Shown: positions 1 to 64,000, counted from the first letter of the stretch. The stretch is DNA of 64,000 nucleotides from an uncultured Deferribacteres bacterium (GCA_964014485.1 CAXHAT010000002.1:32001-96000), one strand, 5' to 3'. Notes: generated from the letters alone by a model not told the origin. A program made the numbers and translations.

Positions 1-1
1 T

Positions 2-3000
2 GGAAAAACCTTAAAGCTTCAATCCTCTGCTAAAAAGCGACTTTTCAACGATTCGACCGACCTTAAGACTGCGCTTGCTGACCTCATTAAACTCACGAGC
101 GCTAAAACGAGAATCGTCATCGTAATTGACGGTTTTGAGAATGCTTCATCCAAATTTGCTCGCGAACTGTTTGCTCAAATATCCAGAATTTTTTGTTCGC
201 TTCCCGCCGAGCCGGATTTGCGAAAAATTCAATTCATATTTTCAGGAAGTTTTTCAAGCGAGAACATTAGCCTGGAAGATGAAGGCTTCCTTCGAGAATC
301 TTCAACGACAATTGAGCTGAAAGACGTCGGTTTCAGCGAAAGCAACAGGATGCTGGAGAAGGTTTGCGCGCGGTACGATATCACGCTCGAACCGGGCTTT
401 ACACGATTGATTTATGAAGAAACCCAAGGCACGCCCTACCTGATTCAGAGAATATGCAGCGCCATCGTCGAAAACGCGCTATTGAGCCGTAAATCGCCGG
501 TTTTTGCAAAACAGGAAGCTGAGAAGGTTCTCTCAGAGTTTGTTAAAAACGGCGACGCTTTGCTCGAAAAAATTGTAAGAACTGTAGAACAAAGCCAATC
601 GCTGCTCAAGTCGTTGGTCAGATTTTTCTCGAACAGTGCTGTTAAGCAGTCACGATTGGACAGAGAATTAAGCCGGTTGCACGCCCTCGGCGCTCTCAGT
701 TTTAATAGCGGCGTTTTCAGGTTTCGAAACCCGCTGTTTGCAAGATTTTTTCAAGGGTATTTTACGACTGAGCGATTGACGAAAATTTATATTTCACATC
801 GCGACTTTTTGGCTGCAGGAAAAACTCAGGCCGCCTCTCAAGCTGCGCATCAAAATGCTGAAGACGCTCTGCAAAGCTTGCTGGCAAACGCCCAACGTTT
901 CGAAGAAATTTCGAACAGCTCTGGTTTGATCGAAAAGGTTTTGACCGTCTTTTTGAAGTCGATTGAAGGCGCGCATCATTGTGGATTATTCGTATTCGAT
1001 GAATTAAGCAAGAAAATTCATGTAAAGGACATGGTTGGCCCGGCGACAAAAGCGCTCAAAGGTTTCAGGGCTAGATTTGGAGAAGGGGTCACTGGAGCGG
1101 TGTTCCAAACCGGAAAAGCGCGGATCATTAAAGATGTAACGGATGAAATTGAAACGCCGGATTTCATCGTACGTCAGGAAGCTGAACGTTTGAACCTGGG
1201 AGCAATGGCCTCACTCCCTCTGGTTGCTCACGGTGAGGTTTTCGCCGTCGTCAATTTGTGTCTAAGCAAACCTTACGTCATCACGCCTAGTGATGAGAAA
1301 CTGTTGAAGACCATGGCGTACCAGGCAAGTCTTGTGCTTCAGAATTTTCCAGCCAGAATGAACGAAAATTCTCGGCGGCTTGAAATGCTTGAACAAGTTT
1401 TTGAAGCCGTCAACACTCACATTGATTCAGAAATCGCCTTCAATCACATCCTGACGGCTTTTGCTAAAATGCGGAATCAAAAAACGGTTTTTGTAGCATG
1501 GCAAGAGCAGAGTAACTTGGTGTGGCGTTTCAAATTTAATCTCGAGGAGGCTGACGTTTCTGCTTCATTGAGTTTGGGGATGAACTCAATCGACAGTCGC
1601 CCGTTAGGAAGCGCGGAAGCGTTGCTTGGCGCTGCCAAGAAAGTTTTGAAAGAAGGACGCCCAGGGTATAATGTTTCTGAATGGCGGTGGGTTCAGTTCG
1701 CTCAGGCCTGGCCGATTAAGTGCGATTCCGACAGGGTTGGTTATCTCGTCGCAGCTTCGCCTCGCAAACGAAAAACGTCTCGGTTTGAAGCCGGACTATT
1801 TGCATTGTTGGCCCAAATGTGCGCGGCTGTTATTTCCAAAAAACGAATCTACAACGTTGCGCGCAAAAAGACGGACCAGTTTGTGAGTCTTGCCGGGGTC
1901 GGTGAATTTATTAGCAAACAATTGAATGAGAAAGAATTGTTAGGACGCATTGCCCAGGCAGGATTAGATGCTATAGACGGGGTTAATAAGAGCGTTCAGG
2001 TCCTGCTCAAAGAGAACGAGAAAGAGCAGTTGGTCGTGAAGGCGGTTCAAGGGGGGAGCTCTTGTGCTCTAAAAGTCGATGACGTTGTGCCTTTTTCTGA
2101 TGATACGCCGTTAACGCGAGCACTACGAGAAAAAGAGCTTCAGCTTTCAAAGCCAAACAATCGAAAAGGAGCTACTGATAGAAAGGAGCAAGAAGACACT
2201 TCTGAATTTGCCGCGCCGATTGTTTTTCAAGAGGAGGTTTTGGGCGTTATTTCCGCCAAGAGCCGGGGACGAACCGACGCTCGCGAATTGAACAAGGAAT
2301 CTTTGCAAGCCTTGTCGCGAAATGCGGCAATCGCAATCAAGGTCGCGGATCTGTGCGGTAACCAGCTTCGTGAGCTTCAAGTTTTGTATGGAACGGGACA
2401 GAAAATCGTGGTGATGCGCAACATAGATCAGATTTTGAGAACGATCTGTCTCTCGGCGCTGCGAGCTTTTGGCAGTCACGAGCGTCTGGTTTCGATTTAT
2501 CTTCTTTATGAAGCGGACAATCGGATCGCCCGCAAGTTTAGTCGAGGATTCAAACGCAAATATAATGGCGATACGCAGGTCCGATTAGAGCAAAACGCGT
2601 TCTATGAGCTTGTTGTGAATAGACGCAAGCGCGTGTTTATTCCAGATATCAGCATCGGCCCCAAATTCCGGCCCAGCTCGCCGGACATAAAGTCCGCCTT
2701 GGTTGTGCCAATTTTGATAAATAGTCCGGCAAATGGATTCGTTGTCATGGAAAGCGAAATTGAGGATGACTTTGGCGACGCAGAATTTAGACTCCTGAAG
2801 GGATTGGCCGACCAGGCAGGCATTGCAATTGAAAATGCAATGCTAAAAAAAGAATTGGCCCAAACACAAACAGCGTTCGAGCTTGCGGCAATTGAAGAAG
2901 CGTTTGCCGAGATCGCGCACGACATTCGCAACGTTTCTACCATGATTAGCGGTGAAACGCAATGGCTTGTGAAAAACCAAAAGGACGGCGTTGTTAGTTT

Positions 3001-4009
3001 TGCGGAGGTAGAAGCCGCCGCCTTGAAAATTGAAGCGCAAGTCAAAAGAATCGAAACTTTGGCGAACCCCGCGGATCATATGCACAAGCTGCCGCCTGTG
3101 TTAAAGCCGGTAGATATTGGCGATTTGTTAAATGAAGCGATTGCGCTTGTTGAAACTTCTGCGCACGAAGATGGGATAAGAATCAGATTAATTCAGCGCG
3201 GTGTTAAAACAAAAATGCCTGCCGACGGCCATAGATTGGTTCGCGCCTTCTTCAATATTTTAAAAAATGCTGTGGATGCAAGCCCTCCGGGCGGGGCTAT
3301 TAAGATTTCCGTGATGCAAACGGAAAATGAGTTCGTTGTGCAATTCGTCGATTCCGGTAAAGGTATCGATGAAGAAATACAGCATAAAATCTTTACGCCG
3401 CTTTTCACAACAAAAACCACTGGTTCCGGTCTCGGACTTTCTTTGACCAGGCGCATTATTGAGCGTGATCACGGCGGAAGCCTGAGCGTTGAAAGCAACT
3501 TGGGCGCGGGGACGACGGTTTGCGTATCACTGCCAATCAAACCTCAAAAAAAACGAGAAGAGAAATTGATTGATCCGATCGTTTCTATGCCCGGTCAAAC
3601 TGATGTCGGCGGTTTAAAGGTGCAGCATAAACATATTCTTGTTGTCAACGATGAAACGGACTTGCTGCAAAGAATTCAACATACGCTGCAAGATTCCGGT
3701 TTTATGACGACGGGGATGGAGCGTGGCGCTGAAGCGGTGAAACTCTGCAAGAAAAAACGCTACGATCTTGTTTTGATGGATTTTGATCTCAAGAAAGACA
3801 CGAGTGAAAACAGGAACGCTTCGGACTTTCTTCCTGAAATCCGCAATTTGCTGCCCGAAACGCCTATAATTATCACTTCAGCTTCGGTGTCGAAGAATGA
3901 ATTGCCGCGAAAAAACTATAACAGCTTTTTGGAAATTAATTCGACCTTTTGGACTCAATTGAGTTGCATTGTGGACGATTTTCTGCATAATAGTGCGAAA
4001 GGAGCTTAA
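2..4009 (+). CDS. Large sensor histidine kinase: P-loop ATPase-like N-terminus + multiple GAF domains + HisKA/HATPase + C-terminal REC-like domain (5' truncated by window)
   Basis: The frame is open from position 2, upstream of the TTG at 218, and reads GKTLKLQ...RIVIVIDGFE (Walker-B-like). It also has GTPYLIQRI, repeated GAF segments, H-box EIAHDIRN, N/G boxes (NILKNAVDA, DSGKGI, GSGLGL) and a REC-like tail (LVVNDE..DLVLMD). Confidence 0.85.
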   Translation, partial: GKTLKLQSSAKKRLFNDSTDLKTALADLIKLTSAKTRIVIVIDGFENASSKFARELFAQISRIFCSLPAEPDLRKIQFIFSGSFSSENISLEDEGFLRESSTTIELKDVGFSESNRMLEKVCARYDITLEPGFTRLIYEETQGTPYLIQRICSAIVENALLSRKSPVFAKQEAEKVLSEFVKNGDALLEKIVRTVEQSQSLLKSLVRFFSNSAVKQSRLDRELSRLHALGALSFNSGVFRFRNPLFARFFQGYFTTERLTKIYISHRDFLAAGKTQAASQAAHQNAEDALQSLLANAQRFEEISNSSGLIEKVLTVFLKSIEGAHHCGLFVFDELSKKIHVKDMVGPATKALKGFRARFGEGVTGAVFQTGKARIIKDVTDEIETPDFIVRQEAERLNLGAMASLPLVAHGEVFAVVNLCLSKPYVITPSDEKLLKTMAYQASLVLQNFPARMNENSRRLEMLEQVFEAVNTHIDSEIAFNHILTAFAKMRNQKTVFVAWQEQSNLVWRFKFNLEEADVSASLSLGMNSIDSRPLGSAEALLGAAKKVLKEGRPGYNVSEWRWVQFAQAWPIKCDSDRVGYLVAASPRKRKTSRFEAGLFALLAQMCAAVISKKRIYNVARKKTDQFVSLAGVGEFISKQLNEKELLGRIAQAGLDAIDGVNKSVQVLLKENEKEQLVVKAVQGGSSCALKVDDVVPFSDDTPLTRALREKELQLSKPNNRKGATDRKEQEDTSEFAAPIVFQEEVLGVISAKSRGRTDARELNKESLQALSRNAAIAIKVADLCGNQLRELQVLYGTGQKIVVMRNIDQILRTICLSALRAFGSHERLVSIYLLYEADNRIARKFSRGFKRKYNGDTQVRLEQNAFYELVVNRRKRVFIPDISIGPKFRPSSPDIKSALVVPILINSPANGFVVMESEIEDDFGDAEFRLLKGLADQAGIAIENAMLKKELAQTQTAFELAAIEEAFAEIAHDIRNVSTMISGETQWLVKNQKDGVVSFAEVEAAALKIEAQVKRIETLANPADHMHKLPPVLKPVDIGDLLNEAIALVETSAHEDGIRIRLIQRGVKTKMPADGHRLVRAFFNILKNAVDASPPGGAIKISVMQTENEFVVQFVDSGKGIDEEIQHKIFTPLFTTKTTGSGLGLSLTRRIIERDHGGSLSVESNLGAGTTVCVSLPIKPQKKREEKLIDPIVSMPGQTDVGGLKVQHKHILVVNDETDLLQRIQHTLQDSGFMTTGMERGAEAVKLCKKKRYDLVLMDFDLKKDTSENRNASDFLPEIRNLLPETPIIITSASVSKNELPRKNYNSFLEINSTFWTQLSCIVDDFLHNSAKGA

Positions 4010-4060
4010 CTAAACCCAGCCGAGTGTTGGGAAAAGGGGTACAGGGGTAAGAGGGGCCGC

Positions 4061-5437
4061 ATGAGTTACTATAAATTGCTCATCGTTGACGATGAAGCCG
4101 GAATCAGGGAGCAGCTTCTTCGCTGGCTAAACAATGAGGGCTTTTCAGCCGAGCAAGCAGCCGCGGGACAGGAAGCGCTCAACCTGCTCAAGAAGCGAAA
4201 TTTCAATATCGTTTTGCTCGATTTGCGACTGCCGGACATGAGCGGATTTCGAATCCTTGAAGAAATCCGTAAAAGTTATCCGGATATTTGTACGATCGTT
4301 TTGACTGGTTACGGCAATGATGCGTCGCTTCAGGAAGCGCGGAAGGCGGGAGCTTTCGATTTTTTGACCAAGCCGTTTCAATTTTCCGATTTGGGGGGAA
4401 GGATTGACGCCGCCATGCGTCAATTCATGAAGCACAGAGAAGTTGAATCGCAAACGGAAGAGCAGCGACGTCATTTCCAATTTGAAAATATCATTGGCGA
4501 AAGCCCGGCTATGCAGCAGGTCTACGACAAAATAAAGACCGTTGCACCCACCGATGAAACAGTCCTCATTCTCGGAGAAAGCGGCACCGGCAAAGAGCTT
4601 GTCGCGGGAGCCATTCACTACAACAGCCGACGCAGGCAACATCGTCTGATCATGGAAAATTGCAGCGTCATTCAGGCGAATCTCGTTGAAAGCGAATTGT
4701 TCGGGCATGAGAAAGGCGCTTTTACCAGCGCCTCGGCAAGAAAGATCGGCAAATTTGAGTTGGCGCACGAGAAGAGTCTTTTTCTCGACGAAATCGGAGA
4801 ACTCTCACTCGCTTTACAAGTGAAGTTTTTACAGTTCTTGCAGTATAGGACTTTTGAAAGAGTGGGCGGCAACGAGCCCATTCAGGTTGATGTTCGCGTT
4901 ATCGCTGCAACCAACAAAGACTTGCCCGAGGCCGTGGAAAACAAAGAATTCCGCGAAGACCTTTTTTATCGTTTGGATCGATTTTCTATTCGCGTTCCTC
5001 CGCTCAGGGAAAGGGTTTCAGACATTCCGCTTTTAGTTAATCATTTTATCAAGAAGGCTAATAGGCGCAATAATCAAAACGTCGAGGGCGTTTCGGACAG
5101 CGCGCTAGACCTTTTGCAGAGCCATGATTATCCGGGAAACGTTCGAGAACTGGAAAATATTATCGTGCAAGCGATGCTCTACAACACAAAGCCGATCATA
5201 CAAGCGGATACAATTCGAAGCTGCATTCGGCCGAGCAAGGCGATGAACGGTAAAATGCACTTTCACGACATGGCTTATCGCGAAGCAAAGGAAATATTTG
5301 AGCGTGCCTATTTTGCGCAAATGCTTGAATTAACAAACGGCAACATTTCTCGCGGCGCGATCAAGGCTGGATTGGACAGGACGTGGTTTCGTAAAAAGCT
5401 GAAAGAACTGGGGCTTTGGACCGGGGGGGCTGATTGA
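4061..5437 (+). CDS. NtrC-family sigma54-dependent response regulator (REC + AAA+ + Fis-type HTH)
   Basis: REC motifs LIVDDE/LLDLRLPD, Walker A GESGTGKE, ESELFGHEKGAFTSA, FLDEIGE, FREDLFYRL, YPGNVRELEN and a C-terminal HTH. Confidence 0.95.
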   Translation: MSYYKLLIVDDEAGIREQLLRWLNNEGFSAEQAAAGQEALNLLKKRNFNIVLLDLRLPDMSGFRILEEIRKSYPDICTIVLTGYGNDASLQEARKAGAFDFLTKPFQFSDLGGRIDAAMRQFMKHREVESQTEEQRRHFQFENIIGESPAMQQVYDKIKTVAPTDETVLILGESGTGKELVAGAIHYNSRRRQHRLIMENCSVIQANLVESELFGHEKGAFTSASARKIGKFELAHEKSLFLDEIGELSLALQVKFLQFLQYRTFERVGGNEPIQVDVRVIAATNKDLPEAVENKEFREDLFYRLDRFSIRVPPLRERVSDIPLLVNHFIKKANRRNNQNVEGVSDSALDLLQSHDYPGNVRELENIIVQAMLYNTKPIIQADTIRSCIRPSKAMNGKMHFHDMAYREAKEIFERAYFAQMLELTNGNISRGAIKAGLDRTWFRKKLKELGLWTGGAD

Positions 5438-5448
5438 AGCTGAACTTG

Positions 5449-5478
5449 AGCGCGGCGACCATGCGCCGTCGCGCTTTT
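5449..5478 (+). terminator. Candidate intrinsic terminator between convergent genes
   Basis: Stem AGCGCGGCG / CGTCGCGCT followed by a short T run, just after the regulator stop codon. Confidence 0.4.
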
Positions 5479-5488
5479 GAAAAGGCGA

Positions 5489-6118
5489 TTAGCGTAAAGA
5501 ACGTGCCGTTTCTCCCCACGCGCCCTCAAATACGAAATCTTTAAGCGGTTTTCTCGTTCTCTTCTCTCGCTCCAAGTCTTGAATGTCTTTCGGTAAATCT
5601 TCAATTGAGCCAGGATAGCCAAGCGTCATCGCTGCGACCGGTTCACAATGATCCGGGATTTGGTATGCTCGCCGCGCCTTTTCTTCGTCGAAACCGGCCA
5701 TTTGATGAATAAACATTCCCAGTGCTACAGCTTGCAAGCTCATGCTGGCTGCGGCTTGCCCAACGTCATGCCAAGCGTGGCGATTGTGTTTGCCGTTACG
5801 GGCAAATTTTGTTGCCGCAACGCTTAACAAAAGAACGGGTGCATGTTTCGCCCAACTCTGATTCCAATCACCCAGGCAAAACAATAGCTTTTCAAAAGCC
5901 GACGGCTCTTCTTTTGTGGCAATGACAAAATGCCACGGTTGTTCGTTGAAACAAGAGGCGGGCCAGCGCGCCGCTTCCAGAACCGAAAGCAACTTTTCTC
6001 TTTCTACTGGTTTTTCGCTGTACGCCCTGGGGCTCCACCGCCTCTTGATTAAATCATGAACGGGGAAATCCGCGACAGCCGTTTTTGCGTGATTTAGGAT
6101 CAGCTTTTTCTCAGTCAA
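5489..6118 (-). CDS. Nitroreductase family protein
   Basis: Motifs IKRRWSPRAY, ARWPASCFNEQPWHF, HDVGQA, HQMAGFD and RTRKPL. The TTG start overlaps the end of the upstream CDGSH gene. Confidence 0.92.
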   Translation of the reverse strand: MTEKKLILNHAKTAVADFPVHDLIKRRWSPRAYSEKPVEREKLLSVLEAARWPASCFNEQPWHFVIATKEEPSAFEKLLFCLGDWNQSWAKHAPVLLLSVAATKFARNGKHNRHAWHDVGQAAASMSLQAVALGMFIHQMAGFDEEKARRAYQIPDHCEPVAAMTLGYPGSIEDLPKDIQDLEREKRTRKPLKDFVFEGAWGETARSLR

Positions 6119-6731
6119 ATTTTACCTTGTGGTGAGAGCCGTCGCAAAACGGCTTGTTTTGAGATTCTCCGCAACGACACAAAGTGAAACGTCGCACGCT
6201 TGGCGGCTGCAACTCGTGCTTGAGATGAACATCGCCAGTCACGCGATACGGGCCGCCTTTCTCAGCTTCAACGCTGGGGGCAGATTCAAAATTACGGTGT
6301 TGAACGTCATCGATTGAATAGCTCAGCGCGCCGGAAGGACAGCGCTTGACAAGCTCGACAACGCTGTCAACCGTGTCTCCGTCCGGGTTTACCCACGGAC
6401 GCGATTTTAGGGTGAAAACAGAAGCCAATTCTCGAACGCAATGACCGGCATGAGCGCAAATAACACGGTTGTCATGAACAATGACGTCCTTGCCGCGATA
6501 CGCCTTTTCTCTATCCATCGGTTTTTCACTGATTCTTTTTCCACTGAAGCCGCTTTTTGAATGCGATCCGTCGCAAAAAGGCTTGTCGGCGGATTTCCCG
6601 CACCGGCAAAGCGCCATGACATTTTTTTCAGAAACAGCTTCACCGTCCTTTGTTCGAACGCGGTGTAAACCGCGAACGATTAAAGGCCCGTTTTCCATCA
6701 CTTCGATTGTAGCTTCGTCTTTTAGCGCCAT
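6111..6731 (-). CDS. CDGSH iron-sulfur protein (CDGSH + divergent Fe-S ferredoxin-like domain + CDGSH)
   Basis: CRCGKSADKPFCDGSH and CRCGESQNKPFCDGSH flank CAHAGHC...CPSGAL. Confidence 0.92.
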   Translation of the reverse strand: MALKDEATIEVMENGPLIVRGLHRVRTKDGEAVSEKNVMALCRCGKSADKPFCDGSHSKSGFSGKRISEKPMDREKAYRGKDVIVHDNRVICAHAGHCVRELASVFTLKSRPWVNPDGDTVDSVVELVKRCPSGALSYSIDDVQHRNFESAPSVEAEKGGPYRVTGDVHLKHELQPPSVRRFTLCRCGESQNKPFCDGSHHKVKFD

Positions 6732-6825
6732 TTCTTGCCTCCATCGCGTCTATTCAAATTATTTTCTGATGTTACGCACCGCCGTTTGGCACGCGCGATT
6801 AAAGCCCGCAGACAACTTTTTAATT

Positions 6826-6956
6826 CTCATTAGCTCCGTTCTTCAGAGCGGAGATTTTTGAAGACGCCTCCCCATCCCTTCCGCCGCGCCAGTGCGGCGG
6901 AAGGGATGAAAATGAGCGCCTTGCATGTCACCGGGCTCAAGCCCGGTGCTAATGAA
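6826..6956 (+). repeat. REPIN-like palindromic element, copy 1
   Basis: CTCATTAG+hairpin CTCCGTTC-TTCA-GAGCGGAG; central hairpin CATCCCTTCCGCCGC/GCGGCGGAAGGGATG; hairpin CACCGGGC-TCAA-GCCCGGTG+CTAATGA. It is homologous to the reverse complement of 13058-13189. Confidence 0.85.
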
Positions 6957-7016
6957 ACCATGTTCAAGTCTGAGCAACAGGCGATGCATTGGCGCGCGTA
7001 ACATCAGTTATTTTGT

Positions 7017-7793
7017 TTAGGTAAAAAAAGGATAATCGACTTTCTGCGGCACGTCAATGATTACAAGACGCAGCTCATCCGTTCCTGCTTCAATGGTAAT
7101 TTCGGAATGATCATTTGCTTTTATTATTGTGAAATCTTTTGTCGCGAAAGGCGCTTCAGCCTCGCCTGACCAACTCCCGGAACCCGAAACGGCGACGGCC
7201 GCCAAGCTGTGACCCGCTTCCAGAGCGAGTTCATGCGTTTTTTCCGGCTGGATGCTGACGTCAATCATTTTGGCGTCAACAACCAATGAAATCGGCGAAT
7301 CACCGCCGAGAATGGTTTTGATTTCAACGCCTCCCGATGTGCTGTTACGCGGGAAATCTTCATCATTGAAATCCTTGTAAACCGGATCGCGTTGAATCGC
7401 TTCCCGCAAGTTCGGCTCGAACCAAATTTGAAAAAACTGGGTGCGTTCACCAAACATTTCTTCCTGATGATAGACGCCTGAGCCTGTTTGCATCACCTGA
7501 ACGCCGCCTGTTCCAACACGCATCCTGTTCTTGAGCGTATCGGAATGGCCGACTTCGCCTTCGAGAACATAGCTCATGATTTCAAATCCCTGATGCGGAT
7601 GCATTCCAATGACGCCGTCCCCGTTGGCTGAAGCCCAGGCCCAATAAAGTAGCGGGCCAATGCGTTTTGCGTCAGACAGGCCGCCGGGAAAATCGATCGG
7701 CTTGATTTCCGTGATTTTGCCGTTGTCAAATTGCCCTCGCCCTTGGCGAGCAGGCGGGAAAACTTCTATTGTGAAGCTCGATTCAACACTCAT
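7017..7793 (-). CDS. Pirin family (bicupin) protein
   Basis: Motifs MHPHQGFEIMSYV..HSD..VQVMQTGSGVYHQE..QIW. The start was moved to the ATG at 7793 (GAGGT RBS upstream) because the longer ORF overlaps modA. Confidence 0.88.
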   Translation of the reverse strand: MSVESSFTIEVFPPARQGRGQFDNGKITEIKPIDFPGGLSDAKRIGPLLYWAWASANGDGVIGMHPHQGFEIMSYVLEGEVGHSDTLKNRMRVGTGGVQVMQTGSGVYHQEEMFGERTQFFQIWFEPNLREAIQRDPVYKDFNDEDFPRNSTSGGVEIKTILGGDSPISLVVDAKMIDVSIQPEKTHELALEAGHSLAAVAVSGSGSWSGEAEAPFATKDFTIIKANDHSEITIEAGTDELRLVIIDVPQKVDYPFFT

Positions 7794-7875
7794 TCGTTTG
7801 ACCTCGTTCATTAGCTGAAAGTCTCTTATTCTTTGGGAACGTCTTACAAATATAAAGAGTTTTGGGCAAGAAAAC

Positions 7876-8628
7876 ATGATGAAACAATTCCTTGCTCTCT
7901 TGCTAATTCTAAACTTGGCCTGTTCCAGACCGCAGAAATCCGAGAATTCACTTTTTGTTTTTGCTGCGGCCAGTCTGACGAACGTATTGCCGGAAGCAGT
8001 CGATTCCATCAGACAGGAATTCCCGGAGCTTGAATTCAAGTTTAATTTTGCTGGTTCCTCAATACTTGCCAAGCAAATAGATCAAGGTGCGCCAGCCGAT
8101 ATTTTTATCTCTGCTGATCCTCTTTGGACGAATACGCTGCTTCAAAGCGGCGCTCTTGATTCAGCCGAAACACTTCCGTTCGTGAAGAACCGACTGGTAA
8201 TCGTCGTTCCCAAAAACAGCTCGACACGCGTCGAAGAAGTCGCAGATGCGGCTTCCCTGAAAATAAAATATGTTGCGATGGGCGATCCTGAGCATGTGCC
8301 TGCCGGCAGGTATGCTCGGCAAGCGCTGCAACATTCAGGAGTTTGGCAAGATTTAAAAGGACGAATTATTACAGCGCCGAATGTCCGGGCGGCTTTGGCG
8401 TTTGTCGAAACGGGTGAGACGGACCTTGGCTTGGTCTATCAGACGGACGCACTCGTGAGTGAACGCGTCAAAACAGCGTTTGTCATTCCGGAGCGTTTTC
8501 AGCCGGACATTTTGTACGTTGCATTGTTGACGAACGATCAGAATAAAAATGCACGCCGGTTTTTCAGGGCGCTGCTTTCTCAAGAAGCAAAGGCGGTTTT
8601 TGAGAAGCACGGTTTTCAAACGTTTTGA
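7876..8628 (+). CDS. modA: Molybdate ABC transporter substrate-binding lipoprotein
   Basis: Lipobox-like LAC, then VFAAASL, FAGSSILAKQIDQGAPADIFISA, DPEHVPAGRYA, NVRAALAFVETGE and GLVYQTDA. Confidence 0.92.
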   Translation: MMKQFLALLLILNLACSRPQKSENSLFVFAAASLTNVLPEAVDSIRQEFPELEFKFNFAGSSILAKQIDQGAPADIFISADPLWTNTLLQSGALDSAETLPFVKNRLVIVVPKNSSTRVEEVADAASLKIKYVAMGDPEHVPAGRYARQALQHSGVWQDLKGRIITAPNVRAALAFVETGETDLGLVYQTDALVSERVKTAFVIPERFQPDILYVALLTNDQNKNARRFFRALLSQEAKAVFEKHGFQTF

Positions 8629-8777
8629 GAAAGTAAGTGCGACTTCAGCGCTCTACGAAAGACGCTCCCTGCGTGTGACGACGATGAACCGTCGCACTCC
8701 GAGATGGTTGCTCTGAAAGGTTTGTAAAAACTGTGAGCAAATGTTGTGTTGCACGACTATTCGCCGGAATAGATTCG

Positions 8778-10796
8778 TTATTTTACCTTCACCACGACAA
8801 ACGTCACGTCATCTTCTTGGGCGCGTCCGTCCGCCCACTCTTCTCCGGCCAGGCACAATGCGTTCACAATTTCTTCGGGGGAATTCGAGCCAATGACCGA
8901 GAGCAAATCCTTCACCCTATGTTCACCGTATAGTTGGTTCTGGTGATTGAACATTTCCGGGAGTCCGTCGCTCATAAAAAGCACTGTGTCGCCAGATTCA
9001 AGACTAAGTTTTTTCCCCTGGTAAGGGAAATCGTCAAACCCGCCTAACGGCATTCCTTTCAATTCGATCTCTTCGACGGCGCCTGTTTTTGAGCGGTAAA
9101 CCAGGGGGTAGGGCATTCCTGCGGCGGCAATGTGAATTTCCTTGCCGCGAAATTTGGCGACGGTCAGCGCCATAAACATCCTGTGCAAGCCCATGCTTTT
9201 CAGCGCTTTTGTCCCGCGTTTCAAAATCCGCACAGGCTCCGGGTCGTCTGCGACGGCGGTGAACAAGCCTTTCGTCGCGGAAACCATGGCGCCGGCTTGC
9301 ATTCCATGGCCGGTTGCGTCGCCAATGGCCGCCGTCAAGGCGCCGTCGTCATGCAATTTAAAATCGTAATAGTCGCCGCCAACTTCCGTCGCCGGGCGCA
9401 TGTATACGGCGATTTCAAGTTCAGGCAAAACGGGAACGGCGCTCGGAAGCATTGATTGCTGGATTCTTCGCGCTTCCTCAAGTTCTTGCGACTTTCGTGC
9501 GTTTTCTGCTTCCAGACGCGCGCGCTCAAGCTCTTGCTGCAAATTTTCTTCGGACAATTTTTTGACTTCGACGAGCTTGGTTTCGAGACGGCGGTTAGTC
9601 ATGGCAAAGTGGCGCGCCAGAAAAAAAGACATGGCGATCATGAAACCGAGCATTCCGTAGTACGGCGTTGGAAAATCGACAAAGCTCCAATGCATGGTCA
9701 GCACGCCAAATGCGCCTAAAATATTGTAAAGCGCTCCAACGACGAGAAACATGGCTCCCGCGCCGATAATCCAACCGCCTTCGATCTGTTTTTGCCGCCC
9801 GCGCATGGAAATAAAAGAGCGGGCGATCTCAATGATGACAATGAGCATAAACAGAAAAAGCGGTTGGTCTACAGCGAAAGGCCGGAGCCAGGTCCAAACG
9901 GCAAGCGCGGCGCTGATGATTGAAAATGCAAAGAACTGGCGCGGCAGCTTCGCGTAATTCACCGCGTACATGAAGCGCAAGCAGGCGAGTGTAAAGAAAA
10001 TAAACGAGGTCTGCGCAAGTCTTTTCGACAGCAGCAATGTCGCCGGGTCGCCGGTCAAGTTCAGTTGAAATTCAAAGAATATGTTGACCGCCGCCAAAAC
10101 GGTGATGAAGGCGTAATACAAATTGGCGCGCATCCGGGCGTAGAAGACGTAGAGCAGGCCGTGCAAGAGCGCGAACGCCAGACAGATGCTCATAAGCGCA
10201 AACTGATTGGTCGTCACTTTTCTCACAAATGCGTTTTGCAGCGCATTCATTTCCGCCAAATCTCCTGCCTGAAAAGTAACGCTCGGGCGGAATCCAGTCC
10301 AGGCCGGCGCCTTGAAGGAAGTTTTCTGATAGTGTATGGCTAAAACATGGCGGGAGGTTGAAAGGGACGAGTTTGCATCTCGTTCAAATGAAAGTGCGGT
10401 GAGCATTCTTAACGACGCTGCGCGATTGCTCTGCATCGAGCCGTCTGAATCGCGCTCAGATTCGCCGAATTTTCCAACAAATCGGCCATCTAACCAGACT
10501 TCGGCGACGCCGCGAAGTGTAAGCAAAAGCCCTTGTTGGATGGCCACTGAATCAGAACGAAGCGTAAAAGTGTGGCGAAACCAGCTTTTTTCTTTTAGCG
10601 CGCTGTGCGGAAAAACGCCGCTCGCCAGCCTCGGCCAGGCGTCGTCGTCAAAATCGGGATTCATCCACCCTGCCGGGGCGTCGCTGCCTGTGTAGTAGGC
10701 GTATTCATTAAAAAACGATATTTCCTGAATATTCTCGGCAGAAGGATAGACTCCCGCTAAAGATTGGGCAAGCAGAATTAAAAGCGGCACTTTCAT
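8778..10796 (-). CDS. SpoIIE/PP2C (RsbU-like) phosphatase with extracytoplasmic carbohydrate-binding-like domain and 7TM region
   Basis: Signal peptide, WMNPDFDDDAW..WFRHTF sugar-binding-like segment, about 7 hydrophobic helices, a coiled coil, then VGGDYYDF, GDATGHG, SDGLPE and EDDVT. Confidence 0.9.
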   Translation of the reverse strand: MKVPLLILLAQSLAGVYPSAENIQEISFFNEYAYYTGSDAPAGWMNPDFDDDAWPRLASGVFPHSALKEKSWFRHTFTLRSDSVAIQQGLLLTLRGVAEVWLDGRFVGKFGESERDSDGSMQSNRAASLRMLTALSFERDANSSLSTSRHVLAIHYQKTSFKAPAWTGFRPSVTFQAGDLAEMNALQNAFVRKVTTNQFALMSICLAFALLHGLLYVFYARMRANLYYAFITVLAAVNIFFEFQLNLTGDPATLLLSKRLAQTSFIFFTLACLRFMYAVNYAKLPRQFFAFSIISAALAVWTWLRPFAVDQPLFLFMLIVIIEIARSFISMRGRQKQIEGGWIIGAGAMFLVVGALYNILGAFGVLTMHWSFVDFPTPYYGMLGFMIAMSFFLARHFAMTNRRLETKLVEVKKLSEENLQQELERARLEAENARKSQELEEARRIQQSMLPSAVPVLPELEIAVYMRPATEVGGDYYDFKLHDDGALTAAIGDATGHGMQAGAMVSATKGLFTAVADDPEPVRILKRGTKALKSMGLHRMFMALTVAKFRGKEIHIAAAGMPYPLVYRSKTGAVEEIELKGMPLGGFDDFPYQGKKLSLESGDTVLFMSDGLPEMFNHQNQLYGEHRVKDLLSVIGSNSPEEIVNALCLAGEEWADGRAQEDDVTFVVVKVK

Positions 10797-10942
10797 AGAA
10801 TCAGGTTATCAGGAAATTGGCGTCACTTGCGAAACAGGCGGAATCAACGTTTTGATAATTGTCATCCAAAAAAAAGATTAACCCGGACTCCGCGTCATAA
10901 GTTTCAGACAACCTGAAGACAATCAAGGTTTATTTCTCAAAT

Positions 10943-12841
10943 TCATCGCGGTTGAATGACGGAAAATCGCTGAGAGCGCTCGTTGGTCTGCCCTGAGATT
11001 TTATCCGTCAACGTCAAGGTCAGCATGTAATACCCTCGCGCTAAATTCAGAATACTTATTCCCAGCGGTTCTTTGGCGGTTTCGCCGGCGCTGCTAAGAT
11101 CGAAGGTGCTGGTAATTGCTTCTTCGTCAATCGAAGGGCGACCGGCTTCGTCGGTTCGGGAGACTTTTATATTGACTTCGTACTGCGATTCGCCTTGCTT
11201 GTCTACACTGAGGTGATAAGCTTCGAAATAAATTTGCAGCGGCTCGATATTCATAAACCGTTCGCCCGGGAGTACGGGGAAAGGAAATTGCGAGTAATCC
11301 ACGCCGGCGGGGTATGCCGTGCCAACGATAATATCGCTCAACTCCAGCGAATCCGGATTCATGGAAAGCGGTTCTCTTTTTCTAAGCTCCGCTTTTCCGG
11401 CTGCAAACACGTGACTTTGCGGCAAACCGTCGACTCTGGGCGATGACTTGGCGGAGACCGCTTCAGCGGAAATTGTGTAATGAACGGTTTTGTCAATATC
11501 CTTGATGATGAAAATAGCTACGTTCTCAACGCCTTCTATAACGCCCGCTTTTTCTCGGTCAACCTCGTCGAGTCTTTCATCACGAGCAATGATCGTATGT
11601 TCAATGGAGAATTCCGGCACTTTGATCGCTTTTTTGTCAATGATTTCAACTTCGCCGGGCTTAAACTTGGGGTAGGAAAAAGCGAAAACCGCGAGCTTGG
11701 GTTGGTTGTTCTCATCCAGAAAACGCCCTTGACGCGTGCGAACGGTGATGCGCGAAAAATTCTGTTCATAGTCGGACTTTTCGGGGACGGCGTACTTCGT
11801 TGCCGGGTCAAATTCGTCCACCGTTGAAAATTGCAGACGCGTGTCTTTCAGCTTGTTGACGTTCGGCCCGCGGCTTTGGCTCCATTCATTGTTCAATTCG
11901 CCGTATCGCCGATCAAAAAACGTATCCATCACCCGAAGTTCATTGTAATACATAAGCTGCAAATAATAACCGGCGGGAATGCCTGTGTGTCGATTTGCCG
12001 AGCCGCCAAAAACGCGTTGCGGAATCAAGTCTTCAACGCCGTTGAGCAAAGCCCAGGCGCCATGACCGTCTCTGGGGCCAAACAGAAAAACTCCAGAGCC
12101 GCCCGGAGCCAGGTTTTCGTAGACCCAAAGTTCGTAATCCGGGTGTTCGTCAAAACGGGCGATGTCGGCGCGAATCGCCGGATCTCTAACCAAGCGTACA
12201 AGCTCGCTACGGTTCAGCCCCATGGTGCCGCTTTTGGTTCGGTGCGGCTTACCATATTTGACATAAATTTCAGCGCGAGGGTCTGCGAGATAGGGCAGGC
12301 GAACGTTATTTCTGTACTCCTTTCTCGCGTAAATTATGCGTTCCCAATGTTCGATAAGGCGCTCGTTTCCTTGGGTCGTCGGCGTCGGGTCGCGCAGCAG
12401 CCAGAAGGTCTTTATTTTTTCGTACAGCTCTGGATAATTTTCTTCTTTTTCCAGCTTCTGCCATTCTTTCCGCGCCTTGGTTTGCAGCAACGGGTACAGC
12501 CGAAGCAATTCGAGCTTGAACTCCCGGGCGGATTCTTCGGGATCGATTTTCGAAAATCCCCAGACATACAAGGTTGAAGCGGTGCCGAAATATTTGAACG
12601 CCTTTTTTGAAACGGCAAGTTCAATGAACCCGACTCCGATCCGGGGGTCGGAAAGACCTTCCATATCCAATGCGTTATAGCCGCGCCACCAGGTTTGCAG
12701 CGCTTTTTCCCAAGCCGGGGTATTGAGAAACACCTTCCCTTCTTCGTAATAGTCGCGATCTTGCGCGTGTGACGGCGGAGCGATGAACGCCGTCGAAATC
12801 AGGCATGTTAAAATGAAAGAAAACGCTGTCTGCTTATTCAT
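10943..12841 (-). CDS. GWxTD-domain-like exported protein
   Basis: Signal peptide; FWLLRDPTPTTQGNERLIEHWERIIYA...DPRAEIYVKYGKP...ELWVY; beta-rich C-terminus (LELSDI, IYFEAYHL, GYYMLTLTLTD). Confidence 0.8.
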   Translation of the reverse strand: MNKQTAFSFILTCLISTAFIAPPSHAQDRDYYEEGKVFLNTPAWEKALQTWWRGYNALDMEGLSDPRIGVGFIELAVSKKAFKYFGTASTLYVWGFSKIDPEESAREFKLELLRLYPLLQTKARKEWQKLEKEENYPELYEKIKTFWLLRDPTPTTQGNERLIEHWERIIYARKEYRNNVRLPYLADPRAEIYVKYGKPHRTKSGTMGLNRSELVRLVRDPAIRADIARFDEHPDYELWVYENLAPGGSGVFLFGPRDGHGAWALLNGVEDLIPQRVFGGSANRHTGIPAGYYLQLMYYNELRVMDTFFDRRYGELNNEWSQSRGPNVNKLKDTRLQFSTVDEFDPATKYAVPEKSDYEQNFSRITVRTRQGRFLDENNQPKLAVFAFSYPKFKPGEVEIIDKKAIKVPEFSIEHTIIARDERLDEVDREKAGVIEGVENVAIFIIKDIDKTVHYTISAEAVSAKSSPRVDGLPQSHVFAAGKAELRKREPLSMNPDSLELSDIIVGTAYPAGVDYSQFPFPVLPGERFMNIEPLQIYFEAYHLSVDKQGESQYEVNIKVSRTDEAGRPSIDEEAITSTFDLSSAGETAKEPLGISILNLARGYYMLTLTLTDKISGQTNERSQRFSVIQPR

Positions 12842-12927
12842 ATTTTCGCCGATTTTCTGTTGAAACGTTTATTTTCGAAGACGCTTTTGTGACGGAACGC
12901 GTCAGTCTTTTTTCCTGAGAAAAAGAA

Positions 12928-13397
12928 TTCACTGCCTGACACTTTTTGTGTGGGCTTATGAATCTGACAAAAAACTCGGAATTGTCATAATGGAGGCGAC
13001 TTTTGAACTGATGTCACGCACGGCAATGAACGTCCTGAATCTTAGGGGAAATCTCATCTCATTAGCGCCGGGCTTCAGCCCGGTGACATGCAAAACGCCC
13101 ATGATCTTCTCTTCCGCCGCGCCAGCGCGGCGGAAGAAAAGGGAGAGCTATCCCAAATATTCTCCGCTCTGAAGAGCGGAGCTAATGAGAATCAAAAGTT
13201 GCCTGCAGGTTTTTGGTCGCGAGTACCAAACAACGCGTGCGAAACATCAGTTTTTAAATTTAATTCTCGCACGTTGAAATATTCTATGCCAGATGATAAC
13301 AAATATCTTGCTTCGCTGGCCTTCGGCTATGCAGAATGACAAAACGAGACTTTTCGCTGGTTCAAAATTGCAGTTCAAAAAAGTGTCAGGTAGCGAA
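12928..13397. mobile_element. Non-coding composite of nested inverted repeats (MITE/REP-like)
   Basis: Outer IR TTCACTGCCTGACACTTTTT (12928-12947) vs AAAAAGTGTCAGGTAGCGAA (13378-13397), 18/20 match. It encloses an inner GTCAT...ATGAC-type element and a REPIN-like core. Confidence 0.6.
13058..13189 (-). repeat. REPIN-like palindromic element, copy 2 (inverted relative to copy 1)
   Basis: CTCATTAGCGCCGGGCTTCAGCCCGGTG ... CTTCCGCCGCGCCAGCGCGGCGGAAG ... CTCCGCTCTGAAGAGCGGAGCTAATGAG. Confidence 0.85.
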
Positions 13398-13613
13398 AAA
13401 GAAAGTAGATTATTTGCAAAATCCAATAAGGCCGAAACAAGACGTCGTGCGTTGAACGCTTCTCATTGATTTTTTGAAGTTCTCGATTTAAATACGCCTA
13501 TTGCTCATCAAAGCGCTTCAACCCGCCTGCTTCCGGTTCAGTTTCCGTAAAAAACAGAAAGTTTGCGTATATCAATGATAATCTTCTCTTGATCAATCTC
13601 CCGGAAATATAGC

Positions 13614-16600
13614 ATGCGTCCCTGTTTTCGAAAAGCTTTAACGCCAAAGACCGTTTTGCGTTCGATTAGCCTTTTGTTGCTTCTTGCGCTGAAGACGTAC
13701 GCTAATCCCGGAATTCGGTTCGAACACCTCTCAATCGACGACGGATTGTCTCAGAATTCCGTCTATTCCATTTTGCAAGACTCCAAGGGCTTCATGTGGT
13801 TCGGCACGCTGGACGGTTTGAACAAGTTCGACGGCTATAACTTCACGGTTTTTAAGCATAACGGTTCTGATTCCGCTTCCATTGCCAATAACTACATTTA
13901 CACCATTTTCGAGGACGACTCTGGGTATATTTGGGCGGGCACTCGCGGCGGCTTGAGCAGATTCGACCCGGCCACGGAGCGCTTCAAAAATTACCGGCAT
14001 GACCCCAAAGATCCGCACAGCCTAAGCAACAATCTTGTGCTTGCAATCACGGAGTTCTCTGATGAAGGAAAATCTGAACTTTGGATCGGCACTTACGGCG
14101 GCGGACTGAATCGGTTTGATCCTGAGACGGAGAAATTTTCGCACTATCGACACGACCCGAATGAAAAAAGCTCTCTCAAAAGCAATTTCGTTCGTTCGCT
14201 GCATATTTCAGAATATTCCGGAGAGGAAATTCTTTGGGTGGGAACGGCGGGCGGATTAGACAATACGAAGCTAGGGGCGGAACATACACAAAATAGAAAA
14301 TTCACTCATTTCCTTCACGACCCCAACGACCCGAAAACAATTAGCAGCAATAACATCTGGGAAATCTACGAAGACAGCCGGAAAAGGCTATGGCTCGCGA
14401 CATTGGGCGGCGGCGCGAATCGGCTGACTTTTGCGCACGATCTAAGTCCCCACGCGTCGACGCCGACGCCCGAATCGGCGGAGGTTGCGCGTTTTTCGAC
14501 AAGCACCAGCCGGGCGACTCTCTCTGCGGGAGAGATCATTCAAACCATTACAGAAGATCGATCCGGGAATATCTGGTTTGGCGGCAAAGAGGGGTTGTAC
14601 AAAATTTCAGGCGAGGCCAATGATCTTGCCCAGGTCGTTCATATGCGTTACAGCCCTTTTCAGCTCGGCGGTCTGAGCGGCGGCGACGTCACCTCGGTCT
14701 ATGAAGACGAATTTGGCACGCTTTGGGTCGGCACTTCCGAAGGCGGGATTAACAAATATAGCAAGGAGAGTCAGCGTTTTAGACGATTCTCTCACAACCC
14801 GTTTGACGCGAACAGCCTTGGGCGAAATATGGTGCTGTCTTTCGGCGAGACCGTGCAAAACGGCGGTCGAGCCTTGTGGGTTGGCACGGAAAACGGCGGG
14901 CTCTACGAGTTTATTGAAAGCGAAAATCGGTTCGTCTCATATGTGCCGCAAGGGCGCTTTTCAGACGCCTTTGAAAGAAAAACGATCAACGCTCTTCTTG
15001 GAACAACAGCGGACAAAACTTCAACCCTGTGGGTTGGTGCGGCGGACGGCCTTTTTCGTATTCAATCAACGCAAGAAGATGAACGTTTGCAATTCCTGGT
15101 TGTTGTCCCGGGCTCTGAAAACCGCAGCATTCGCGTCATTTGCGAAGACCCGTTCGATCCCGGGGGCGCCGTTTGGGTTGGGACGGAAAGCGCCGGTCTG
15201 CACAAGCTGGACAGTCGGTCGGGCGCTTCTCTTGAATCGTATTTTTCGGAAGATTTGTCCGTTCCGTCGAAAAGAATTTTTGCTATGCACCCGGACAAGC
15301 GCAGCGGCGAGGAAGGGTTTTGGATCGGCGCCTTCGACGGACTCTACAAAGTCGACATTAAAACGGGGGCCTTCTCAAGGTTCCTGGCAAACGGGGATTC
15401 CGTTTCATTAAGCAGCAACGTCATTTATTCCATCAGCGTTGATGATTCCGGGACGCTCTGGGTCGGCACGGATCGAGGGCTCAACAAATCCACGGACGGA
15501 GGCAAGACTTTCAAACAGTTTTTTGTCCGCGACGGCCTGCCGAACAACGTGATTTACGGCGTGCAGGCGGACGACAACGGGTTCCTGTGGCTGAGCACAA
15601 ACAAAGGAATCGCAAAGTACGACCCGAAATCCAAAGCCTTTGAACGCTATGACGTTTTCGACGGCCTGCAGAGCAATGAATTTAATTTTGGTGCTTCCTT
15701 CAAAAGCGGAAACGGTGATCTTTATTTCGGCGGCATTCGCGGATTTAACGTTTTTTCCCCAAACGACATTGTCGCCGAAAATCCGCATCCGCCGAAAGTC
15801 GTCCTGACCTCGTTCACGATCATGAACGACGTTATCTCCCCTGGCAAAACCTACAAAGACAGAATGCTGCTTGAGAAATCCATTTCCGAAACGGAAGAGA
15901 TAACGCTCTCACATGCAGATTTGTCCGTAGAGTTTGAATTTACCGCGCTGCATTATGTCAATCCGCGTCAGAATGTTTATGCTTACAAAATGGAAGGCTT
16001 CGAGGATCAGTGGCACAACGCCGGACAGCGCCGCATGGCGCAATATACAAACCTGCCTCCTGGAAATTTCACTTTTCGCGTGAGGGCGGCCAACAGCGAC
16101 GGCGTTTGGAATAATGATGGCGCTGCTCTCAAAATTCATGTTACGCCGCCTTTTTGGAAAACGACCTGGTTTTTATTTGCCGCGGTACTGACCGGCGTCT
16201 TGATCGTTTACAGTTTTATTCGTTACAGAACCGGGTTGTTGCGAATTCGCACCAGGGAATTGCAAGACATGGTGCGGTTGAGGACAACTGAAATCTCCAA
16301 GGCGAACTCTGATCTTCAAAACGAAGTCCTCCGGCGCAGGCAGATCGAAGAAGCTTTGATTAGAGCAAAAGAATCGGCGGAAGCGGCGGATCACGCCAAG
16401 AGTGAATTTCTTGCAAACATGAGCCACGAAATCCGCACGCCCCTAAACGGCGTCATCGGTATGAACACGCTGCTCCTCGACGCCGGTCTTGACAAGACGC
16501 AGCGCGGATATGCTCAAGTCATCCAAACCAGCGCCAAATCATTGCAACGCGTGATCAGCGACATCCTGGATTTTTCGAAAATTGAGGCCGGTAAACTCAA

Positions 16601-17546
16601 ACTTGAGAACATTAATTTTCAGCCAAAAACCGCCATCCGCGACGTGCATCAGATTCTGAGTTTCCAAGCTGAAGGAAAAAACGTTGATTTTTCGGCGCAG
16701 GTCGATCCTCAAATCCCAGAGACTGTTTACGGTGATCCGGAACGGCTCAAACAGATACTCCTGAACCTTACGCAAAACTCAATCAAGTTTACGCAAGAAG
16801 GCGCTGTCCGGCTCAGGGCTGATTTAGAAAAAATTACCGATACGGAAGCGCTCATACGGTTTTCCGTTTCGGATACGGGCGTAGGCATTCCCCAGGATCG
16901 GCTTGATGACCTGTTTCAACCGTTTGCGCAATTAGACACGTCCACTACTCGGAAATTCGGCGGGACCGGGCTTGGGTTAAGCATTGTAAGGCAGCTTGTC
17001 GATTTGATGGGCGGGGGAATTGAAGCGGAAAGCGAGGAAGGCAAAGGCTCGCGGTTTCGGGTGACTATTCCTTTTGCAACGCATCGAGACGAGTTTAAGG
17101 AAAACGGCTCTGATTTGCTGAGAGGCGAAGGCTTTGCTCCGCGCACTGGAGATGCGTCTCATTCCGCGACTCATCTTTTGCTCGTCGAAGACGACGTTAC
17201 CAACCAGGCGGTGGCGTCGCTCATTTTGCAAAAGCTGGGTTACCAGGTGAACATTGCTTCGAACGGCAAAGAAGCGCTCGAATTTTTGAAAAACGAAAGC
17301 TGCGATCTGGTGCTGATGGATGTGCAGATGCCGGAAATGGACGGCTTTGAAACGACGCAAATTATTCGCGACCCGAATTCTGAAGTCAAGAATCATGAGA
17401 TTCCGATCATTGCGATGACGGCGCATTCAATGGAAGGCGACCAATTGCGCTGTCTCGCCGTCGGTATGAATGACTACGTCTCGAAGCCGTTCGAGCCCGA
17501 AGTATTACACCAAACTATTCAGAAGTATGCAAAGGCCGAAGCATGA
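13614..17546 (+). CDS. Hybrid sensor kinase: Reg_prop beta-propellers + Y_Y_Y + TM + HisKA + HATPase + REC
   Basis: [35 protein letters not shown] repeats, [53 protein letters not shown] and YVSKP. Confidence 0.95.
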
Positions 17547-18331
17547 GTCTTTTGACAATCGTCTGCATTGTCGCGATATTTACAACGCTTCTTTTGGCTA
17601 TTCTATGCGGCATGCTTCGTTCGCGCCTGAAATTTTCTCGCGAGCAGTTGGCGCAACTTGAGCGTCAAGCGGCGACGACGAGCGAAATTGCCGGAGAAGT
17701 TGCTGATGATCAACTCAAAAATCTCCTCCACCGTGTAAAAAACGATCTGCAGGTGATATCAAGCTTGCTCAACTTGCAAATAGATCATACTATTGATCGT
17801 GAAGCGCAGCGTCAACTTAAGACGGTTAGTTTGAGAATTCGATGCGTTTCATTGCTGTATGAACAATTGCATGGCGTCGACCAGAAGTTTCAAATTGGAT
17901 TTGCAGAGTATGCAAATCGGCTCGTAGACCATGTGGTTCAAGCCCATCCGGACGCTGTGGGGCGCATAGGCGTCAACATTTCCGTTGCAAGCGTCACATG
18001 TAATTTGCAAACCGCGGTTTCATGCGGACTGATTCTATCTGAACTGATTGAGAACGCTTTGACGCACGCCTTCCCGGAAGATCGCTCAGGGAAGATTAAC
18101 GTCGTTCTCAGGCAGAAAAACCCGTCATCGGGGGCGATTTTAGAAGCGTCTCAAAACACTTTGATTGTCAGAGACAACGGCGTCGGTCTGGATTCCGAGT
18201 TTGATCCGGGACAATCTGAAAACTTTGGAATGCAGTTAGTTGCAGCACTTGTGCGACAACTAAAAGGGGAATTCAGGCATTACTCTGACAACGGCGCGAT
18301 TTTTGAAATTACTTTTCCGAGAAGCCGATAA
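17543..18331 (+). CDS. HisKA_2-type histidine kinase with single N-terminal TM and no obvious sensor domain
   Basis: LLHRVKNDLQVISSLLNLQ, GLILSELIENALTHAF, VRDNGVG and GMQLV; ATGA overlap with the upstream gene. Confidence 0.9.
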   Translation: MSLLTIVCIVAIFTTLLLAILCGMLRSRLKFSREQLAQLERQAATTSEIAGEVADDQLKNLLHRVKNDLQVISSLLNLQIDHTIDREAQRQLKTVSLRIRCVSLLYEQLHGVDQKFQIGFAEYANRLVDHVVQAHPDAVGRIGVNISVASVTCNLQTAVSCGLILSELIENALTHAFPEDRSGKINVVLRQKNPSSGAILEASQNTLIVRDNGVGLDSEFDPGQSENFGMQLVAALVRQLKGEFRHYSDNGAIFEITFPRSR

Positions 18332-18371
18332 AACGCAGGAACGCCGGGCTAGCCGGCAGAGCTGGAGCATT

Positions 18372-20318
18372 ATGACAACGCCGACAATTCTTATCGCAGA
18401 AGACGAAACTATCGTCGCGCTAGATATTCGCAAAACCGTTGAGAAGCTGGGGTACCCGGTTGTGAATATTGTTTCTACTGGCGAGCAAGCGATCAATTCT
18501 GCGGTAGATCTTCAGCCAGACCTTGCTTTGATGGACATTATGCTGGAAGGCGAGATTGACGGCGTTGCGGCGGCTGAGAAGATCCAGAGAGACGTCGGCG
18601 TGCCCGTTGTTTTTTTAACGGCGTTCTCCGACGATGCGACTCTGGAGCGTGCGAAAGTTGCAAATCCTTATGGATTTCTGATCAAGCCGTTCAGTAAACG
18701 TGAGCTCAAATCAATCATTGAGATCGCGCTGTACAAGCACAAAATGCAAACGGAGGTTGAAGACCACAAACGTTGGTTGACAACAATTCTGCAAAATATT
18801 GGCGAGGCCGTCATCGCCGTCGATTCGGAAAAAAAGATTCGGTTTATCAATCCTGTTGCCGCGAAAAACATTGGCATTGCCAGACAAAAAGCGTTGGGTT
18901 GCGATCTTGACGAAGTATTGAAAACTTTTGACCCGAAAAGCGGCGACCCGGTCAAGTTTACCCCGGCGTCTTTTACAAAAGATAACGCGATTGCTTTCGA
19001 CAACCTTTTGTTGAAAGCAATAGACGGCGGCGGCTCTCCCATCGAATATTCCGCGACTGCGATCAAGAATAAATTAGGGCGATTTGACGGCTGCGTTATC
19101 GTCTTTCAGGATATTTCAAACCGCTTGCGCGAGGAAGAAAGACGACAAAAGATGGAAGCGCAGCTCCAGATTTCTCAAAAAATGGAAAGCCTCGGCGCAC
19201 TTGCCGGAGGCGTGGCCCATGATTTCAATAATCTCCTCACGGGAATCCTGGGCAACGTCGGCCTCGCCCAACTTGATCTAACCGACCAATCTCCGATTCA
19301 AGATACGATAGAACAAATTGAGAACGCCGCCCTGCGCGCCGCGGAATTGTGCAAACAAATGTTGGCGTATGCAGGTCGGAGTCAATTCGCCATCGAGCCG
19401 GTCAGTCTCAATGACGTTATCCGGGAAATGAGCCCCTTGCTCCGCGTCTCGGTCTCGAAAAAAGCAATGATCAAATATCGATTGTCAGACAGTGTTCCAG
19501 CTATCGAGGCCGACGCGGCGCAACTACGACAAGTCATTATGAATCTGGCAATTAACGCCGCCGACGCCATCAGCGGCAATAAAGGGGAGATAGAAATCAG
19601 CACTGGCGCCGCGTTCTGCGAAAAGGATGATCTAAGGGAAAATATCCTGGGCGACAAAAGCCTTCCGGGAGAATATGTTTTTCTGGAAATAAAAGACTCC
19701 GGGCAAGGCATGCATCCTTCCGTTCAGGAGAGAATTTTTGAACCGTTTTTTACCACAAAGTTTCTTGGACGCGGGCTTGGGTTGGCTGCGGTTTTAGGCA
19801 TTATTCGCGGACATCGGGGCATGATTCACATTCATTCTCAACAAGATGTCGGGACAACTTTCAAAATATTCTTGCCGCAAGCGCATAATGAACAGATTAA
19901 GCAGGCTCCGAGAGTTGAAGAATTTGGCGAGTGGCGGGATTCCGGGACGGTTTTGATCGTTGACGATGAAGAAGCTGCGCTCAATGTTGGACGCAAAATT
20001 CTTGAACGCATTGGCTATGAAACGCTGATTGCCGAGAACGGGCGAGACGCCGTCGAGGTTTTTAAGGAGCGGAAAGGCGAGGTTAAGCTCGTTCTCCTGG
20101 ACGTCACCATGCCGATCATGAACGGCGGGGAGACTTTGGAAGCCCTGCGAGAAATTCGAGACGACGTAAAAGTGATTCTCTCAAGCGGTTATCACGAGCA
20201 GGCGGCAACGGAAAAAATTGATGTTGAAAAGCTTGCCGGATTTATTCACAAGCCGTACCTGCCCATGCAAATGATCTCAAAGGTGCGAGACGTGATGATG
20301 AAAAGTTCGCAGTTATAA
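18372..20318 (+). CDS. Hybrid histidine kinase REC-PAS-HisKA-HATPase-REC
   Basis: ILIAEDE..ALMDIML; PAS segment (EAVIAVD..FINPVA); QKMESLGALAGGVAHDFNNLL; EPFFTTKFLGRGLGL; C-terminal VLLDVTMP. ATG at 18372 follows GGAG. Confidence 0.93.
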   Translation: MTTPTILIAEDETIVALDIRKTVEKLGYPVVNIVSTGEQAINSAVDLQPDLALMDIMLEGEIDGVAAAEKIQRDVGVPVVFLTAFSDDATLERAKVANPYGFLIKPFSKRELKSIIEIALYKHKMQTEVEDHKRWLTTILQNIGEAVIAVDSEKKIRFINPVAAKNIGIARQKALGCDLDEVLKTFDPKSGDPVKFTPASFTKDNAIAFDNLLLKAIDGGGSPIEYSATAIKNKLGRFDGCVIVFQDISNRLREEERRQKMEAQLQISQKMESLGALAGGVAHDFNNLLTGILGNVGLAQLDLTDQSPIQDTIEQIENAALRAAELCKQMLAYAGRSQFAIEPVSLNDVIREMSPLLRVSVSKKAMIKYRLSDSVPAIEADAAQLRQVIMNLAINAADAISGNKGEIEISTGAAFCEKDDLRENILGDKSLPGEYVFLEIKDSGQGMHPSVQERIFEPFFTTKFLGRGLGLAAVLGIIRGHRGMIHIHSQQDVGTTFKIFLPQAHNEQIKQAPRVEEFGEWRDSGTVLIVDDEEAALNVGRKILERIGYETLIAENGRDAVEVFKERKGEVKLVLLDVTMPIMNGGETLEALREIRDDVKVILSSGYHEQAATEKIDVEKLAGFIHKPYLPMQMISKVRDVMMKSSQL

Positions 20319-22340
20319 GAGTGCGCTTTCTGCATTCTCCGTTTCAACAGCTTCTTCTTTTGGCTCCATCCACATCCCATGCTTTTTGATCAACTCGATC
20401 AATCGGCGGTCAGCGTCTTCTTCCGGGATGTTTCTTTCCACACATTCCTTGCCCACAAACAAATTGACTTTTTTGTGTCCCGAACCAACATAGCCGAAAT
20501 CAGCGTCAGCCATTTCTCCCGGCCCGTTTACGATGCATCCCATAATGGCGATTTTCACGCCTTTTAAGTGATCTGTTTGCGCTTGAATTCGCTTTGTCGT
20601 CGTCTGCAGATTAAACAGGGTTCTGCCGCAAGACGGACAGGCGATGTACTCGGTTTTAGAAATCCGAATACGCGTCGCTTGCAAGAGCGTATAAATGAAA
20701 CGAAGCGCTTCTTCGTGATTCGTCGCTCCGGAAATTGAGACGGCGTCGCCAATGCCGTCATTGAGCAACGCGCCCATCGTTGCCGCGGCGTCCAATTGCC
20801 AATCTTTTTGGTCGCTCAAAACGCGGTAATTCAAAAGCAGCGGCGCGTCTAACCCAATTTCAGCTAGGGTTGCCAAGAATCGGCGAATATTCGTCAAAGC
20901 GCCGATCACATTAGCTGGCACGTTTACCCCCATAATAATTTTCCAAAAATCGTATTTCCGACATTGCGTAACCAGAAGGTTCAGGTTTTGGAAAAGCTGC
21001 GCTTGCTCAAACTCTGGAAGAGAAAAGCCGTCAAAGTCAACGAGCAGAGGTTGGTTCTTGCGAACGGCTTTTTTCACGGCTGAATGAAAGACACGTTTAA
21101 GATCGCCGACCTGGTTGATGGAAACAGAAATGCGTTGTGCATCTCCAATGCCGTCCGTGCTTGAAATTATTGGCGTCCAGCCGTAGTTATGCGTGCGCAT
21201 TTTCCCATTTTCTGCAATGACCCACTCCGGCTTTTGCTCTGCGGCCTGGCCAAGCACGGGCAGTTTGAGCGAGCCGCTGTTGGCGAAAACGCTGTCATGC
21301 AAAACTATGCGTACAGGCTCATTTCCTCCAACGCCTTCCCCAACGATTTGTACTGGATAAGAAACTCTTCTGGCGGGATTGAGAGGCGTGAAGCGTTTGA
21401 AATAATCACCCTCGTCCGCGCCGTCCTCTGCATTTGGTGACTGCGTTTCAATCCGAGAATTATATTTTTCGGCCAACGCCCGTGCAACGGGGATTTCGTA
21501 AATCGCATCTTCGGTCAAAGAAACGCGAATCGTGTCGCCGACGCCGTCCTCCAGCAAAGTGCCAATGCCGACAGCGGATTTAATGCGTCCGTCTTCGCCG
21601 TTGCCCGCTTCCGTAACGCCGAGATGCAGCGGATAAGTCATGTTGAGTTCATACATTTTGGCGACGAGCTGTCGGTAGGCCTGAATCATCACTTTTGTGT
21701 TCGACGCCTTCATTGAAATCACAATGTCGCGGTAGCTCAGGTCTTCGCAAATATGCAAAAATTCCAGCGCCGAAGCGACCATGCCTTCCGGGGTGTCGCC
21801 GTAACGATTCATCACGCGGTCGGAAAGCGAGCCGTGGTTGACGCCGATCCGCATCGCTACGCCGTTTTGTTTGCACTTGACGACCAGGGGAGAAAAACGC
21901 TCGCGAATTCGCTCCAGCTCCGCGAGATATTCCGAGTCTGAATACTCGCGAACTTCAAATTTTTTCTTGTCAGCGTAATTTCCCGGGTTAATGCGAACTT
22001 TATCAACATAATCCGCTGCGATCAGCGCTGCGTTTGGCGTGAAATGGATGTCCGCCACAAGGGGGACTTTGACGCTCGCTTTTTTAAGCGCTTGTTTTAT
22101 GTTGGCGAGATTGTGCGCCTCTTTCATTGAAGGCGCGGTAATTCGCACGATCTCACAGCCGGCCTCGGCCAAGCCAACGGCTTCGCGAACCGTCGCTTCC
22201 GTGTCCATCGTGTCAGAAATTGTCATCGACTGAACGCGGATCGGGTTTTCCCCGCCAATGCCGATGTCGCCGACCATGACTTCGTGGGTTGGTCGACGTT
22301 TATATTGAAAAACGCTCTCGCAATATTTCTGTCCGAACAT
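20313..22340 (-). CDS. ispG: (E)-4-hydroxy-3-methylbut-2-enyl-diphosphate synthase, long three-domain form
   Basis: PIRVQSMT, PLVADIHF, RINPGN, RIGVNHGSLS, PLHLGVTEAG, GDTIRVSLT, CPSCGRTLF and MGCIVNGPGEM. ATG at 22340 has AGGAG upstream. Confidence 0.96.
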   Translation of the reverse strand: MFGQKYCESVFQYKRRPTHEVMVGDIGIGGENPIRVQSMTISDTMDTEATVREAVGLAEAGCEIVRITAPSMKEAHNLANIKQALKKASVKVPLVADIHFTPNAALIAADYVDKVRINPGNYADKKKFEVREYSDSEYLAELERIRERFSPLVVKCKQNGVAMRIGVNHGSLSDRVMNRYGDTPEGMVASALEFLHICEDLSYRDIVISMKASNTKVMIQAYRQLVAKMYELNMTYPLHLGVTEAGNGEDGRIKSAVGIGTLLEDGVGDTIRVSLTEDAIYEIPVARALAEKYNSRIETQSPNAEDGADEGDYFKRFTPLNPARRVSYPVQIVGEGVGGNEPVRIVLHDSVFANSGSLKLPVLGQAAEQKPEWVIAENGKMRTHNYGWTPIISSTDGIGDAQRISVSINQVGDLKRVFHSAVKKAVRKNQPLLVDFDGFSLPEFEQAQLFQNLNLLVTQCRKYDFWKIIMGVNVPANVIGALTNIRRFLATLAEIGLDAPLLLNYRVLSDQKDWQLDAAATMGALLNDGIGDAVSISGATNHEEALRFIYTLLQATRIRISKTEYIACPSCGRTLFNLQTTTKRIQAQTDHLKGVKIAIMGCIVNGPGEMADADFGYVGSGHKKVNLFVGKECVERNIPEEDADRRLIELIKKHGMWMEPKEEAVETENAESALL

Positions 22341-22537
22341 TTCGGAGTTCTCCTGCTGAGGGTAAAAATCAAAAAGGCCGAAAATAAGATTTTGGAAGGG
22401 TAAAATCAAGCGCTCCAATTTGCCGTTTGGCTACGAATACGTGGAGATATTGGTTTGGCGAGTGAAATGATTGGCTTAAACTGAGCGTACGGCGCTAAAT
22501 TGTTGTTTTGGAAGATGCTTTGGGCGGCAGATGCAAA

Positions 22538-22610
22538 AGCGAATGACGAGATTCGAACTCGCGACATCCGGCTTGGGAAGCCGACGCTCTACCAACTGAG
22601 CTACATTCGC
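22538..22610 (-). tRNA. tRNA-Gly (anticodon CCC); CCA not encoded
   Basis: Reverse complement GCGAATGTAGCTCAGTTGGTAGAGCGTCGGCTTCCCAAGCCGGATGTCGCGAGTTCGAATCTCGTCATTCGCT forms a full cloverleaf with D loop, TTC-GAA loop and CCC anticodon. Confidence 0.96.
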
Positions 22611-22718
22611 TTATGACTGAAGATGATCGTTATAATACGCGATTTCTGAAAATAAGCAAGCGAAAAGTAGAAGTGCGGCATGTGAAAAGGCGCAATATTT
22701 TGCGCCTCAAAAAAAGAT

Positions 22719-25103
22719 TTACGCCGCACGTCGGCGAGATCTGGCGATTAGCGGGAAGACAATTCCTGCTATCAAGAGAAACCCGCCAAGCCCCATCATC
22801 ACGTGGGCTTGCATTGCTCCAGACAGCCCTGTCGTGGCTTGCAATGTGTTGGCGCTTCCGCCGAAGCGCTGTCCCCAGAGAACCGTTGATTTCGGAACGA
22901 GGCTGTTCGATTCAAATTGAAAAATGTCTCCTGATTGCGCCGTCAGCACAACGTCCAGTTTTTCATCCCCGCGAAAATCAGCGATGACCGGCATACTGGT
23001 TCTTTCTCGCAAAGGCTCCGCTGTGTTCCAGACAGCTTTGCCTGTAGCGCCGTCCAGGATTTTGACGACTCCGGTCATGTCGACGTAAATAACGTCGGCA
23101 AGACGGTCTTTGTTGACGTCAGCGAGCGTCATGCCTTGCATAATGGCTGCGCCGTTATTTGGCGTGTGTTCCCAAAGCGGTTTTGCGCCGCCGCCTTCTC
23201 CGCTTCCCTGAAACGCTTGCAAACGACCGCTTTCGCTGGCGACGACAACATCACTGAGTCCGTCTCCGGTCAAGTCGCCGAGGGCAATTGGAAAGACGAA
23301 ATCCTGCGTAAGTGAAAGTCCGTCGCTAAGCTTCGCCTCCCAAAGCCCTTCGCGCCGCGCGCCGTCAACCACGATAATGTTGCCCTGCACGCTGCTCATC
23401 GCAAGGTCAGGCGTCTTGTCGCCGTTAAAATCAGCCACGCCGACAGGAAAACGAATTTGATTCTCGCCGTAGAATGAACCTCGCGCCTTGTTCAGCTCGG
23501 TGTTCATATCCACGGAGCCGGCGATTTGACGCGTTGCGCCGTCTATGATTAAAACCAGGCCGCGATCCGTGCCGCTCAAAATTTCACTCTTGCCGTCCTG
23601 ATCCAGGTCAGCGCTGGCAAGTGCGCTTTTCACCGGCAAGCCGAGTTCAACCAGCGTCCATTCCATATTGTTGACTGCGTCGCCATAGCCGATTCTTACG
23701 GCGCCGTGCTCTTCCGCGATAGCTGCGTCGATGTTACCGTCGCCGTTAAAATCAGCCGCGATGGGCGCGCCAGTAAACGGGCCGTTGAAAAACGGGCTCA
23801 TCCAGATTTCAGCGCCGATCTTTCCGTCAACGGCGAAAATCCGTCCGTTGTCCGAAACGAACAGCAAATCGGCCAGGCCGTTCTTGTTTAAATCCGCCGC
23901 AACGAGCTGCGCCGCCGGCCGGGCTTGCACTGTTGTCATCGTCCAGACGCTGCGTCGTCGTTCGCCGTCGATAAGCATTGGATTGTTGCTCGAAGTCAGC
24001 ATTGCAATATCAACAAGGCCGTCGCCGTTGAAATCGCTGACCGCCGGTGAAGGCTGGAAAATGTTGACGCCGCCGTATGAAGATTGCAGTCCGAAGCTTT
24101 CGGATGAGCCGTCCGCGCTTTGGCCCCAGTCGGTCATCTGAACGGAAAACGGATCAGGTTTTTGCGCAATCACCGAGCGATCGAGCCAACCTTTGGTCAA
24201 AAGAAAAATTCCGCTCAAAACCGCGGCGGCGGCGACGAGCGTGGAAAGCTTGCTGCGATAACGCACCGACCAAACGCCCGCTTTTTTCGGGGGCGCGAAA
24301 CTGGCGCTTTGTTCTTCTGCAAAGCGGAAAATCGTGCTCTGCTGGTCGCTGACAATTTCGATCTCATCGCCGGGCTGGAGCACGGTCTCGCCGGTTTCCG
24401 GAATTTCAATTTGATTGACGAAAGTTCTGGTCTTGCTGCGCTTGTCGCTAACAACAAACTGCCCGTCGCGATACTGCACCGTGGCGTGTCTGCGCGAAAT
24501 GCTCGGGTCGATTTCACCGCGCTTGTTTTCACGAATAACAATGTCGTTCAATTTGTTATCGCGCCCAATTCTGGTTTCGCCATAACGCAGGCGAAACTTT
24601 TTGCCGCGATAAGGGCCGTAAATCGCCAGCAAGTAGTAGGGCGCCGTCTCTCCGGCGCCGCCGATAGATTGCTCGTAACTCTGGGAACTTTCATTCATCG
24701 TCACCGGTGAAGCGTCGACTGTGATTTCTCCGGTCGCTGAGCCTTCGCCCGCCGCCGATTCTGCTGCGGCATGTGTGATTTCTGGAGAACTTTGGCCAAT
24801 GTAGTCAAGCGGATTGTCGAACAAAATTTCGTGTTCGCCGATTTTGATTTGGTCGCCGTTGTTCAGTGGCTGGCGCTTGCTCAACTTGGCGCCGTTTAAC
24901 AGCGTGCCAAATGCACTTTTCATGTCCTGAACAAAAAACGCATTATCAATTCTGGTTAACTTGACGTGGGTCATGGAGACGCGCTTGTCTTCCAGGACCA
25001 GGTCATTTTGGTCTTCCGAACCTATGGTGAAGTATTTTTGTTCACCTGAAAGGTTAAGTTCTTTGAGAACTTCCGCTTTTTTCTTAACGATCAACCGTGG
25101 CAT
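22719..25103 (-). CDS. Membrane protein with two N-terminal FHA domains, TM, extracytoplasmic FG-GAP/VCBS repeat propeller and C-terminal TM
   Basis: FHA motifs (IGSEDQNDLVL..SMTH; IGRDNKLND..SRRHA); TM LVAAAAVLSGIFLL; about 7 repeats of type DFNGDG/DLNKNG/DLDQDG/DLTGDG/DVNKD; C-terminal TM followed by RSRRRAA. Confidence 0.88.
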   Translation of the reverse strand: MPRLIVKKKAEVLKELNLSGEQKYFTIGSEDQNDLVLEDKRVSMTHVKLTRIDNAFFVQDMKSAFGTLLNGAKLSKRQPLNNGDQIKIGEHEILFDNPLDYIGQSSPEITHAAAESAAGEGSATGEITVDASPVTMNESSQSYEQSIGGAGETAPYYLLAIYGPYRGKKFRLRYGETRIGRDNKLNDIVIRENKRGEIDPSISRRHATVQYRDGQFVVSDKRSKTRTFVNQIEIPETGETVLQPGDEIEIVSDQQSTIFRFAEEQSASFAPPKKAGVWSVRYRSKLSTLVAAAAVLSGIFLLTKGWLDRSVIAQKPDPFSVQMTDWGQSADGSSESFGLQSSYGGVNIFQPSPAVSDFNGDGLVDIAMLTSSNNPMLIDGERRRSVWTMTTVQARPAAQLVAADLNKNGLADLLFVSDNGRIFAVDGKIGAEIWMSPFFNGPFTGAPIAADFNGDGNIDAAIAEEHGAVRIGYGDAVNNMEWTLVELGLPVKSALASADLDQDGKSEILSGTDRGLVLIIDGATRQIAGSVDMNTELNKARGSFYGENQIRFPVGVADFNGDKTPDLAMSSVQGNIIVVDGARREGLWEAKLSDGLSLTQDFVFPIALGDLTGDGLSDVVVASESGRLQAFQGSGEGGGAKPLWEHTPNNGAAIMQGMTLADVNKDRLADVIYVDMTGVVKILDGATGKAVWNTAEPLRERTSMPVIADFRGDEKLDVVLTAQSGDIFQFESNSLVPKSTVLWGQRFGGSANTLQATTGLSGAMQAHVMMGLGGFLLIAGIVFPLIARSRRRAA

Positions 25104-25143
25104 CTATGCATCTCCCTTGCAACGTGCGAGAATTTCCTTAAAT

Positions 25144-27996
25144 CTATTTTCTTGCGGTCAGCCGAAAAGTCAACCTGTTTTGCTGATCGGTTCTAATTCT
25201 GAGGTTTTTGGTGCTGGCCTCATAGCCCGGCTTAATAACGGTGAATTGATAATTGCCTGGAGGTAATTCGCCAATAACCGCCCCGGCCGGATCGGATACG
25301 CCAAGCTGCTGCTCTCTCTCCTGAGCCCCCCGAATTTTGTACAAAACCTGTGAAACGTTGACAGGTTCGTTGCTGTTATCGTCAACGATAAAAATGGAAA
25401 TGGCCGCCGTTTCCGGCTTCATTCGCGCCACAATCGTTTTGGCGTCGGGCGGAATCTGGACATAAGTGTCTTTGTGCCCTTTTTTTCGGAGAACAGCCGT
25501 GTAGCGCAGCGGCAGCAGGGTGACGTCGGTTGGCGTCGTTTCGTTGAATTTGGTTGAATTGTCGCGAGAACGCAGTTCAACCAAAGTTGCTTCAAGATCG
25601 CTGTCATCGCCGCTGTTTGCGTCTTTCGCAAAAATGCGAACCACCCGTGAAAGACTTTCCGTGAGTTCAACAGGCGTGTTTTGATCGACGTCCAGGCTGA
25701 AACGGCGCGGCAAATAACCGCCCTTGCGCAGCGTAATCACATGCTGCCCAACGGTCAAAAACAATGACCCGCTCAAGCCGGTAATACCGACGGGGCGCTC
25801 ATCTTCGTCGAGATAAATTTCAGCGCGCGCCGGATTGGAGTTTATCGTAATGCCTTTTCTGAACACGCCTTCGATGGCAAAATGATCTTTGGTGTTGTCG
25901 AGACGCTGAAATTTCCAGAAACGACGGTCGCTGATGGTTTCAGCTCCCTGAACGCCGTCGATTTCCATGCCTTCAAGGGTCGGAAAACCTGGGCGCGACA
26001 TGCGGATGCGCATCGGTTCTTCCGACACGTCCCAATAAACTGTTGTCGGCGTTTGCTGCGCCAATTTCACTTCGTTAATAAAAACGTCCGCCCCGGGAGG
26101 TTGTGAAGAAAGCTCCAACTGCGCTTTGAATTTAAACACGTACGGCGTACTCGCACTGCGAGACTCTTCTCCGGCAATCTTGAGTTGTTCACCTTGCCCG
26201 GGAACAGTAATCGATTTCACGATGGGATCGAAGCGCGGAATCGTCAGCATGAGTTTGTGAACGCCTGGCGTGATTTCTTCGATTCTCAGCGGAGTCGTTT
26301 GTTGCAAAGGTTTGTCATCAATGAAGACTTGCGCTCCGGCGGGGACAGATTCGATTTTGATAGCCGGGGGAAAAATCGTGTCGTAAATCGCGACGCCGAA
26401 GGGTGTGAATTGCATAAACGCGTCCGCTGCAGCGAAGCCAATAAACAGAGTCAGCAGGGAAAACAAGCCGATCAAAAGGCCGCGCTTGTGCGAGCGTGCG
26501 GAAAGCCTGACGACGTCAATAATCGTCTTTAATTCTTCATCTTCACCCTCGTCAGCGACGCCGACGTCATTTTTTTGTTCGGGCATGATCGTATAAAATG
26601 AAGAAACAGGCTCCGCGCTTTGAGCGTTTTCCGTTTCCAAGACTTCAACGACCGGTTCGTCTTCGACAGGCGGCGCTTTCTCTTTTTTGGCGCGTTTGGG
26701 TTTTGCCTTTCTACCTTTTGATTTTGGAGCGTCGTCCGTTTTCGTTGAAGCGCTTTTTTCAGAATCTTGATTCATTTGCCGGGTCAGCTTTTCCACTTCC
26801 GTGGTTTGCGTCGCCTCTTTCAGCTCAACCTTTTCTTGCGATTGCTGACTTTCAAGTTCATTCACGGCTTGATCTGAAATTTCGATCAAGTCTTCCAATC
26901 CGTCATTGGTCGCGCCTGCGGGAACGGCGTTTTCTGTTTTCTTAGCTGTCTTGGCGCGCGTTTTTTTCGCACTGCGGCGCTTGGAAGATGAAGTTGTTTT
27001 GGCGCTTTGCGCTTTTTTGCGAGTCGGCGGCTTTTTCTTTGGTTCCGCCTTTGTGGGGGGCGCCGTGTCCTCAGCCGGAGCCGCTGCGCCGACAAATTCG
27101 GAAAGCTCTTGTACAAAATCTGATGCCGGAGCCGTCATAATCAAGTGGTGCATCAAATCCATGTACATGTGATTAGCGCTTGGGTAACGTTCTTCAGGCT
27201 TGGGAGCAAGCGCTCTTTTAACGGCGTCGCGCAGCTTTTCCGGTGTTTCCAAAGCGTCGAGTTTGGAAACGTCCCATTTGCCGCTTTGAAGTTGCGTGAT
27301 GGTCTCTTGCGGCGATGTGGAAGCGAAGAGCCGTTCGCCGGTGATGATTTCGTACAAAACGAGACCAAGTGAGAAAATATCCGTTCTGCGGTCGGGGTCG
27401 GTTTGACCGTTTAGCTGCTCCGGAGCGAGATAATTGAGCGTGCCTTGTACCGAGATTTCATTTTTTTTCTTAGACTGTTGACGGCGCAAATTCGCCATCC
27501 CAAAGTCGATAATCTTGACTTCGCCGTTGCGCGTAATCATGATATTCGACGGAGAAATATCCTGGTGGACAACGTTGAGCGGCTCATTCGTTTCAGTGTC
27601 GCGCCGGTTATGCGCGAAGTCGAGACCGGCGCAAGATTCCGCGACGATGTAAACGCCCAAGTGCAATGGAATTTGCTTTCCGCTCTTTTGGGCCGATTTC
27701 AGCAGTTGCGACAAATCCGGGCCGTCGATAAATTCCATGATGATATAGAATTGGCCGTTATCGCCGCGCTTGATGTCAAACACATGAACGATATTGTGGT
27801 GATTTAGCCTGGCGATGTGCAGCGCTTCGGCTTGAAACATGTCGATGTATTTTGCTTCTCCCAAAAGCGAGGGATCGACGGCTTTAATAGCCACGGATTT
27901 CCCGAAGAGCAAGTCCGTACCCCGGTAAATGATACCGAAGCCTCCGCGCTTGATCTCTTGTTGAATTTCGTACTTTTCGTCAATGACGGTTGTCAT
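25144..27996 (-). CDS. Hanks-type Ser/Thr protein kinase with low-complexity linker, TM and extracytoplasmic PEGA/Ig-like domains
   Basis: GGFGIIY, VAIK, HQDISPSN, DFG, YLAPE and DIFSLG; TM; PEGA motifs IESVPAGAQVFID, SSQPPGADVFIN and NSNPARAEIYLD. ATG at 27996 has GAGGA upstream. Confidence 0.92.
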   Translation of the reverse strand: MTTVIDEKYEIQQEIKRGGFGIIYRGTDLLFGKSVAIKAVDPSLLGEAKYIDMFQAEALHIARLNHHNIVHVFDIKRGDNGQFYIIMEFIDGPDLSQLLKSAQKSGKQIPLHLGVYIVAESCAGLDFAHNRRDTETNEPLNVVHQDISPSNIMITRNGEVKIIDFGMANLRRQQSKKKNEISVQGTLNYLAPEQLNGQTDPDRRTDIFSLGLVLYEIITGERLFASTSPQETITQLQSGKWDVSKLDALETPEKLRDAVKRALAPKPEERYPSANHMYMDLMHHLIMTAPASDFVQELSEFVGAAAPAEDTAPPTKAEPKKKPPTRKKAQSAKTTSSSKRRSAKKTRAKTAKKTENAVPAGATNDGLEDLIEISDQAVNELESQQSQEKVELKEATQTTEVEKLTRQMNQDSEKSASTKTDDAPKSKGRKAKPKRAKKEKAPPVEDEPVVEVLETENAQSAEPVSSFYTIMPEQKNDVGVADEGEDEELKTIIDVVRLSARSHKRGLLIGLFSLLTLFIGFAAADAFMQFTPFGVAIYDTIFPPAIKIESVPAGAQVFIDDKPLQQTTPLRIEEITPGVHKLMLTIPRFDPIVKSITVPGQGEQLKIAGEESRSASTPYVFKFKAQLELSSQPPGADVFINEVKLAQQTPTTVYWDVSEEPMRIRMSRPGFPTLEGMEIDGVQGAETISDRRFWKFQRLDNTKDHFAIEGVFRKGITINSNPARAEIYLDEDERPVGITGLSGSLFLTVGQHVITLRKGGYLPRRFSLDVDQNTPVELTESLSRVVRIFAKDANSGDDSDLEATLVELRSRDNSTKFNETTPTDVTLLPLRYTAVLRKKGHKDTYVQIPPDAKTIVARMKPETAAISIFIVDDNSNEPVNVSQVLYKIRGAQEREQQLGVSDPAGAVIGELPPGNYQFTVIKPGYEASTKNLRIRTDQQNRLTFRLTARK

Positions 27997-28104
27997 AGTT
28001 TTCGCAATCCTCAATACTTCAGCTTTGCTATAAAAGATTGGCCGCTTCCATGTACATTTTCCCGGAGGGTGTTCAGGCAGGCGATAATGCGTGCTTCGCG
28101 CCAA

Positions 28105-28120
28105 AGCAATTAATATGCCA
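28105..28120 (-). promoter_or_regulatory. sigma54 (-24/-12) promoter upstream of the kinase-FHA operon
   Basis: The minus strand reads TGGCAT-ATTAA-TTGCT, matching TGGCAC/T-N5-TTGCW with exact spacing, about 110 bp upstream of the kinase ATG. Confidence 0.7.
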
Positions 28121-28417
28121 CTGGTCGTGTGTAGTAGGTTGTTGATTTAAAAGAATTTAAGGCGCCTTGAAAGTTTCTGGATTGACACATCGCAAGAAAC
28201 TTGTATCACGCTGAAACAGGCGTCTTGGATCGGACAATAAGCGTCGCTCGAGCTGATAAAAACAAAGGCCAAAACGGATTTCGCGCCGCCGCGCGCCGAA
28301 CGCCGACTCCAATAAATGACGAGCGGAATGAATTCGCAAAGAGCGCATCCAGGAAGGTTCAACTTTGCCTGTTTTCACCATTAAAATTCGAAGAATCGGA
28401 AGCCGCCCGGAGATGTT

Positions 28418-30055
28418 CTAAGACTCCGTGCGCCGCTCAGCCATTTCTTTTTTCAACGCGTCCTCAAGCACAAGAATGGCTTCATTGTCAGGTTTGCCCG
28501 CCCCAAGGTAGCTGTTTGTGACGATTGTGTTGATTTCAGCAAACCGCCTTGTTTCAAGCTTTAACTTTAGCACTGTTTTATAAATTTTCATCGCTTCAAT
28601 ATCTTCCCTGCCGCTCAAAAGATAAAGATTCGCGAGGGCGGCGTAGAGCTTGAGATTGCCCGGATTCCGTTCCATCGCTTTTTCATAAATGAGCGCCGCC
28701 GCGTGGTAGTTACCGCGCATGGTGTACAGTTTGGCGCGCGCCACAGGCGAAAACGCCGCAAAGATGATCAAAGGAATCATGACGCCGGCGATGACGCCGC
28801 CGCGCAGAATCCAGCCGTCAAAGCCGGTGCTCTGCTCAGGGTGCTTTTCAATTTCTGAGGAGTAAGCGTCGTTAAAGTTGGATTTCGCCGTTTCCATGAG
28901 GGCGTTAACGTCGCGAAAAGCCGTGTCGTGGGAAACGATGATTTCGAGATTCGCTAGGCTTTCTCGCCACTTGTCGTCATCCTGAAAAGCCAATGCTCCT
29001 AGATACAATGAATCCAGATAGGCTTCGGTTGCGGTTGTTTCATCTTGCTCGAGATTCGGGCTTGCGTTTTCCAAAATTTCTTCGCCTTCGCTGGCGAGTT
29101 CTGGAATAAAACCGCTGCTGCTATCGGCGCTGGCAACAAGAGTATCTGGAATTGAAGAAACACTGGATGGCGATTTTTGTGGAACGACGGCGTCGGCAAC
29201 CTTTGCGGAATCCTGTACGCCATCTTGCCCAACCAAATTTTGGGTAGAGTCTGAAACGGCTTTAGAAACAAAAACGGGCGGCTTCTCATGCTTTTTGAGC
29301 CGTTCGTTCTGAGCTGCGGCGCGTCTTGTTTCCAACTGTTCCTTTAAAATCGCATCAATCTCCGCCAGGCGCTCCGTCACGTTGCGGAAATCAGGCTTTT
29401 TCTGGCTGATTTGCAGCAGCAGCGCCTTGGCGCCGTACAAATCCTGAGATTCAATCTTCTGCATTGCGGCGTCGTAAAGCTTCTGCAGTTCTTGCGCAGC
29501 TTTTGTCATGGAAAGCAGATTGTCAAAGTAGCTTCGGTCGCCCGCGTTATAAGCGCGACCGGCTTGCAGTTCAACGATTGCTTCGTCGTACCGCCCTTGG
29601 TTGTATAAAATTCGCCCGCTTTCAAAGCGCGTCCGCGAAAGGAGGGACTTGTCCACGTTGAGGTTGCGAGCTTGTTGGAAAAACTGTAGGGCGAGGTTTG
29701 CGTTGCCAACTTTTGAGTGTAATTTTGCCAGTTGGAAAAGCACTTTATACTGCGTTCGAGCCCCGCTGCCGGGAAAGGCGCTCTTGTGCGCTCTGTTTAA
29801 GTAGATTTCTGCGCGTTTGAAATTCGTCTTTTGCTGGTAAATTGTTGCCAACTCGAGCAGTGCGGCAATATTGTCGGGGTCTGCTTCCAGAGTCTTTTGC
29901 AGCGCATCGATCTTTTTGTTGTCGTCTTTTTTCTTAAGAGCGCGCTCATGTTGCTTCTTGGCGTCGCCGCCCTTTTCTTGAGCTTGCAAAGCGTCGCCCC
30001 ATTGAAACAATATTCCCCCCAAAAGCACTGCTATAACGCCGGTGAATTTCCTCAT
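28418..30055 (-). CDS. Bitopic membrane TPR protein (signal peptide, TPRs, S/D/E-rich linker, TM, C-terminal TPR)
   Basis: N-terminal signal peptide; DPDNIAALLELATIY-type TPRs; TM GGVIAGVMIPLIIFAAF; C-terminal AALIYEKAMERNPGNLKLYAALANLY. Confidence 0.8.
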   Translation of the reverse strand: MRKFTGVIAVLLGGILFQWGDALQAQEKGGDAKKQHERALKKKDDNKKIDALQKTLEADPDNIAALLELATIYQQKTNFKRAEIYLNRAHKSAFPGSGARTQYKVLFQLAKLHSKVGNANLALQFFQQARNLNVDKSLLSRTRFESGRILYNQGRYDEAIVELQAGRAYNAGDRSYFDNLLSMTKAAQELQKLYDAAMQKIESQDLYGAKALLLQISQKKPDFRNVTERLAEIDAILKEQLETRRAAAQNERLKKHEKPPVFVSKAVSDSTQNLVGQDGVQDSAKVADAVVPQKSPSSVSSIPDTLVASADSSSGFIPELASEGEEILENASPNLEQDETTATEAYLDSLYLGALAFQDDDKWRESLANLEIIVSHDTAFRDVNALMETAKSNFNDAYSSEIEKHPEQSTGFDGWILRGGVIAGVMIPLIIFAAFSPVARAKLYTMRGNYHAAALIYEKAMERNPGNLKLYAALANLYLLSGREDIEAMKIYKTVLKLKLETRRFAEINTIVTNSYLGAGKPDNEAILVLEDALKKEMAERRTES

Positions 30056-30448
30056 GACGCCTCTCTGCTTCGGTATAGCTGTCGTCTTTTTTTGTCATGA
30101 TCCCCAAAACCGGACTTGTAAAACAGACTATTCCGATTACTCTGACTCAGCTTTGTTCAAAATGAAAATGTTGAAGCGCACGGACTGCCTTGCCGTTCCG
30201 TTTAAGTTGGCCCACAAGCAACCGCCCGGCTTTTCCGGCCCGTTTCTTCTTTTATTCGGTTTCAATAAAAGCAAGTAGCGTGAATCCTGGCTTTCATCGA
30301 TTTAAACGTATTGTAGTAAGTACTGAAAAATTGTCGAATTTGCGGTAAGAGAAATGTAATTAATCATAGGAAGAAGGTGGAGTGAGCGCGACCGATTCTC
30401 GACCGCGCTTGTATAAAATGATTCGCCCCCTGCGAAAGGCTTGCCTCA

Positions 30449-33400
30449 CTAAAACGATTGTGAGAAACGAATTATTGCCAGACGGCCAACCTCAGGCGCC
30501 CCGATCATCTCCCTGTGACGGCGATTCAGCAGATTCTGTACTGAGAGCGTGGCCTGCGTATTTTGGAAAATATTGAAATTAGCGTTGAAATCGACCACGG
30601 TATAAGCTTCAATTTCCCCAACAAACGCACCTGAGTTAACCGGAAAACCGTCCACAAAACGGAACCTTACCTGCGCGTTCAGGCCGCGAGTGAAATCGGA
30701 ATAATTCAAGAAAGCGCCTGCCTTATTTTTTGGAGCGTTCAAGGCAATGTCCGCCACGCCGTCGAGGTTCTCGAAAAGGTCGCGGCTGACAAAGGAGTAG
30801 TTGCCGCCAACTCTCCATTTTGGCGAAAGCGACCAGGAAAAGCGGGCGTCAGCGCCAGTCAACCAGATGCTGCCGAAGTTTCGATAGGTCACGAGAACGT
30901 CGTTTTCCGTGGCAAGCTGGGTCGGCGTAAGTACGCCCACCGGAATATTTTCCAGATTGAGCGGCGAAGCGGGGTTGTAGATTTCCGCGACAGTCGCTTG
31001 CGCCGTGCTGCGCGCCAATGCTTCCGGCGTGCCAAGAGCAACCAGACGCTGGACAATGTCTTCTTCAAGCACCGGGCCGACCAATGCCTGGGCCGCATGA
31101 ACTGTCGGCGTAATCACGATCAGCGGACTGACGAAATTTTCGATGTGCGAACGATAAATATCAAAGTCGAAAGATAGTTTTTCGAACAACACGCCCTTGT
31201 AACCGAACTCGAATGAGTTGGTGACGGTCTCCCGGATCGGCTCTGCATCGAATGCGTTTTGGGCAAGATTTCCAGTCACCGGATCGATAAACGCCAGCGG
31301 AACATTTTGACTCAAAGTTTCGGGCAACACGGCGTCAGCCTGCGGATTTGCGGCGACCAAAATGGCGCGCAACTTGGGCCAGACGCTGTTAATGCGCGCT
31401 TCAGAATAGCCGTCAACGGCGTCAAATTGCGAACGCATCTGGGCGCGTCCGTCATTCCCAAGTTCGAAGGAAAACCCGCCTTCTGCGGGAACGCCTTTGA
31501 CGCGAATATTGACGATGTTTTCGCTAAGGCCAAGCGCGGCTTGCAACGGCGCCGGAAGCGGATTGGGAACGCTTTCTTGCAAAAGGTCTAAGAAAAGCGT
31601 GTTGCTGGTCGGCGTGCTGAAGGCTCTGTTAAAAGTGAATCGAAAATTGTTTTGTTGGTTCGGGCGCAGAACAAGCGCGGCGCGCGGTGAAAAAACCGGC
31701 TTTTCAATGAAATTGTGTTCATCGATGCGACCGGCGGCGACAAACCTCAATTTCGATGAAAGATCGAGCTCGGATTGAACGTAAAAGCCAAACTCATTAA
31801 TGCTGTCATTATCTTCATTCTCGCCGTTGATCGTGCGCTCTGTGTTTGGCCGCGTGAGCAAAACGTCCGTTCCCCAAGTGACGCGCCGAGTTTCCCCAAA
31901 CGACAATGCGTGTTGAACTTGAGCGACATAGAGTCGCGACTTGTCCACGATGGGATCGCCCGTGCGCAAAACAAAGGAATCGCCGGCGTTGGTTAAATTG
32001 GTAAAAGCTTGTACGAACAAATTACGATGTTTGAACCGCCCTTGCGCGTAACCGTATTTCCAGTCAACGGCCTGCCCGGCGCCAATTCCGGTAAGCTCGA
32101 TGTTGCTCGCCGAAGTAAAGCCGGCGTTAAGAATTAACGACGTTGCTTCATTGAATTGAAAATCCGCTCTTGCATCACCCGAAAATTTTTCAACGTCAAA
32201 ATCGCGTGCGCCAATCTTAAGCGTTGCCGGATCTGCGCCCTGCTGAAGCGCGGCTTCACGAGCTTGATTTTCTTCGATGTCAAAAGATTCCCAGTCATGC
32301 CCTTGATAATATTGTCCGGACAACTTGTAGCCGAATTTTCCACCAAAGCTTTTTGCATGACGGAATGAACCCATTCGCAGGGCGCGTTCGCCGCCGCCGA
32401 TGCTCACCGTCGTTCCTTCCGATCCGATAGGCGATTTTGTGATCATGTGCATGACGCCGTTCGCGCTGTTTGGCCCGTAAAGCGCCGATCCCGGCCCCAG
32501 CACAACTTCAATGCGTTCAATATCTTGATTGATGTTCGGGATAAGCTGGTAAGCGTTGACGCGCAACGAAGGAATACGGGCGATACGGTGATCGACGAGA
32601 GAAAGCAGCGACCCGGAAAAAACGTTGTTAAACCCGCGCACAACCGTTATGGCGGAATTAAGTCCGGTACTGGCCACGTCCACCGCCGGTTCGCCTTTCA
32701 AAAATTCGGTTGGCGTAATGGCCGGACGTTGGGAAATATCATTCTCATCGATCACGCTTACCGCCGCGGGCGCTTCCAGTTTCGCTTCCGGTCGCCGTGA
32801 AGCGGTAACAGTAATTGGATTGAACTGGAGCCCGCTGTATTTGAGCGCGATTTTGATTTCCTGAACTTGGCCTTCTGAGACGCGGACGTTTTGGATAACC
32901 GTCGTCTCATATCCAAGATACGAGCCTCTGACCGTGTAGACGTCCGGCTGGAGATTGTCCGCGCGAAATCGTCCCGCCATTCCGGAAGCGGCGCCTCGCG
33001 CAGGGTTGAGATTTGAAGAAGGAATAATTTCAATATTCGCGGCTGGCAGCGACTCGCCGCTTTCGCTGTCATAAATCAGACCTGATAAAACGCCGTAGCT
33101 GGTTTGAGGCTGCTCCGCGGGCTGAGAAACAACGTCCGTAGTTTGGGAAGCAGTGGGCGGAAGCGTCGGGGCTGTGCTGTTGACAACAGGGGGGACGGAC
33201 GTATTTTCGTTAGAGTAGTTTTTATCGGCGCCGTTGCGGATCGGCATGATTTGGCCGTTATAAACGACAATGTTGGCCTGGCAGTCCGTGATAATAATGT
33301 TTTTTAAAAGGGCGTTAGTACGCTCGGCTGAAATCGGTGATTCGCAATAGCGGATAATCGCGTTTTGGACAACGCTTTGACTGCTGCCCGGGCCAAATTC

Positions 33401-33742
33401 GAGCCCGCCCCAATCCGTCGTGGTCGGAGGTTGCGCGCCGGTGCTGCCGGTAAAGAAAAAATCCGCGTCGCGTTGAGAAGTGAAAATAATCCTGTTGTTC
33501 GGTGCGCCGACGGCTTTTAGAATGCCGTTGACGCGAATCTTGAACGGCCCGGCCGCCTTGACAACGACCCCAGGTTCAATGACAAGCTCAGTTCCGGGTA
33601 GAATCGAAACCTCGCCGGTTAAGATGATCGGACTGGCGGCCAGCGTCCACGTTCCGAATTGCGGTCCGCTCACTTCTTTTGCCTGAATCGCCCCTGCCGA
33701 AAAAATGCTGAAAATTGCCCAAAACTTGAAACAACGTCTCAT
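30449..33742 (-). CDS. TonB-dependent outer-membrane receptor with extra N-terminal beta-helix-like domain and carboxypeptidase-regulatory-like domain
   Basis: ITVTASRRPE (TonB-box/plug start), IERIEVVLGPGSALYGPNSANGV, C-terminal VQNLLN...RFSQSF ending in F; N-terminal LVIEPGVVV..GILKAVG..IIFTS..WGGLEF. Confidence 0.92.
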   Translation of the reverse strand: MRRCFKFWAIFSIFSAGAIQAKEVSGPQFGTWTLAASPIILTGEVSILPGTELVIEPGVVVKAAGPFKIRVNGILKAVGAPNNRIIFTSQRDADFFFTGSTGAQPPTTTDWGGLEFGPGSSQSVVQNAIIRYCESPISAERTNALLKNIIITDCQANIVVYNGQIMPIRNGADKNYSNENTSVPPVVNSTAPTLPPTASQTTDVVSQPAEQPQTSYGVLSGLIYDSESGESLPAANIEIIPSSNLNPARGAASGMAGRFRADNLQPDVYTVRGSYLGYETTVIQNVRVSEGQVQEIKIALKYSGLQFNPITVTASRRPEAKLEAPAAVSVIDENDISQRPAITPTEFLKGEPAVDVASTGLNSAITVVRGFNNVFSGSLLSLVDHRIARIPSLRVNAYQLIPNINQDIERIEVVLGPGSALYGPNSANGVMHMITKSPIGSEGTTVSIGGGERALRMGSFRHAKSFGGKFGYKLSGQYYQGHDWESFDIEENQAREAALQQGADPATLKIGARDFDVEKFSGDARADFQFNEATSLILNAGFTSASNIELTGIGAGQAVDWKYGYAQGRFKHRNLFVQAFTNLTNAGDSFVLRTGDPIVDKSRLYVAQVQHALSFGETRRVTWGTDVLLTRPNTERTINGENEDNDSINEFGFYVQSELDLSSKLRFVAAGRIDEHNFIEKPVFSPRAALVLRPNQQNNFRFTFNRAFSTPTSNTLFLDLLQESVPNPLPAPLQAALGLSENIVNIRVKGVPAEGGFSFELGNDGRAQMRSQFDAVDGYSEARINSVWPKLRAILVAANPQADAVLPETLSQNVPLAFIDPVTGNLAQNAFDAEPIRETVTNSFEFGYKGVLFEKLSFDFDIYRSHIENFVSPLIVITPTVHAAQALVGPVLEEDIVQRLVALGTPEALARSTAQATVAEIYNPASPLNLENIPVGVLTPTQLATENDVLVTYRNFGSIWLTGADARFSWSLSPKWRVGGNYSFVSRDLFENLDGVADIALNAPKNKAGAFLNYSDFTRGLNAQVRFRFVDGFPVNSGAFVGEIEAYTVVDFNANFNIFQNTQATLSVQNLLNRRHREMIGAPEVGRLAIIRFSQSF

Positions 33743-34156
33743 CGTTCGCCTGAAATATTTCCTGATTGATTGTGATTTGAATTTGACGTTAGCCTGACGA
33801 TTCCCTGAAAAACGAGCGGCGTTGCCAGTGTTCGAATGGTCGATGTGAGTGTGAGTCTACAGCCGTGATTGAGGGTCTTCGGGAATTATGCCACGATAGT
33901 TACTATCGGCAAACAATGGAAAATGCGGCGCGGGTAAATTGAGGATTGTTTGGGGGAAGTAAGGTTTGAGCGCGAGACATCCCCAATTTGCGGAAATATT
34001 AGCGGAATTTCATGAGAATAACCATTGGAAGAAGAGGTTTGGCGGGAATCCAGCGGCTGTGCACCATTTTTCGGGCGCCCGCCGGAGTTTATCCTTGTGC
34101 AGGTGGATACTGTTGGCGAATTCACAATTCATGGGGAATACAGATGACGCGCCATT

Positions 34157-34289
34157 CTTATTAGCTACGCGCTTCAGCGCGTAGGCATGAGTGCGAGCGC
34201 ATACCCCTTTTTTTCCCGCCGAGATAGCTCAGTTGGAAAAAAGAAGAGCGCACGACCGGGTCCACGCGCTGAAGCGCGCGGCTAATGAG
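34157..34289 (+). repeat. REPIN-like palindromic element, copy 3 (diverged, same architecture)
   Basis: CTTATTAG+CTACGCGC-TTCA-GCGCGTAG ... central TTTTTTCC/GGAAAAAA hairpin ... CCACGCGC-TGAA-GCGCGCGG+CTAATGAG; 133 bp. Confidence 0.8.
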
Positions 34290-34417
34290 ACATCCGGACA
34301 GGAACGATCCGGAATTCATTAACAGTATCCAGACGAGGCGGAAATGATGCATAGAGGAATGCCTTGATTTAGGCGCGTTGCATCGGCCGGCAAGTGAGTT
34401 GATTGACGAAGAAAGCT

Positions 34418-34927
34418 TTATATTTTGCCGAAGCGACGCCGGAAAATGGGAGAAAATAGAAATTTATCGAGCAATGTCGCGCAAACAAGCACGGCTGCGG
34501 CCATGAGTGTGAAAGAAATGTTTTCAGGCGAGAGCAGGCTGGAATCGTTTAAAAGCGCTTTCGTTTCCGTCAACCATCCCGGTGAATCGCCAAACCCTGT
34601 GTGTACAAAATTTTTCAGTCGATCGACGCCAATTATATAAATCAGGCTGACCAGACTAAAAAGCGCGGCGAAAGCAAACAACAACCACTCGAGTGATTGC
34701 CTCAACTGTTTTGCTTCGACTGAAATTTGCGCCAAAACCATGCTTTTGAAATCCGCGGGAAGCGTCACCTGCGGGGCGACTTTCAAATTTCTATAAATTT
34801 CTTGATAAGCTTCCAAACTGTTTTGGCATTGATGACACAACTGCAAATGTTGTTCGATTTCTGAAGCTTGGCGCATAGGAGCGCCGTCGAGAAAAGCCTG
34901 GATTTCACGGTCGGTTAAGTGACTCAT
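34418..34927 (-). CDS. Membrane-bound zinc-binding (HxxxCxxC) anti-sigma factor
   Basis: HL..REIQAFLDG..EQHLQLCHQC and two TM helices; ATGA overlap with the sigma gene. Confidence 0.85.
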   Translation of the reverse strand: MSHLTDREIQAFLDGAPMRQASEIEQHLQLCHQCQNSLEAYQEIYRNLKVAPQVTLPADFKSMVLAQISVEAKQLRQSLEWLLFAFAALFSLVSLIYIIGVDRLKNFVHTGFGDSPGWLTETKALLNDSSLLSPENISFTLMAAAVLVCATLLDKFLFSPIFRRRFGKI

Positions 34928-35568
34928 ACCCAAATTTCCTCCGCGCTATATTTTTCAAGAAGTTTTTGTTTGAGTATTTTTCTGGCGCGATATAGGTAGC
35001 TTTTAATAGTCCCGTCAGGCAGGGCTGTGACCTCGCGAATTTCTTTCAGACTGAGTTCGTCGACATGGAAGAGCGTGACGAGCGTTTTGTAAAGCGGCGG
35101 CAAATCGTCGATTTCATCTTGTAACTGGCGCGCCAATTCACGCTTTTCGGCTCTTGAATCCGGCAACAGCTCTCCGCCGTAAGCGCTTTCCGAAAACTGC
35201 GAGAGTGCGTCTTCGCGGCCCGCCGAATAATCGTTCTGTTCGAAGCATAAGTCTTCGACGAGCGGCACTTTTTTCTTTTTCAGATAGTTGAGGCAGGAGT
35301 TATATGCGATCCGTGCGATCCAGGTGGAGAGTTTGGAATTGAATTGGAATGAAGCGAGGTTTTTGTAGACCTTGAAGAAAATCTCTTGACACAATTCTTC
35401 ACGATCATTTTCATGCGAAACCATTCTAAAAACGACGTGACCAACCAGGTTTTGGTATTGATCGATAATAGCGCCAAAAGCGGACGATTCGCCTGACAAT
35501 ACTTGTTTGATCAGTGCTTTTTCGCGTTCCGGCGCGCTTGCGTTTCTGTCTATGGTTTCCGATAACAT
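34924..35568 (-). CDS. ECF-family RNA polymerase sigma factor
   Basis: Region 2 ELCQEIFFKVYKNLASFQFNSKLSTWIARIAYNSCLNYL; region 4 LSLKEI..LPDGTIKSYLYRARKIL. Confidence 0.95.
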   Translation of the reverse strand: MLSETIDRNASAPEREKALIKQVLSGESSAFGAIIDQYQNLVGHVVFRMVSHENDREELCQEIFFKVYKNLASFQFNSKLSTWIARIAYNSCLNYLKKKKVPLVEDLCFEQNDYSAGREDALSQFSESAYGGELLPDSRAEKRELARQLQDEIDDLPPLYKTLVTLFHVDELSLKEIREVTALPDGTIKSYLYRARKILKQKLLEKYSAEEIWV

Positions 35569-35577
35569 GTTTTAAAA

Positions 35578-35604
35578 AGACAACTTATTCGCAAGCAAGT
35601 TGCA
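35578..35604 (-). promoter_or_regulatory. Candidate ECF promoter for the sigma/anti-sigma operon (TGCAAC-N17-GTCT)
   Basis: Minus strand TGCAAC ttgcttgcgaataagtt GTCT, ending 9 nt before the sigma ATG. Confidence 0.6.
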
Positions 35605-35649
35605 TAAAAATGACCGACGCAATGTATTTGAAGAAAATATTTTGAAACT

Positions 35650-35676
35650 TGCAACTTGCGCCGTTCAGCCCTGTCA
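35650..35676 (+). promoter_or_regulatory. Candidate ECF promoter for the divergent membrane-protein gene (TGCAAC-N17-GTCA)
   Basis: TGCAAC ttgcgccgttcagccct GTCA mirrors the divergent motif. Confidence 0.6.
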
Positions 35677-35743
35677 GTTGGAAACACAACAGCGCGGTTG
35701 TTGATTGAGAAATGTACTCGCCTGAAAAAATAAGGAGACTAAA

Positions 35744-36082
35744 ATGGCCGGAGATATAATTCCTCTTGTCGCTATCGTTGTCACGTTTTTTTCTTTGGTT
35801 GTCATTATTCGCACAATTTCCGATAACAAAGTGAAGCACCGCTTGATAGAAAGAGGCGAATTCACCGAACAAGCGGCGCATACACTTGCCAACATGTCCA
35901 GCAGCGTATCGTCCTTGAAATGGGGCTTGATACTCGTGGCGATCGGCTTCGGGTTTTTGTTGATTAACATGTTCCCGCGCATGTTCGATGACGAAGCCGC
36001 ATTGGGCCTTTTGCTAATCGCAGCGGGGGTTGCCCTTTTCGCACATTATTTTATGTCGCCGAAACTTGCGAAAAAAGAATGA
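35744..36082 (+). CDS. Small membrane protein (DUF6249-like) divergent from the ECF sigma factor
   Basis: TM, then RLIERG, SLKWGLILVAIGFG and two further TMs; AGGAG RBS. Confidence 0.75.
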   Translation: MAGDIIPLVAIVVTFFSLVVIIRTISDNKVKHRLIERGEFTEQAAHTLANMSSSVSSLKWGLILVAIGFGFLLINMFPRMFDDEAALGLLLIAAGVALFAHYFMSPKLAKKE

Positions 36083-36310
36083 TTCATTGAAGTTTGTCTT
36101 CAAATAACGATTGTCCAGGACGCGCCCGGTAAAAAAACGCAGGAGGGAGCCAGGCGCGTTTTTGTCCCCATTTTCTCGATCCGCCAGCCGTTCACATCGT
36201 CATCCATCCGTTTTACAACATTCCCTTAACTGTATCGCACCATCAAATGTCTTTCCAAAATCTTCATAAGTTGTCTAACTTTTGCCATAAAAATGGCTTA
36301 TGAATATTTT

Positions 36311-36337
36311 TTGAACGACCCCTTTGCCGCCTCGTCT
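36311..36337 (+). promoter_or_regulatory. Candidate ECF promoter upstream of the TPR/CMD cluster (TTGAAC-N17-GTCT)
   Basis: TTGAAC gacccctttgccgcctc GTCT has the same spacing as the two motifs flanking the sigma gene. Confidence 0.45.
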
Positions 36338-36393
36338 ATAAACCCGAATTTTGATCAAGGAACCCTTCAAAACCATTAATCGAGGAGTATTAC

Positions 36394-37875
36394 ATGATGG
36401 GAAAATTGAAACGCTGTTTTTCGTTTGGTCTGCTGACAACGCTGCTGCTATCCACGGCGGTTCTTGCGGGAGACAAAAGAATTAAGCTTACTACGAGTTC
36501 CGAAGAAGCGCGGGATTTGTTTTGGCAAGCGCGCAAAGCTTTGGAAAATCAAGACGTTGCTTCTCCGCCGCAATTATTGCAGAAAGCGATTGAGCTTGAT
36601 CCGGAATTCGCTTTTGGTTATATGTTGCTTTCCGCGTTTAACAATAACGCCGGGCATATGGAAAAGGCTCTGGAACTCGCTAAGAATGCTTCAGAAGCTG
36701 AACGCAAGTACATCGAAGCGACGCAGCACGCTCGTAATCAGAGTCTCGACGACGCCATTGCCGGTTTTGAAGAAGTTCTGAAAGACTATCCGAATGACCG
36801 CATGACCAATATGATGGTAGGCCAACTTTACGCCGGGCAAAGTCGCTGGAAAGATGCAGAAAGGGTTTTCGCCAAATCCCTGAAGCTCGACGGCAGCTCT
36901 CTGCGCGTTTATCAAATGCTGGGCAACGCTTACGCACAACAAAGCAAGAGCAAAAAGGCTGAAGAAGTCTATCAGCGCGCGGTCAAGCTTGACGAAAGCC
37001 AATTCGCCGGATACCAGATGTTGAGCAATTTTTATGCACAGCAAGGCCGTTTTGATGAAGCCAATGACGTGTTGAAGAAAGCCGGTATGGCAACCAAGGG
37101 CAACGAAGCGCAAATCGCCCAGGGGCTTGGCACCAACGCGCTCTTCCAGGACGATTATTCCAAAGCGCGGAAACACTACCGCACGGCTGTAAGCCTGACT
37201 GATCGTGACGCCACGCCATTTATTCCGTTTTTCGGTCTTGCCTGGACTTATCTTTATGAAAATGATGGTCAAATCGATCCCGCGCTTGAAATCATCGACG
37301 ATTACATGGGGCGCTACAATCGCAACGGAGGCGCACAAGGTTTCCCGCCTGTTTGGATTTGGAACCACACTGCTCGTATAAAACTGGAAAACGGCCACGC
37401 TGAAGAAGCGTTAAAAGATTACGAAACCGGTTATAAGTCAGTGCCGGGCAGCCAGTTGACGGATGATCAGAAACGCGTGTGGGAACAGCGCAGCCATCAC
37501 GGCAAGGCGCGAGCGCTGGCCAAGCTTGGCAAGTTTGACGAAGCCTGGGGCATTGCCGAAAGCATGCGCAAGCTGCTCGAAACGGAAGCCACCGACGCTC
37601 AGAAACAGCAATTCTACCCGCCCTACCATTACCTTGCCGGATATATTTTACTCGAGAAAAAAGAATACAAAAAAGCGGTTGAACACCTCGAACAAGCTGT
37701 TCCAAACGACCCGTTTCATCAGCTTTTGTTAGGTCGGGCTTATGAAAAATCCGGCGACTTGAGCAAGGCGCGTGAGCGTTATGAAGCGGTGACTAAAATG
37801 ACGAACAACAACATTGAGCGCGCCCTCGCTTATCCTGAAGCGAAGAAAAGATTGGCAATGCTCTCATCAAATTAA
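36394..37875 (+). CDS. Exported TPR protein, paralog A
   Basis: Signal peptide (..AVLA/GD), LTTSSEEA, KAIELDPEFA and multiple TPRs; GAGGAG RBS. Confidence 0.88.
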   Translation: MMGKLKRCFSFGLLTTLLLSTAVLAGDKRIKLTTSSEEARDLFWQARKALENQDVASPPQLLQKAIELDPEFAFGYMLLSAFNNNAGHMEKALELAKNASEAERKYIEATQHARNQSLDDAIAGFEEVLKDYPNDRMTNMMVGQLYAGQSRWKDAERVFAKSLKLDGSSLRVYQMLGNAYAQQSKSKKAEEVYQRAVKLDESQFAGYQMLSNFYAQQGRFDEANDVLKKAGMATKGNEAQIAQGLGTNALFQDDYSKARKHYRTAVSLTDRDATPFIPFFGLAWTYLYENDGQIDPALEIIDDYMGRYNRNGGAQGFPPVWIWNHTARIKLENGHAEEALKDYETGYKSVPGSQLTDDQKRVWEQRSHHGKARALAKLGKFDEAWGIAESMRKLLETEATDAQKQQFYPPYHYLAGYILLEKKEYKKAVEHLEQAVPNDPFHQLLLGRAYEKSGDLSKARERYEAVTKMTNNNIERALAYPEAKKRLAMLSSN

Positions 37876-37890
37876 ATCGGAGATTTTTTA

Positions 37891-38265
37891 ATGGCGGAAA
37901 AAAAGGGAGAACAGGGGGCGATGCTCCCCAGGCGCTACCAGGAACGCTTTCGCGGCTTTTTTGACGAGCTCGCCGATCCTGACCGGAACGTAATTGACAG
38001 CAAAAGGCGGGAGCTCATTGCACTTTCGGCGGCTTTGGCCGGAGGGTGGCACATGAGCGTGCCCAAGCACATCAAAGAAGCGGCAAAGCATGGCGCAAGC
38101 TTCGAAGAAGTCGGCGAAGCGATTGCAATCGCCATCGGGATTAGCGCCGCCGCCATCGTTGATCAGACGGACATTGTTAACATGGAAGAAGATCTTGTCG
38201 GCAAGCTCTGGGGGCGTGACGGCGATGAGAAACAATCGCTTCCAATGGACGACGCAACGCCGTAA
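37891..38265 (+). CDS. Carboxymuconolactone decarboxylase/AhpD-like protein, paralog A (no CxxC)
   Basis: IDSKRRELIALSAALA..HIKEAAKHGASFEEVGEAIAIA. Confidence 0.85.
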   Translation: MAEKKGEQGAMLPRRYQERFRGFFDELADPDRNVIDSKRRELIALSAALAGGWHMSVPKHIKEAAKHGASFEEVGEAIAIAIGISAAAIVDQTDIVNMEEDLVGKLWGRDGDEKQSLPMDDATP

Positions 38266-38287
38266 CTTTTTAAGGGCAAAGGAATAA

Positions 38288-38355
38288 AGGCACAGAGCCG
38301 CAAAAAAATTATTTCCAAGTTCTTTGTGCCTATGGAACTTTGCCGCTCTGTGCCT
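38288..38355. repeat. Intergenic inverted repeat
   Basis: AGGCACAGAGCCGCAAA vs TTTGCCGCTCTGTGCCT (16/17 match), with an extra partial unit CTTTGTGCCT inside. Confidence 0.7.
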
Positions 38356-38377
38356 AAAAATAAAGGAAAAGATATAA

Positions 38378-39637
38378 ATGAAAAAGAATTCAATTGTTTT
38401 GATTGCCGCGCTGCTGTTTGCCGCGGCGACGGTTAATGCCGGGGATAAAGTTTTAAAGCTCACTTCAAGTTCACAAGAAGCGGTTGAAACGCTGGCTGAA
38501 GCTACGAACGCACTTGAAAATTTACGTTTTGGACAGATCGGTCAATTGTCAGCAAAAGCGCTTGAGCTTGACCCCGATTTTGCATTTGCGCTCATGTATC
38601 AATCGGTGACGCTGCCGCAAAATCAAGCGGACTCGCTGCTGAATCTCGCGCTCTCAAAGAACATTTCGGAAGACGAGAAAACCTATATCGAAGCGGTTCA
38701 ACTCAATCGCCAAGGCAACACGGCGGAGGCTGCCGAGATGATGGACGGGCTGGCGATGAAATATCCCGACGACCGCCGTATCATCATGTTTACCGCCGCT
38801 TTGAACACAGGCGCCGGAAATTTTGAGAAAGCGAGCAAAGGATTTCGGAAAGCGATTGAGATGGACGACAGCACGCCGCGCGTTCATCAGTCAATTGCAA
38901 ATGTTTACGTCATGCTCGAAGAGTACGCGCTGGCTCGCAAGGGCTTGAAATCAGCCATTAAAATGCTCGACCGCGACACTGCGTCGCCGGGCCTGTTTCT
39001 GCCGATTTCCTGGACATATTTGTACGAAGGTAAAACCGATCAGGCGCTTGCCGTTGTTGATGAAATGAGACGGCGCTACAACCGCGACGGCTCCGCGCAA
39101 GGCTTCCCGCCGGTTTGGATTTGGAATCACACGGCGCGCATCAATTTGGAAAACGGGCGGCTTCAGGAAGCGCTGCAAGATTACGAGACCGGTTACAAAT
39201 CTGTTCCCGCGAGCCAGATCAATGACGTTCAAAAAAGAGTCTGGGAACAGCGAGCATTGCACGGCAAAGCGCGTACGTTAGCAAAGATGGGCCGAATCGA
39301 CGAAGCTTGGGAAATGGCTGAGACGATGAAAAAACTTCTAGACGAGGAAGGCACCGATCAGCAAAAACAACAGTTTGAGCCTGCCTGGCACTATCTCGCC
39401 GGTTATATCAAGCTCGAAGCTAAAGAATATGAGAAGGCCGTTGACCATCTCAAACAGGCGACAAATACTGATCCCTTCCACACGCTTTTGCTTGGTCGCG
39501 CGTATGAAGGCGCCGGCGATCTTGTCAACGCCAAGGCGGCTTATGAAAAAGTCGCTGCTTCAACGACCAACAACATCGAGCGGGCGCTCTCTTACCCTGA
39601 AGCGCGGAAAAAACTCGCTTTGCTGTCGACGAATTAG
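38378..39637 (+). CDS. Exported TPR protein, paralog B
   Basis: Signal peptide (..VNA/GD), LTSSSQEA and KALELDPDFA; shares long motifs with paralog A. Confidence 0.88.
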   Translation: MKKNSIVLIAALLFAAATVNAGDKVLKLTSSSQEAVETLAEATNALENLRFGQIGQLSAKALELDPDFAFALMYQSVTLPQNQADSLLNLALSKNISEDEKTYIEAVQLNRQGNTAEAAEMMDGLAMKYPDDRRIIMFTAALNTGAGNFEKASKGFRKAIEMDDSTPRVHQSIANVYVMLEEYALARKGLKSAIKMLDRDTASPGLFLPISWTYLYEGKTDQALAVVDEMRRRYNRDGSAQGFPPVWIWNHTARINLENGRLQEALQDYETGYKSVPASQINDVQKRVWEQRALHGKARTLAKMGRIDEAWEMAETMKKLLDEEGTDQQKQQFEPAWHYLAGYIKLEAKEYEKAVDHLKQATNTDPFHTLLLGRAYEGAGDLVNAKAAYEKVAASTTNNIERALSYPEARKKLALLSTN

Positions 39638-39655
39638 TATTATCCGCAATCCTGA

Positions 39656-39796
39656 CGAGACTGCCGAAAAAACCCCCGGCTTGTCATTCTGTAAGAATCT
39701 TTGTTATCGCCCGGTACAGATTACGCTCAAAAGTTCAAGGGTTAGATCAAAAAAGATGCTTCCAGCATGACAATTTTGGGTTTTTCGACAGTCTCG
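39656..39796. repeat. Long imperfect palindrome (GTCAT...ATGAC-type element)
   Basis: CGAGACTGCCGAAAAAACCC / GGGTTTTTCGACAGTCTCG and inner TTGTCATTCTG..AGAATCT / AGATGCTT..CAGCATGACAA. Confidence 0.75.
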
Positions 39797-39858
39797 ACAA
39801 GGTTCTCAACCCTGTCAGGTTATCTGGTATATTTGGGAGCGACTTTGGAGAGAAAATC

Positions 39859-40233
39859 ATGGCGAAAAAAGTGATGCGGTCTTACGAGATGATCCCCGAC
39901 CGCTTTAAAATGAAATATTTTACGTTCTACCAGGAGTTGTACAACCCGAGGACGAGCGTAATCAGCATGAAAGACAAGGAGCTGATTTCTATCGCCGCTT
40001 CGTTGGCGGCGGAGTGCAAAGGCTGCTTGAAGGGACATATTAAAAAGGCCGTCAAATTTGGCGCAACGCGAGAAGAGATCGGCGAAGCCATTGCCATCGC
40101 CATCGGCGTCAACGCTACTTCGATTGTCGAGCAAACCGATCACGCCAATTGGGAAGAGAATCTTGTTGAAAAGCTTTGGGGCAAGAACGCGGGCGTTGAA
40201 AAAGAGGAAGAAGTCGTCGAGGCGGCCGCCTGA
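39859..40233 (+). CDS. Carboxymuconolactone decarboxylase/AhpD-like protein, paralog B (CxxC)
   Basis: KDKELISIAASLAAECKGCLKGHIKKAVKFGATREEIGEAIAIA. Confidence 0.88.
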   Translation: MAKKVMRSYEMIPDRFKMKYFTFYQELYNPRTSVISMKDKELISIAASLAAECKGCLKGHIKKAVKFGATREEIGEAIAIAIGVNATSIVEQTDHANWEENLVEKLWGKNAGVEKEEEVVEAAA

Positions 40234-40244
40234 CTTTGTCATTT

Positions 40245-40300
40245 ATTGTCATTTGCTTCGCGACATTTTTAATGGCTAATGACATGAAGCAAATGACAAT
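40245..40300. repeat. Intergenic perfect 15-bp inverted repeat built from AAATGAC units
   Basis: ATTGTCATTTGCTTC (40245-40259) / GAAGCAAATGACAAT (40286-40300), with further TGTCATTT/AAATGAC units nearby. Confidence 0.7.
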
Positions 40301-40351
40301 TTATTGACTCCAAATGACGTTTTTTACTGGGGTTAAAAATAAAATCGAATC

Positions 40352-41638
40352 GTGAGCACGCAATCCAAATCCTATTCACTGCCGTGGTTAATGGGCCTTT
40401 TGTTGGCCCTTTTTTTTGTCGGCAATCTTGACGTTCAAATCATCTCGCCGATCCTGCCCTTGTTCGAGGCGGATTTCGGCGTCAGCACCATTCTCGCCGG
40501 GATGGTCGTGACCAGCTACGCGATCAGCGGCGCGATTTGGGCGTTGATCATCGGGCCGTTGTCGGATCGTTTTGGCCGCATCGTTTTTCTCAGAGCAGCG
40601 GCGGTCTGCTTCGCTATTGCGGCAGCAACGGCTTTTTTCGCGGCGGAATTTCAGTTTTATATTATTGCGAGAATTCTGGCCGGATTGGCGGGCGGTACAT
40701 TTTCGACTTGTATTATCGCACTGATCGCGGATATTTTTCCCTATGAAAAACGCGGGCGCGCGATGGGGCTGGTTGGCGCCATTTATTCTTTGGCGGCAGT
40801 CGTCGGCGTACCTCTGGGTGCGATTGTCGCGAGCAATTACGGCTGGCGTCCGATCTATATTTTTCTTGGCGGAACCGCATTGCTGATTGCTCTTTTTCTG
40901 AAACGGAACATACGAATCAAGCCCCCTGAAAGCGTACGCTCTGCTGATGATCAAAAAATGTCCGAGTCGAACCGAAACGGCAGACTCGTACAGGCTGTGA
41001 AGGGACAGATCCTCGATTACGGTCGATTTTGGGTCAATCGCAAAACGCGCAACGGTCTCTTGCTCGCGTTCGCGGGTTCATCAACTTCCACGAGCCTGAT
41101 GACATTTCTCGGCAAATGGCTCTCCGCCGATTTTGGCTTGACCGGCGGATCGCTGGCGCTGGTTTTTCTCGCCGCGGGGGTTTCTACAGTAATCGGCTCT
41201 TTGCTCGGCGGATTTTTGTCTGACAAAATCGGCAAGAAGCAACTCATCCTGGTTGCCAGCCTGCTCATCGTCGCAATCATGTCGACGACCAGTTTTATCG
41301 GAAGCTATACCGGCGTGGTCGCTTTTTGCATCGGCGGGGGCTTGGCCATTGCACTGCGCGAAGGGCCGTATCAAGCGTTGATCACGGAATTGGTTGCAAG
41401 CCGCGAGCGCGGCGCTTATATTGCCGTCCGAAGTACAGCCGCGAAGCTTGCCATCGCCGGTGCGGCTGCATTCTCCGGTCTGCTTTTTGAGTTGAGCGGA
41501 TATGCGGCGGTCACGGCCTTTTCCGGTGCTTGCAGTTTGTGGGCGGCGTACCTCGTTCGTTTCGCCATTCAGCCGGTTGCCGCAGCCAAAGATTCCACAC
41601 CCGTTGGCGATGAGATCGCAGTTGAAAACAACGCCTGA
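40352..41638 (+). CDS. MFS transporter
   Basis: About 12 TM; motif A GPLSDRFGR and GFLSDKIGKK; EKRGRAMG. Confidence 0.92.
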   Translation: MSTQSKSYSLPWLMGLLLALFFVGNLDVQIISPILPLFEADFGVSTILAGMVVTSYAISGAIWALIIGPLSDRFGRIVFLRAAAVCFAIAAATAFFAAEFQFYIIARILAGLAGGTFSTCIIALIADIFPYEKRGRAMGLVGAIYSLAAVVGVPLGAIVASNYGWRPIYIFLGGTALLIALFLKRNIRIKPPESVRSADDQKMSESNRNGRLVQAVKGQILDYGRFWVNRKTRNGLLLAFAGSSTSTSLMTFLGKWLSADFGLTGGSLALVFLAAGVSTVIGSLLGGFLSDKIGKKQLILVASLLIVAIMSTTSFIGSYTGVVAFCIGGGLAIALREGPYQALITELVASRERGAYIAVRSTAAKLAIAGAAAFSGLLFELSGYAAVTAFSGACSLWAAYLVRFAIQPVAAAKDSTPVGDEIAVENNA

Positions 41639-41650
41639 TTTAAAAGTTTC

Positions 41651-42613
41651 GTGGAAAAAAAGCCTGTTAAATCCCGCCTGTGGAAGTGGATCAGACGTAT
41701 CGTTCTGACCCTGATCGTCCTCATTGTTCTCCTCATTTATGTTGTTCTTCCCTGGTTCGCGACAGGGTTCATCACGCAGTCTGGCACTCGCCCCGGAGAA
41801 CGCGATTTTACGTTCACGCCAATGGATTCCGGCGGCGTCGCTTTCGAAGACGTTGTTTTCCGCGCGGCTGATCCTGAAGTTCACAACAATGAATCAATCG
41901 CTCCGGATATTTCCGCCTGGTATCTGCCGCATGACAGCGCCAAAGCCGTGATCATCTATTCTCACGGTCTTTTTCGCTCCCGCCGCGAGGTTCTAAATCT
42001 GGCCTGCACGCTTTGGGAACAAGGATTTGCGGGATTGATTCTGGATTTGCGCGGTCATGGCGAGAGCCCGGCGGATTTGACCAGCATGGGCTATCTGGAA
42101 CGATACGACATTGTCGGCGCCTCGAAATTCCTGCGTGAAGACTTAACGCCGGATTTGCCGATTATCGCTTACGGCGTTTCCATGGGCGGCGCCGCGACGC
42201 TTTTGGCGACCTCGGAGAGCAATGAAATCGACATGACGATCGTTGACAGCAGCTTTCTTTCGTTCGAGCATACGATACGCCATCACGCGAAATTTCTCCC
42301 CTACATTCCATCCTGGCCGATTGCGACTTTGGTTATCAATATCGCCGAGAGCCGGATTGGCTTTGACCGCGATGATTTTGATCTGCGCAAAACCGTCGCC
42401 CAAATCGATGAAAAACCGATTCTGTTCATTGCCGCCGAACGAGATCAGAGAATGCCGATTGAAGTCGCGCAAACTCTCCACGACGCTGCGCTGACGCTGC
42501 ACAAATCGCTCGTCATCATCCCCGACGCCACGCACGGACGCGGCTTCCGCACCCACCCTAATCTTTACATTGAAAATATTCTGAATTTCGTTGATGAGCA
42601 TTTGCACCACTAA
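41651..42613 (+). CDS. Membrane-anchored alpha/beta hydrolase
   Basis: N-terminal TM, YSHG, DLRGHGES, nucleophile GVSMGG, D (ERDQ) and H (ATHG). Confidence 0.9.
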   Translation: MEKKPVKSRLWKWIRRIVLTLIVLIVLLIYVVLPWFATGFITQSGTRPGERDFTFTPMDSGGVAFEDVVFRAADPEVHNNESIAPDISAWYLPHDSAKAVIIYSHGLFRSRREVLNLACTLWEQGFAGLILDLRGHGESPADLTSMGYLERYDIVGASKFLREDLTPDLPIIAYGVSMGGAATLLATSESNEIDMTIVDSSFLSFEHTIRHHAKFLPYIPSWPIATLVINIAESRIGFDRDDFDLRKTVAQIDEKPILFIAAERDQRMPIEVAQTLHDAALTLHKSLVIIPDATHGRGFRTHPNLYIENILNFVDEHLHH

Positions 42614-42741
42614 ACAATAAATTTTGCACTGATTTGGAGCAAAGCTCAAGCCTCCCGCCATCTAATGCCTATGGTCTGTTAGCCCAATATAAACGCTTTT
42701 CAATTAAAGAGATAGCGCCCGTTTCAAACAAGCAATGCCGC

Positions 42742-42770
42742 TTGACAGCAAGGAAATCTTTTGCTATCTT
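42742..42770 (+). promoter_or_regulatory. sigma70-type promoter
   Basis: TTGACA-N17-TATCTT with TG extended -10, about 50 bp upstream of the aminotransferase gene. Confidence 0.6.
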
Positions 42771-42822
42771 GCTCGCCTGCCATGTGACAATGTACTGATT
42801 TTAGTGAGGATTAGGAGGGTAA

Positions 42823-43986
42823 ATGCGTTTCGCGAATAGAATGAACCGTTTGGGGACAGAGACCGCCTTCGAAGTTCTGGCCAAAGCCAAAGCGCTCGAA
42901 GCGAAGGGTAAGAATGTTATTCATCTTGAAATTGGGGAGCCTGATTTTGATACGCCTGCGAATATCGTTGAAGCCGGCGTCCGGGCATTGCAGAGTGGGC
43001 GAACACATTATACACCTGCTGCAGGCATTCCCGAACTCAGAAGCGCGATTGCTAAAGACGTCATGACGCGGCGCGGAGTTGAGATTTCTCCAGACGAAAT
43101 CGCCGTTACGCCAGGCGCTAAACCGATCATGTATTATGTGATTACGGCGCTTGTAGGCCCGGGCGATGAAGTGATTTACCCGAATCCCGGCTTCCCGATT
43201 TATGAATCCGTCATTGAATTTGTTGGCGGCAAGGCCGTTCCGCTGCCGCTGAAGGAAGAGCGCGGATTCAGCTTCGACATCGCCGACCTTGAAGCGAGCG
43301 TGACGGACAAAACACGATTGATCATCATTAACACCCCGGCGAATCCTACCGGCGGCATACTTTCCCGCGCCGACGTGCAAGCAATTGCCAAAATCGCTCG
43401 TGAACGAAATATCCCCGTCCTTTCAGACGAAGTTTATAAAAATATCATCTACGACGGAGAACATGTCAGCATCATGGCCGAACCTGGAATGCGCGATTTG
43501 ACCATTTTGCTCGACGGCTTTTCCAAGACTTACTCGATGACGGGATGGCGTTTGGGCTTCGGCGTCATGCAGAAAGACTTAGCCGCGGCGGTAGCGAAGC
43601 TTATGGTAAACAGCAACTCTTGCACGGCAACCTTCACGCAGGATGCGGGCGTCGAAGCCCTGCTTGGCCCGCAAGATGAGCCTGCCAAAATGGTGGAAGA
43701 ATTTCGTAAGCGGCGCGATTTTGTTGTTAAAGGCTTGAACGAGTTGCCGGGCGTGAGCTGCATTGTGCCAAAAGGCGCTTTCTATGTTTTTCCGAATGTC
43801 AGCGAGGTTCCCATGGAGAGCAAAAAGCTGGCGGATTACATTTTGAATGAGGCCAATGTTGCGGTGCTTTCCGGCACGGCCTTTGGCGAGTATGGCAAAG
43901 GTTATCTGCGACTGAGTTATGCGAACAGCATCGCCAATATTGAAGAAGGCCTGAACCGAATTTACAAAGCGTTGAAACAAATCTAG
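42823..43986 (+). CDS. PLP-dependent class I/II aminotransferase (aspartate aminotransferase-like)
   Basis: IGEPDFDTP, NTPANPTG, SDEVY, GFSKTYSMTGWRLG, GAFYVFP and YLRLSYA. Confidence 0.93.
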   Translation: MRFANRMNRLGTETAFEVLAKAKALEAKGKNVIHLEIGEPDFDTPANIVEAGVRALQSGRTHYTPAAGIPELRSAIAKDVMTRRGVEISPDEIAVTPGAKPIMYYVITALVGPGDEVIYPNPGFPIYESVIEFVGGKAVPLPLKEERGFSFDIADLEASVTDKTRLIIINTPANPTGGILSRADVQAIAKIARERNIPVLSDEVYKNIIYDGEHVSIMAEPGMRDLTILLDGFSKTYSMTGWRLGFGVMQKDLAAAVAKLMVNSNSCTATFTQDAGVEALLGPQDEPAKMVEEFRKRRDFVVKGLNELPGVSCIVPKGAFYVFPNVSEVPMESKKLADYILNEANVAVLSGTAFGEYGKGYLRLSYANSIANIEEGLNRIYKALKQI

Positions 43987-44034
43987 CCATAACCACGCTC
44001 ATTCAAACCCATAAATACAAAATCAGGAAAATAC

Positions 44035-45123
44035 ATGGAGCCGAAGAAAACGCCGCTTTATGATCGCCATGTAGCGGCGGGCGCCAGAATGGTCGATTTC
44101 GCCGGATATTTGATGCCGGTTCAATACAAAGGAATTATTGAAGAGCATCGAGCGGTACGTGAATCGGTAGGATTGTTCGACGTTTCTCACATGGGCGAAT
44201 TTACCGTTCGCGGCGAGGGAGCGCTTGATTTCCTGCAAAAAATCACCATCAATGACGTCAGTAAATTGCAAGTCAATCAAGCGCAATACACCGCGATGTG
44301 CTACGAAGACGGCGGCATTGTAGATGATTTGATCGTTTATCGCCAAAGCGACCACTACTTGATGATCGTCAACGCAGGGAATCTTGAAAAAGATTGGGCT
44401 TGGGCTCAGAAATACGCCGGTGATGGTGTAGAACTGCAGAATGAGAGCGATGCAACGGCTTTGATGGCTTTGCAAGGCCGCAACGCCGAGGCTGTTCTGC
44501 AATCTTTAACACAAACTGAACTTGGCGCGGTTAAGTTCTACTGGTTTGCGAACGGCCAGGTCTCTGGAGTTCCGGCCATGATTGCGCGCACTGGTTACAC
44601 TGGCGAGGCGGGTTTCGAAATAGCCGTTGCTGCGAATGAAGCTCCGAAAGTTTGGGACGCTGTTTTAGAAGCCGGGGAGAAATTCGGCATTCAACCGATT
44701 GGGCTGGGTGCGCGCGACACACTCCGGATGGAAATGAAATACTGCCTCTATGGCAATGACATCGATCAAACCACGAATCCCATCGAAGCCGGGCTTGGTT
44801 GGATTACGAAGTTGGACAAAGGCGATTTTCTTGGCTCCGCCGCCATTTCCCGAGCCAAAGAAAGCGGCCTGGAGCGCAAATTGGTTGGCATGACCATCGA
44901 AGGCCGCAACATCGGGCGGCATGGTTATCCGATTTTGCATGAAGGCGAACAGGTCGGGGAAATCACTTCCGGAACATTCTCCCTTAGTCTTGAAAAGTCG
45001 ATCGCGATTGGCTATGTTCGCACCGATTTGGCTAAAGTCGGCGCCGAACTTGACGTCCAAATTCGGAAGCGAACTGCGCGAGCGACCGTCATCAAAACGC
45101 CTTTTTATCAGAGACCTTACTGA
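44035..45123 (+). CDS. gcvT: Glycine cleavage system aminomethyltransferase T
   Basis: KTPLY..H, GLFDVSHMGE, DDLIVY, ARTGYTGEAGFE and GLGARDTLRME. Confidence 0.96.
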   Translation: MEPKKTPLYDRHVAAGARMVDFAGYLMPVQYKGIIEEHRAVRESVGLFDVSHMGEFTVRGEGALDFLQKITINDVSKLQVNQAQYTAMCYEDGGIVDDLIVYRQSDHYLMIVNAGNLEKDWAWAQKYAGDGVELQNESDATALMALQGRNAEAVLQSLTQTELGAVKFYWFANGQVSGVPAMIARTGYTGEAGFEIAVAANEAPKVWDAVLEAGEKFGIQPIGLGARDTLRMEMKYCLYGNDIDQTTNPIEAGLGWITKLDKGDFLGSAAISRAKESGLERKLVGMTIEGRNIGRHGYPILHEGEQVGEITSGTFSLSLEKSIAIGYVRTDLAKVGAELDVQIRKRTARATVIKTPFYQRPY

Positions 45124-45133
45124 GAGATTTACT

Positions 45134-47806
45134 ATGGCTTCCAAAAAGGCCGAGCAAGACCCGGGATTGCGTCAGCAGGAGGAAATCTTCGGAATACTCC
45201 TGATGACCTTGGCGTCGCTTGTGTTGATAAGCCTGCTTTCATACGATCCGTCCGAAGAGCCGATGGGGCTGGAGTTTACGCCGGTCAAAAATGCGATGGG
45301 CGTGGTCGGCGTATACATTTCTCACTATTTGATAAAATTTTTTATTGGCTATTCTTCCATTATCATTCCGTTTTTGCTTTTGGCGTGGGGATGGAATCGA
45401 TTTCGCGGCAATGACCCCGGCGGTTTGGCGCGCGGCTCATTTTATAGCCTCGGGATCGCTATCTACATTTCAATGCTGCTCGGATTGCCGGAAGCGTCCA
45501 ACCCTGAAGGCGCGCAGTTCGGTTTTGATTTTTCCGGCTTGGTTGGCGGATTCCTGGCGACGATGGTTTACAGTCTTTTTGGCCGCGTCGGCAGCATCAT
45601 CGTTTCAATTTCGATTGCGCTCATCTTTTTTGTGGCTGCAACGCAAATTAGCTTTGCACAAATGGTCGCCATTGGTCTCAAAGTCGTTGACGACGCTGTG
45701 GGCGCGATAAAAAAGCAGATTGCCAATTTCAAATTGCCGCCCATGCCGAAATTTGAACGCCCGGTTCGGCAATCCGATGACGTGGAAAAGAAGCCGGAAA
45801 GGATGGTCCGCCCTCAGTTGCAACCACAGAGTCCGAGAAATGAACCTCGTCGTGAGCCTCTGATATCGCAACCTCAGGAAAAAGAGCGTCGGCAACCGCC
45901 GAGAGCCGTGCCAAACTATAAGAAAATTCATGAGTTAAGCCGGCAAGAGTCAACGGAGATTCCAGCACAGCCGCAGCAGCCGCGAAACCTGGAACGTCCT
46001 CAAAAATCTCCTTCGACACCCCCTGTCTTTGAGCGCCAATCTCTCGAAGAACCTGAAGTTTCTCCTCAAAAACAGCGGCCAGAGCCGCAACTTAGGAGCC
46101 CGGAGCCGACGGGACGAAAGCCGGGAAATTTGGCCGATTCACAGCCCGCCGATCCGCCGTTTGACGCTCAACCTCAGCGCGAAACGCCTTCAACGCCGCA
46201 ACCGGCGCCGTTCGATGCTCCGCCGCCTTTAGACCATTTTGATCAAGTTACGGTTACGGAGCGTGAAGACGTTGAGGAAGTTAAAACGGACGCCGAGTTG
46301 CCGAATCCGGTCGCGCTTGGAGATTATGTTTTTCCCGGCCTCGAGTTTCTACATTATCCGGAGTCTCTGGTCAGCGTCACGCCGCAAGAGGAATTGAAGG
46401 AGAATGGCAGAACCCTGGAGCGTCGTTTGGAAGAATTTGGCGTTTCAGGACAAATCGTCGCCATAAATCCGGGGCCTGTGATTACGCGCTACGAATATGA
46501 GCCGGCGCCCGGCGTCAAGATTAGCCGCATAACCAATCTGTCCGATGATTTGGCGATGGCAATGCGTGCGCAGCGCATCCGAATCGTTGCGCCAATTCCG
46601 GGAAAGGCCGCCGTTGGCATCGAATTGCCGAATCGTGAACCGGATACGGTTTATCTGCGCCAGCTTCTGGATTGCGATGATTTTGAGCAATCGGATTCTC
46701 CGCTGGCGATAGCCTTGGGCAAAACGATCAGCGGTAAGCCGTTTGTCACGAATCTGGACAAAATGCCTCACTTGCTGGTCGCGGGATCCACAGGCTCTGG
46801 AAAAAGCGTTTGCCTGAACGCGATTATTTCGAGCATTCTTTATAAAGCGCACCCGACTGAGGTCAAATTTGTTTTGATCGATCCCAAGCGGCTGGAATTG
46901 AACTTGTACAGCCAATTGATCAATCATCATTTGATTTATCGCGAAGACTTGAACGAAGTTGTCGTCACGAATCCGCAAAACGCGCTTGCCGTGCTGCGCA
47001 GCGTGGAGTACGAGATGGAGCAGCGCTATGATTTGTTTGCCGGCGCGAATGTCCGCAACATCGCGGATTACAATTCTCGCGCTCGTGCGGGCAGAATTAA
47101 AACAGATGACGGTGAGCTTGCCGAGCCGCTGCCTTACATCGTTGTGGTGATCGATGAATTGGCTGACTTGATGCTGATGGCCGCGAAAGAGGTTGAAGAG
47201 CCGATTGCGCGATTGACGCAAATGGCGCGCGCTATTGGTATTCATATGATCGTGGCGACGCAGCGTCCGTCCGTAGATGTTATCACCGGCGTGATCAAGG
47301 CGAATTTCCCGGCGCGGATCGCCTTTGCTGTCGCTTCAAAAACAGACTCTCGAACGATTCTCGACGCCAATGGCGCGGAGAAATTGTTGGGGCGCGGCGA
47401 TATGCTTTACATGCCGCCCGGCTCACCGGAAATTGTGCGGTTGCACGGCGCTTTTATCACCACGGATGAAATCGAGCAAATACTCGAGCATATTCACAGG
47501 CAGCCGCGCTATCCGACCAAGCTTTTGCCGATTCGCGATGAAGAAATTGACGCCAGTTTCGACGTTGGCGACGGACGTTCTGAGAGAGACGCTTTATTTA
47601 ACGAAGCCGTGAAACTCATTGTCCGACACCAACAAGGCTCAATTTCGCTTTTGCAGCGCCGATTAAAAGTCGGGTACGCCAGAGCCGCCAGATTGATCGA
47701 CGAACTGGAAGCTGCAGGCATCGTCGGCGGCTTCGACGGCAGCAAAGCGCGGGAAGTTCTGGTTGGCGAAGATTTTCTGGAAGTGACGGATTTGGACGAG
47801 ATCTGA
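45134..47806 (+). CDS. ftsK: DNA translocase FtsK
   Basis: N-terminal TM domain, P/Q-rich linker, PHLLVAGSTGSGKS, IDELADLM, ATQRPSVDVITG, gamma domain SLLQRRLKVGYARAARLID. The start was set to the ATG at 45134, after the gcvT stop. Confidence 0.96.
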   Translation: MASKKAEQDPGLRQQEEIFGILLMTLASLVLISLLSYDPSEEPMGLEFTPVKNAMGVVGVYISHYLIKFFIGYSSIIIPFLLLAWGWNRFRGNDPGGLARGSFYSLGIAIYISMLLGLPEASNPEGAQFGFDFSGLVGGFLATMVYSLFGRVGSIIVSISIALIFFVAATQISFAQMVAIGLKVVDDAVGAIKKQIANFKLPPMPKFERPVRQSDDVEKKPERMVRPQLQPQSPRNEPRREPLISQPQEKERRQPPRAVPNYKKIHELSRQESTEIPAQPQQPRNLERPQKSPSTPPVFERQSLEEPEVSPQKQRPEPQLRSPEPTGRKPGNLADSQPADPPFDAQPQRETPSTPQPAPFDAPPPLDHFDQVTVTEREDVEEVKTDAELPNPVALGDYVFPGLEFLHYPESLVSVTPQEELKENGRTLERRLEEFGVSGQIVAINPGPVITRYEYEPAPGVKISRITNLSDDLAMAMRAQRIRIVAPIPGKAAVGIELPNREPDTVYLRQLLDCDDFEQSDSPLAIALGKTISGKPFVTNLDKMPHLLVAGSTGSGKSVCLNAIISSILYKAHPTEVKFVLIDPKRLELNLYSQLINHHLIYREDLNEVVVTNPQNALAVLRSVEYEMEQRYDLFAGANVRNIADYNSRARAGRIKTDDGELAEPLPYIVVVIDELADLMLMAAKEVEEPIARLTQMARAIGIHMIVATQRPSVDVITGVIKANFPARIAFAVASKTDSRTILDANGAEKLLGRGDMLYMPPGSPEIVRLHGAFITTDEIEQILEHIHRQPRYPTKLLPIRDEEIDASFDVGDGRSERDALFNEAVKLIVRHQQGSISLLQRRLKVGYARAARLIDELEAAGIVGGFDGSKAREVLVGEDFLEVTDLDEI

Positions 47807-47872
47807 AACACTCTGCTGACCTCGGTCGTCTTAATGGCGCAATCTCAATGGAAAGCGGTTTTAGGAGTAAAC

Positions 47873-48535
47873 ATGATTCGTAAAAATAAATTAAAGTTGT
47901 TTCTTGGCGTGATTGCTTGCCTCGCGATTTTGGCTGGAGAAGGCTTGGCGCAGAACGCGAAAGACATCGTCAAAAACGTCCGTAAGAAATATGAAAAACT
48001 GGCTTCTTTTGAAGCTGATTTTGTCCAAACGTCAGTCTGGGCGCTGGCCGGCGAAGAGCAGAAGGAGGGCGGCAGGCTCGCTCTGGGAGAAAAAAATAAA
48101 TATCGGATAGAAACCGATACGCAGTTGATTATTTCTGACGGTAATAGGGTTTGGACTTATTCAAAAGAGCGGAATCAAGTGATTCTCGACTTGCTTACCA
48201 AGTCGAAGGAACACCAGCTTCCGAAGGATATTCTTTTGAAATACACCGAGAACTCAAGGGTTGAGTTGTTAGGGGAGTCGGTTATAGGCGGGACGCCTTG
48301 TTTTGAGCTTAAGTTTACGCCAAAAGACGAAGACGCGTTTATCATGTCTACGAAACTGTGGGTGGACAAAAACAAGCTCGTTACGCTCAGGATAGAGCAG
48401 GAAGATATCAACGAAAATATCACTCGCTACGATCTTGAGAAAATCAAAATGAACCCGCCGCTCGAAAACGCTCTGTTTTCGTTCACGATTCCCGCAGACG
48501 CTGAAGTCATTGATCTCAGCGATCTTAACAAATAA
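47873..48535 (+). CDS. lolA: Outer-membrane lipoprotein carrier protein LolA
   Basis: Follows ftsK; FEADFVQ, IISDGNRVWTY..NQV and LFSFTIPADAEVID; ATG at 47873 follows AGGAG. Confidence 0.85.
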   Translation: MIRKNKLKLFLGVIACLAILAGEGLAQNAKDIVKNVRKKYEKLASFEADFVQTSVWALAGEEQKEGGRLALGEKNKYRIETDTQLIISDGNRVWTYSKERNQVILDLLTKSKEHQLPKDILLKYTENSRVELLGESVIGGTPCFELKFTPKDEDAFIMSTKLWVDKNKLVTLRIEQEDINENITRYDLEKIKMNPPLENALFSFTIPADAEVIDLSDLNK

Positions 48536-48725
48536 CCTCCCGCAGATTTCTCAACCAAAAAATTTCGCGGCGCTTTTATGCACAAACGTTTTACCAAAGG
48601 CGCCGTAAAAAACGAACGGCTTATCGCAGAAAAAGCGGTCTGACGAACAGGAAGTTCATCGCGTTTTTTCGCTGTGTTTGCACACACCTCGATACACAGC
48701 ATAAGCAACTTAGGGCGGCAGTTTT

Positions 48726-49346
48726 ATGATGAAGCACAGCAAACGACGGCTTGGTCCGTCTATTTGGCTTACCGTCATCCTTGCGTCTATGCCTCTCGCG
48801 GCGTCAGCGCAAGATGACTATTCCTCCAATTCTGACTCCAATCGCGGCTCCATTTACTATTTTGGCGACAATGATGAACTCCTGATGCGTGTCAACGTTT
48901 GGGGATTTGTCCAGAAGCCGGGGCAGTACATGGTGCCAAAAGACACCGACCTCATTTCGCTCATTTCTTTCGCGGGCGGTCCTCGGGAACAGGCAAAATT
49001 GAGCAAGATCAAGCTCATTCGCCGAGAAAATGACTCCGGTTCGGAGCATGTTCAAAAAGGCGAGTCAAAGCAGTTCGCGATGAACGGGCCACAGTCTGCA
49101 ATAAGTGCGGATGATGAAGCGAACGCCCTGGCGCGCGGCGATGGCAAGCAGCTAATCCACAAAGTGAACGTCAAACGCTACAAGAAAACGGGCGATGAAT
49201 CTCTGATCCCGCAACTAAAGCCTGGCGATACAATTATTGTGGAAGGCTCGCGGTTTCATTTTATCACCAAGGCGCTGGATTTTACCGGGCGGCTGGCGGT
49301 GTTTGTGAATATCTACTACCTGATTAAACTTTCCCAAAATCGATAA
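48726..49346 (+). CDS. SLBB-domain polysaccharide export protein (Wza-like)
   Basis: Signal peptide, VNVWGFVQKPGQY..LISFAGG, LKPGDTIIV and a C-terminal amphipathic helix; lies upstream of wzc. Confidence 0.8.
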   Translation: MMKHSKRRLGPSIWLTVILASMPLAASAQDDYSSNSDSNRGSIYYFGDNDELLMRVNVWGFVQKPGQYMVPKDTDLISLISFAGGPREQAKLSKIKLIRRENDSGSEHVQKGESKQFAMNGPQSAISADDEANALARGDGKQLIHKVNVKRYKKTGDESLIPQLKPGDTIIVEGSRFHFITKALDFTGRLAVFVNIYYLIKLSQNR

Positions 49347-49461
49347 AAACACGCTGTGATCTCTGAGACGGCGGCTGGTTGACAAAAGCGGCTTGCTTCG
49401 GCTTCACGGGACAGGAAGGGTTTAAGCGCATCAGCGTTTCATTCTTAACGGAATTTGCAAA

Positions 49462-51837
49462 ATGGACGAGCATCTGGAAAAACAGGCGTCGTTAAACGAC
49501 TATCTGCGCATTCTTTTGCGCGGCAAGTGGATCATATTGTCGTCATTCATCATCGTTATGGCGATCACGGTTTATATTACGATGACGGCGACGCCAATCT
49601 ACCAAGCCAGCGCAAAAGTGATTATTAAGGGAGAAGGCAACGTCGGCGCGAGCTTGTTTGAAGTCAATAGCATCATCAAGAATGAAACGATGATCAACAA
49701 TCAAGTGGAAATCTTGAAAAGCCGCACTCTGGCGCAGACGACGATTGAGCGTTTGATGCAATCCCCGCACGCAGGGACGCTGGCGATTTTAGGGAACGTG
49801 CCGGCTGACAGTGAAAAGAACGGTATGTTTGCAGGGGTTGGTAAAAGCTTGAAGAGCTTTTTCGGCATGTCAAAGAACGGCAAAGAAGAACCGGCGCCGG
49901 AAATCAGTCCGGAATTGAAGATTGTTAATCAGGCGAAAGTGCTGCGGACGATGATCGCTGTCGAGCCCATCCGAAATACGGACATGATCGAAATTAAGGT
50001 TGTAGCGACAAACGCCAACGAAGCTGCGATCGTGACCAATACTTTGACCGAAGCCTATGCTTCGCTCAACCGGAAGCAAAGCCAGGAAGAAGTCACGCAG
50101 GTTAAAACCTTTTTAGACGATCAATTGAAACTTATTCAAGCGCAACTTGCTGAGTCTGAAAATGCTTTGAAGGAGTTTCAGGAAAAGGAAAACGTCGTTT
50201 CACTTTCGAGCGAAACGACTGAGTTGATTCGCAAAATCGCCGAGTTTGAAACGCTGTATAATACGGCGCTGACCGATCTGAATTCGGGCCGCGAAAGACT
50301 CGCTTATATAAATGAGCAACTCAAGCTCAACAAACAAAACTTCGATTTTGAGTCTATAACCGCAGCCCCATATCTCGAACATTTGCGCGGGAAAATAACC
50401 AGTCTGGAGCAAGAGCGCGCTTCAAAAACAGCTGCGCTTATCAATGAAGGCGCGAACTACAATGATCACCCTCAAATCCGGCAAATTGACGAGCGTATTA
50501 GCTTCCTGACAGAAGAATTTGAAAAAGAGTCGGCGAAAATTATTTCCAGAAACATTGTCAACCCTGTTGCGATGAGTGAAGATTTGCTGACGAGTAAAAT
50601 TGAAGTTGAAGCAAGCATCGCTTCTTTAAAACCGCGCGTCGAAGTTTTGAAAGACGTCGTGGATAAATATGCCGCTGAGTTGGATGATTTGCCGGAAAAA
50701 AGCCTGCGGTTAGCGCAACTGCAGCGCGCCGCTCAGGTCGATGAAAAGATTTTCCTGATGATGAAAGAAAAGTATCAGGAATCACGCATCACAGAGGTCG
50801 GGCAACTCGGCGACGTCCGGATTATCGATGAAGCCGCCGCGCCGGAATTTCCCATTGCGCCGCGCAAACGCATGAACTTAATGCTCGGCATGATTATCGG
50901 GTTAGGGTTGGGAATCGGGTTGACTTTCTTGCTGGAAAGCATGGACAATTCGGTGCGCACGATTGAAGATTTGGAGCGGCTCGGCATCCCGGTGCTCGGC
51001 TCAATTCCATTGATCGATGAAGAAGACGCCGCCAAGCGTGTGAAGACGCTGCCTAAAAACTCGCAAAACGGCAAGGCGGACTCGGCTGAGAGCCGAAAAA
51101 CGGTTGCCCGATTAATTTCGCATTTTGCACCAAAATCACCGATCTCGGAAGCCTACCGGACTTTCAGAACGAACATTCAATACACCAAAACCGATGCAAC
51201 TTTAAAAACGCTCTTGGTGACAAGCCCCGGCCCCGGCGAAGGAAAATCGACAACAATTGCAAACTTGGCGATAACTTTGTCTCAATCAGGAAATCGCGTT
51301 TTACTTGTCGATGCTGATTTGAGACGTCCCGTTTTGCATTCGATTTTTGGGACCGACAGATCACGCGGCTTGACGAATGTTCTTGTCGGGAAAATGGAAA
51401 TTGATGACGTTGTTCAAAAGACGGAAATCGAGAACCTGTTTTTAATGCCCTGCGGCACGCTGCCGCCAAATCCTTCGGAGTTACTTGGAAGTTCTTCGAT
51501 GGAGAAGGTGATTGAGGCGCTCAAAGATCGTTTTGACGTCATACTTTTCGACAGCCCGCCGATTATCGCGGTGACGGACGCAGCGGTGCTGGGCAGCAAA
51601 GTAGACGGACTCGTGGTTGTTGTAAAATCAGGCCAGACCTTCCGAGACGCAACGCAACGCGCCAAGGCGCTGATTAACAATGTGAAAATCCCGGTGTTAG
51701 GCGCACTGCTTAACGGCGTCCGGATCGAGAGCATGTACGGCAGCTACTACTATTATTATCATTATTACTATTACGGTAAGGACAATGATAAAAAGAAGAA
51801 GCGCAAATCGAGAAAGAAGCGTGATCGCGCCTATTAA
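49462..51837 (+). CDS. wzc: Polysaccharide co-polymerase / BY-kinase (Wzc)
   Basis: Two TMs, coiled coil, SEAYRTFRTNI, GPGEGKST, LVDADLRRP, FDSPP and C-terminal Tyr cluster YGSYYYYYHYYYY. Confidence 0.93.
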   Translation: MDEHLEKQASLNDYLRILLRGKWIILSSFIIVMAITVYITMTATPIYQASAKVIIKGEGNVGASLFEVNSIIKNETMINNQVEILKSRTLAQTTIERLMQSPHAGTLAILGNVPADSEKNGMFAGVGKSLKSFFGMSKNGKEEPAPEISPELKIVNQAKVLRTMIAVEPIRNTDMIEIKVVATNANEAAIVTNTLTEAYASLNRKQSQEEVTQVKTFLDDQLKLIQAQLAESENALKEFQEKENVVSLSSETTELIRKIAEFETLYNTALTDLNSGRERLAYINEQLKLNKQNFDFESITAAPYLEHLRGKITSLEQERASKTAALINEGANYNDHPQIRQIDERISFLTEEFEKESAKIISRNIVNPVAMSEDLLTSKIEVEASIASLKPRVEVLKDVVDKYAAELDDLPEKSLRLAQLQRAAQVDEKIFLMMKEKYQESRITEVGQLGDVRIIDEAAAPEFPIAPRKRMNLMLGMIIGLGLGIGLTFLLESMDNSVRTIEDLERLGIPVLGSIPLIDEEDAAKRVKTLPKNSQNGKADSAESRKTVARLISHFAPKSPISEAYRTFRTNIQYTKTDATLKTLLVTSPGPGEGKSTTIANLAITLSQSGNRVLLVDADLRRPVLHSIFGTDRSRGLTNVLVGKMEIDDVVQKTEIENLFLMPCGTLPPNPSELLGSSSMEKVIEALKDRFDVILFDSPPIIAVTDAAVLGSKVDGLVVVVKSGQTFRDATQRAKALINNVKIPVLGALLNGVRIESMYGSYYYYYHYYYYGKDNDKKKKRKSRKKRDRAY

Positions 51838-52310
51838 GAGACCGTCTGGGAGCTCTGGAGTCAAGCGCTTGGGCGTTTGAAAGTTCAAAGCCTTTAAGGC
51901 GACGATAGATGATCGCACACAGAAAAGTGCATTCATCAAGCGCTTTGTATTTTGCTTATATCGACGATGTCTCGTCTGATCGAAAGATTGTTCTAAAACA
52001 GCCGCCGACTTCTCTGGACAAATGATCCAGCCATACGGCTGAGTCACGGCGTTTGACTGTTACATTTTGATATTATCACGGGAGTTTTACTCCTTTCGCG
52101 AATCTTCTGGCAGAAATTCGCTCTTAACCTGAATAATCCAGGTTAGGTTAAGCTCAAAATTTTCAAAAGCGGGGGATCGATCATGTCAAAAGCACGGTCG
52201 CGATAATCTAACGCACAATTTGATTTGTGCGCCAAAAACAGCCATGTGACTGGCATGGCGGAGCTTTATCTAAACCTGACTTTAATTTGAATTTTCCAAG
52301 AGGGAGGCGA

Positions 52311-52916
52311 ATGGAATTTTCAGAAGCGACGGTGCTTGAAAAAGCGCCGAGATTTTACCTTGAAAACGAGCAACTAAACTGGTATGCGCTTTACACGCGG
52401 CCAAATTTTGAAAAGCGCGTCGTTCGTGATTTGGATGAGATGGGGATTGAAGGCTACTTACCGCTGAAACGCTCGCTCAGACAATGGAGCGACCGTAAAA
52501 AATGGATTGAATCACCGCTCTTTTCCTGCTATGTTTTCGTGCATGTTTCGCGTGAACGTCGCGTGCAATCTCTGAAAGCGGACGGCGTTGTTTGCATGTT
52601 GAGTTCGCGCGGTAAACCTTCCAGCATCCCTGATAGCGAGATTCAGATTGTTAAAGACTTGATCGCGAATGATCTTGACCCTGCTCCCGCGCATGATTTC
52701 GCGCCGGGCGACATGCTGGAAATTATCAGCGGACCTTTGAAGGGATTGCGCGGCATGAGCGTAATGAAAAAAGGCAAGCGCAGAATGCTTGTCACGCTTG
52801 AAGGCATGCGGCAAATGGTTTCGATAAAGCTCGGCCCTAATCACGTCAGAAGACTAAGCGCCGGGGAACGAGACAGTTTTCTCAAATCAAGTAAGACGGC
52901 GATGAGCCTGATATAA
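52311..52916 (+). CDS. UpxY/NusG-family transcription antiterminator
   Basis: WYALYTRPNFEKRV, RQWSDRKKWIESPLFSCYVFV and KOW motif GDMLEIISGPLKGLRG; ATG at 52311 follows GGGAGG. Confidence 0.9.
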   Translation: MEFSEATVLEKAPRFYLENEQLNWYALYTRPNFEKRVVRDLDEMGIEGYLPLKRSLRQWSDRKKWIESPLFSCYVFVHVSRERRVQSLKADGVVCMLSSRGKPSSIPDSEIQIVKDLIANDLDPAPAHDFAPGDMLEIISGPLKGLRGMSVMKKGKRRMLVTLEGMRQMVSIKLGPNHVRRLSAGERDSFLKSSKTAMSLI

Positions 52917-53106
52917 AATGGATTGTTGGAATGGTGGAGCAATGGAAATTTGAAAAGTTCCCCAATGTCATTCAGGAGGAATCTATTTTGAAGGCGGGCG
53001 AAAAGCGAAGTGCTTTCGACAAAATTTCGGCGGCGAGACGGACGTTCTATTTGGGAATTGGCCGTTTGAATTCCGCCAACACTCCAAGAATACAATTTAC
53101 AAATAA

Positions 53107-55312
<2,206 letters not shown>

Positions 55313-56362
55313 GTGTCTGATCGTAGAAAAATACTCCTGATTCGCACTGACGCCAGTGCGGAAATTGGTGGCGGACACGTGATGCGCTGCCTTGCTCTCG
55401 CACAGGCATGGCGAGATAATGGCGGCAAAGTCGTTTTCGCAACAGCACAGCTGACCCCTGGATTGCGATCACGGCTTGAAAACGAAAGTATTGAAATTTG
55501 TGATCTTATGGTTGCGCCTGGCGGCAAGCGCGACCTCGATTCCACCCTTAAATTGGCACGGGTTTGCGTTCCGGAAGCAGTTGTTGTCGATGGCTATCAT
55601 TTTGGCGGCGCGTTTCAGAGCGTTTTAGTTGATGCGGGTTTTCGCGTGTTGTTTATTGATGACTACGGACATGCTTCAAAATACTCTGCGACATGGGTGC
55701 TTAATCAAAATATTAGCGCTTATCCGGAGCTATACAAAGAGCGTTATCGGAATACTCGACTGTTACTTGGACCGAAATATGCGCTGTTGCGACGAGAATT
55801 TGTCAAGCTCAAACATCATAAACCCATAGCTGAGAATGTACGAAAAATCCTGATCACTATGGGCGCAAGCGACCCTCAAAATGCAACGTTGAAGATTTTG
55901 AGCGCCATGCGTAGCATCTCTTCGAAGAAGTTCGAAATAGAAGTGATTGTAGGCGGAGATAGCCCGAACCTGGAAGATATTCAAAACGTTGCTGAAAGCA
56001 TGTCTCAAAGAACAGACGTACTGTTTGACGTCAAAAATATGTATCATCATCTTAAGGACGCGGATATCGTCGTTACCGCTGGAGGAAGCACGTGTTGGGA
56101 GGCTGCTTGTCTTGGATTGCCGAATATTATCTTGACGTTTGCAGACAATCAGGTGGCAATTGCGCAAGGCTTGGAAAGAGCAAAGGCAGCCAGAAATCTG
56201 GGAAGATGTAACGAAGTTTCCCAAGAGATCATTGCGTCTACGATAAGTAATGTAATTTCATCATTTGAACTTCGGAATGCGATGTCTTATTCAGCGCAAT
56301 CGTTGGTCGATGGAAAAGGCGCACATCGTGTGTTGGGAAAATTGAATTCGTTCGTTGAGTGA
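55313..56362 (+). CDS. pseG: UDP-2,4-diacylamido-2,4,6-trideoxy-beta-L-altropyranose hydrolase
   Basis: IRTDASAEIGGGHVMRCLALA, VVDGYH, LLGPKYALLRREF, TAGGSTCWE and ADNQ. Confidence 0.9.
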   Translation: MSDRRKILLIRTDASAEIGGGHVMRCLALAQAWRDNGGKVVFATAQLTPGLRSRLENESIEICDLMVAPGGKRDLDSTLKLARVCVPEAVVVDGYHFGGAFQSVLVDAGFRVLFIDDYGHASKYSATWVLNQNISAYPELYKERYRNTRLLLGPKYALLRREFVKLKHHKPIAENVRKILITMGASDPQNATLKILSAMRSISSKKFEIEVIVGGDSPNLEDIQNVAESMSQRTDVLFDVKNMYHHLKDADIVVTAGGSTCWEAACLGLPNIILTFADNQVAIAQGLERAKAARNLGRCNEVSQEIIASTISNVISSFELRNAMSYSAQSLVDGKGAHRVLGKLNSFVE

Positions 56363-56374
56363 CAGAACCAGTAA

Positions 56375-57157
56375 ATGCGTATACTTTTTTTGGGTAATAA
56401 TTGGGTTGGCTGGCAAGTTCTTAAATGGCTGAAGTTCCAAAACGAGGATATCGCGGGACTTGTCATGCATCCGCCAAACAGAAGGCGATATGGGAAGAAT
56501 TTACTTTCTGAGTACTCGGGGCCTCAAGACGCTGTCTGGGATGCTACAGCATTGCGATCCGCCGAAACGATTGAGGCGATTCAAGTTCTGAAGCCGGACA
56601 TTGGAGTATCGGCTTATTTCGGTTATATTTTGCGTGAGCCCATTCTAAAACTTTTTCCGATGGGCTGCATAAATATTCATCCTGCATTTTTGCCATACAA
56701 TCGCGGCGCCAACCCCAATGTTTGGAGCATTATCGACGAAACGCCTGCGGGCGTGACGATTCACTACATGGATGTAGGCGTTGACACCGGCGATCTCATT
56801 TCTCAGCAGAGAGTTGAAATAGAATTGACTGATACGGGTGAATCGCTTTATCGCAAACTGGAGCAGACCTCGGTCGCACTTTTTAAGAAAACTTGGCCTG
56901 CGATTCATAGCGGGACAATAAAAAGAACAAAACAGCCTGAAGGCGATGGGTCGAATTACTTCTTGAAAGACACAGAAAAGATTGACAAAATTGATCTTGA
57001 CAGGCAGTACAAAGCGCGCGACCTGATCAATATTTTGCGTGCACGAACGTTCCCGCCATATCACGGCGCTTACTTCTTGGAAAATGATGAGAAGGTTTTT
57101 ATGAGGTTGCAGCTCTACCGAGAAAATCATTCGAAAAATGACGACAAAAACGAATAG
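56375..57157 (+). CDS. Sugar N-formyltransferase (N10-formyl-THF dependent)
   Basis: INIHPAFLPYNRGANPNVWSI, GVTIHYMDVGVDTGDLI and RARTFPPYHGAYF. Confidence 0.88.
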   Translation: MRILFLGNNWVGWQVLKWLKFQNEDIAGLVMHPPNRRRYGKNLLSEYSGPQDAVWDATALRSAETIEAIQVLKPDIGVSAYFGYILREPILKLFPMGCINIHPAFLPYNRGANPNVWSIIDETPAGVTIHYMDVGVDTGDLISQQRVEIELTDTGESLYRKLEQTSVALFKKTWPAIHSGTIKRTKQPEGDGSNYFLKDTEKIDKIDLDRQYKARDLINILRARTFPPYHGAYFLENDEKVFMRLQLYRENHSKNDDKNE

Positions 57158-57165
57158 TCAGTGAG

Positions 57166-58206
57166 ATGCGAATTAACAATCACGAAATTGGCCAAGGATT
57201 TCCGACGTACGTTATCGCGGAGATGTCGGCAAATCACAACCAAAGTTTTGACGTCGCCGTCGATATTATTAAAGCTGCAAAAGAAGCCGGAGCTGACGCC
57301 GTCAAGCTGCAAACTTATACTCCAGATACTTTAACGATTGACGCCGAGACGGAACACTTTCGAGTTGGGAAAGGAACAATTTGGGAAGGCCGCACGCTCT
57401 ATGAGCTTTACGGCGAAGCCTATACCCCTTGGGAGTGGCAGCCAAAATTGAAAAATGTTGCTGATGAATTAGGGCTCGACCTATTTTCTACACCTTTTGA
57501 TGACACAGCGGTCGATTTTCTGGAAGATATGGATGTTCCCGCTCATAAAATTGCTTCCTTTGAGATTGTCGATATTCCGCTTCTGCGAAAAATTGCTCAA
57601 ACTGGAAAGCCGATCATTATGTCCACGGGCATGGCGACCTTAGCCGAAATCGACGAGGCGGTTACTACGATCCGTGAAGCCGGCGGATGCGAATTGGCTC
57701 TGCTCAAATGCACCAGTGCATACCCGGCGCCTCCAGAAAAGATGAACCTGCAAACAATTCGTCATCTATCAGAAGCGTATTCAGTTCCTGCCGGCCTTTC
57801 GGATCACACATTAGGAGTTGCCGTTCCTTTGGCCGCTGTTTCGCTTGGCGCTTGCGTTATCGAAAAACATTTTACATTGTCTCGCAATTTTTCCGGGCCA
57901 GACAGCGCTTTTTCTCTTGAACCAACTGAATTCAAAACGATGGTAGAGGCTGTTCGCGTTGCGGAAAAAGCGATAGGAACGGTTGAGTATGGAACAGGAG
58001 ACGAAGAGAAAGCAAGTCGCGTTTTCAGACGTTCTCTTTTTGTGGTTGAAGATATTGCCGAAGGAGAAGTTTTTACGGAGAAGAATGTCCGGTCAATCAG
58101 ACCCGGCTATGGCCTGCACACGAGGTGCCTGAACGACATTATTGGCCGTAAAGCTCTTGAAACGATTCCTAAAGGTACGCCCATGGACTGGAGCTTGATT
58201 CAGTAA
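57166..58206 (+). CDS. pseI: Pseudaminic acid synthase
   Basis: IAEMSANHNQ, KLQTYTPDTLT, AYTPWEW, KIASFE, GLSDHTLG, IEKHFTL, GPDSAFSLEP and SAF domain VRSIRPGYGL. Confidence 0.95.
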   Translation: MRINNHEIGQGFPTYVIAEMSANHNQSFDVAVDIIKAAKEAGADAVKLQTYTPDTLTIDAETEHFRVGKGTIWEGRTLYELYGEAYTPWEWQPKLKNVADELGLDLFSTPFDDTAVDFLEDMDVPAHKIASFEIVDIPLLRKIAQTGKPIIMSTGMATLAEIDEAVTTIREAGGCELALLKCTSAYPAPPEKMNLQTIRHLSEAYSVPAGLSDHTLGVAVPLAAVSLGACVIEKHFTLSRNFSGPDSAFSLEPTEFKTMVEAVRVAEKAIGTVEYGTGDEEKASRVFRRSLFVVEDIAEGEVFTEKNVRSIRPGYGLHTRCLNDIIGRKALETIPKGTPMDWSLIQ

Positions 58207-59190
58207 GTGAAGCACAAATTCCGGGCTGCACTTTTGGGATTAGGGAATATTGGATGGCGATTTGATAATAAAGCAGACGCATCGGCCCCTGCTCTCACGC
58301 ACGCAGCCGCCTACTTGAAGCATGATCGTTTTGAATTGGTCGCCGGCTGCTCAACAGATAGAAAAGACTGTCGAGACTTCCATGCTGCGCTTGGCGTACC
58401 TGCATATGATTCTCTGGAAGAAATGCTAGATCAAGCGAAGCCGGATATCTTGAGCATTTGTTCCCCATCCCAATTTCATTTTGAACATACGTTGCAATGC
58501 CTCGAAAGAGGCGTCCCAATGATCTGGCTTGAAAAACCCCCCGTTTCGCAAGTTAGCGAACTTGACAAGCTTCTTGAAAAACAAAGGACTTTGGGAAATC
58601 GGTCTCAAGTATTAGTGAATTTTCAGAGACGCTACTCAGAAAATTATCGATTGCTCAAAAAAATATTTGCAGAGCAAGAAATCGGCGGTTGCAAGGCAAT
58701 TCAATTGACATACTCTAGAGGGCTGGAGCTAAACGGGTCGCATATTTTGGACGCCATGTTTTTTGTTCTGGGCGACGCATCTGACTACGATTTGGAATGG
58801 GTTTCCAAAACAGGCAATCATGAAAACCCAAGTTTTTCAATGCGATTTAAGGAAGGTTTGCGCGTTATTGTCACAGGAATAGATCTTTCATTTCATTGTA
58901 TCGATATTTCACTGATCGGAGAGAATGGCAGAAGCTCTGTTTTACACGGAGGAATGACGATCAGACATGAACAGAAAATAGCAAATGAATTCTATGCGGG
59001 ATTTTACAGATTAGCGGATTGTAGCGATATTGTGTCGGCGGACAAACCTGAATCCGCTTTCTCTTCTGCACTTGACGACATCCTTTTTGCCTTCGAGAAC
59101 GATGGAAAGCCGTGTAGCAACTTGAGCACCGCCCGACATACGCAGGTGTTGATCGAGTTGGTCAGAAAGCAACAAAAGCTCCCAAATTAA
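58207..59190 (+). CDS. Gfo/Idh/MocA family oxidoreductase
   Basis: LLGLGNIG, DILSICSP..H, WLEKPP, VNFQRRY and NGSHILD. Confidence 0.88.
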   Translation: MKHKFRAALLGLGNIGWRFDNKADASAPALTHAAAYLKHDRFELVAGCSTDRKDCRDFHAALGVPAYDSLEEMLDQAKPDILSICSPSQFHFEHTLQCLERGVPMIWLEKPPVSQVSELDKLLEKQRTLGNRSQVLVNFQRRYSENYRLLKKIFAEQEIGGCKAIQLTYSRGLELNGSHILDAMFFVLGDASDYDLEWVSKTGNHENPSFSMRFKEGLRVIVTGIDLSFHCIDISLIGENGRSSVLHGGMTIRHEQKIANEFYAGFYRLADCSDIVSADKPESAFSSALDDILFAFENDGKPCSNLSTARHTQVLIELVRKQQKLPN

Positions 59191-60317
59191 TGAAAATTCT
59201 TTTTGTGTCAGGAGATGTTGGGGGCGCCCGCGCGTTGCTGCCTGTTATAAAAGAGTGTGAGATGCGAAATATTCCGTTTGTCGTATTCAAAAATGGCCAT
59301 ATACTCGAAGAATGTGAAATTGGTTGGGAGCTAGTTTTCTGCCCGCTCAATGAAGGGGATGATAAGATAGAATTTTTTTTGAAGGAGTTGAAGATTTCTT
59401 GCCTGGCTTTCGCATCTAGTATTAAAGATACAACGGCGCTAACATTGGCTCGCAATGCAAAGTCCTTAGAAATTCCAACTGTTCATTTGCTCGACAATTG
59501 GACGAATTATCATCATAGGATGGAAATTGACGGGTTGCCTGCCTTTAAACCTGATTTTTATGCGGTCATGGATAGCTTGGCGCGTGATGAAGCAAAGCGC
59601 GAAGGCATTAACGAAAAATCACTCTTTGTCGTTGGCCAGCCAGCACTCGCTGAGCTCTCTCAGCGATACAAAAGCCTTAGCGATGAATGCAATCGCAGTA
59701 CACAACGATCGGGTAAAAGAGTAATTGTATTTATTTCAGAGCCTGTTCAAAAAGATCAAGGAACAAGCGATGACTCGCCAAACTTTCGGGGTTATACGGA
59801 AAAAACTGTATTGTGCGACTTTGCCAGGCTTCTTCAACCATATGCTGAAAAAATTGATATTTGCTTGTTACCCCACCCGAGAGAAGATGATGATGAACTG
59901 CAAAAAAACTGGGTGAAAACAAAAGGGGCTCTACAAGGACGAGTATTGAAGAACGCCAAGATGAGAGATATAATTCTGACTGCTGACGGCATTGCAGGGA
60001 TGGCTTCTATTTTGCTTTACGAAGCATGGCTGTTGGGAAAACCTGTTGTCAGTCTTCAACCGAATGTTAGAAACGTTGCGTTGCGGCAATTAGAAAAAAG
60101 AGACGGCGTGTTTTTTGTGGATTCTCCTGGATCTGCTTCCCGCCTTGTTGATGAGTGGATTGCTGAAGCTTTTTCTAAGAAAGACGCCCTCCCGCGACCT
60201 GAATTATTTGAGCATGAGCGAGCATCAGAACGGATTTTGACATGTATTCAAAAAGCGTCAGAAATTAGACGATCGACTGAGTTGGGCGCCGCAAAATGGA
60301 TGGAAGCATGGTCGTAG
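59190..60317 (+). CDS. Uncharacterised GT-B-fold protein (possible glycosyltransferase)
   Basis: DNWTNY, VVGQP, FISEP, PHPRE and GMASILLYEAWLLGKPVVS (GT-B C-terminal motif). Confidence 0.55.
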   Translation: MKILFVSGDVGGARALLPVIKECEMRNIPFVVFKNGHILEECEIGWELVFCPLNEGDDKIEFFLKELKISCLAFASSIKDTTALTLARNAKSLEIPTVHLLDNWTNYHHRMEIDGLPAFKPDFYAVMDSLARDEAKREGINEKSLFVVGQPALAELSQRYKSLSDECNRSTQRSGKRVIVFISEPVQKDQGTSDDSPNFRGYTEKTVLCDFARLLQPYAEKIDICLLPHPREDDDELQKNWVKTKGALQGRVLKNAKMRDIILTADGIAGMASILLYEAWLLGKPVVSLQPNVRNVALRQLEKRDGVFFVDSPGSASRLVDEWIAEAFSKKDALPRPELFEHERASERILTCIQKASEIRRSTELGAAKWMEAWS

Positions 60318-61006
60318 CGATTATCCCGGCGCGAGGCGGCAGCAAACGCATTCCCCAAAAAAACATTAAGCCCTTTGCCGGAAGACCTATGATCGCACAC
60401 TCGATCACCGCCGCTCGTGATTCAAAGCTATTCGATCGAATACTTGTTTCGACGGATTCTGATAAAATTGCGGAAATTGCGAAACAGGCCGGCGCTGAAG
60501 TTCCTTTTCGTCGTCCTAAAGAATTATCCGATGATTTCACGCCCACGGCGCCGGTCGTGGAGCATGCACTCAATTGGCTGGCGGCGAGCGGCTCTCCCGC
60601 AGGTCATGTATGCTGCATTTACGCAACGGCGCCTTTTCTCCAGCCTGTATTTCTCCGTCAAGGTTATGAACTCTTGACGGGGAAGGACGTCTCGTCAGTA
60701 TTTTCAGTAACCAGCTTTCCATTTCCTATTTTTAGAGCGCTAAAAATAGAAGAGAACGGCGCTTTAAAGATGTTTTGGCCTGAGCACGAACTCACCAGAT
60801 CGAACGACCTCCAAGAAGCCTATCACGACGCCGGTCAATTCTATTGGCTTGAAACCGAGCGTTTTCTGGAAAGTAAGAGGCTCTACGGGAATGATGCATT
60901 GCCAGTCATTATTCCGCGCTTTCTCGTACAAGATATCGATACATTAGAAGACTTGACGACGGCGGAGTATATGTATCAAGCGATTCAAACAAGGATAAAG
61001 CAATAA
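60308..61006 (+). CDS. pseF: Pseudaminic acid cytidylyltransferase
   Basis: AIIPARGGSKRIPQKNIK, VSTDS, CCIYATAPF, YHDAGQFYW and VQDIDTLED. Confidence 0.93.
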   Translation: MVVAIIPARGGSKRIPQKNIKPFAGRPMIAHSITAARDSKLFDRILVSTDSDKIAEIAKQAGAEVPFRRPKELSDDFTPTAPVVEHALNWLAASGSPAGHVCCIYATAPFLQPVFLRQGYELLTGKDVSSVFSVTSFPFPIFRALKIEENGALKMFWPEHELTRSNDLQEAYHDAGQFYWLETERFLESKRLYGNDALPVIIPRFLVQDIDTLEDLTTAEYMYQAIQTRIKQ

Positions 61007-61017
61007 AGAGTTAGCCC

Positions 61018-62331
61018 ATGAAGCTAGCCGTTTTAGGCGGAGAACCCGTTCGCAGAAAGCCTTTTTCAGCGCACAACAATATTGATGCTGAAGAAAAAGA
61101 CGCGGTTGCACGCGTTCTCGATTCAGGCGTATTATCACGCTATCTGGGTTGCTTCCACGAAAATTTTTACGGAGGCGGCGAAGTCAGAGCGCTCGAGGAT
61201 GAATGGGCGGAATATTTTGGCTCGAAGTACGCCGTCGCCGTCAATTCTTGTACATCAGGCTTATACTGTGCTGTCGGCGCGGCAGGAGTTGAGCCAGAAG
61301 ATGAAATCATTGTTTCGCCGTACACAATGAGCGCCTCGGCGACGGCCCCGCTTATCTTTAACGCCGTTCCGATTTTTGCTGATATTGAGCAAGACTACTT
61401 TTGCCTTGATCCGAAATCCGTTGAAGAGCGAATAACCCCCAAAACGCGAGCGATAATCGTTGTTGATATTTTTGGCCTTCCGTATGACGTTGCGGGGATA
61501 AATGCTCTGGCTGAAAAACACGGTCTTCTGGTTATTGAAGACGCCGCGCAAGCTCCTGGGGCGAAGTATAAGGACAAGTTTGCTGGCGCCCTCGCGGACA
61601 TCGGCGTTTATTCGCTAAACTATCATAAGCATATACATTGCGGCGAAGGCGGCGTCATAGTTACAGATGATGCAGAACTGGCAAACAAAGTACGGTTAAT
61701 ACGCAATCATGCCGAAGCCGTTGTTGAAGGCATGGAGCGCGCGGATATTGTTAATATGATCGGCTTCAACTTTCGTTTGCCGGAGTTAGAGGCCGCGATC
61801 ACGCGCTGTCAGTTACAAAAATTAGAAGCGTTGTTAGAAAAAAGGCACGCAAATATCCGTTATTTAGAAGAACGATTGGCGACAATACCCGCACTCCAAT
61901 TGCCCAAAGTTCGAGAAGATTGCGTGCATGCCTACTATTTGCACGCCATACGTTTCGATGAAGATGTCGCAGGAGTTTCAAGAGATCTGTTTGTAAATGC
62001 AGTGCAACAAGAATTGCCGCCGTTTGAATTACGAGAAACAGAAGGCGTCAAGATTGGTGGAGGCTATGTGAAGCCATTATATTTGCAGCCTTTATTTCAA
62101 CAAAGGCTGGCTTATGGCGCCAAAGGTTATCCTTTTCAGCGTGATGTTGGCGCCGTGACGAGTTATGAAAAAGGCATTTGTCCGGTGGTTGAACACATGC
62201 ATGAACGAGAGCTGATCACGCATGAATTTATGCTGCCGTCAATGAATTACGAAGATTTGAATGACGTCGTCAATGCATTTTGCAAGGTGTGGGAACAGCG
62301 AAAAATTTTGAGGAGCAAAAAGGATCGCTGA
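61018..62331 (+). CDS. Second DegT/DnrJ/EryC1/StrS aminotransferase
   Basis: VNSCTSGL, IEDAAQAPG, SLNYHKHIHCGEGG and GFNFRLPE. Confidence 0.92.
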   Translation: MKLAVLGGEPVRRKPFSAHNNIDAEEKDAVARVLDSGVLSRYLGCFHENFYGGGEVRALEDEWAEYFGSKYAVAVNSCTSGLYCAVGAAGVEPEDEIIVSPYTMSASATAPLIFNAVPIFADIEQDYFCLDPKSVEERITPKTRAIIVVDIFGLPYDVAGINALAEKHGLLVIEDAAQAPGAKYKDKFAGALADIGVYSLNYHKHIHCGEGGVIVTDDAELANKVRLIRNHAEAVVEGMERADIVNMIGFNFRLPELEAAITRCQLQKLEALLEKRHANIRYLEERLATIPALQLPKVREDCVHAYYLHAIRFDEDVAGVSRDLFVNAVQQELPPFELRETEGVKIGGGYVKPLYLQPLFQQRLAYGAKGYPFQRDVGAVTSYEKGICPVVEHMHERELITHEFMLPSMNYEDLNDVVNAFCKVWEQRKILRSKKDR

Positions 62332-62891
62332 TGGCCGTTTCGCCTGAAATCAAAACGCGCCGTTTACGAATTACGCCGTTTACCGAAAAACACCTGACAC
62401 AGCGTTATGTCGATTGGCTGAACAATAAGGCGCTGATGCGTTTCAGTGAACAGCGGCACAAAACACATTCAATGGAAACGTGCCGAAAATACTGGCGCTC
62501 TTTTGAAGGAACGCCGCATTTCTTCTGGGCGATTGAAACCGCCGTCGATGGTATAGGGCACATTGGAAACATAAACGCCTATCTTGATTCTCGAAATCAA
62601 CTTGCTGACATTGGAATTCTTATAGGAGAACCTCGAGCGGCCGGGCGCGGGCTTGGCGCTGAAGCTTGGGCGGGTGTGAGCGATTATTTGTTTCAAAGCG
62701 CAGGTGTTCGGAAACTGACCGCTGGGACCCTTGCAAACAACGTTCCGATGTGCAATTTGGCCCGCAAATCCGGAATGAAATCGGACGGAAAGCGTGAGAA
62801 ACATTTCCTATTTGAAGGTCGGGAAACGGATGTCGTCTATTTTGCGATGTTTAGAGACAATTGGCGGAAATTATCAGAATCCAGGGACTAG
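62331..62891 (+). CDS. GNAT (RimJ/RimL, PseH-like) N-acyltransferase
   Basis: RYVDWLN, HIGNI, DIGILIGE..GRGLG and KLTAGT..N..M; the ATG overlaps the upstream TGA. Confidence 0.85.
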   Translation: MAVSPEIKTRRLRITPFTEKHLTQRYVDWLNNKALMRFSEQRHKTHSMETCRKYWRSFEGTPHFFWAIETAVDGIGHIGNINAYLDSRNQLADIGILIGEPRAAGRGLGAEAWAGVSDYLFQSAGVRKLTAGTLANNVPMCNLARKSGMKSDGKREKHFLFEGRETDVVYFAMFRDNWRKLSESRD

Positions 62892-62917
62892 GCTCCCGCA
62901 AAACCTCTTAACTGCAT

Positions 62918-64000
62918 ATGGCAATAAAACTCTGTAAGCGGTGTGTTAACCCTGATACGCGCCCGAATATTTTTTTCGATGATGATGGCGTTTGTCCGGT
63001 ATGTCGTTTCACTGAAGACAGTAAAAATCGTGTGATCGATTGGGGTGAAAGAAGGCGTGAGCTTGATGGCGTGATAGCTTGGGGGCGCGAAAACAGCAAA
63101 AGCGCTTATGACTGCATCGTCACAGTCAGTGGTGGCAAAGACAGTATGAAACAGGCGTTTTTCGCGCGCGACGAACTTGGCATGAACCCGCTTTTAGTTA
63201 GTTGTGTTTACCCGCCGGAACAATTGCATGAACGCGGTGCGGAAAATTTGGGCAATTTGATTGCGCACGGGTTCGATACTATTAGCCTAAGTTTGGATCC
63301 GCAAATGTGGAAAAAGCTTATGCGGCAAAGTTTTTACAAATATGCGAATTGGTGTAAATCAACGGAAATGGCGCTTTACGCTATTCCAATACATGTTGCG
63401 ATCGCCTATAAAATCCCGCTCATTTTCCTTGGAGAGAATCCCGCTTTTACAATCGGAGAGCAACATGGACGACTGGATGGTGACGCTTCAAGAATGAAGT
63501 ATTGCAATACTCTTGAAGGCGGGAATCCTGACATATTGATGACGCAAGAGATGACTCAGCGAGACGTGCATTTTTATCGATATCCGTCAGATGAAGACAT
63601 GGAATATGCGCAATTGCGGATCGTCTATCTTGGTTATTATATCAAAGAATGGTCAGGGAGTAATAATGCAAAATTCGCGATCGAACACGGTTTAAAGACG
63701 CGAAGTGAACCGCCTGAAATGATTGGCGACTTATGGGGGTTTATTGGCCTGGACGAAGATTTTCGCATCGTCAATCAGATGATGAAATATGTAAAACTTG
63801 GGTTTGGACACGTGTCCGATCAGGCATGCGAAGCCATCAACGCCGGAAGTATGGATAGAGAAGAAGGGTTGCGGCTGGTAAAAAAGTTTGACGGAAAATG
63901 TGACCCTTCATATATCCGGCGGTTTTGCCAGTATTTAGGAATACCCGAGGAAGAGTTTTGGAATGTTCTCGAAGCGTATCGTAATGATGACATTTGGGAA
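62918..64000 (+). CDS. N-acetyl sugar amidotransferase (PseA/WbpG/WbuX-like), 3' truncated by window
   Basis: Not in the ORF track because it has no stop in the window. It reads MAIKLCKRCVNPDTRPNIFFDDDGVCPVC...YDCIVTVSGGKDS (PP-loop)...GEN...KYVKLGFG. Confidence 0.88.
   Translation, partial: MAIKLCKRCVNPDTRPNIFFDDDGVCPVCRFTEDSKNRVIDWGERRRELDGVIAWGRENSKSAYDCIVTVSGGKDSMKQAFFARDELGMNPLLVSCVYPPEQLHERGAENLGNLIAHGFDTISLSLDPQMWKKLMRQSFYKYANWCKSTEMALYAIPIHVAIAYKIPLIFLGENPAFTIGEQHGRLDGDASRMKYCNTLEGGNPDILMTQEMTQRDVHFYRYPSDEDMEYAQLRIVYLGYYIKEWSGSNNAKFAIEHGLKTRSEPPEMIGDLWGFIGLDEDFRIVNQMMKYVKLGFGHVSDQACEAINAGSMDREEGLRLVKKFDGKCDPSYIRRFCQYLGIPEEEFWNVLEAYRNDDIWE

Follow-up and report, generated by a model that had tools for sequence, protein, structure and literature searches.

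The region analysed here, part of a window of 64,000 nucleotides from an uncultured Deferribacteres bacterium, is best explained as separate units (half of a signalling cluster, an independent TonB-dependent receptor, and an ECF sigma/anti-sigma pair) and not as one four-gene machine, a reading to which we assign a probability of about 0.7. The cluster appears from its sequences to be a conserved, uncharacterised membrane signalling cluster specific to KSB1/Zhuqueibacterota, with a putative writer, reader and eraser of threonine phosphate. A prior sequence-only reading had joined four genes of the region into a single system; all four ORFs are present and co-oriented on the minus strand, and Pfam recovers the domains it had described (Table 1).

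Table 1. Features of the region, numbered from the first nucleotide of the window.
Feature	Position	Strand	Size or remark	Basis
tRNA-Gly(CCC)	22537..22611	-		ARAGORN + Rfam
FHA/FG-GAP gene	22719..25103	-	794 aa	Pfam, TM prediction, AF2
PEGA Hanks kinase gene	25144..27996	-	950 aa from ATG 27996 (most likely start)	Pfam, TM prediction
Sigma54-type -24/-12 motif TGGCAT-N5-TTGCT	28105..28120	-	~110 nt upstream of kinase ATG	
Bitopic TPR-family gene	28418..30055	-	545 aa	Pfam, TM prediction
Sigma70-like promoter match TCGACA-16-TACAAT	30310..30337	-	receptor–TPR spacer	consensus scan
TonB-dependent receptor gene	30449..33742	-	1097 aa	Pfam
ECF sigma / anti-sigma-like pair	34418..35568	-		Pfam, NCBIfam, TM prediction

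At all 20 loci examined in 17 related genomes the FHA/FG-GAP gene is immediately preceded by the kinase gene, and the same holds at 47 of 47 named loci with flanking sequence (from a set of 61); the two sets share genomes and descent, so these counts are not independent. In its full form the cluster has the order (bitopic TPR) – PEGA Hanks kinase – FHA-FHA-TM-propeller-TM protein – membrane PP2C – (one or two bitopic TPR) – soluble TPR-pseudokinase. A Pfam check of the gene following the FHA/FG-GAP gene identifies a PP2C at 40 of 50 loci and a TPR-family protein at 10, a further kinase is found downstream at 20 of 34 loci, and a TPR-family gene immediately precedes the kinase at 10 of 43. Two members that complete the module, the PP2C phosphatase and the TPR-pseudokinase, were missed in the earlier gene set. 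That gene set was expected to be syntenic as a foursome, with co-occurrence in other genomes as its test; synteny holds for the kinase–FHA pair, and often for the bitopic TPR gene, but not for the receptor, which is within about 10 kb of the pair at none of the 20 and none of the 61 loci.

The cluster was found in every genome searched from families f1, f2, f5 and f6, and two genomes (G031 and G036) each carry three or four paralogous copies. Families f3, f4, f7 and f8 of the same class gave only weak, FHA-domain-level or partial hits and no convincing homologue, and homologue searches returned full-length FHA/FG-GAP proteins from KSB1-type MAGs only. In the genome analysed here the cluster is split, with genes for a PP2C (543 aa), two TPR-family proteins and the TPR-pseudokinase contiguous on another contig (C141); this contig stops within a dispersed repeat, 400 nt ahead of the PP2C gene. 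Within the window the position held by the PP2C gene in relatives is occupied by tRNA-Gly(CCC), the downstream border of this partial cluster. No contig among the matches listed spans from the FHA stop codon through to ispG, and the split could be an assembly artefact.

The kinase comprises a Hanks domain (Pkinase, E 6.9e-40), a long low-complexity linker, a juxtamembrane K-T491-I-I-D motif, a single TM helix at residues 506–524, PEGA domains (three stretches, 8e-28) and a C-terminal CarboxypepD_reg-like domain, in agreement with the transmembrane, periplasmic-PEGA kinase described earlier. Its start had been placed at TTG 28104, but ATG 27996 is most likely correct, because the N-termini of orthologues align with MTTVIDEKYEI at that point and the TTG is right beside the sigma54-type motif. 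Residues G18–G21, K38, E57, H144, D146, N151, D164-F-G and P192–E193 are invariant in 47 of 47 sequences, as are T491, I493 and D494. Judged by these motifs the protein is predicted to be a catalytically intact Hanks-type Ser/Thr kinase, and it is of the non-RD type, since its catalytic motif is HQD instead of HRD.

The adjoining FHA/FG-GAP protein is arranged as FHA1 – disordered linker – FHA2 – TM – FG-GAP propeller – TM – short Arg-rich tail. Pfam reports two FHA stretches (1e-33) and FG-GAP_3 (1.1e-28), with Yop-YscD_cpl also matching both FHA domains (E 2.3e-25), and the proposal of two cytoplasmic FHA domains and a propeller in one membrane protein stands. TM prediction and an AF2 model (pLDDT 87.2, pTM 0.70) place helices at residues 285–303 and 768–786 with positive-inside flanks; the second of these had been overlooked. 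The Gly-Arg, Ser-x-x-His and Asn positions of FHA domains have roles in the phosphothreonine pocket. In FHA2, G180, R181, S203, R204, H206, S223 and N230 are invariant (54 of 54 sequences) and the domain looks competent to bind phosphothreonine. In FHA1 only one of 18 sequences has Arg following G28, the other 17 having S, T, A or C there, and this domain is probably a degenerate, phosphothreonine-independent FHA domain.

The propeller (residues ~320–745) contains eight Asp-rich FG-GAP repeats with Ca-binding-type loops, and not seven. Among the Foldseek matches listed the best are the eight-bladed BamB, YxaL, ITFG2 and Bap1 (E down to 6e-15), and likewise Cake8, with target-normalised TM-scores of 0.67–0.79 against BamB entries. 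The eight-bladed fold is shared with BamB, YxaL, Bap1/RbmC and ITFG2 at sequence identities of only 12–17%, and the FG-GAP/VCBS-type Asp-rich loops of Bap1 and ITFG2 resemble those seen here; unlike any of this set, the KSB1 propeller sits between a pair of TM helices, in one chain with cytoplasmic FHA domains. Structure prediction brought the PEGA ectodomain and the propeller into contact with a score of 0.43 (best control 0.00; contact agreement between runs at least 0%, partner pLDDT at least 80). Of 157 solved complexes 116 attain that score, as do 2 of 215 mismatched pairs, and those passing at 0.60 or below include only 18 of the 157 and both passing mismatches; the prediction is a weak indication that the two domains may touch.

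In the PP2C, D17, G19, D42, G43, G135-D-S-R138, D210, G211, D250 and N251 are invariant in 36 of 36 sequences, and the copy on C141 has what is predicted to be a complete PP2C/PPM metal-binding motif; it scores 226.9 bits against NCBIfam Stp1/IreP, for which the cut-off is 230. The downstream TPR-kinase keeps K532 (24 of 25), D647 (25 of 25) and APE (25 of 25), has no Gly-rich loop, and has Asp at the catalytic-base position in none of 25 sequences (N in 19, R in 3, K in 2, S in 1), a pattern that identifies it as a predicted pseudokinase. The TPR-family protein of the window has TPR matches at residues ~39–165 and 439–497 and a TM helix at 421–439, giving the order signal peptide-like N-terminus, periplasmic TPRs, linker, TM helix, cytoplasmic TPRs. 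Its bitopic character, with TPRs on either side of the membrane as first suggested, follows from the signal-peptide-like N-terminus together with the one helix between the two TPR sets.

A sigma54-type promoter had been noted ahead of the kinase and FHA genes, and the motif is indeed there, as the only match in the window. One such match is within chance (at least one occurred in 14 of 100 shuffles), and its significance comes not from the single occurrence but from recurrence before kinase orthologues. Allowing at most one mismatch between -300 and +30 of the kinase start, 13 of 48 related loci have the motif against ~0.24 expected (background 0.005 per 330 nt), at -108 to -152 in 11 of the 13. 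No enrichment was seen before other cluster genes, and the motif was not found in sister family f2. The genome encodes rpoN and has 54 Sigma54_activat matches, none adjoining the cluster and the nearest in the window ~23 kb off. These counts point to a conserved, predicted sigma54-type promoter upstream of the kinase.

The receptor is a TonB-dependent receptor with a plug (E 1.6e-14, 54.8 bits; cut-off 23.9) and a barrel domain of the family whose barrels have 22 strands (TonB_dep_Rec_b-barrel, 2.3e-24, 87.5 bits; cut-off 27); ITVTAS ahead of the plug is a TonB-box-like motif. Residues 1–218 match no Pfam family, and the extra N-terminal domain reported earlier is therefore retained. Modelling of residues 1–320 with AF2 (pLDDT 76) gives a beta-helix-like domain (~22–167), a linker and a transthyretin-like NTE (217–300) ahead of the plug and barrel; CarboxypepD_reg is matched at 219–301 (2.9e-13), the NTE resembles carboxypeptidase-D-type and SusC NTE domains, and the N-domain aligns only to right-handed beta-helix proteins (Z 8.0–8.9; Atlas lead 0.90).

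Beyond the receptor, across a gap of 676 nt with a terminator-like hairpin and a MITE-like repeat, are an ECF sigma factor (34924–35568, minus strand; Sigma70_r2/r4_2) and a 171-aa anti-sigma-like protein (34418–34933) with two TM helices and an NCBIfam anti-sigma match under cut-off. The FecA–FecR–FecI system combines a TonB-dependent receptor bearing an N-terminal extension, an ECF sigma/anti-sigma pair and a bitopic inner-membrane protein, and the receptor locus has the same layout. It differs in that the extension is a beta-helix plus NTE without STN, neither STN nor FecR is among the Pfam and NCBIfam matches, and an ECF sigma gene is beside receptor orthologues at 0 of 8 loci. The sequence-only reading, which set its system apart from FecIR-type ECF signalling, had overlooked this adjacent pair, which is neither FecIR-like nor conserved beside receptor orthologues.

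Those same receptor orthologues bear on the proposal that receptor, TPR protein, kinase and FHA/propeller protein form one trans-envelope chain in which bitopic TPRs couple the receptor N-domain to the phosphorylation module in place of FecIR, which we consider unlikely. In this window the four genes stand side by side in one orientation, independently built contigs span the receptor–TPR junction, and paralogues of the TPR family form arrays flanking receptor orthologues at 8 of 8 loci. The N-domain also occurs as a stand-alone protein adjoining a TPR-family gene (on C145), TPR genes flank the kinase cluster on either side at the frequencies given above, and the TPR family and kinase cluster co-occur in f1, f2 and f5. 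With the TPR family in both settings and a real junction, TPR proteins could couple receptor and kinase module functionally, and this is the one link left to the four-gene idea. Against a single chain, besides the absence of the receptor near the kinase/FHA pair, the eight receptor loci contain no kinase, FHA or PP2C gene, full-length receptor orthologues in 9 genomes are on other contigs, and a search with this receptor turned up no full-length orthologue in 8 of 9 same-family genomes, all of which have the cluster. In f6 a kinase–FHA–PP2C cluster is present with no TPR-family match to this query. In G001, the closest relative, the best match to the window's TPR protein is the one whose gene immediately precedes the kinase gene (49% identity, E 1.3e-50), and the receptor-adjacent TPR of that genome matches more weakly (33%, E 4e-25), although a tree of the family does not resolve its clade. 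Spacers of 394 nt and 314 nt also part the genes, with promoter-like and hairpin signals of their own, including a sigma70-like match (10 of 12 consensus positions; a pattern match only) that is a possible promoter for the TPR gene.

It is similarly improbable, we think, that the cluster controls envelope growth or division in a housekeeping role and is not an environmental sensor, although its parts follow the logic of an actinobacterial circuit. In mycobacteria a Hanks kinase with an extracytoplasmic sensor, a membrane PP2C, FHA readers and a pseudokinase are encoded together, and the PknB/PstP/FhaA-FhaB/MviN circuit shares all four parts with the KSB1 cluster. According to a review, PknB phosphorylates the MviN pseudokinase domain and so recruits the FHA domain of FhaA (PMC12599244). 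The occurrence of the cluster in every f1, f2, f5 and f6 genome searched, and a propeller fold closest, among the matches listed, to the envelope-assembly factor BamB, would suit such a role. The two circuits differ in several parts: PknB has a PASTA ectodomain in place of PEGA/CarboxypepD_reg, and in KSB1 the FHA reader is a membrane receptor in its own right, carrying an eight-bladed propeller predicted to lie in the periplasm, the pseudokinase is a soluble protein joined to TPRs and not to a flippase, the kinase is non-RD, and bitopic TPR proteins are added. No cell-wall synthesis genes are nearby. Against a housekeeping role, a scan of flanking genes showed none for peptidoglycan or division; the multiple copies in G031 and G036 fit sensor diversification better, f3, f4, f7 and f8 lack a convincing homologue, and a sigma54 promoter would suggest conditional expression. 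A third reading, very improbable, makes the FHA/FG-GAP protein an adhesion receptor of integrin type exposed on the cell surface. Its eight repeats with Asp-rich, Ca-binding-type loops and the biofilm matrix protein Bap1 among the fold matches are in its favour, but integrin alpha has seven blades, no integrin is among the 50 Foldseek matches listed, and the top matches are BamB-type. Since the propeller is bounded on both sides by a predicted inner-membrane helix whose flanks follow the positive-inside pattern, in an organism that encodes TonB-dependent outer-membrane receptors, it is predicted to be periplasmic.

No named system covers the cluster in NCBIfam or literature searches, as had been supposed, and its proteins score under the NCBIfam PknB, Stp1 and FhaB cut-offs. 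In the type VI secretion system of Pseudomonas aeruginosa, PpkA–PppA–Fha1 with TagQRST form a threonine-phosphorylation pathway, a kinase/PP2C/FHA triad that relays a surface signal, and a kinase with a periplasmic domain and envelope accessory proteins are likewise features of the KSB1 triad. The KSB1 FHA protein differs in being membrane-anchored with its own ectodomain; a TagH-type FHA model gives it 66 bits (cut-off 120), and the neighbourhoods examined showed no T6SS genes. YscD/EscD/PrgH of type III systems share its order of cytoplasmic FHA, TM helix and periplasmic part. T3SS-type degenerate FHA domains lack the canonical Arg, as does FHA1, whereas FHA2 is fully canonical; the inner ring has ring-building motifs in place of a propeller, and the KSB1 gene has a kinase and a phosphatase as partners and no secretion-system genes nearby.

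On the preferred reading of separate units, the genes at 22719–30055 would be the upstream half of an inner-membrane Ser/Thr phospho-signalling cluster, whose PP2C in relatives is predicted to be a membrane protein with a periplasmic domain. A constitutively competent non-RD kinase would phosphorylate a cytoplasmic threonine, most plausibly the one in its own invariant T491-I-I-D motif and failing that one on a partner, for example the pseudokinase; we infer that FHA2 of the adaptor would read this phosphothreonine and that the PP2C would remove it. The PEGA domains, propeller, PP2C ectodomain and TPRs may respond to a cue from the periplasm or envelope, by sensing it or by assembling on it, and so set the kinase/phosphatase balance, with the cytoplasmic TPR modules and pseudokinase as scaffold or output, and the sigma54 promoter would drive transcription of the kinase and FHA genes in this lineage. 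The receptor with its beta-helix N-domain would be an independent outer-membrane transporter, adjoined by a rearrangement particular to this genome, and the ECF sigma/anti-sigma pair a third, separate unit. The cluster may represent, outside any named system and with a known logic of parts, a form of the kinase/FHA/PP2C triad that has a membrane propeller adaptor.

The four co-oriented open reading frames described by the sequence-only reading are present on the minus strand, and the domain content assigned to their products is borne out by Pfam (see table). Residues 1–218 of the receptor match no Pfam family, and the bitopic TPR protein has a signal-peptide-like N-terminus and a single transmembrane (TM) helix at residues 421–439 between its TPR blocks. 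Several details of that description change: the kinase most likely starts at the ATG at 27996 and not at 28104, because orthologue N-termini align there; the FHA protein has a second TM helix at its C-terminal end; its propeller repeats number eight; and an ECF sigma/anti-sigma pair is encoded just upstream of the receptor gene.

Coordinates of the features discussed, by window position
Feature	Position	Strand	Content
TonB-dependent receptor	30449-33742	-	Pfam Plug, barrel, CarboxypepD_reg at residues 219-301
Bitopic TPR protein	28418-30055	-	TPRs at residues ~39-165 and 439-497
Kinase	25144-28104	-	Pkinase, three PEGA stretches, C-terminal CarboxypepD_reg, one TM helix
FHA/FG-GAP protein	22719-25103	-	two FHA domains and FG-GAP repeats
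Sigma54-type motif	28105-28120		TGGCAT-N5-TTGCT
MITE-like element	34105-34330		27-nt terminal inverted repeats (34156-34182 / 34264-34290)
TPR-rich protein	36394-37875	+	493 aa
Histidine-kinase genes	17543-20318	+	small HisKA_2 histidine kinase overlapping the start of a response regulator–PAS–histidine kinase–response regulator hybrid
Sigma54 activator	~4490-4990

The kinase and FHA genes belong to a cluster that is found across the whole uncultured phylum, KSB1/Zhuqueibacterota. Strong FHA/FG-GAP homologues occur in every searched genome of the window's own family (f1) and of three others in its class (f2, f5 and f6), a tally that includes the unpublished genomes G016 and G023, on which no conclusion rests. 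In a first set of 20 loci, fetched from 17 related genomes, the PEGA kinase is encoded directly upstream of the FHA gene in all 20. A profile-guided scan of named species-representative genomes gave a second set of 61 loci with a full-length FHA/FG-GAP protein, all of them in MAGs labelled KSB1, Zhuqueibacterota, Calditrichaeota or similar; beyond KSB1-type MAGs the scan returned FHA-domain matches only and no full-length protein. Among these named loci the kinase gene is adjacent to and upstream of the FHA gene in 47/47, and the next gene downstream encodes a PP2C phosphatase in 40/50 and a TPR-family protein in 10/50; a TPR-family gene lies directly upstream of the kinase in 10/43, and a second kinase is encoded further downstream in 20/34. 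The two locus sets share genomes and common descent, and their counts are therefore not independent. The Pfam check of the flanks covered 49 of 100 flanking ORFs; 15 of those submitted were downstream neighbours, and PP2C_2 was identified in 13 of these. One of the remaining two is a TPR protein, and the second is a PP2C missed in the ORF list and found by tblastn in the contig's named copy.

The receptor has no place in this conserved neighbourhood. It gives no tblastn match at E < 0.01 in any of the 20 FHA loci and is nearby in none of the 61, where an ECF sigma gene is seen once, 8 kb off; the idea of a four-gene unit conserved across genomes therefore does not hold, and the outer membrane-to-cytoplasm arrangement of four genes is specific to the window's genome. 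In several KSB1 genomes, G031 and G036 among them, the kinase–FHA/propeller cluster is present as three or four paralogues (L030-L032, L075-L078, L083, L102-L106, L113). In one subtype a TPR-family gene replaces PP2C as the gene directly following FHA, and another has a GAF–SpoIIE phosphatase gene divergently upstream. The histidine-kinase genes just beyond ispG in the window are not kept near the kinase cluster of relatives (tblastn).

Full-length receptor orthologues, including the N-terminal extension, are present in 9 of 40 relatives (1/9 genomes of the same family), always on contigs other than that of the kinase cluster. In all eight receptor loci fetched, one to four TPR-family paralogues lie on the upstream side of the receptor and one or two on the downstream side, and within ~17 kb of the receptor in these loci we found no kinase, FHA, PP2C or ECF sigma gene. 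The ECF pair was rejected as the receptor's regulator, since 0/8 orthologue loci keep it. An AF2 model of receptor residues 1–320 contains a beta-rich domain (22–167), a disordered linker and a transthyretin-like NTE domain; the last matches the NTE domains of carboxypeptidase D and SusC and is the sole part of the N-terminus matched by Foldseek. The beta-rich domain aligns only with right-handed beta-helix proteins, and these middling VIA Z scores (8.0–8.9), with which an Atlas lead of 0.90 agrees, are our basis for taking residues 22–167 as plausibly beta-helix-like.

In relatives, three to five paralogous genes for bitopic TPR proteins form a conserved array around the receptor orthologue (L046-L053). 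The N-domain is also found by itself, as a separate protein of ~620–650 aa encoded beside TPR genes of this kind; on C145, another contig of the window's genome (L135 6273-10725), it is followed by two DUF3857/transglutaminase-like proteins. These arrays look like a second, uncharacterised envelope system. The TPR-rich protein encoded divergently upstream of the window's ECF sigma gene falls outside the bitopic TPR family by tblastn. The spacer between the anti-sigma and receptor genes is occupied by the MITE-like element, which has 28 blastn matches spread over 20 of the genome's contigs; a variant with 38 other letters in place of 34123-34262, present in one public run, suggests a presence/absence polymorphism.

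Downstream of the FHA gene the window has tRNA-Gly(CCC) and then ispG, and the genome's PP2C orthologue (543 aa, 51% identity to that of the closest relative, G001) is on another contig, C141, where two TPR-family genes and the gene for a 774-aa TPR-kinase come after it in the same orientation. Upstream of the PP2C gene C141 continues for 400 nt and stops inside a short repeat of ~65 nt, of which the genome has over 100 near-identical copies, many of them sitting exactly where a contig ends; this dispersed repeat probably largely explains why the assembly is broken into 465 contigs. The repeat has nothing in common with the sequence after the FHA gene, and the copy in the last ~200 bases of C141 (L134 end) is unrelated to the MITE-like element. 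The receptor–TPR junction is spanned by contigs that were assembled independently from public runs (X1 record 6 at 30010-31137; X2 record 13 at 30209-30749), and among the bridging matches listed none spans the FHA stop, tRNA and ispG. The split of the cluster between two contigs is thus a reading of the assembly as given. An Rfam search of 20000-37000 found the tRNA only, with no riboswitch and no sRNA.

The residues expected of a phosphothreonine writer, reader and eraser are intact. All catalytic residues of the kinase are invariant in 47 sequences, as is a juxtamembrane K-T491-I-I-D just before the TM helix; its catalytic motif is HQD, and it is therefore a non-RD kinase. In the FHA protein, G180, R181, S203, R204, H206, S223 and N230 of FHA2 are invariant (54 sequences), FHA1 is without the key Arg in 17/18 sequences, and 18 full sequences have eight Asp-rich repeats of the D-x-[ND]-x-D-G type; the C-terminal TM helix with its Arg-rich tail is conserved. 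The AF2 model of this protein (pLDDT 87.2, pTM 0.70) has a propeller whose best fold matches are the eight-bladed BamB, YxaL, ITFG2, Bap1 and designed Cake proteins, and since there are helices on both sides with positive-inside flanks, the propeller faces the periplasm. The PP2C metal-binding motifs are all invariant (36 sequences), and beyond its one TM helix the protein has a periplasmic C-terminal domain of ~215 residues; the resemblance of this domain to the terminal beta-sandwich of the kinase ectodomain is too weak to count as homology (hhalign probability 22%, E 1e-3, 72 columns). The second kinase, by its sequence a TPR-pseudokinase, lacks the catalytic Asp in all 25 sequences and has no Gly-loop, keeps Lys, the DFG Asp and APE, and has no TM helix.

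The sigma54-type motif noted upstream of the last two genes is present and is the sole match to the consensus in the window; taken singly it is not beyond chance, because 14 of 100 shuffles also give a match. Across 48 loci, 13 have a motif with at most one mismatch within -300 to +30 of the kinase start, 11 of these at -108 to -152, and the background of 0.005 per 330 nt predicts ~0.24. Gene-strand matches precede the kinase in 13/30, with no enrichment before other genes. Loci with the motif are of the f1 and f5 types; in f2 loci it was not found. The genome has rpoN and 54 Sigma54_activat matches, about 45 of them strong, none adjoining the kinase locus; one activator lies inside the window. 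The number of matches points to unusually heavy use of sigma54-dependent regulation in the 8.4-Mb genome. The receptor–TPR spacer contains a sigma70-like match and hairpins.

The writer, reader and eraser, whose membrane topologies are given above, are conserved as a set with catalytic and binding residues intact, and so are the gene order and the promoter motif. In the mechanism we propose, the kinase would phosphorylate T491 or a threonine on a partner, FHA2 would dock onto the phosphothreonine and PP2C would reset it; the periplasmic domains may set the kinase/phosphatase balance, and the TPR modules and pseudokinase may act as scaffold or output. A predicted complex of the PEGA ectodomain with the propeller scores 0.43 (best control 0.00), passing a mark reached by 116/157 solved complexes and 2/215 mismatched pairs; at 0.60 or under, the mark is reached by only 18/157 solved complexes and by both mismatches that passed. 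With contact agreement between runs of at least 0% and partner pLDDT of at least 80, the model weakly hints at contact between the two domains.

A wider reading would keep the receptor in the circuit, with KSB1 bitopic TPR proteins coupling TonB-dependent receptors to the PEGA-kinase/FHA-propeller/PP2C/pseudokinase complex across the envelope. On the periplasmic side, the TPRs of these proteins would dock the beta-helix/NTE extension that dedicated receptors carry, the conserved TM and cytoplasmic-TPR module would feed the kinase complex, and ligand binding at the outer membrane would be reported through threonine phosphorylation and not through an ECF sigma factor; the whole chain would then lie side by side in the window and in two loci elsewhere. 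The TPR family is indeed the element common to both settings, around receptor orthologues and flanking kinase clusters, and is found in f1 (9/9), f2 (19/19) and f5 (2/2), but not in f6, where the kinase–FHA–PP2C cluster persists. Within G001 the window's TPR protein is most similar to the product of the kinase-upstream gene (49%, E 1.3e-50), that of the receptor-adjacent gene giving 33% (E 4e-25). We consider this chain, taken jointly, improbable. A quick IQ-TREE phylogeny of 39 rows leaves the base of the family unresolved and places the window's TPR protein outside the f2 receptor-flanking clade (SH-aLRT 80), and otherwise nowhere in particular. Recombination between TPR paralogues, which would have linked the two loci through a hybrid gene, was also rejected, because both halves of the window's TPR protein match the kinase-associated TPR of G001 (36% and 48%) better than the receptor-associated one (31% and 28%).

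Kinase/FHA/PP2C triads are a known bacterial signalling logic, and the conserved cluster also resembles the threonine-phosphorylation pathway of type VI secretion. The FHA–TM–periplasmic layout of the FHA protein is like that of type III secretion YscD (Pfam match). The logic of the cluster matches such triads, and the closest is the mycobacterial PknB–PstP–FhaA–MviN pseudokinase circuit (PMC12599244). No protein of the cluster attains the cut-off score of an NCBIfam model, and homologues carry no annotation beyond 'FHA domain-containing protein'; 281 proteins match with E of 1e-10 or below, and all of the 120 listed combine FHA with FG-GAP. Our literature search found no publication combining PEGA domain, FHA and kinase, or otherwise treating this architecture, and the main texts of two KSB1 papers (PMC11683472, PMC9012183), searched by term, do not mention FHA, TonB, PP2C, sigma or tetratricopeptide.

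This version of the triad is unusual because writer, reader and eraser are all membrane proteins, each having a periplasmic domain of its own. The reader is itself unusual in holding an eight-bladed propeller between two membrane helices, and the TPR-pseudokinase and bitopic TPR proteins are conserved beside the three. The correction of the four-gene picture matters, as the eye-catching layout is limited to one genome. The conserved cluster is a natural study case of an FHA adaptor doubling as a receptor, and a defined candidate for sensing of the envelope or surroundings in sediment and hot-spring KSB1 bacteria.
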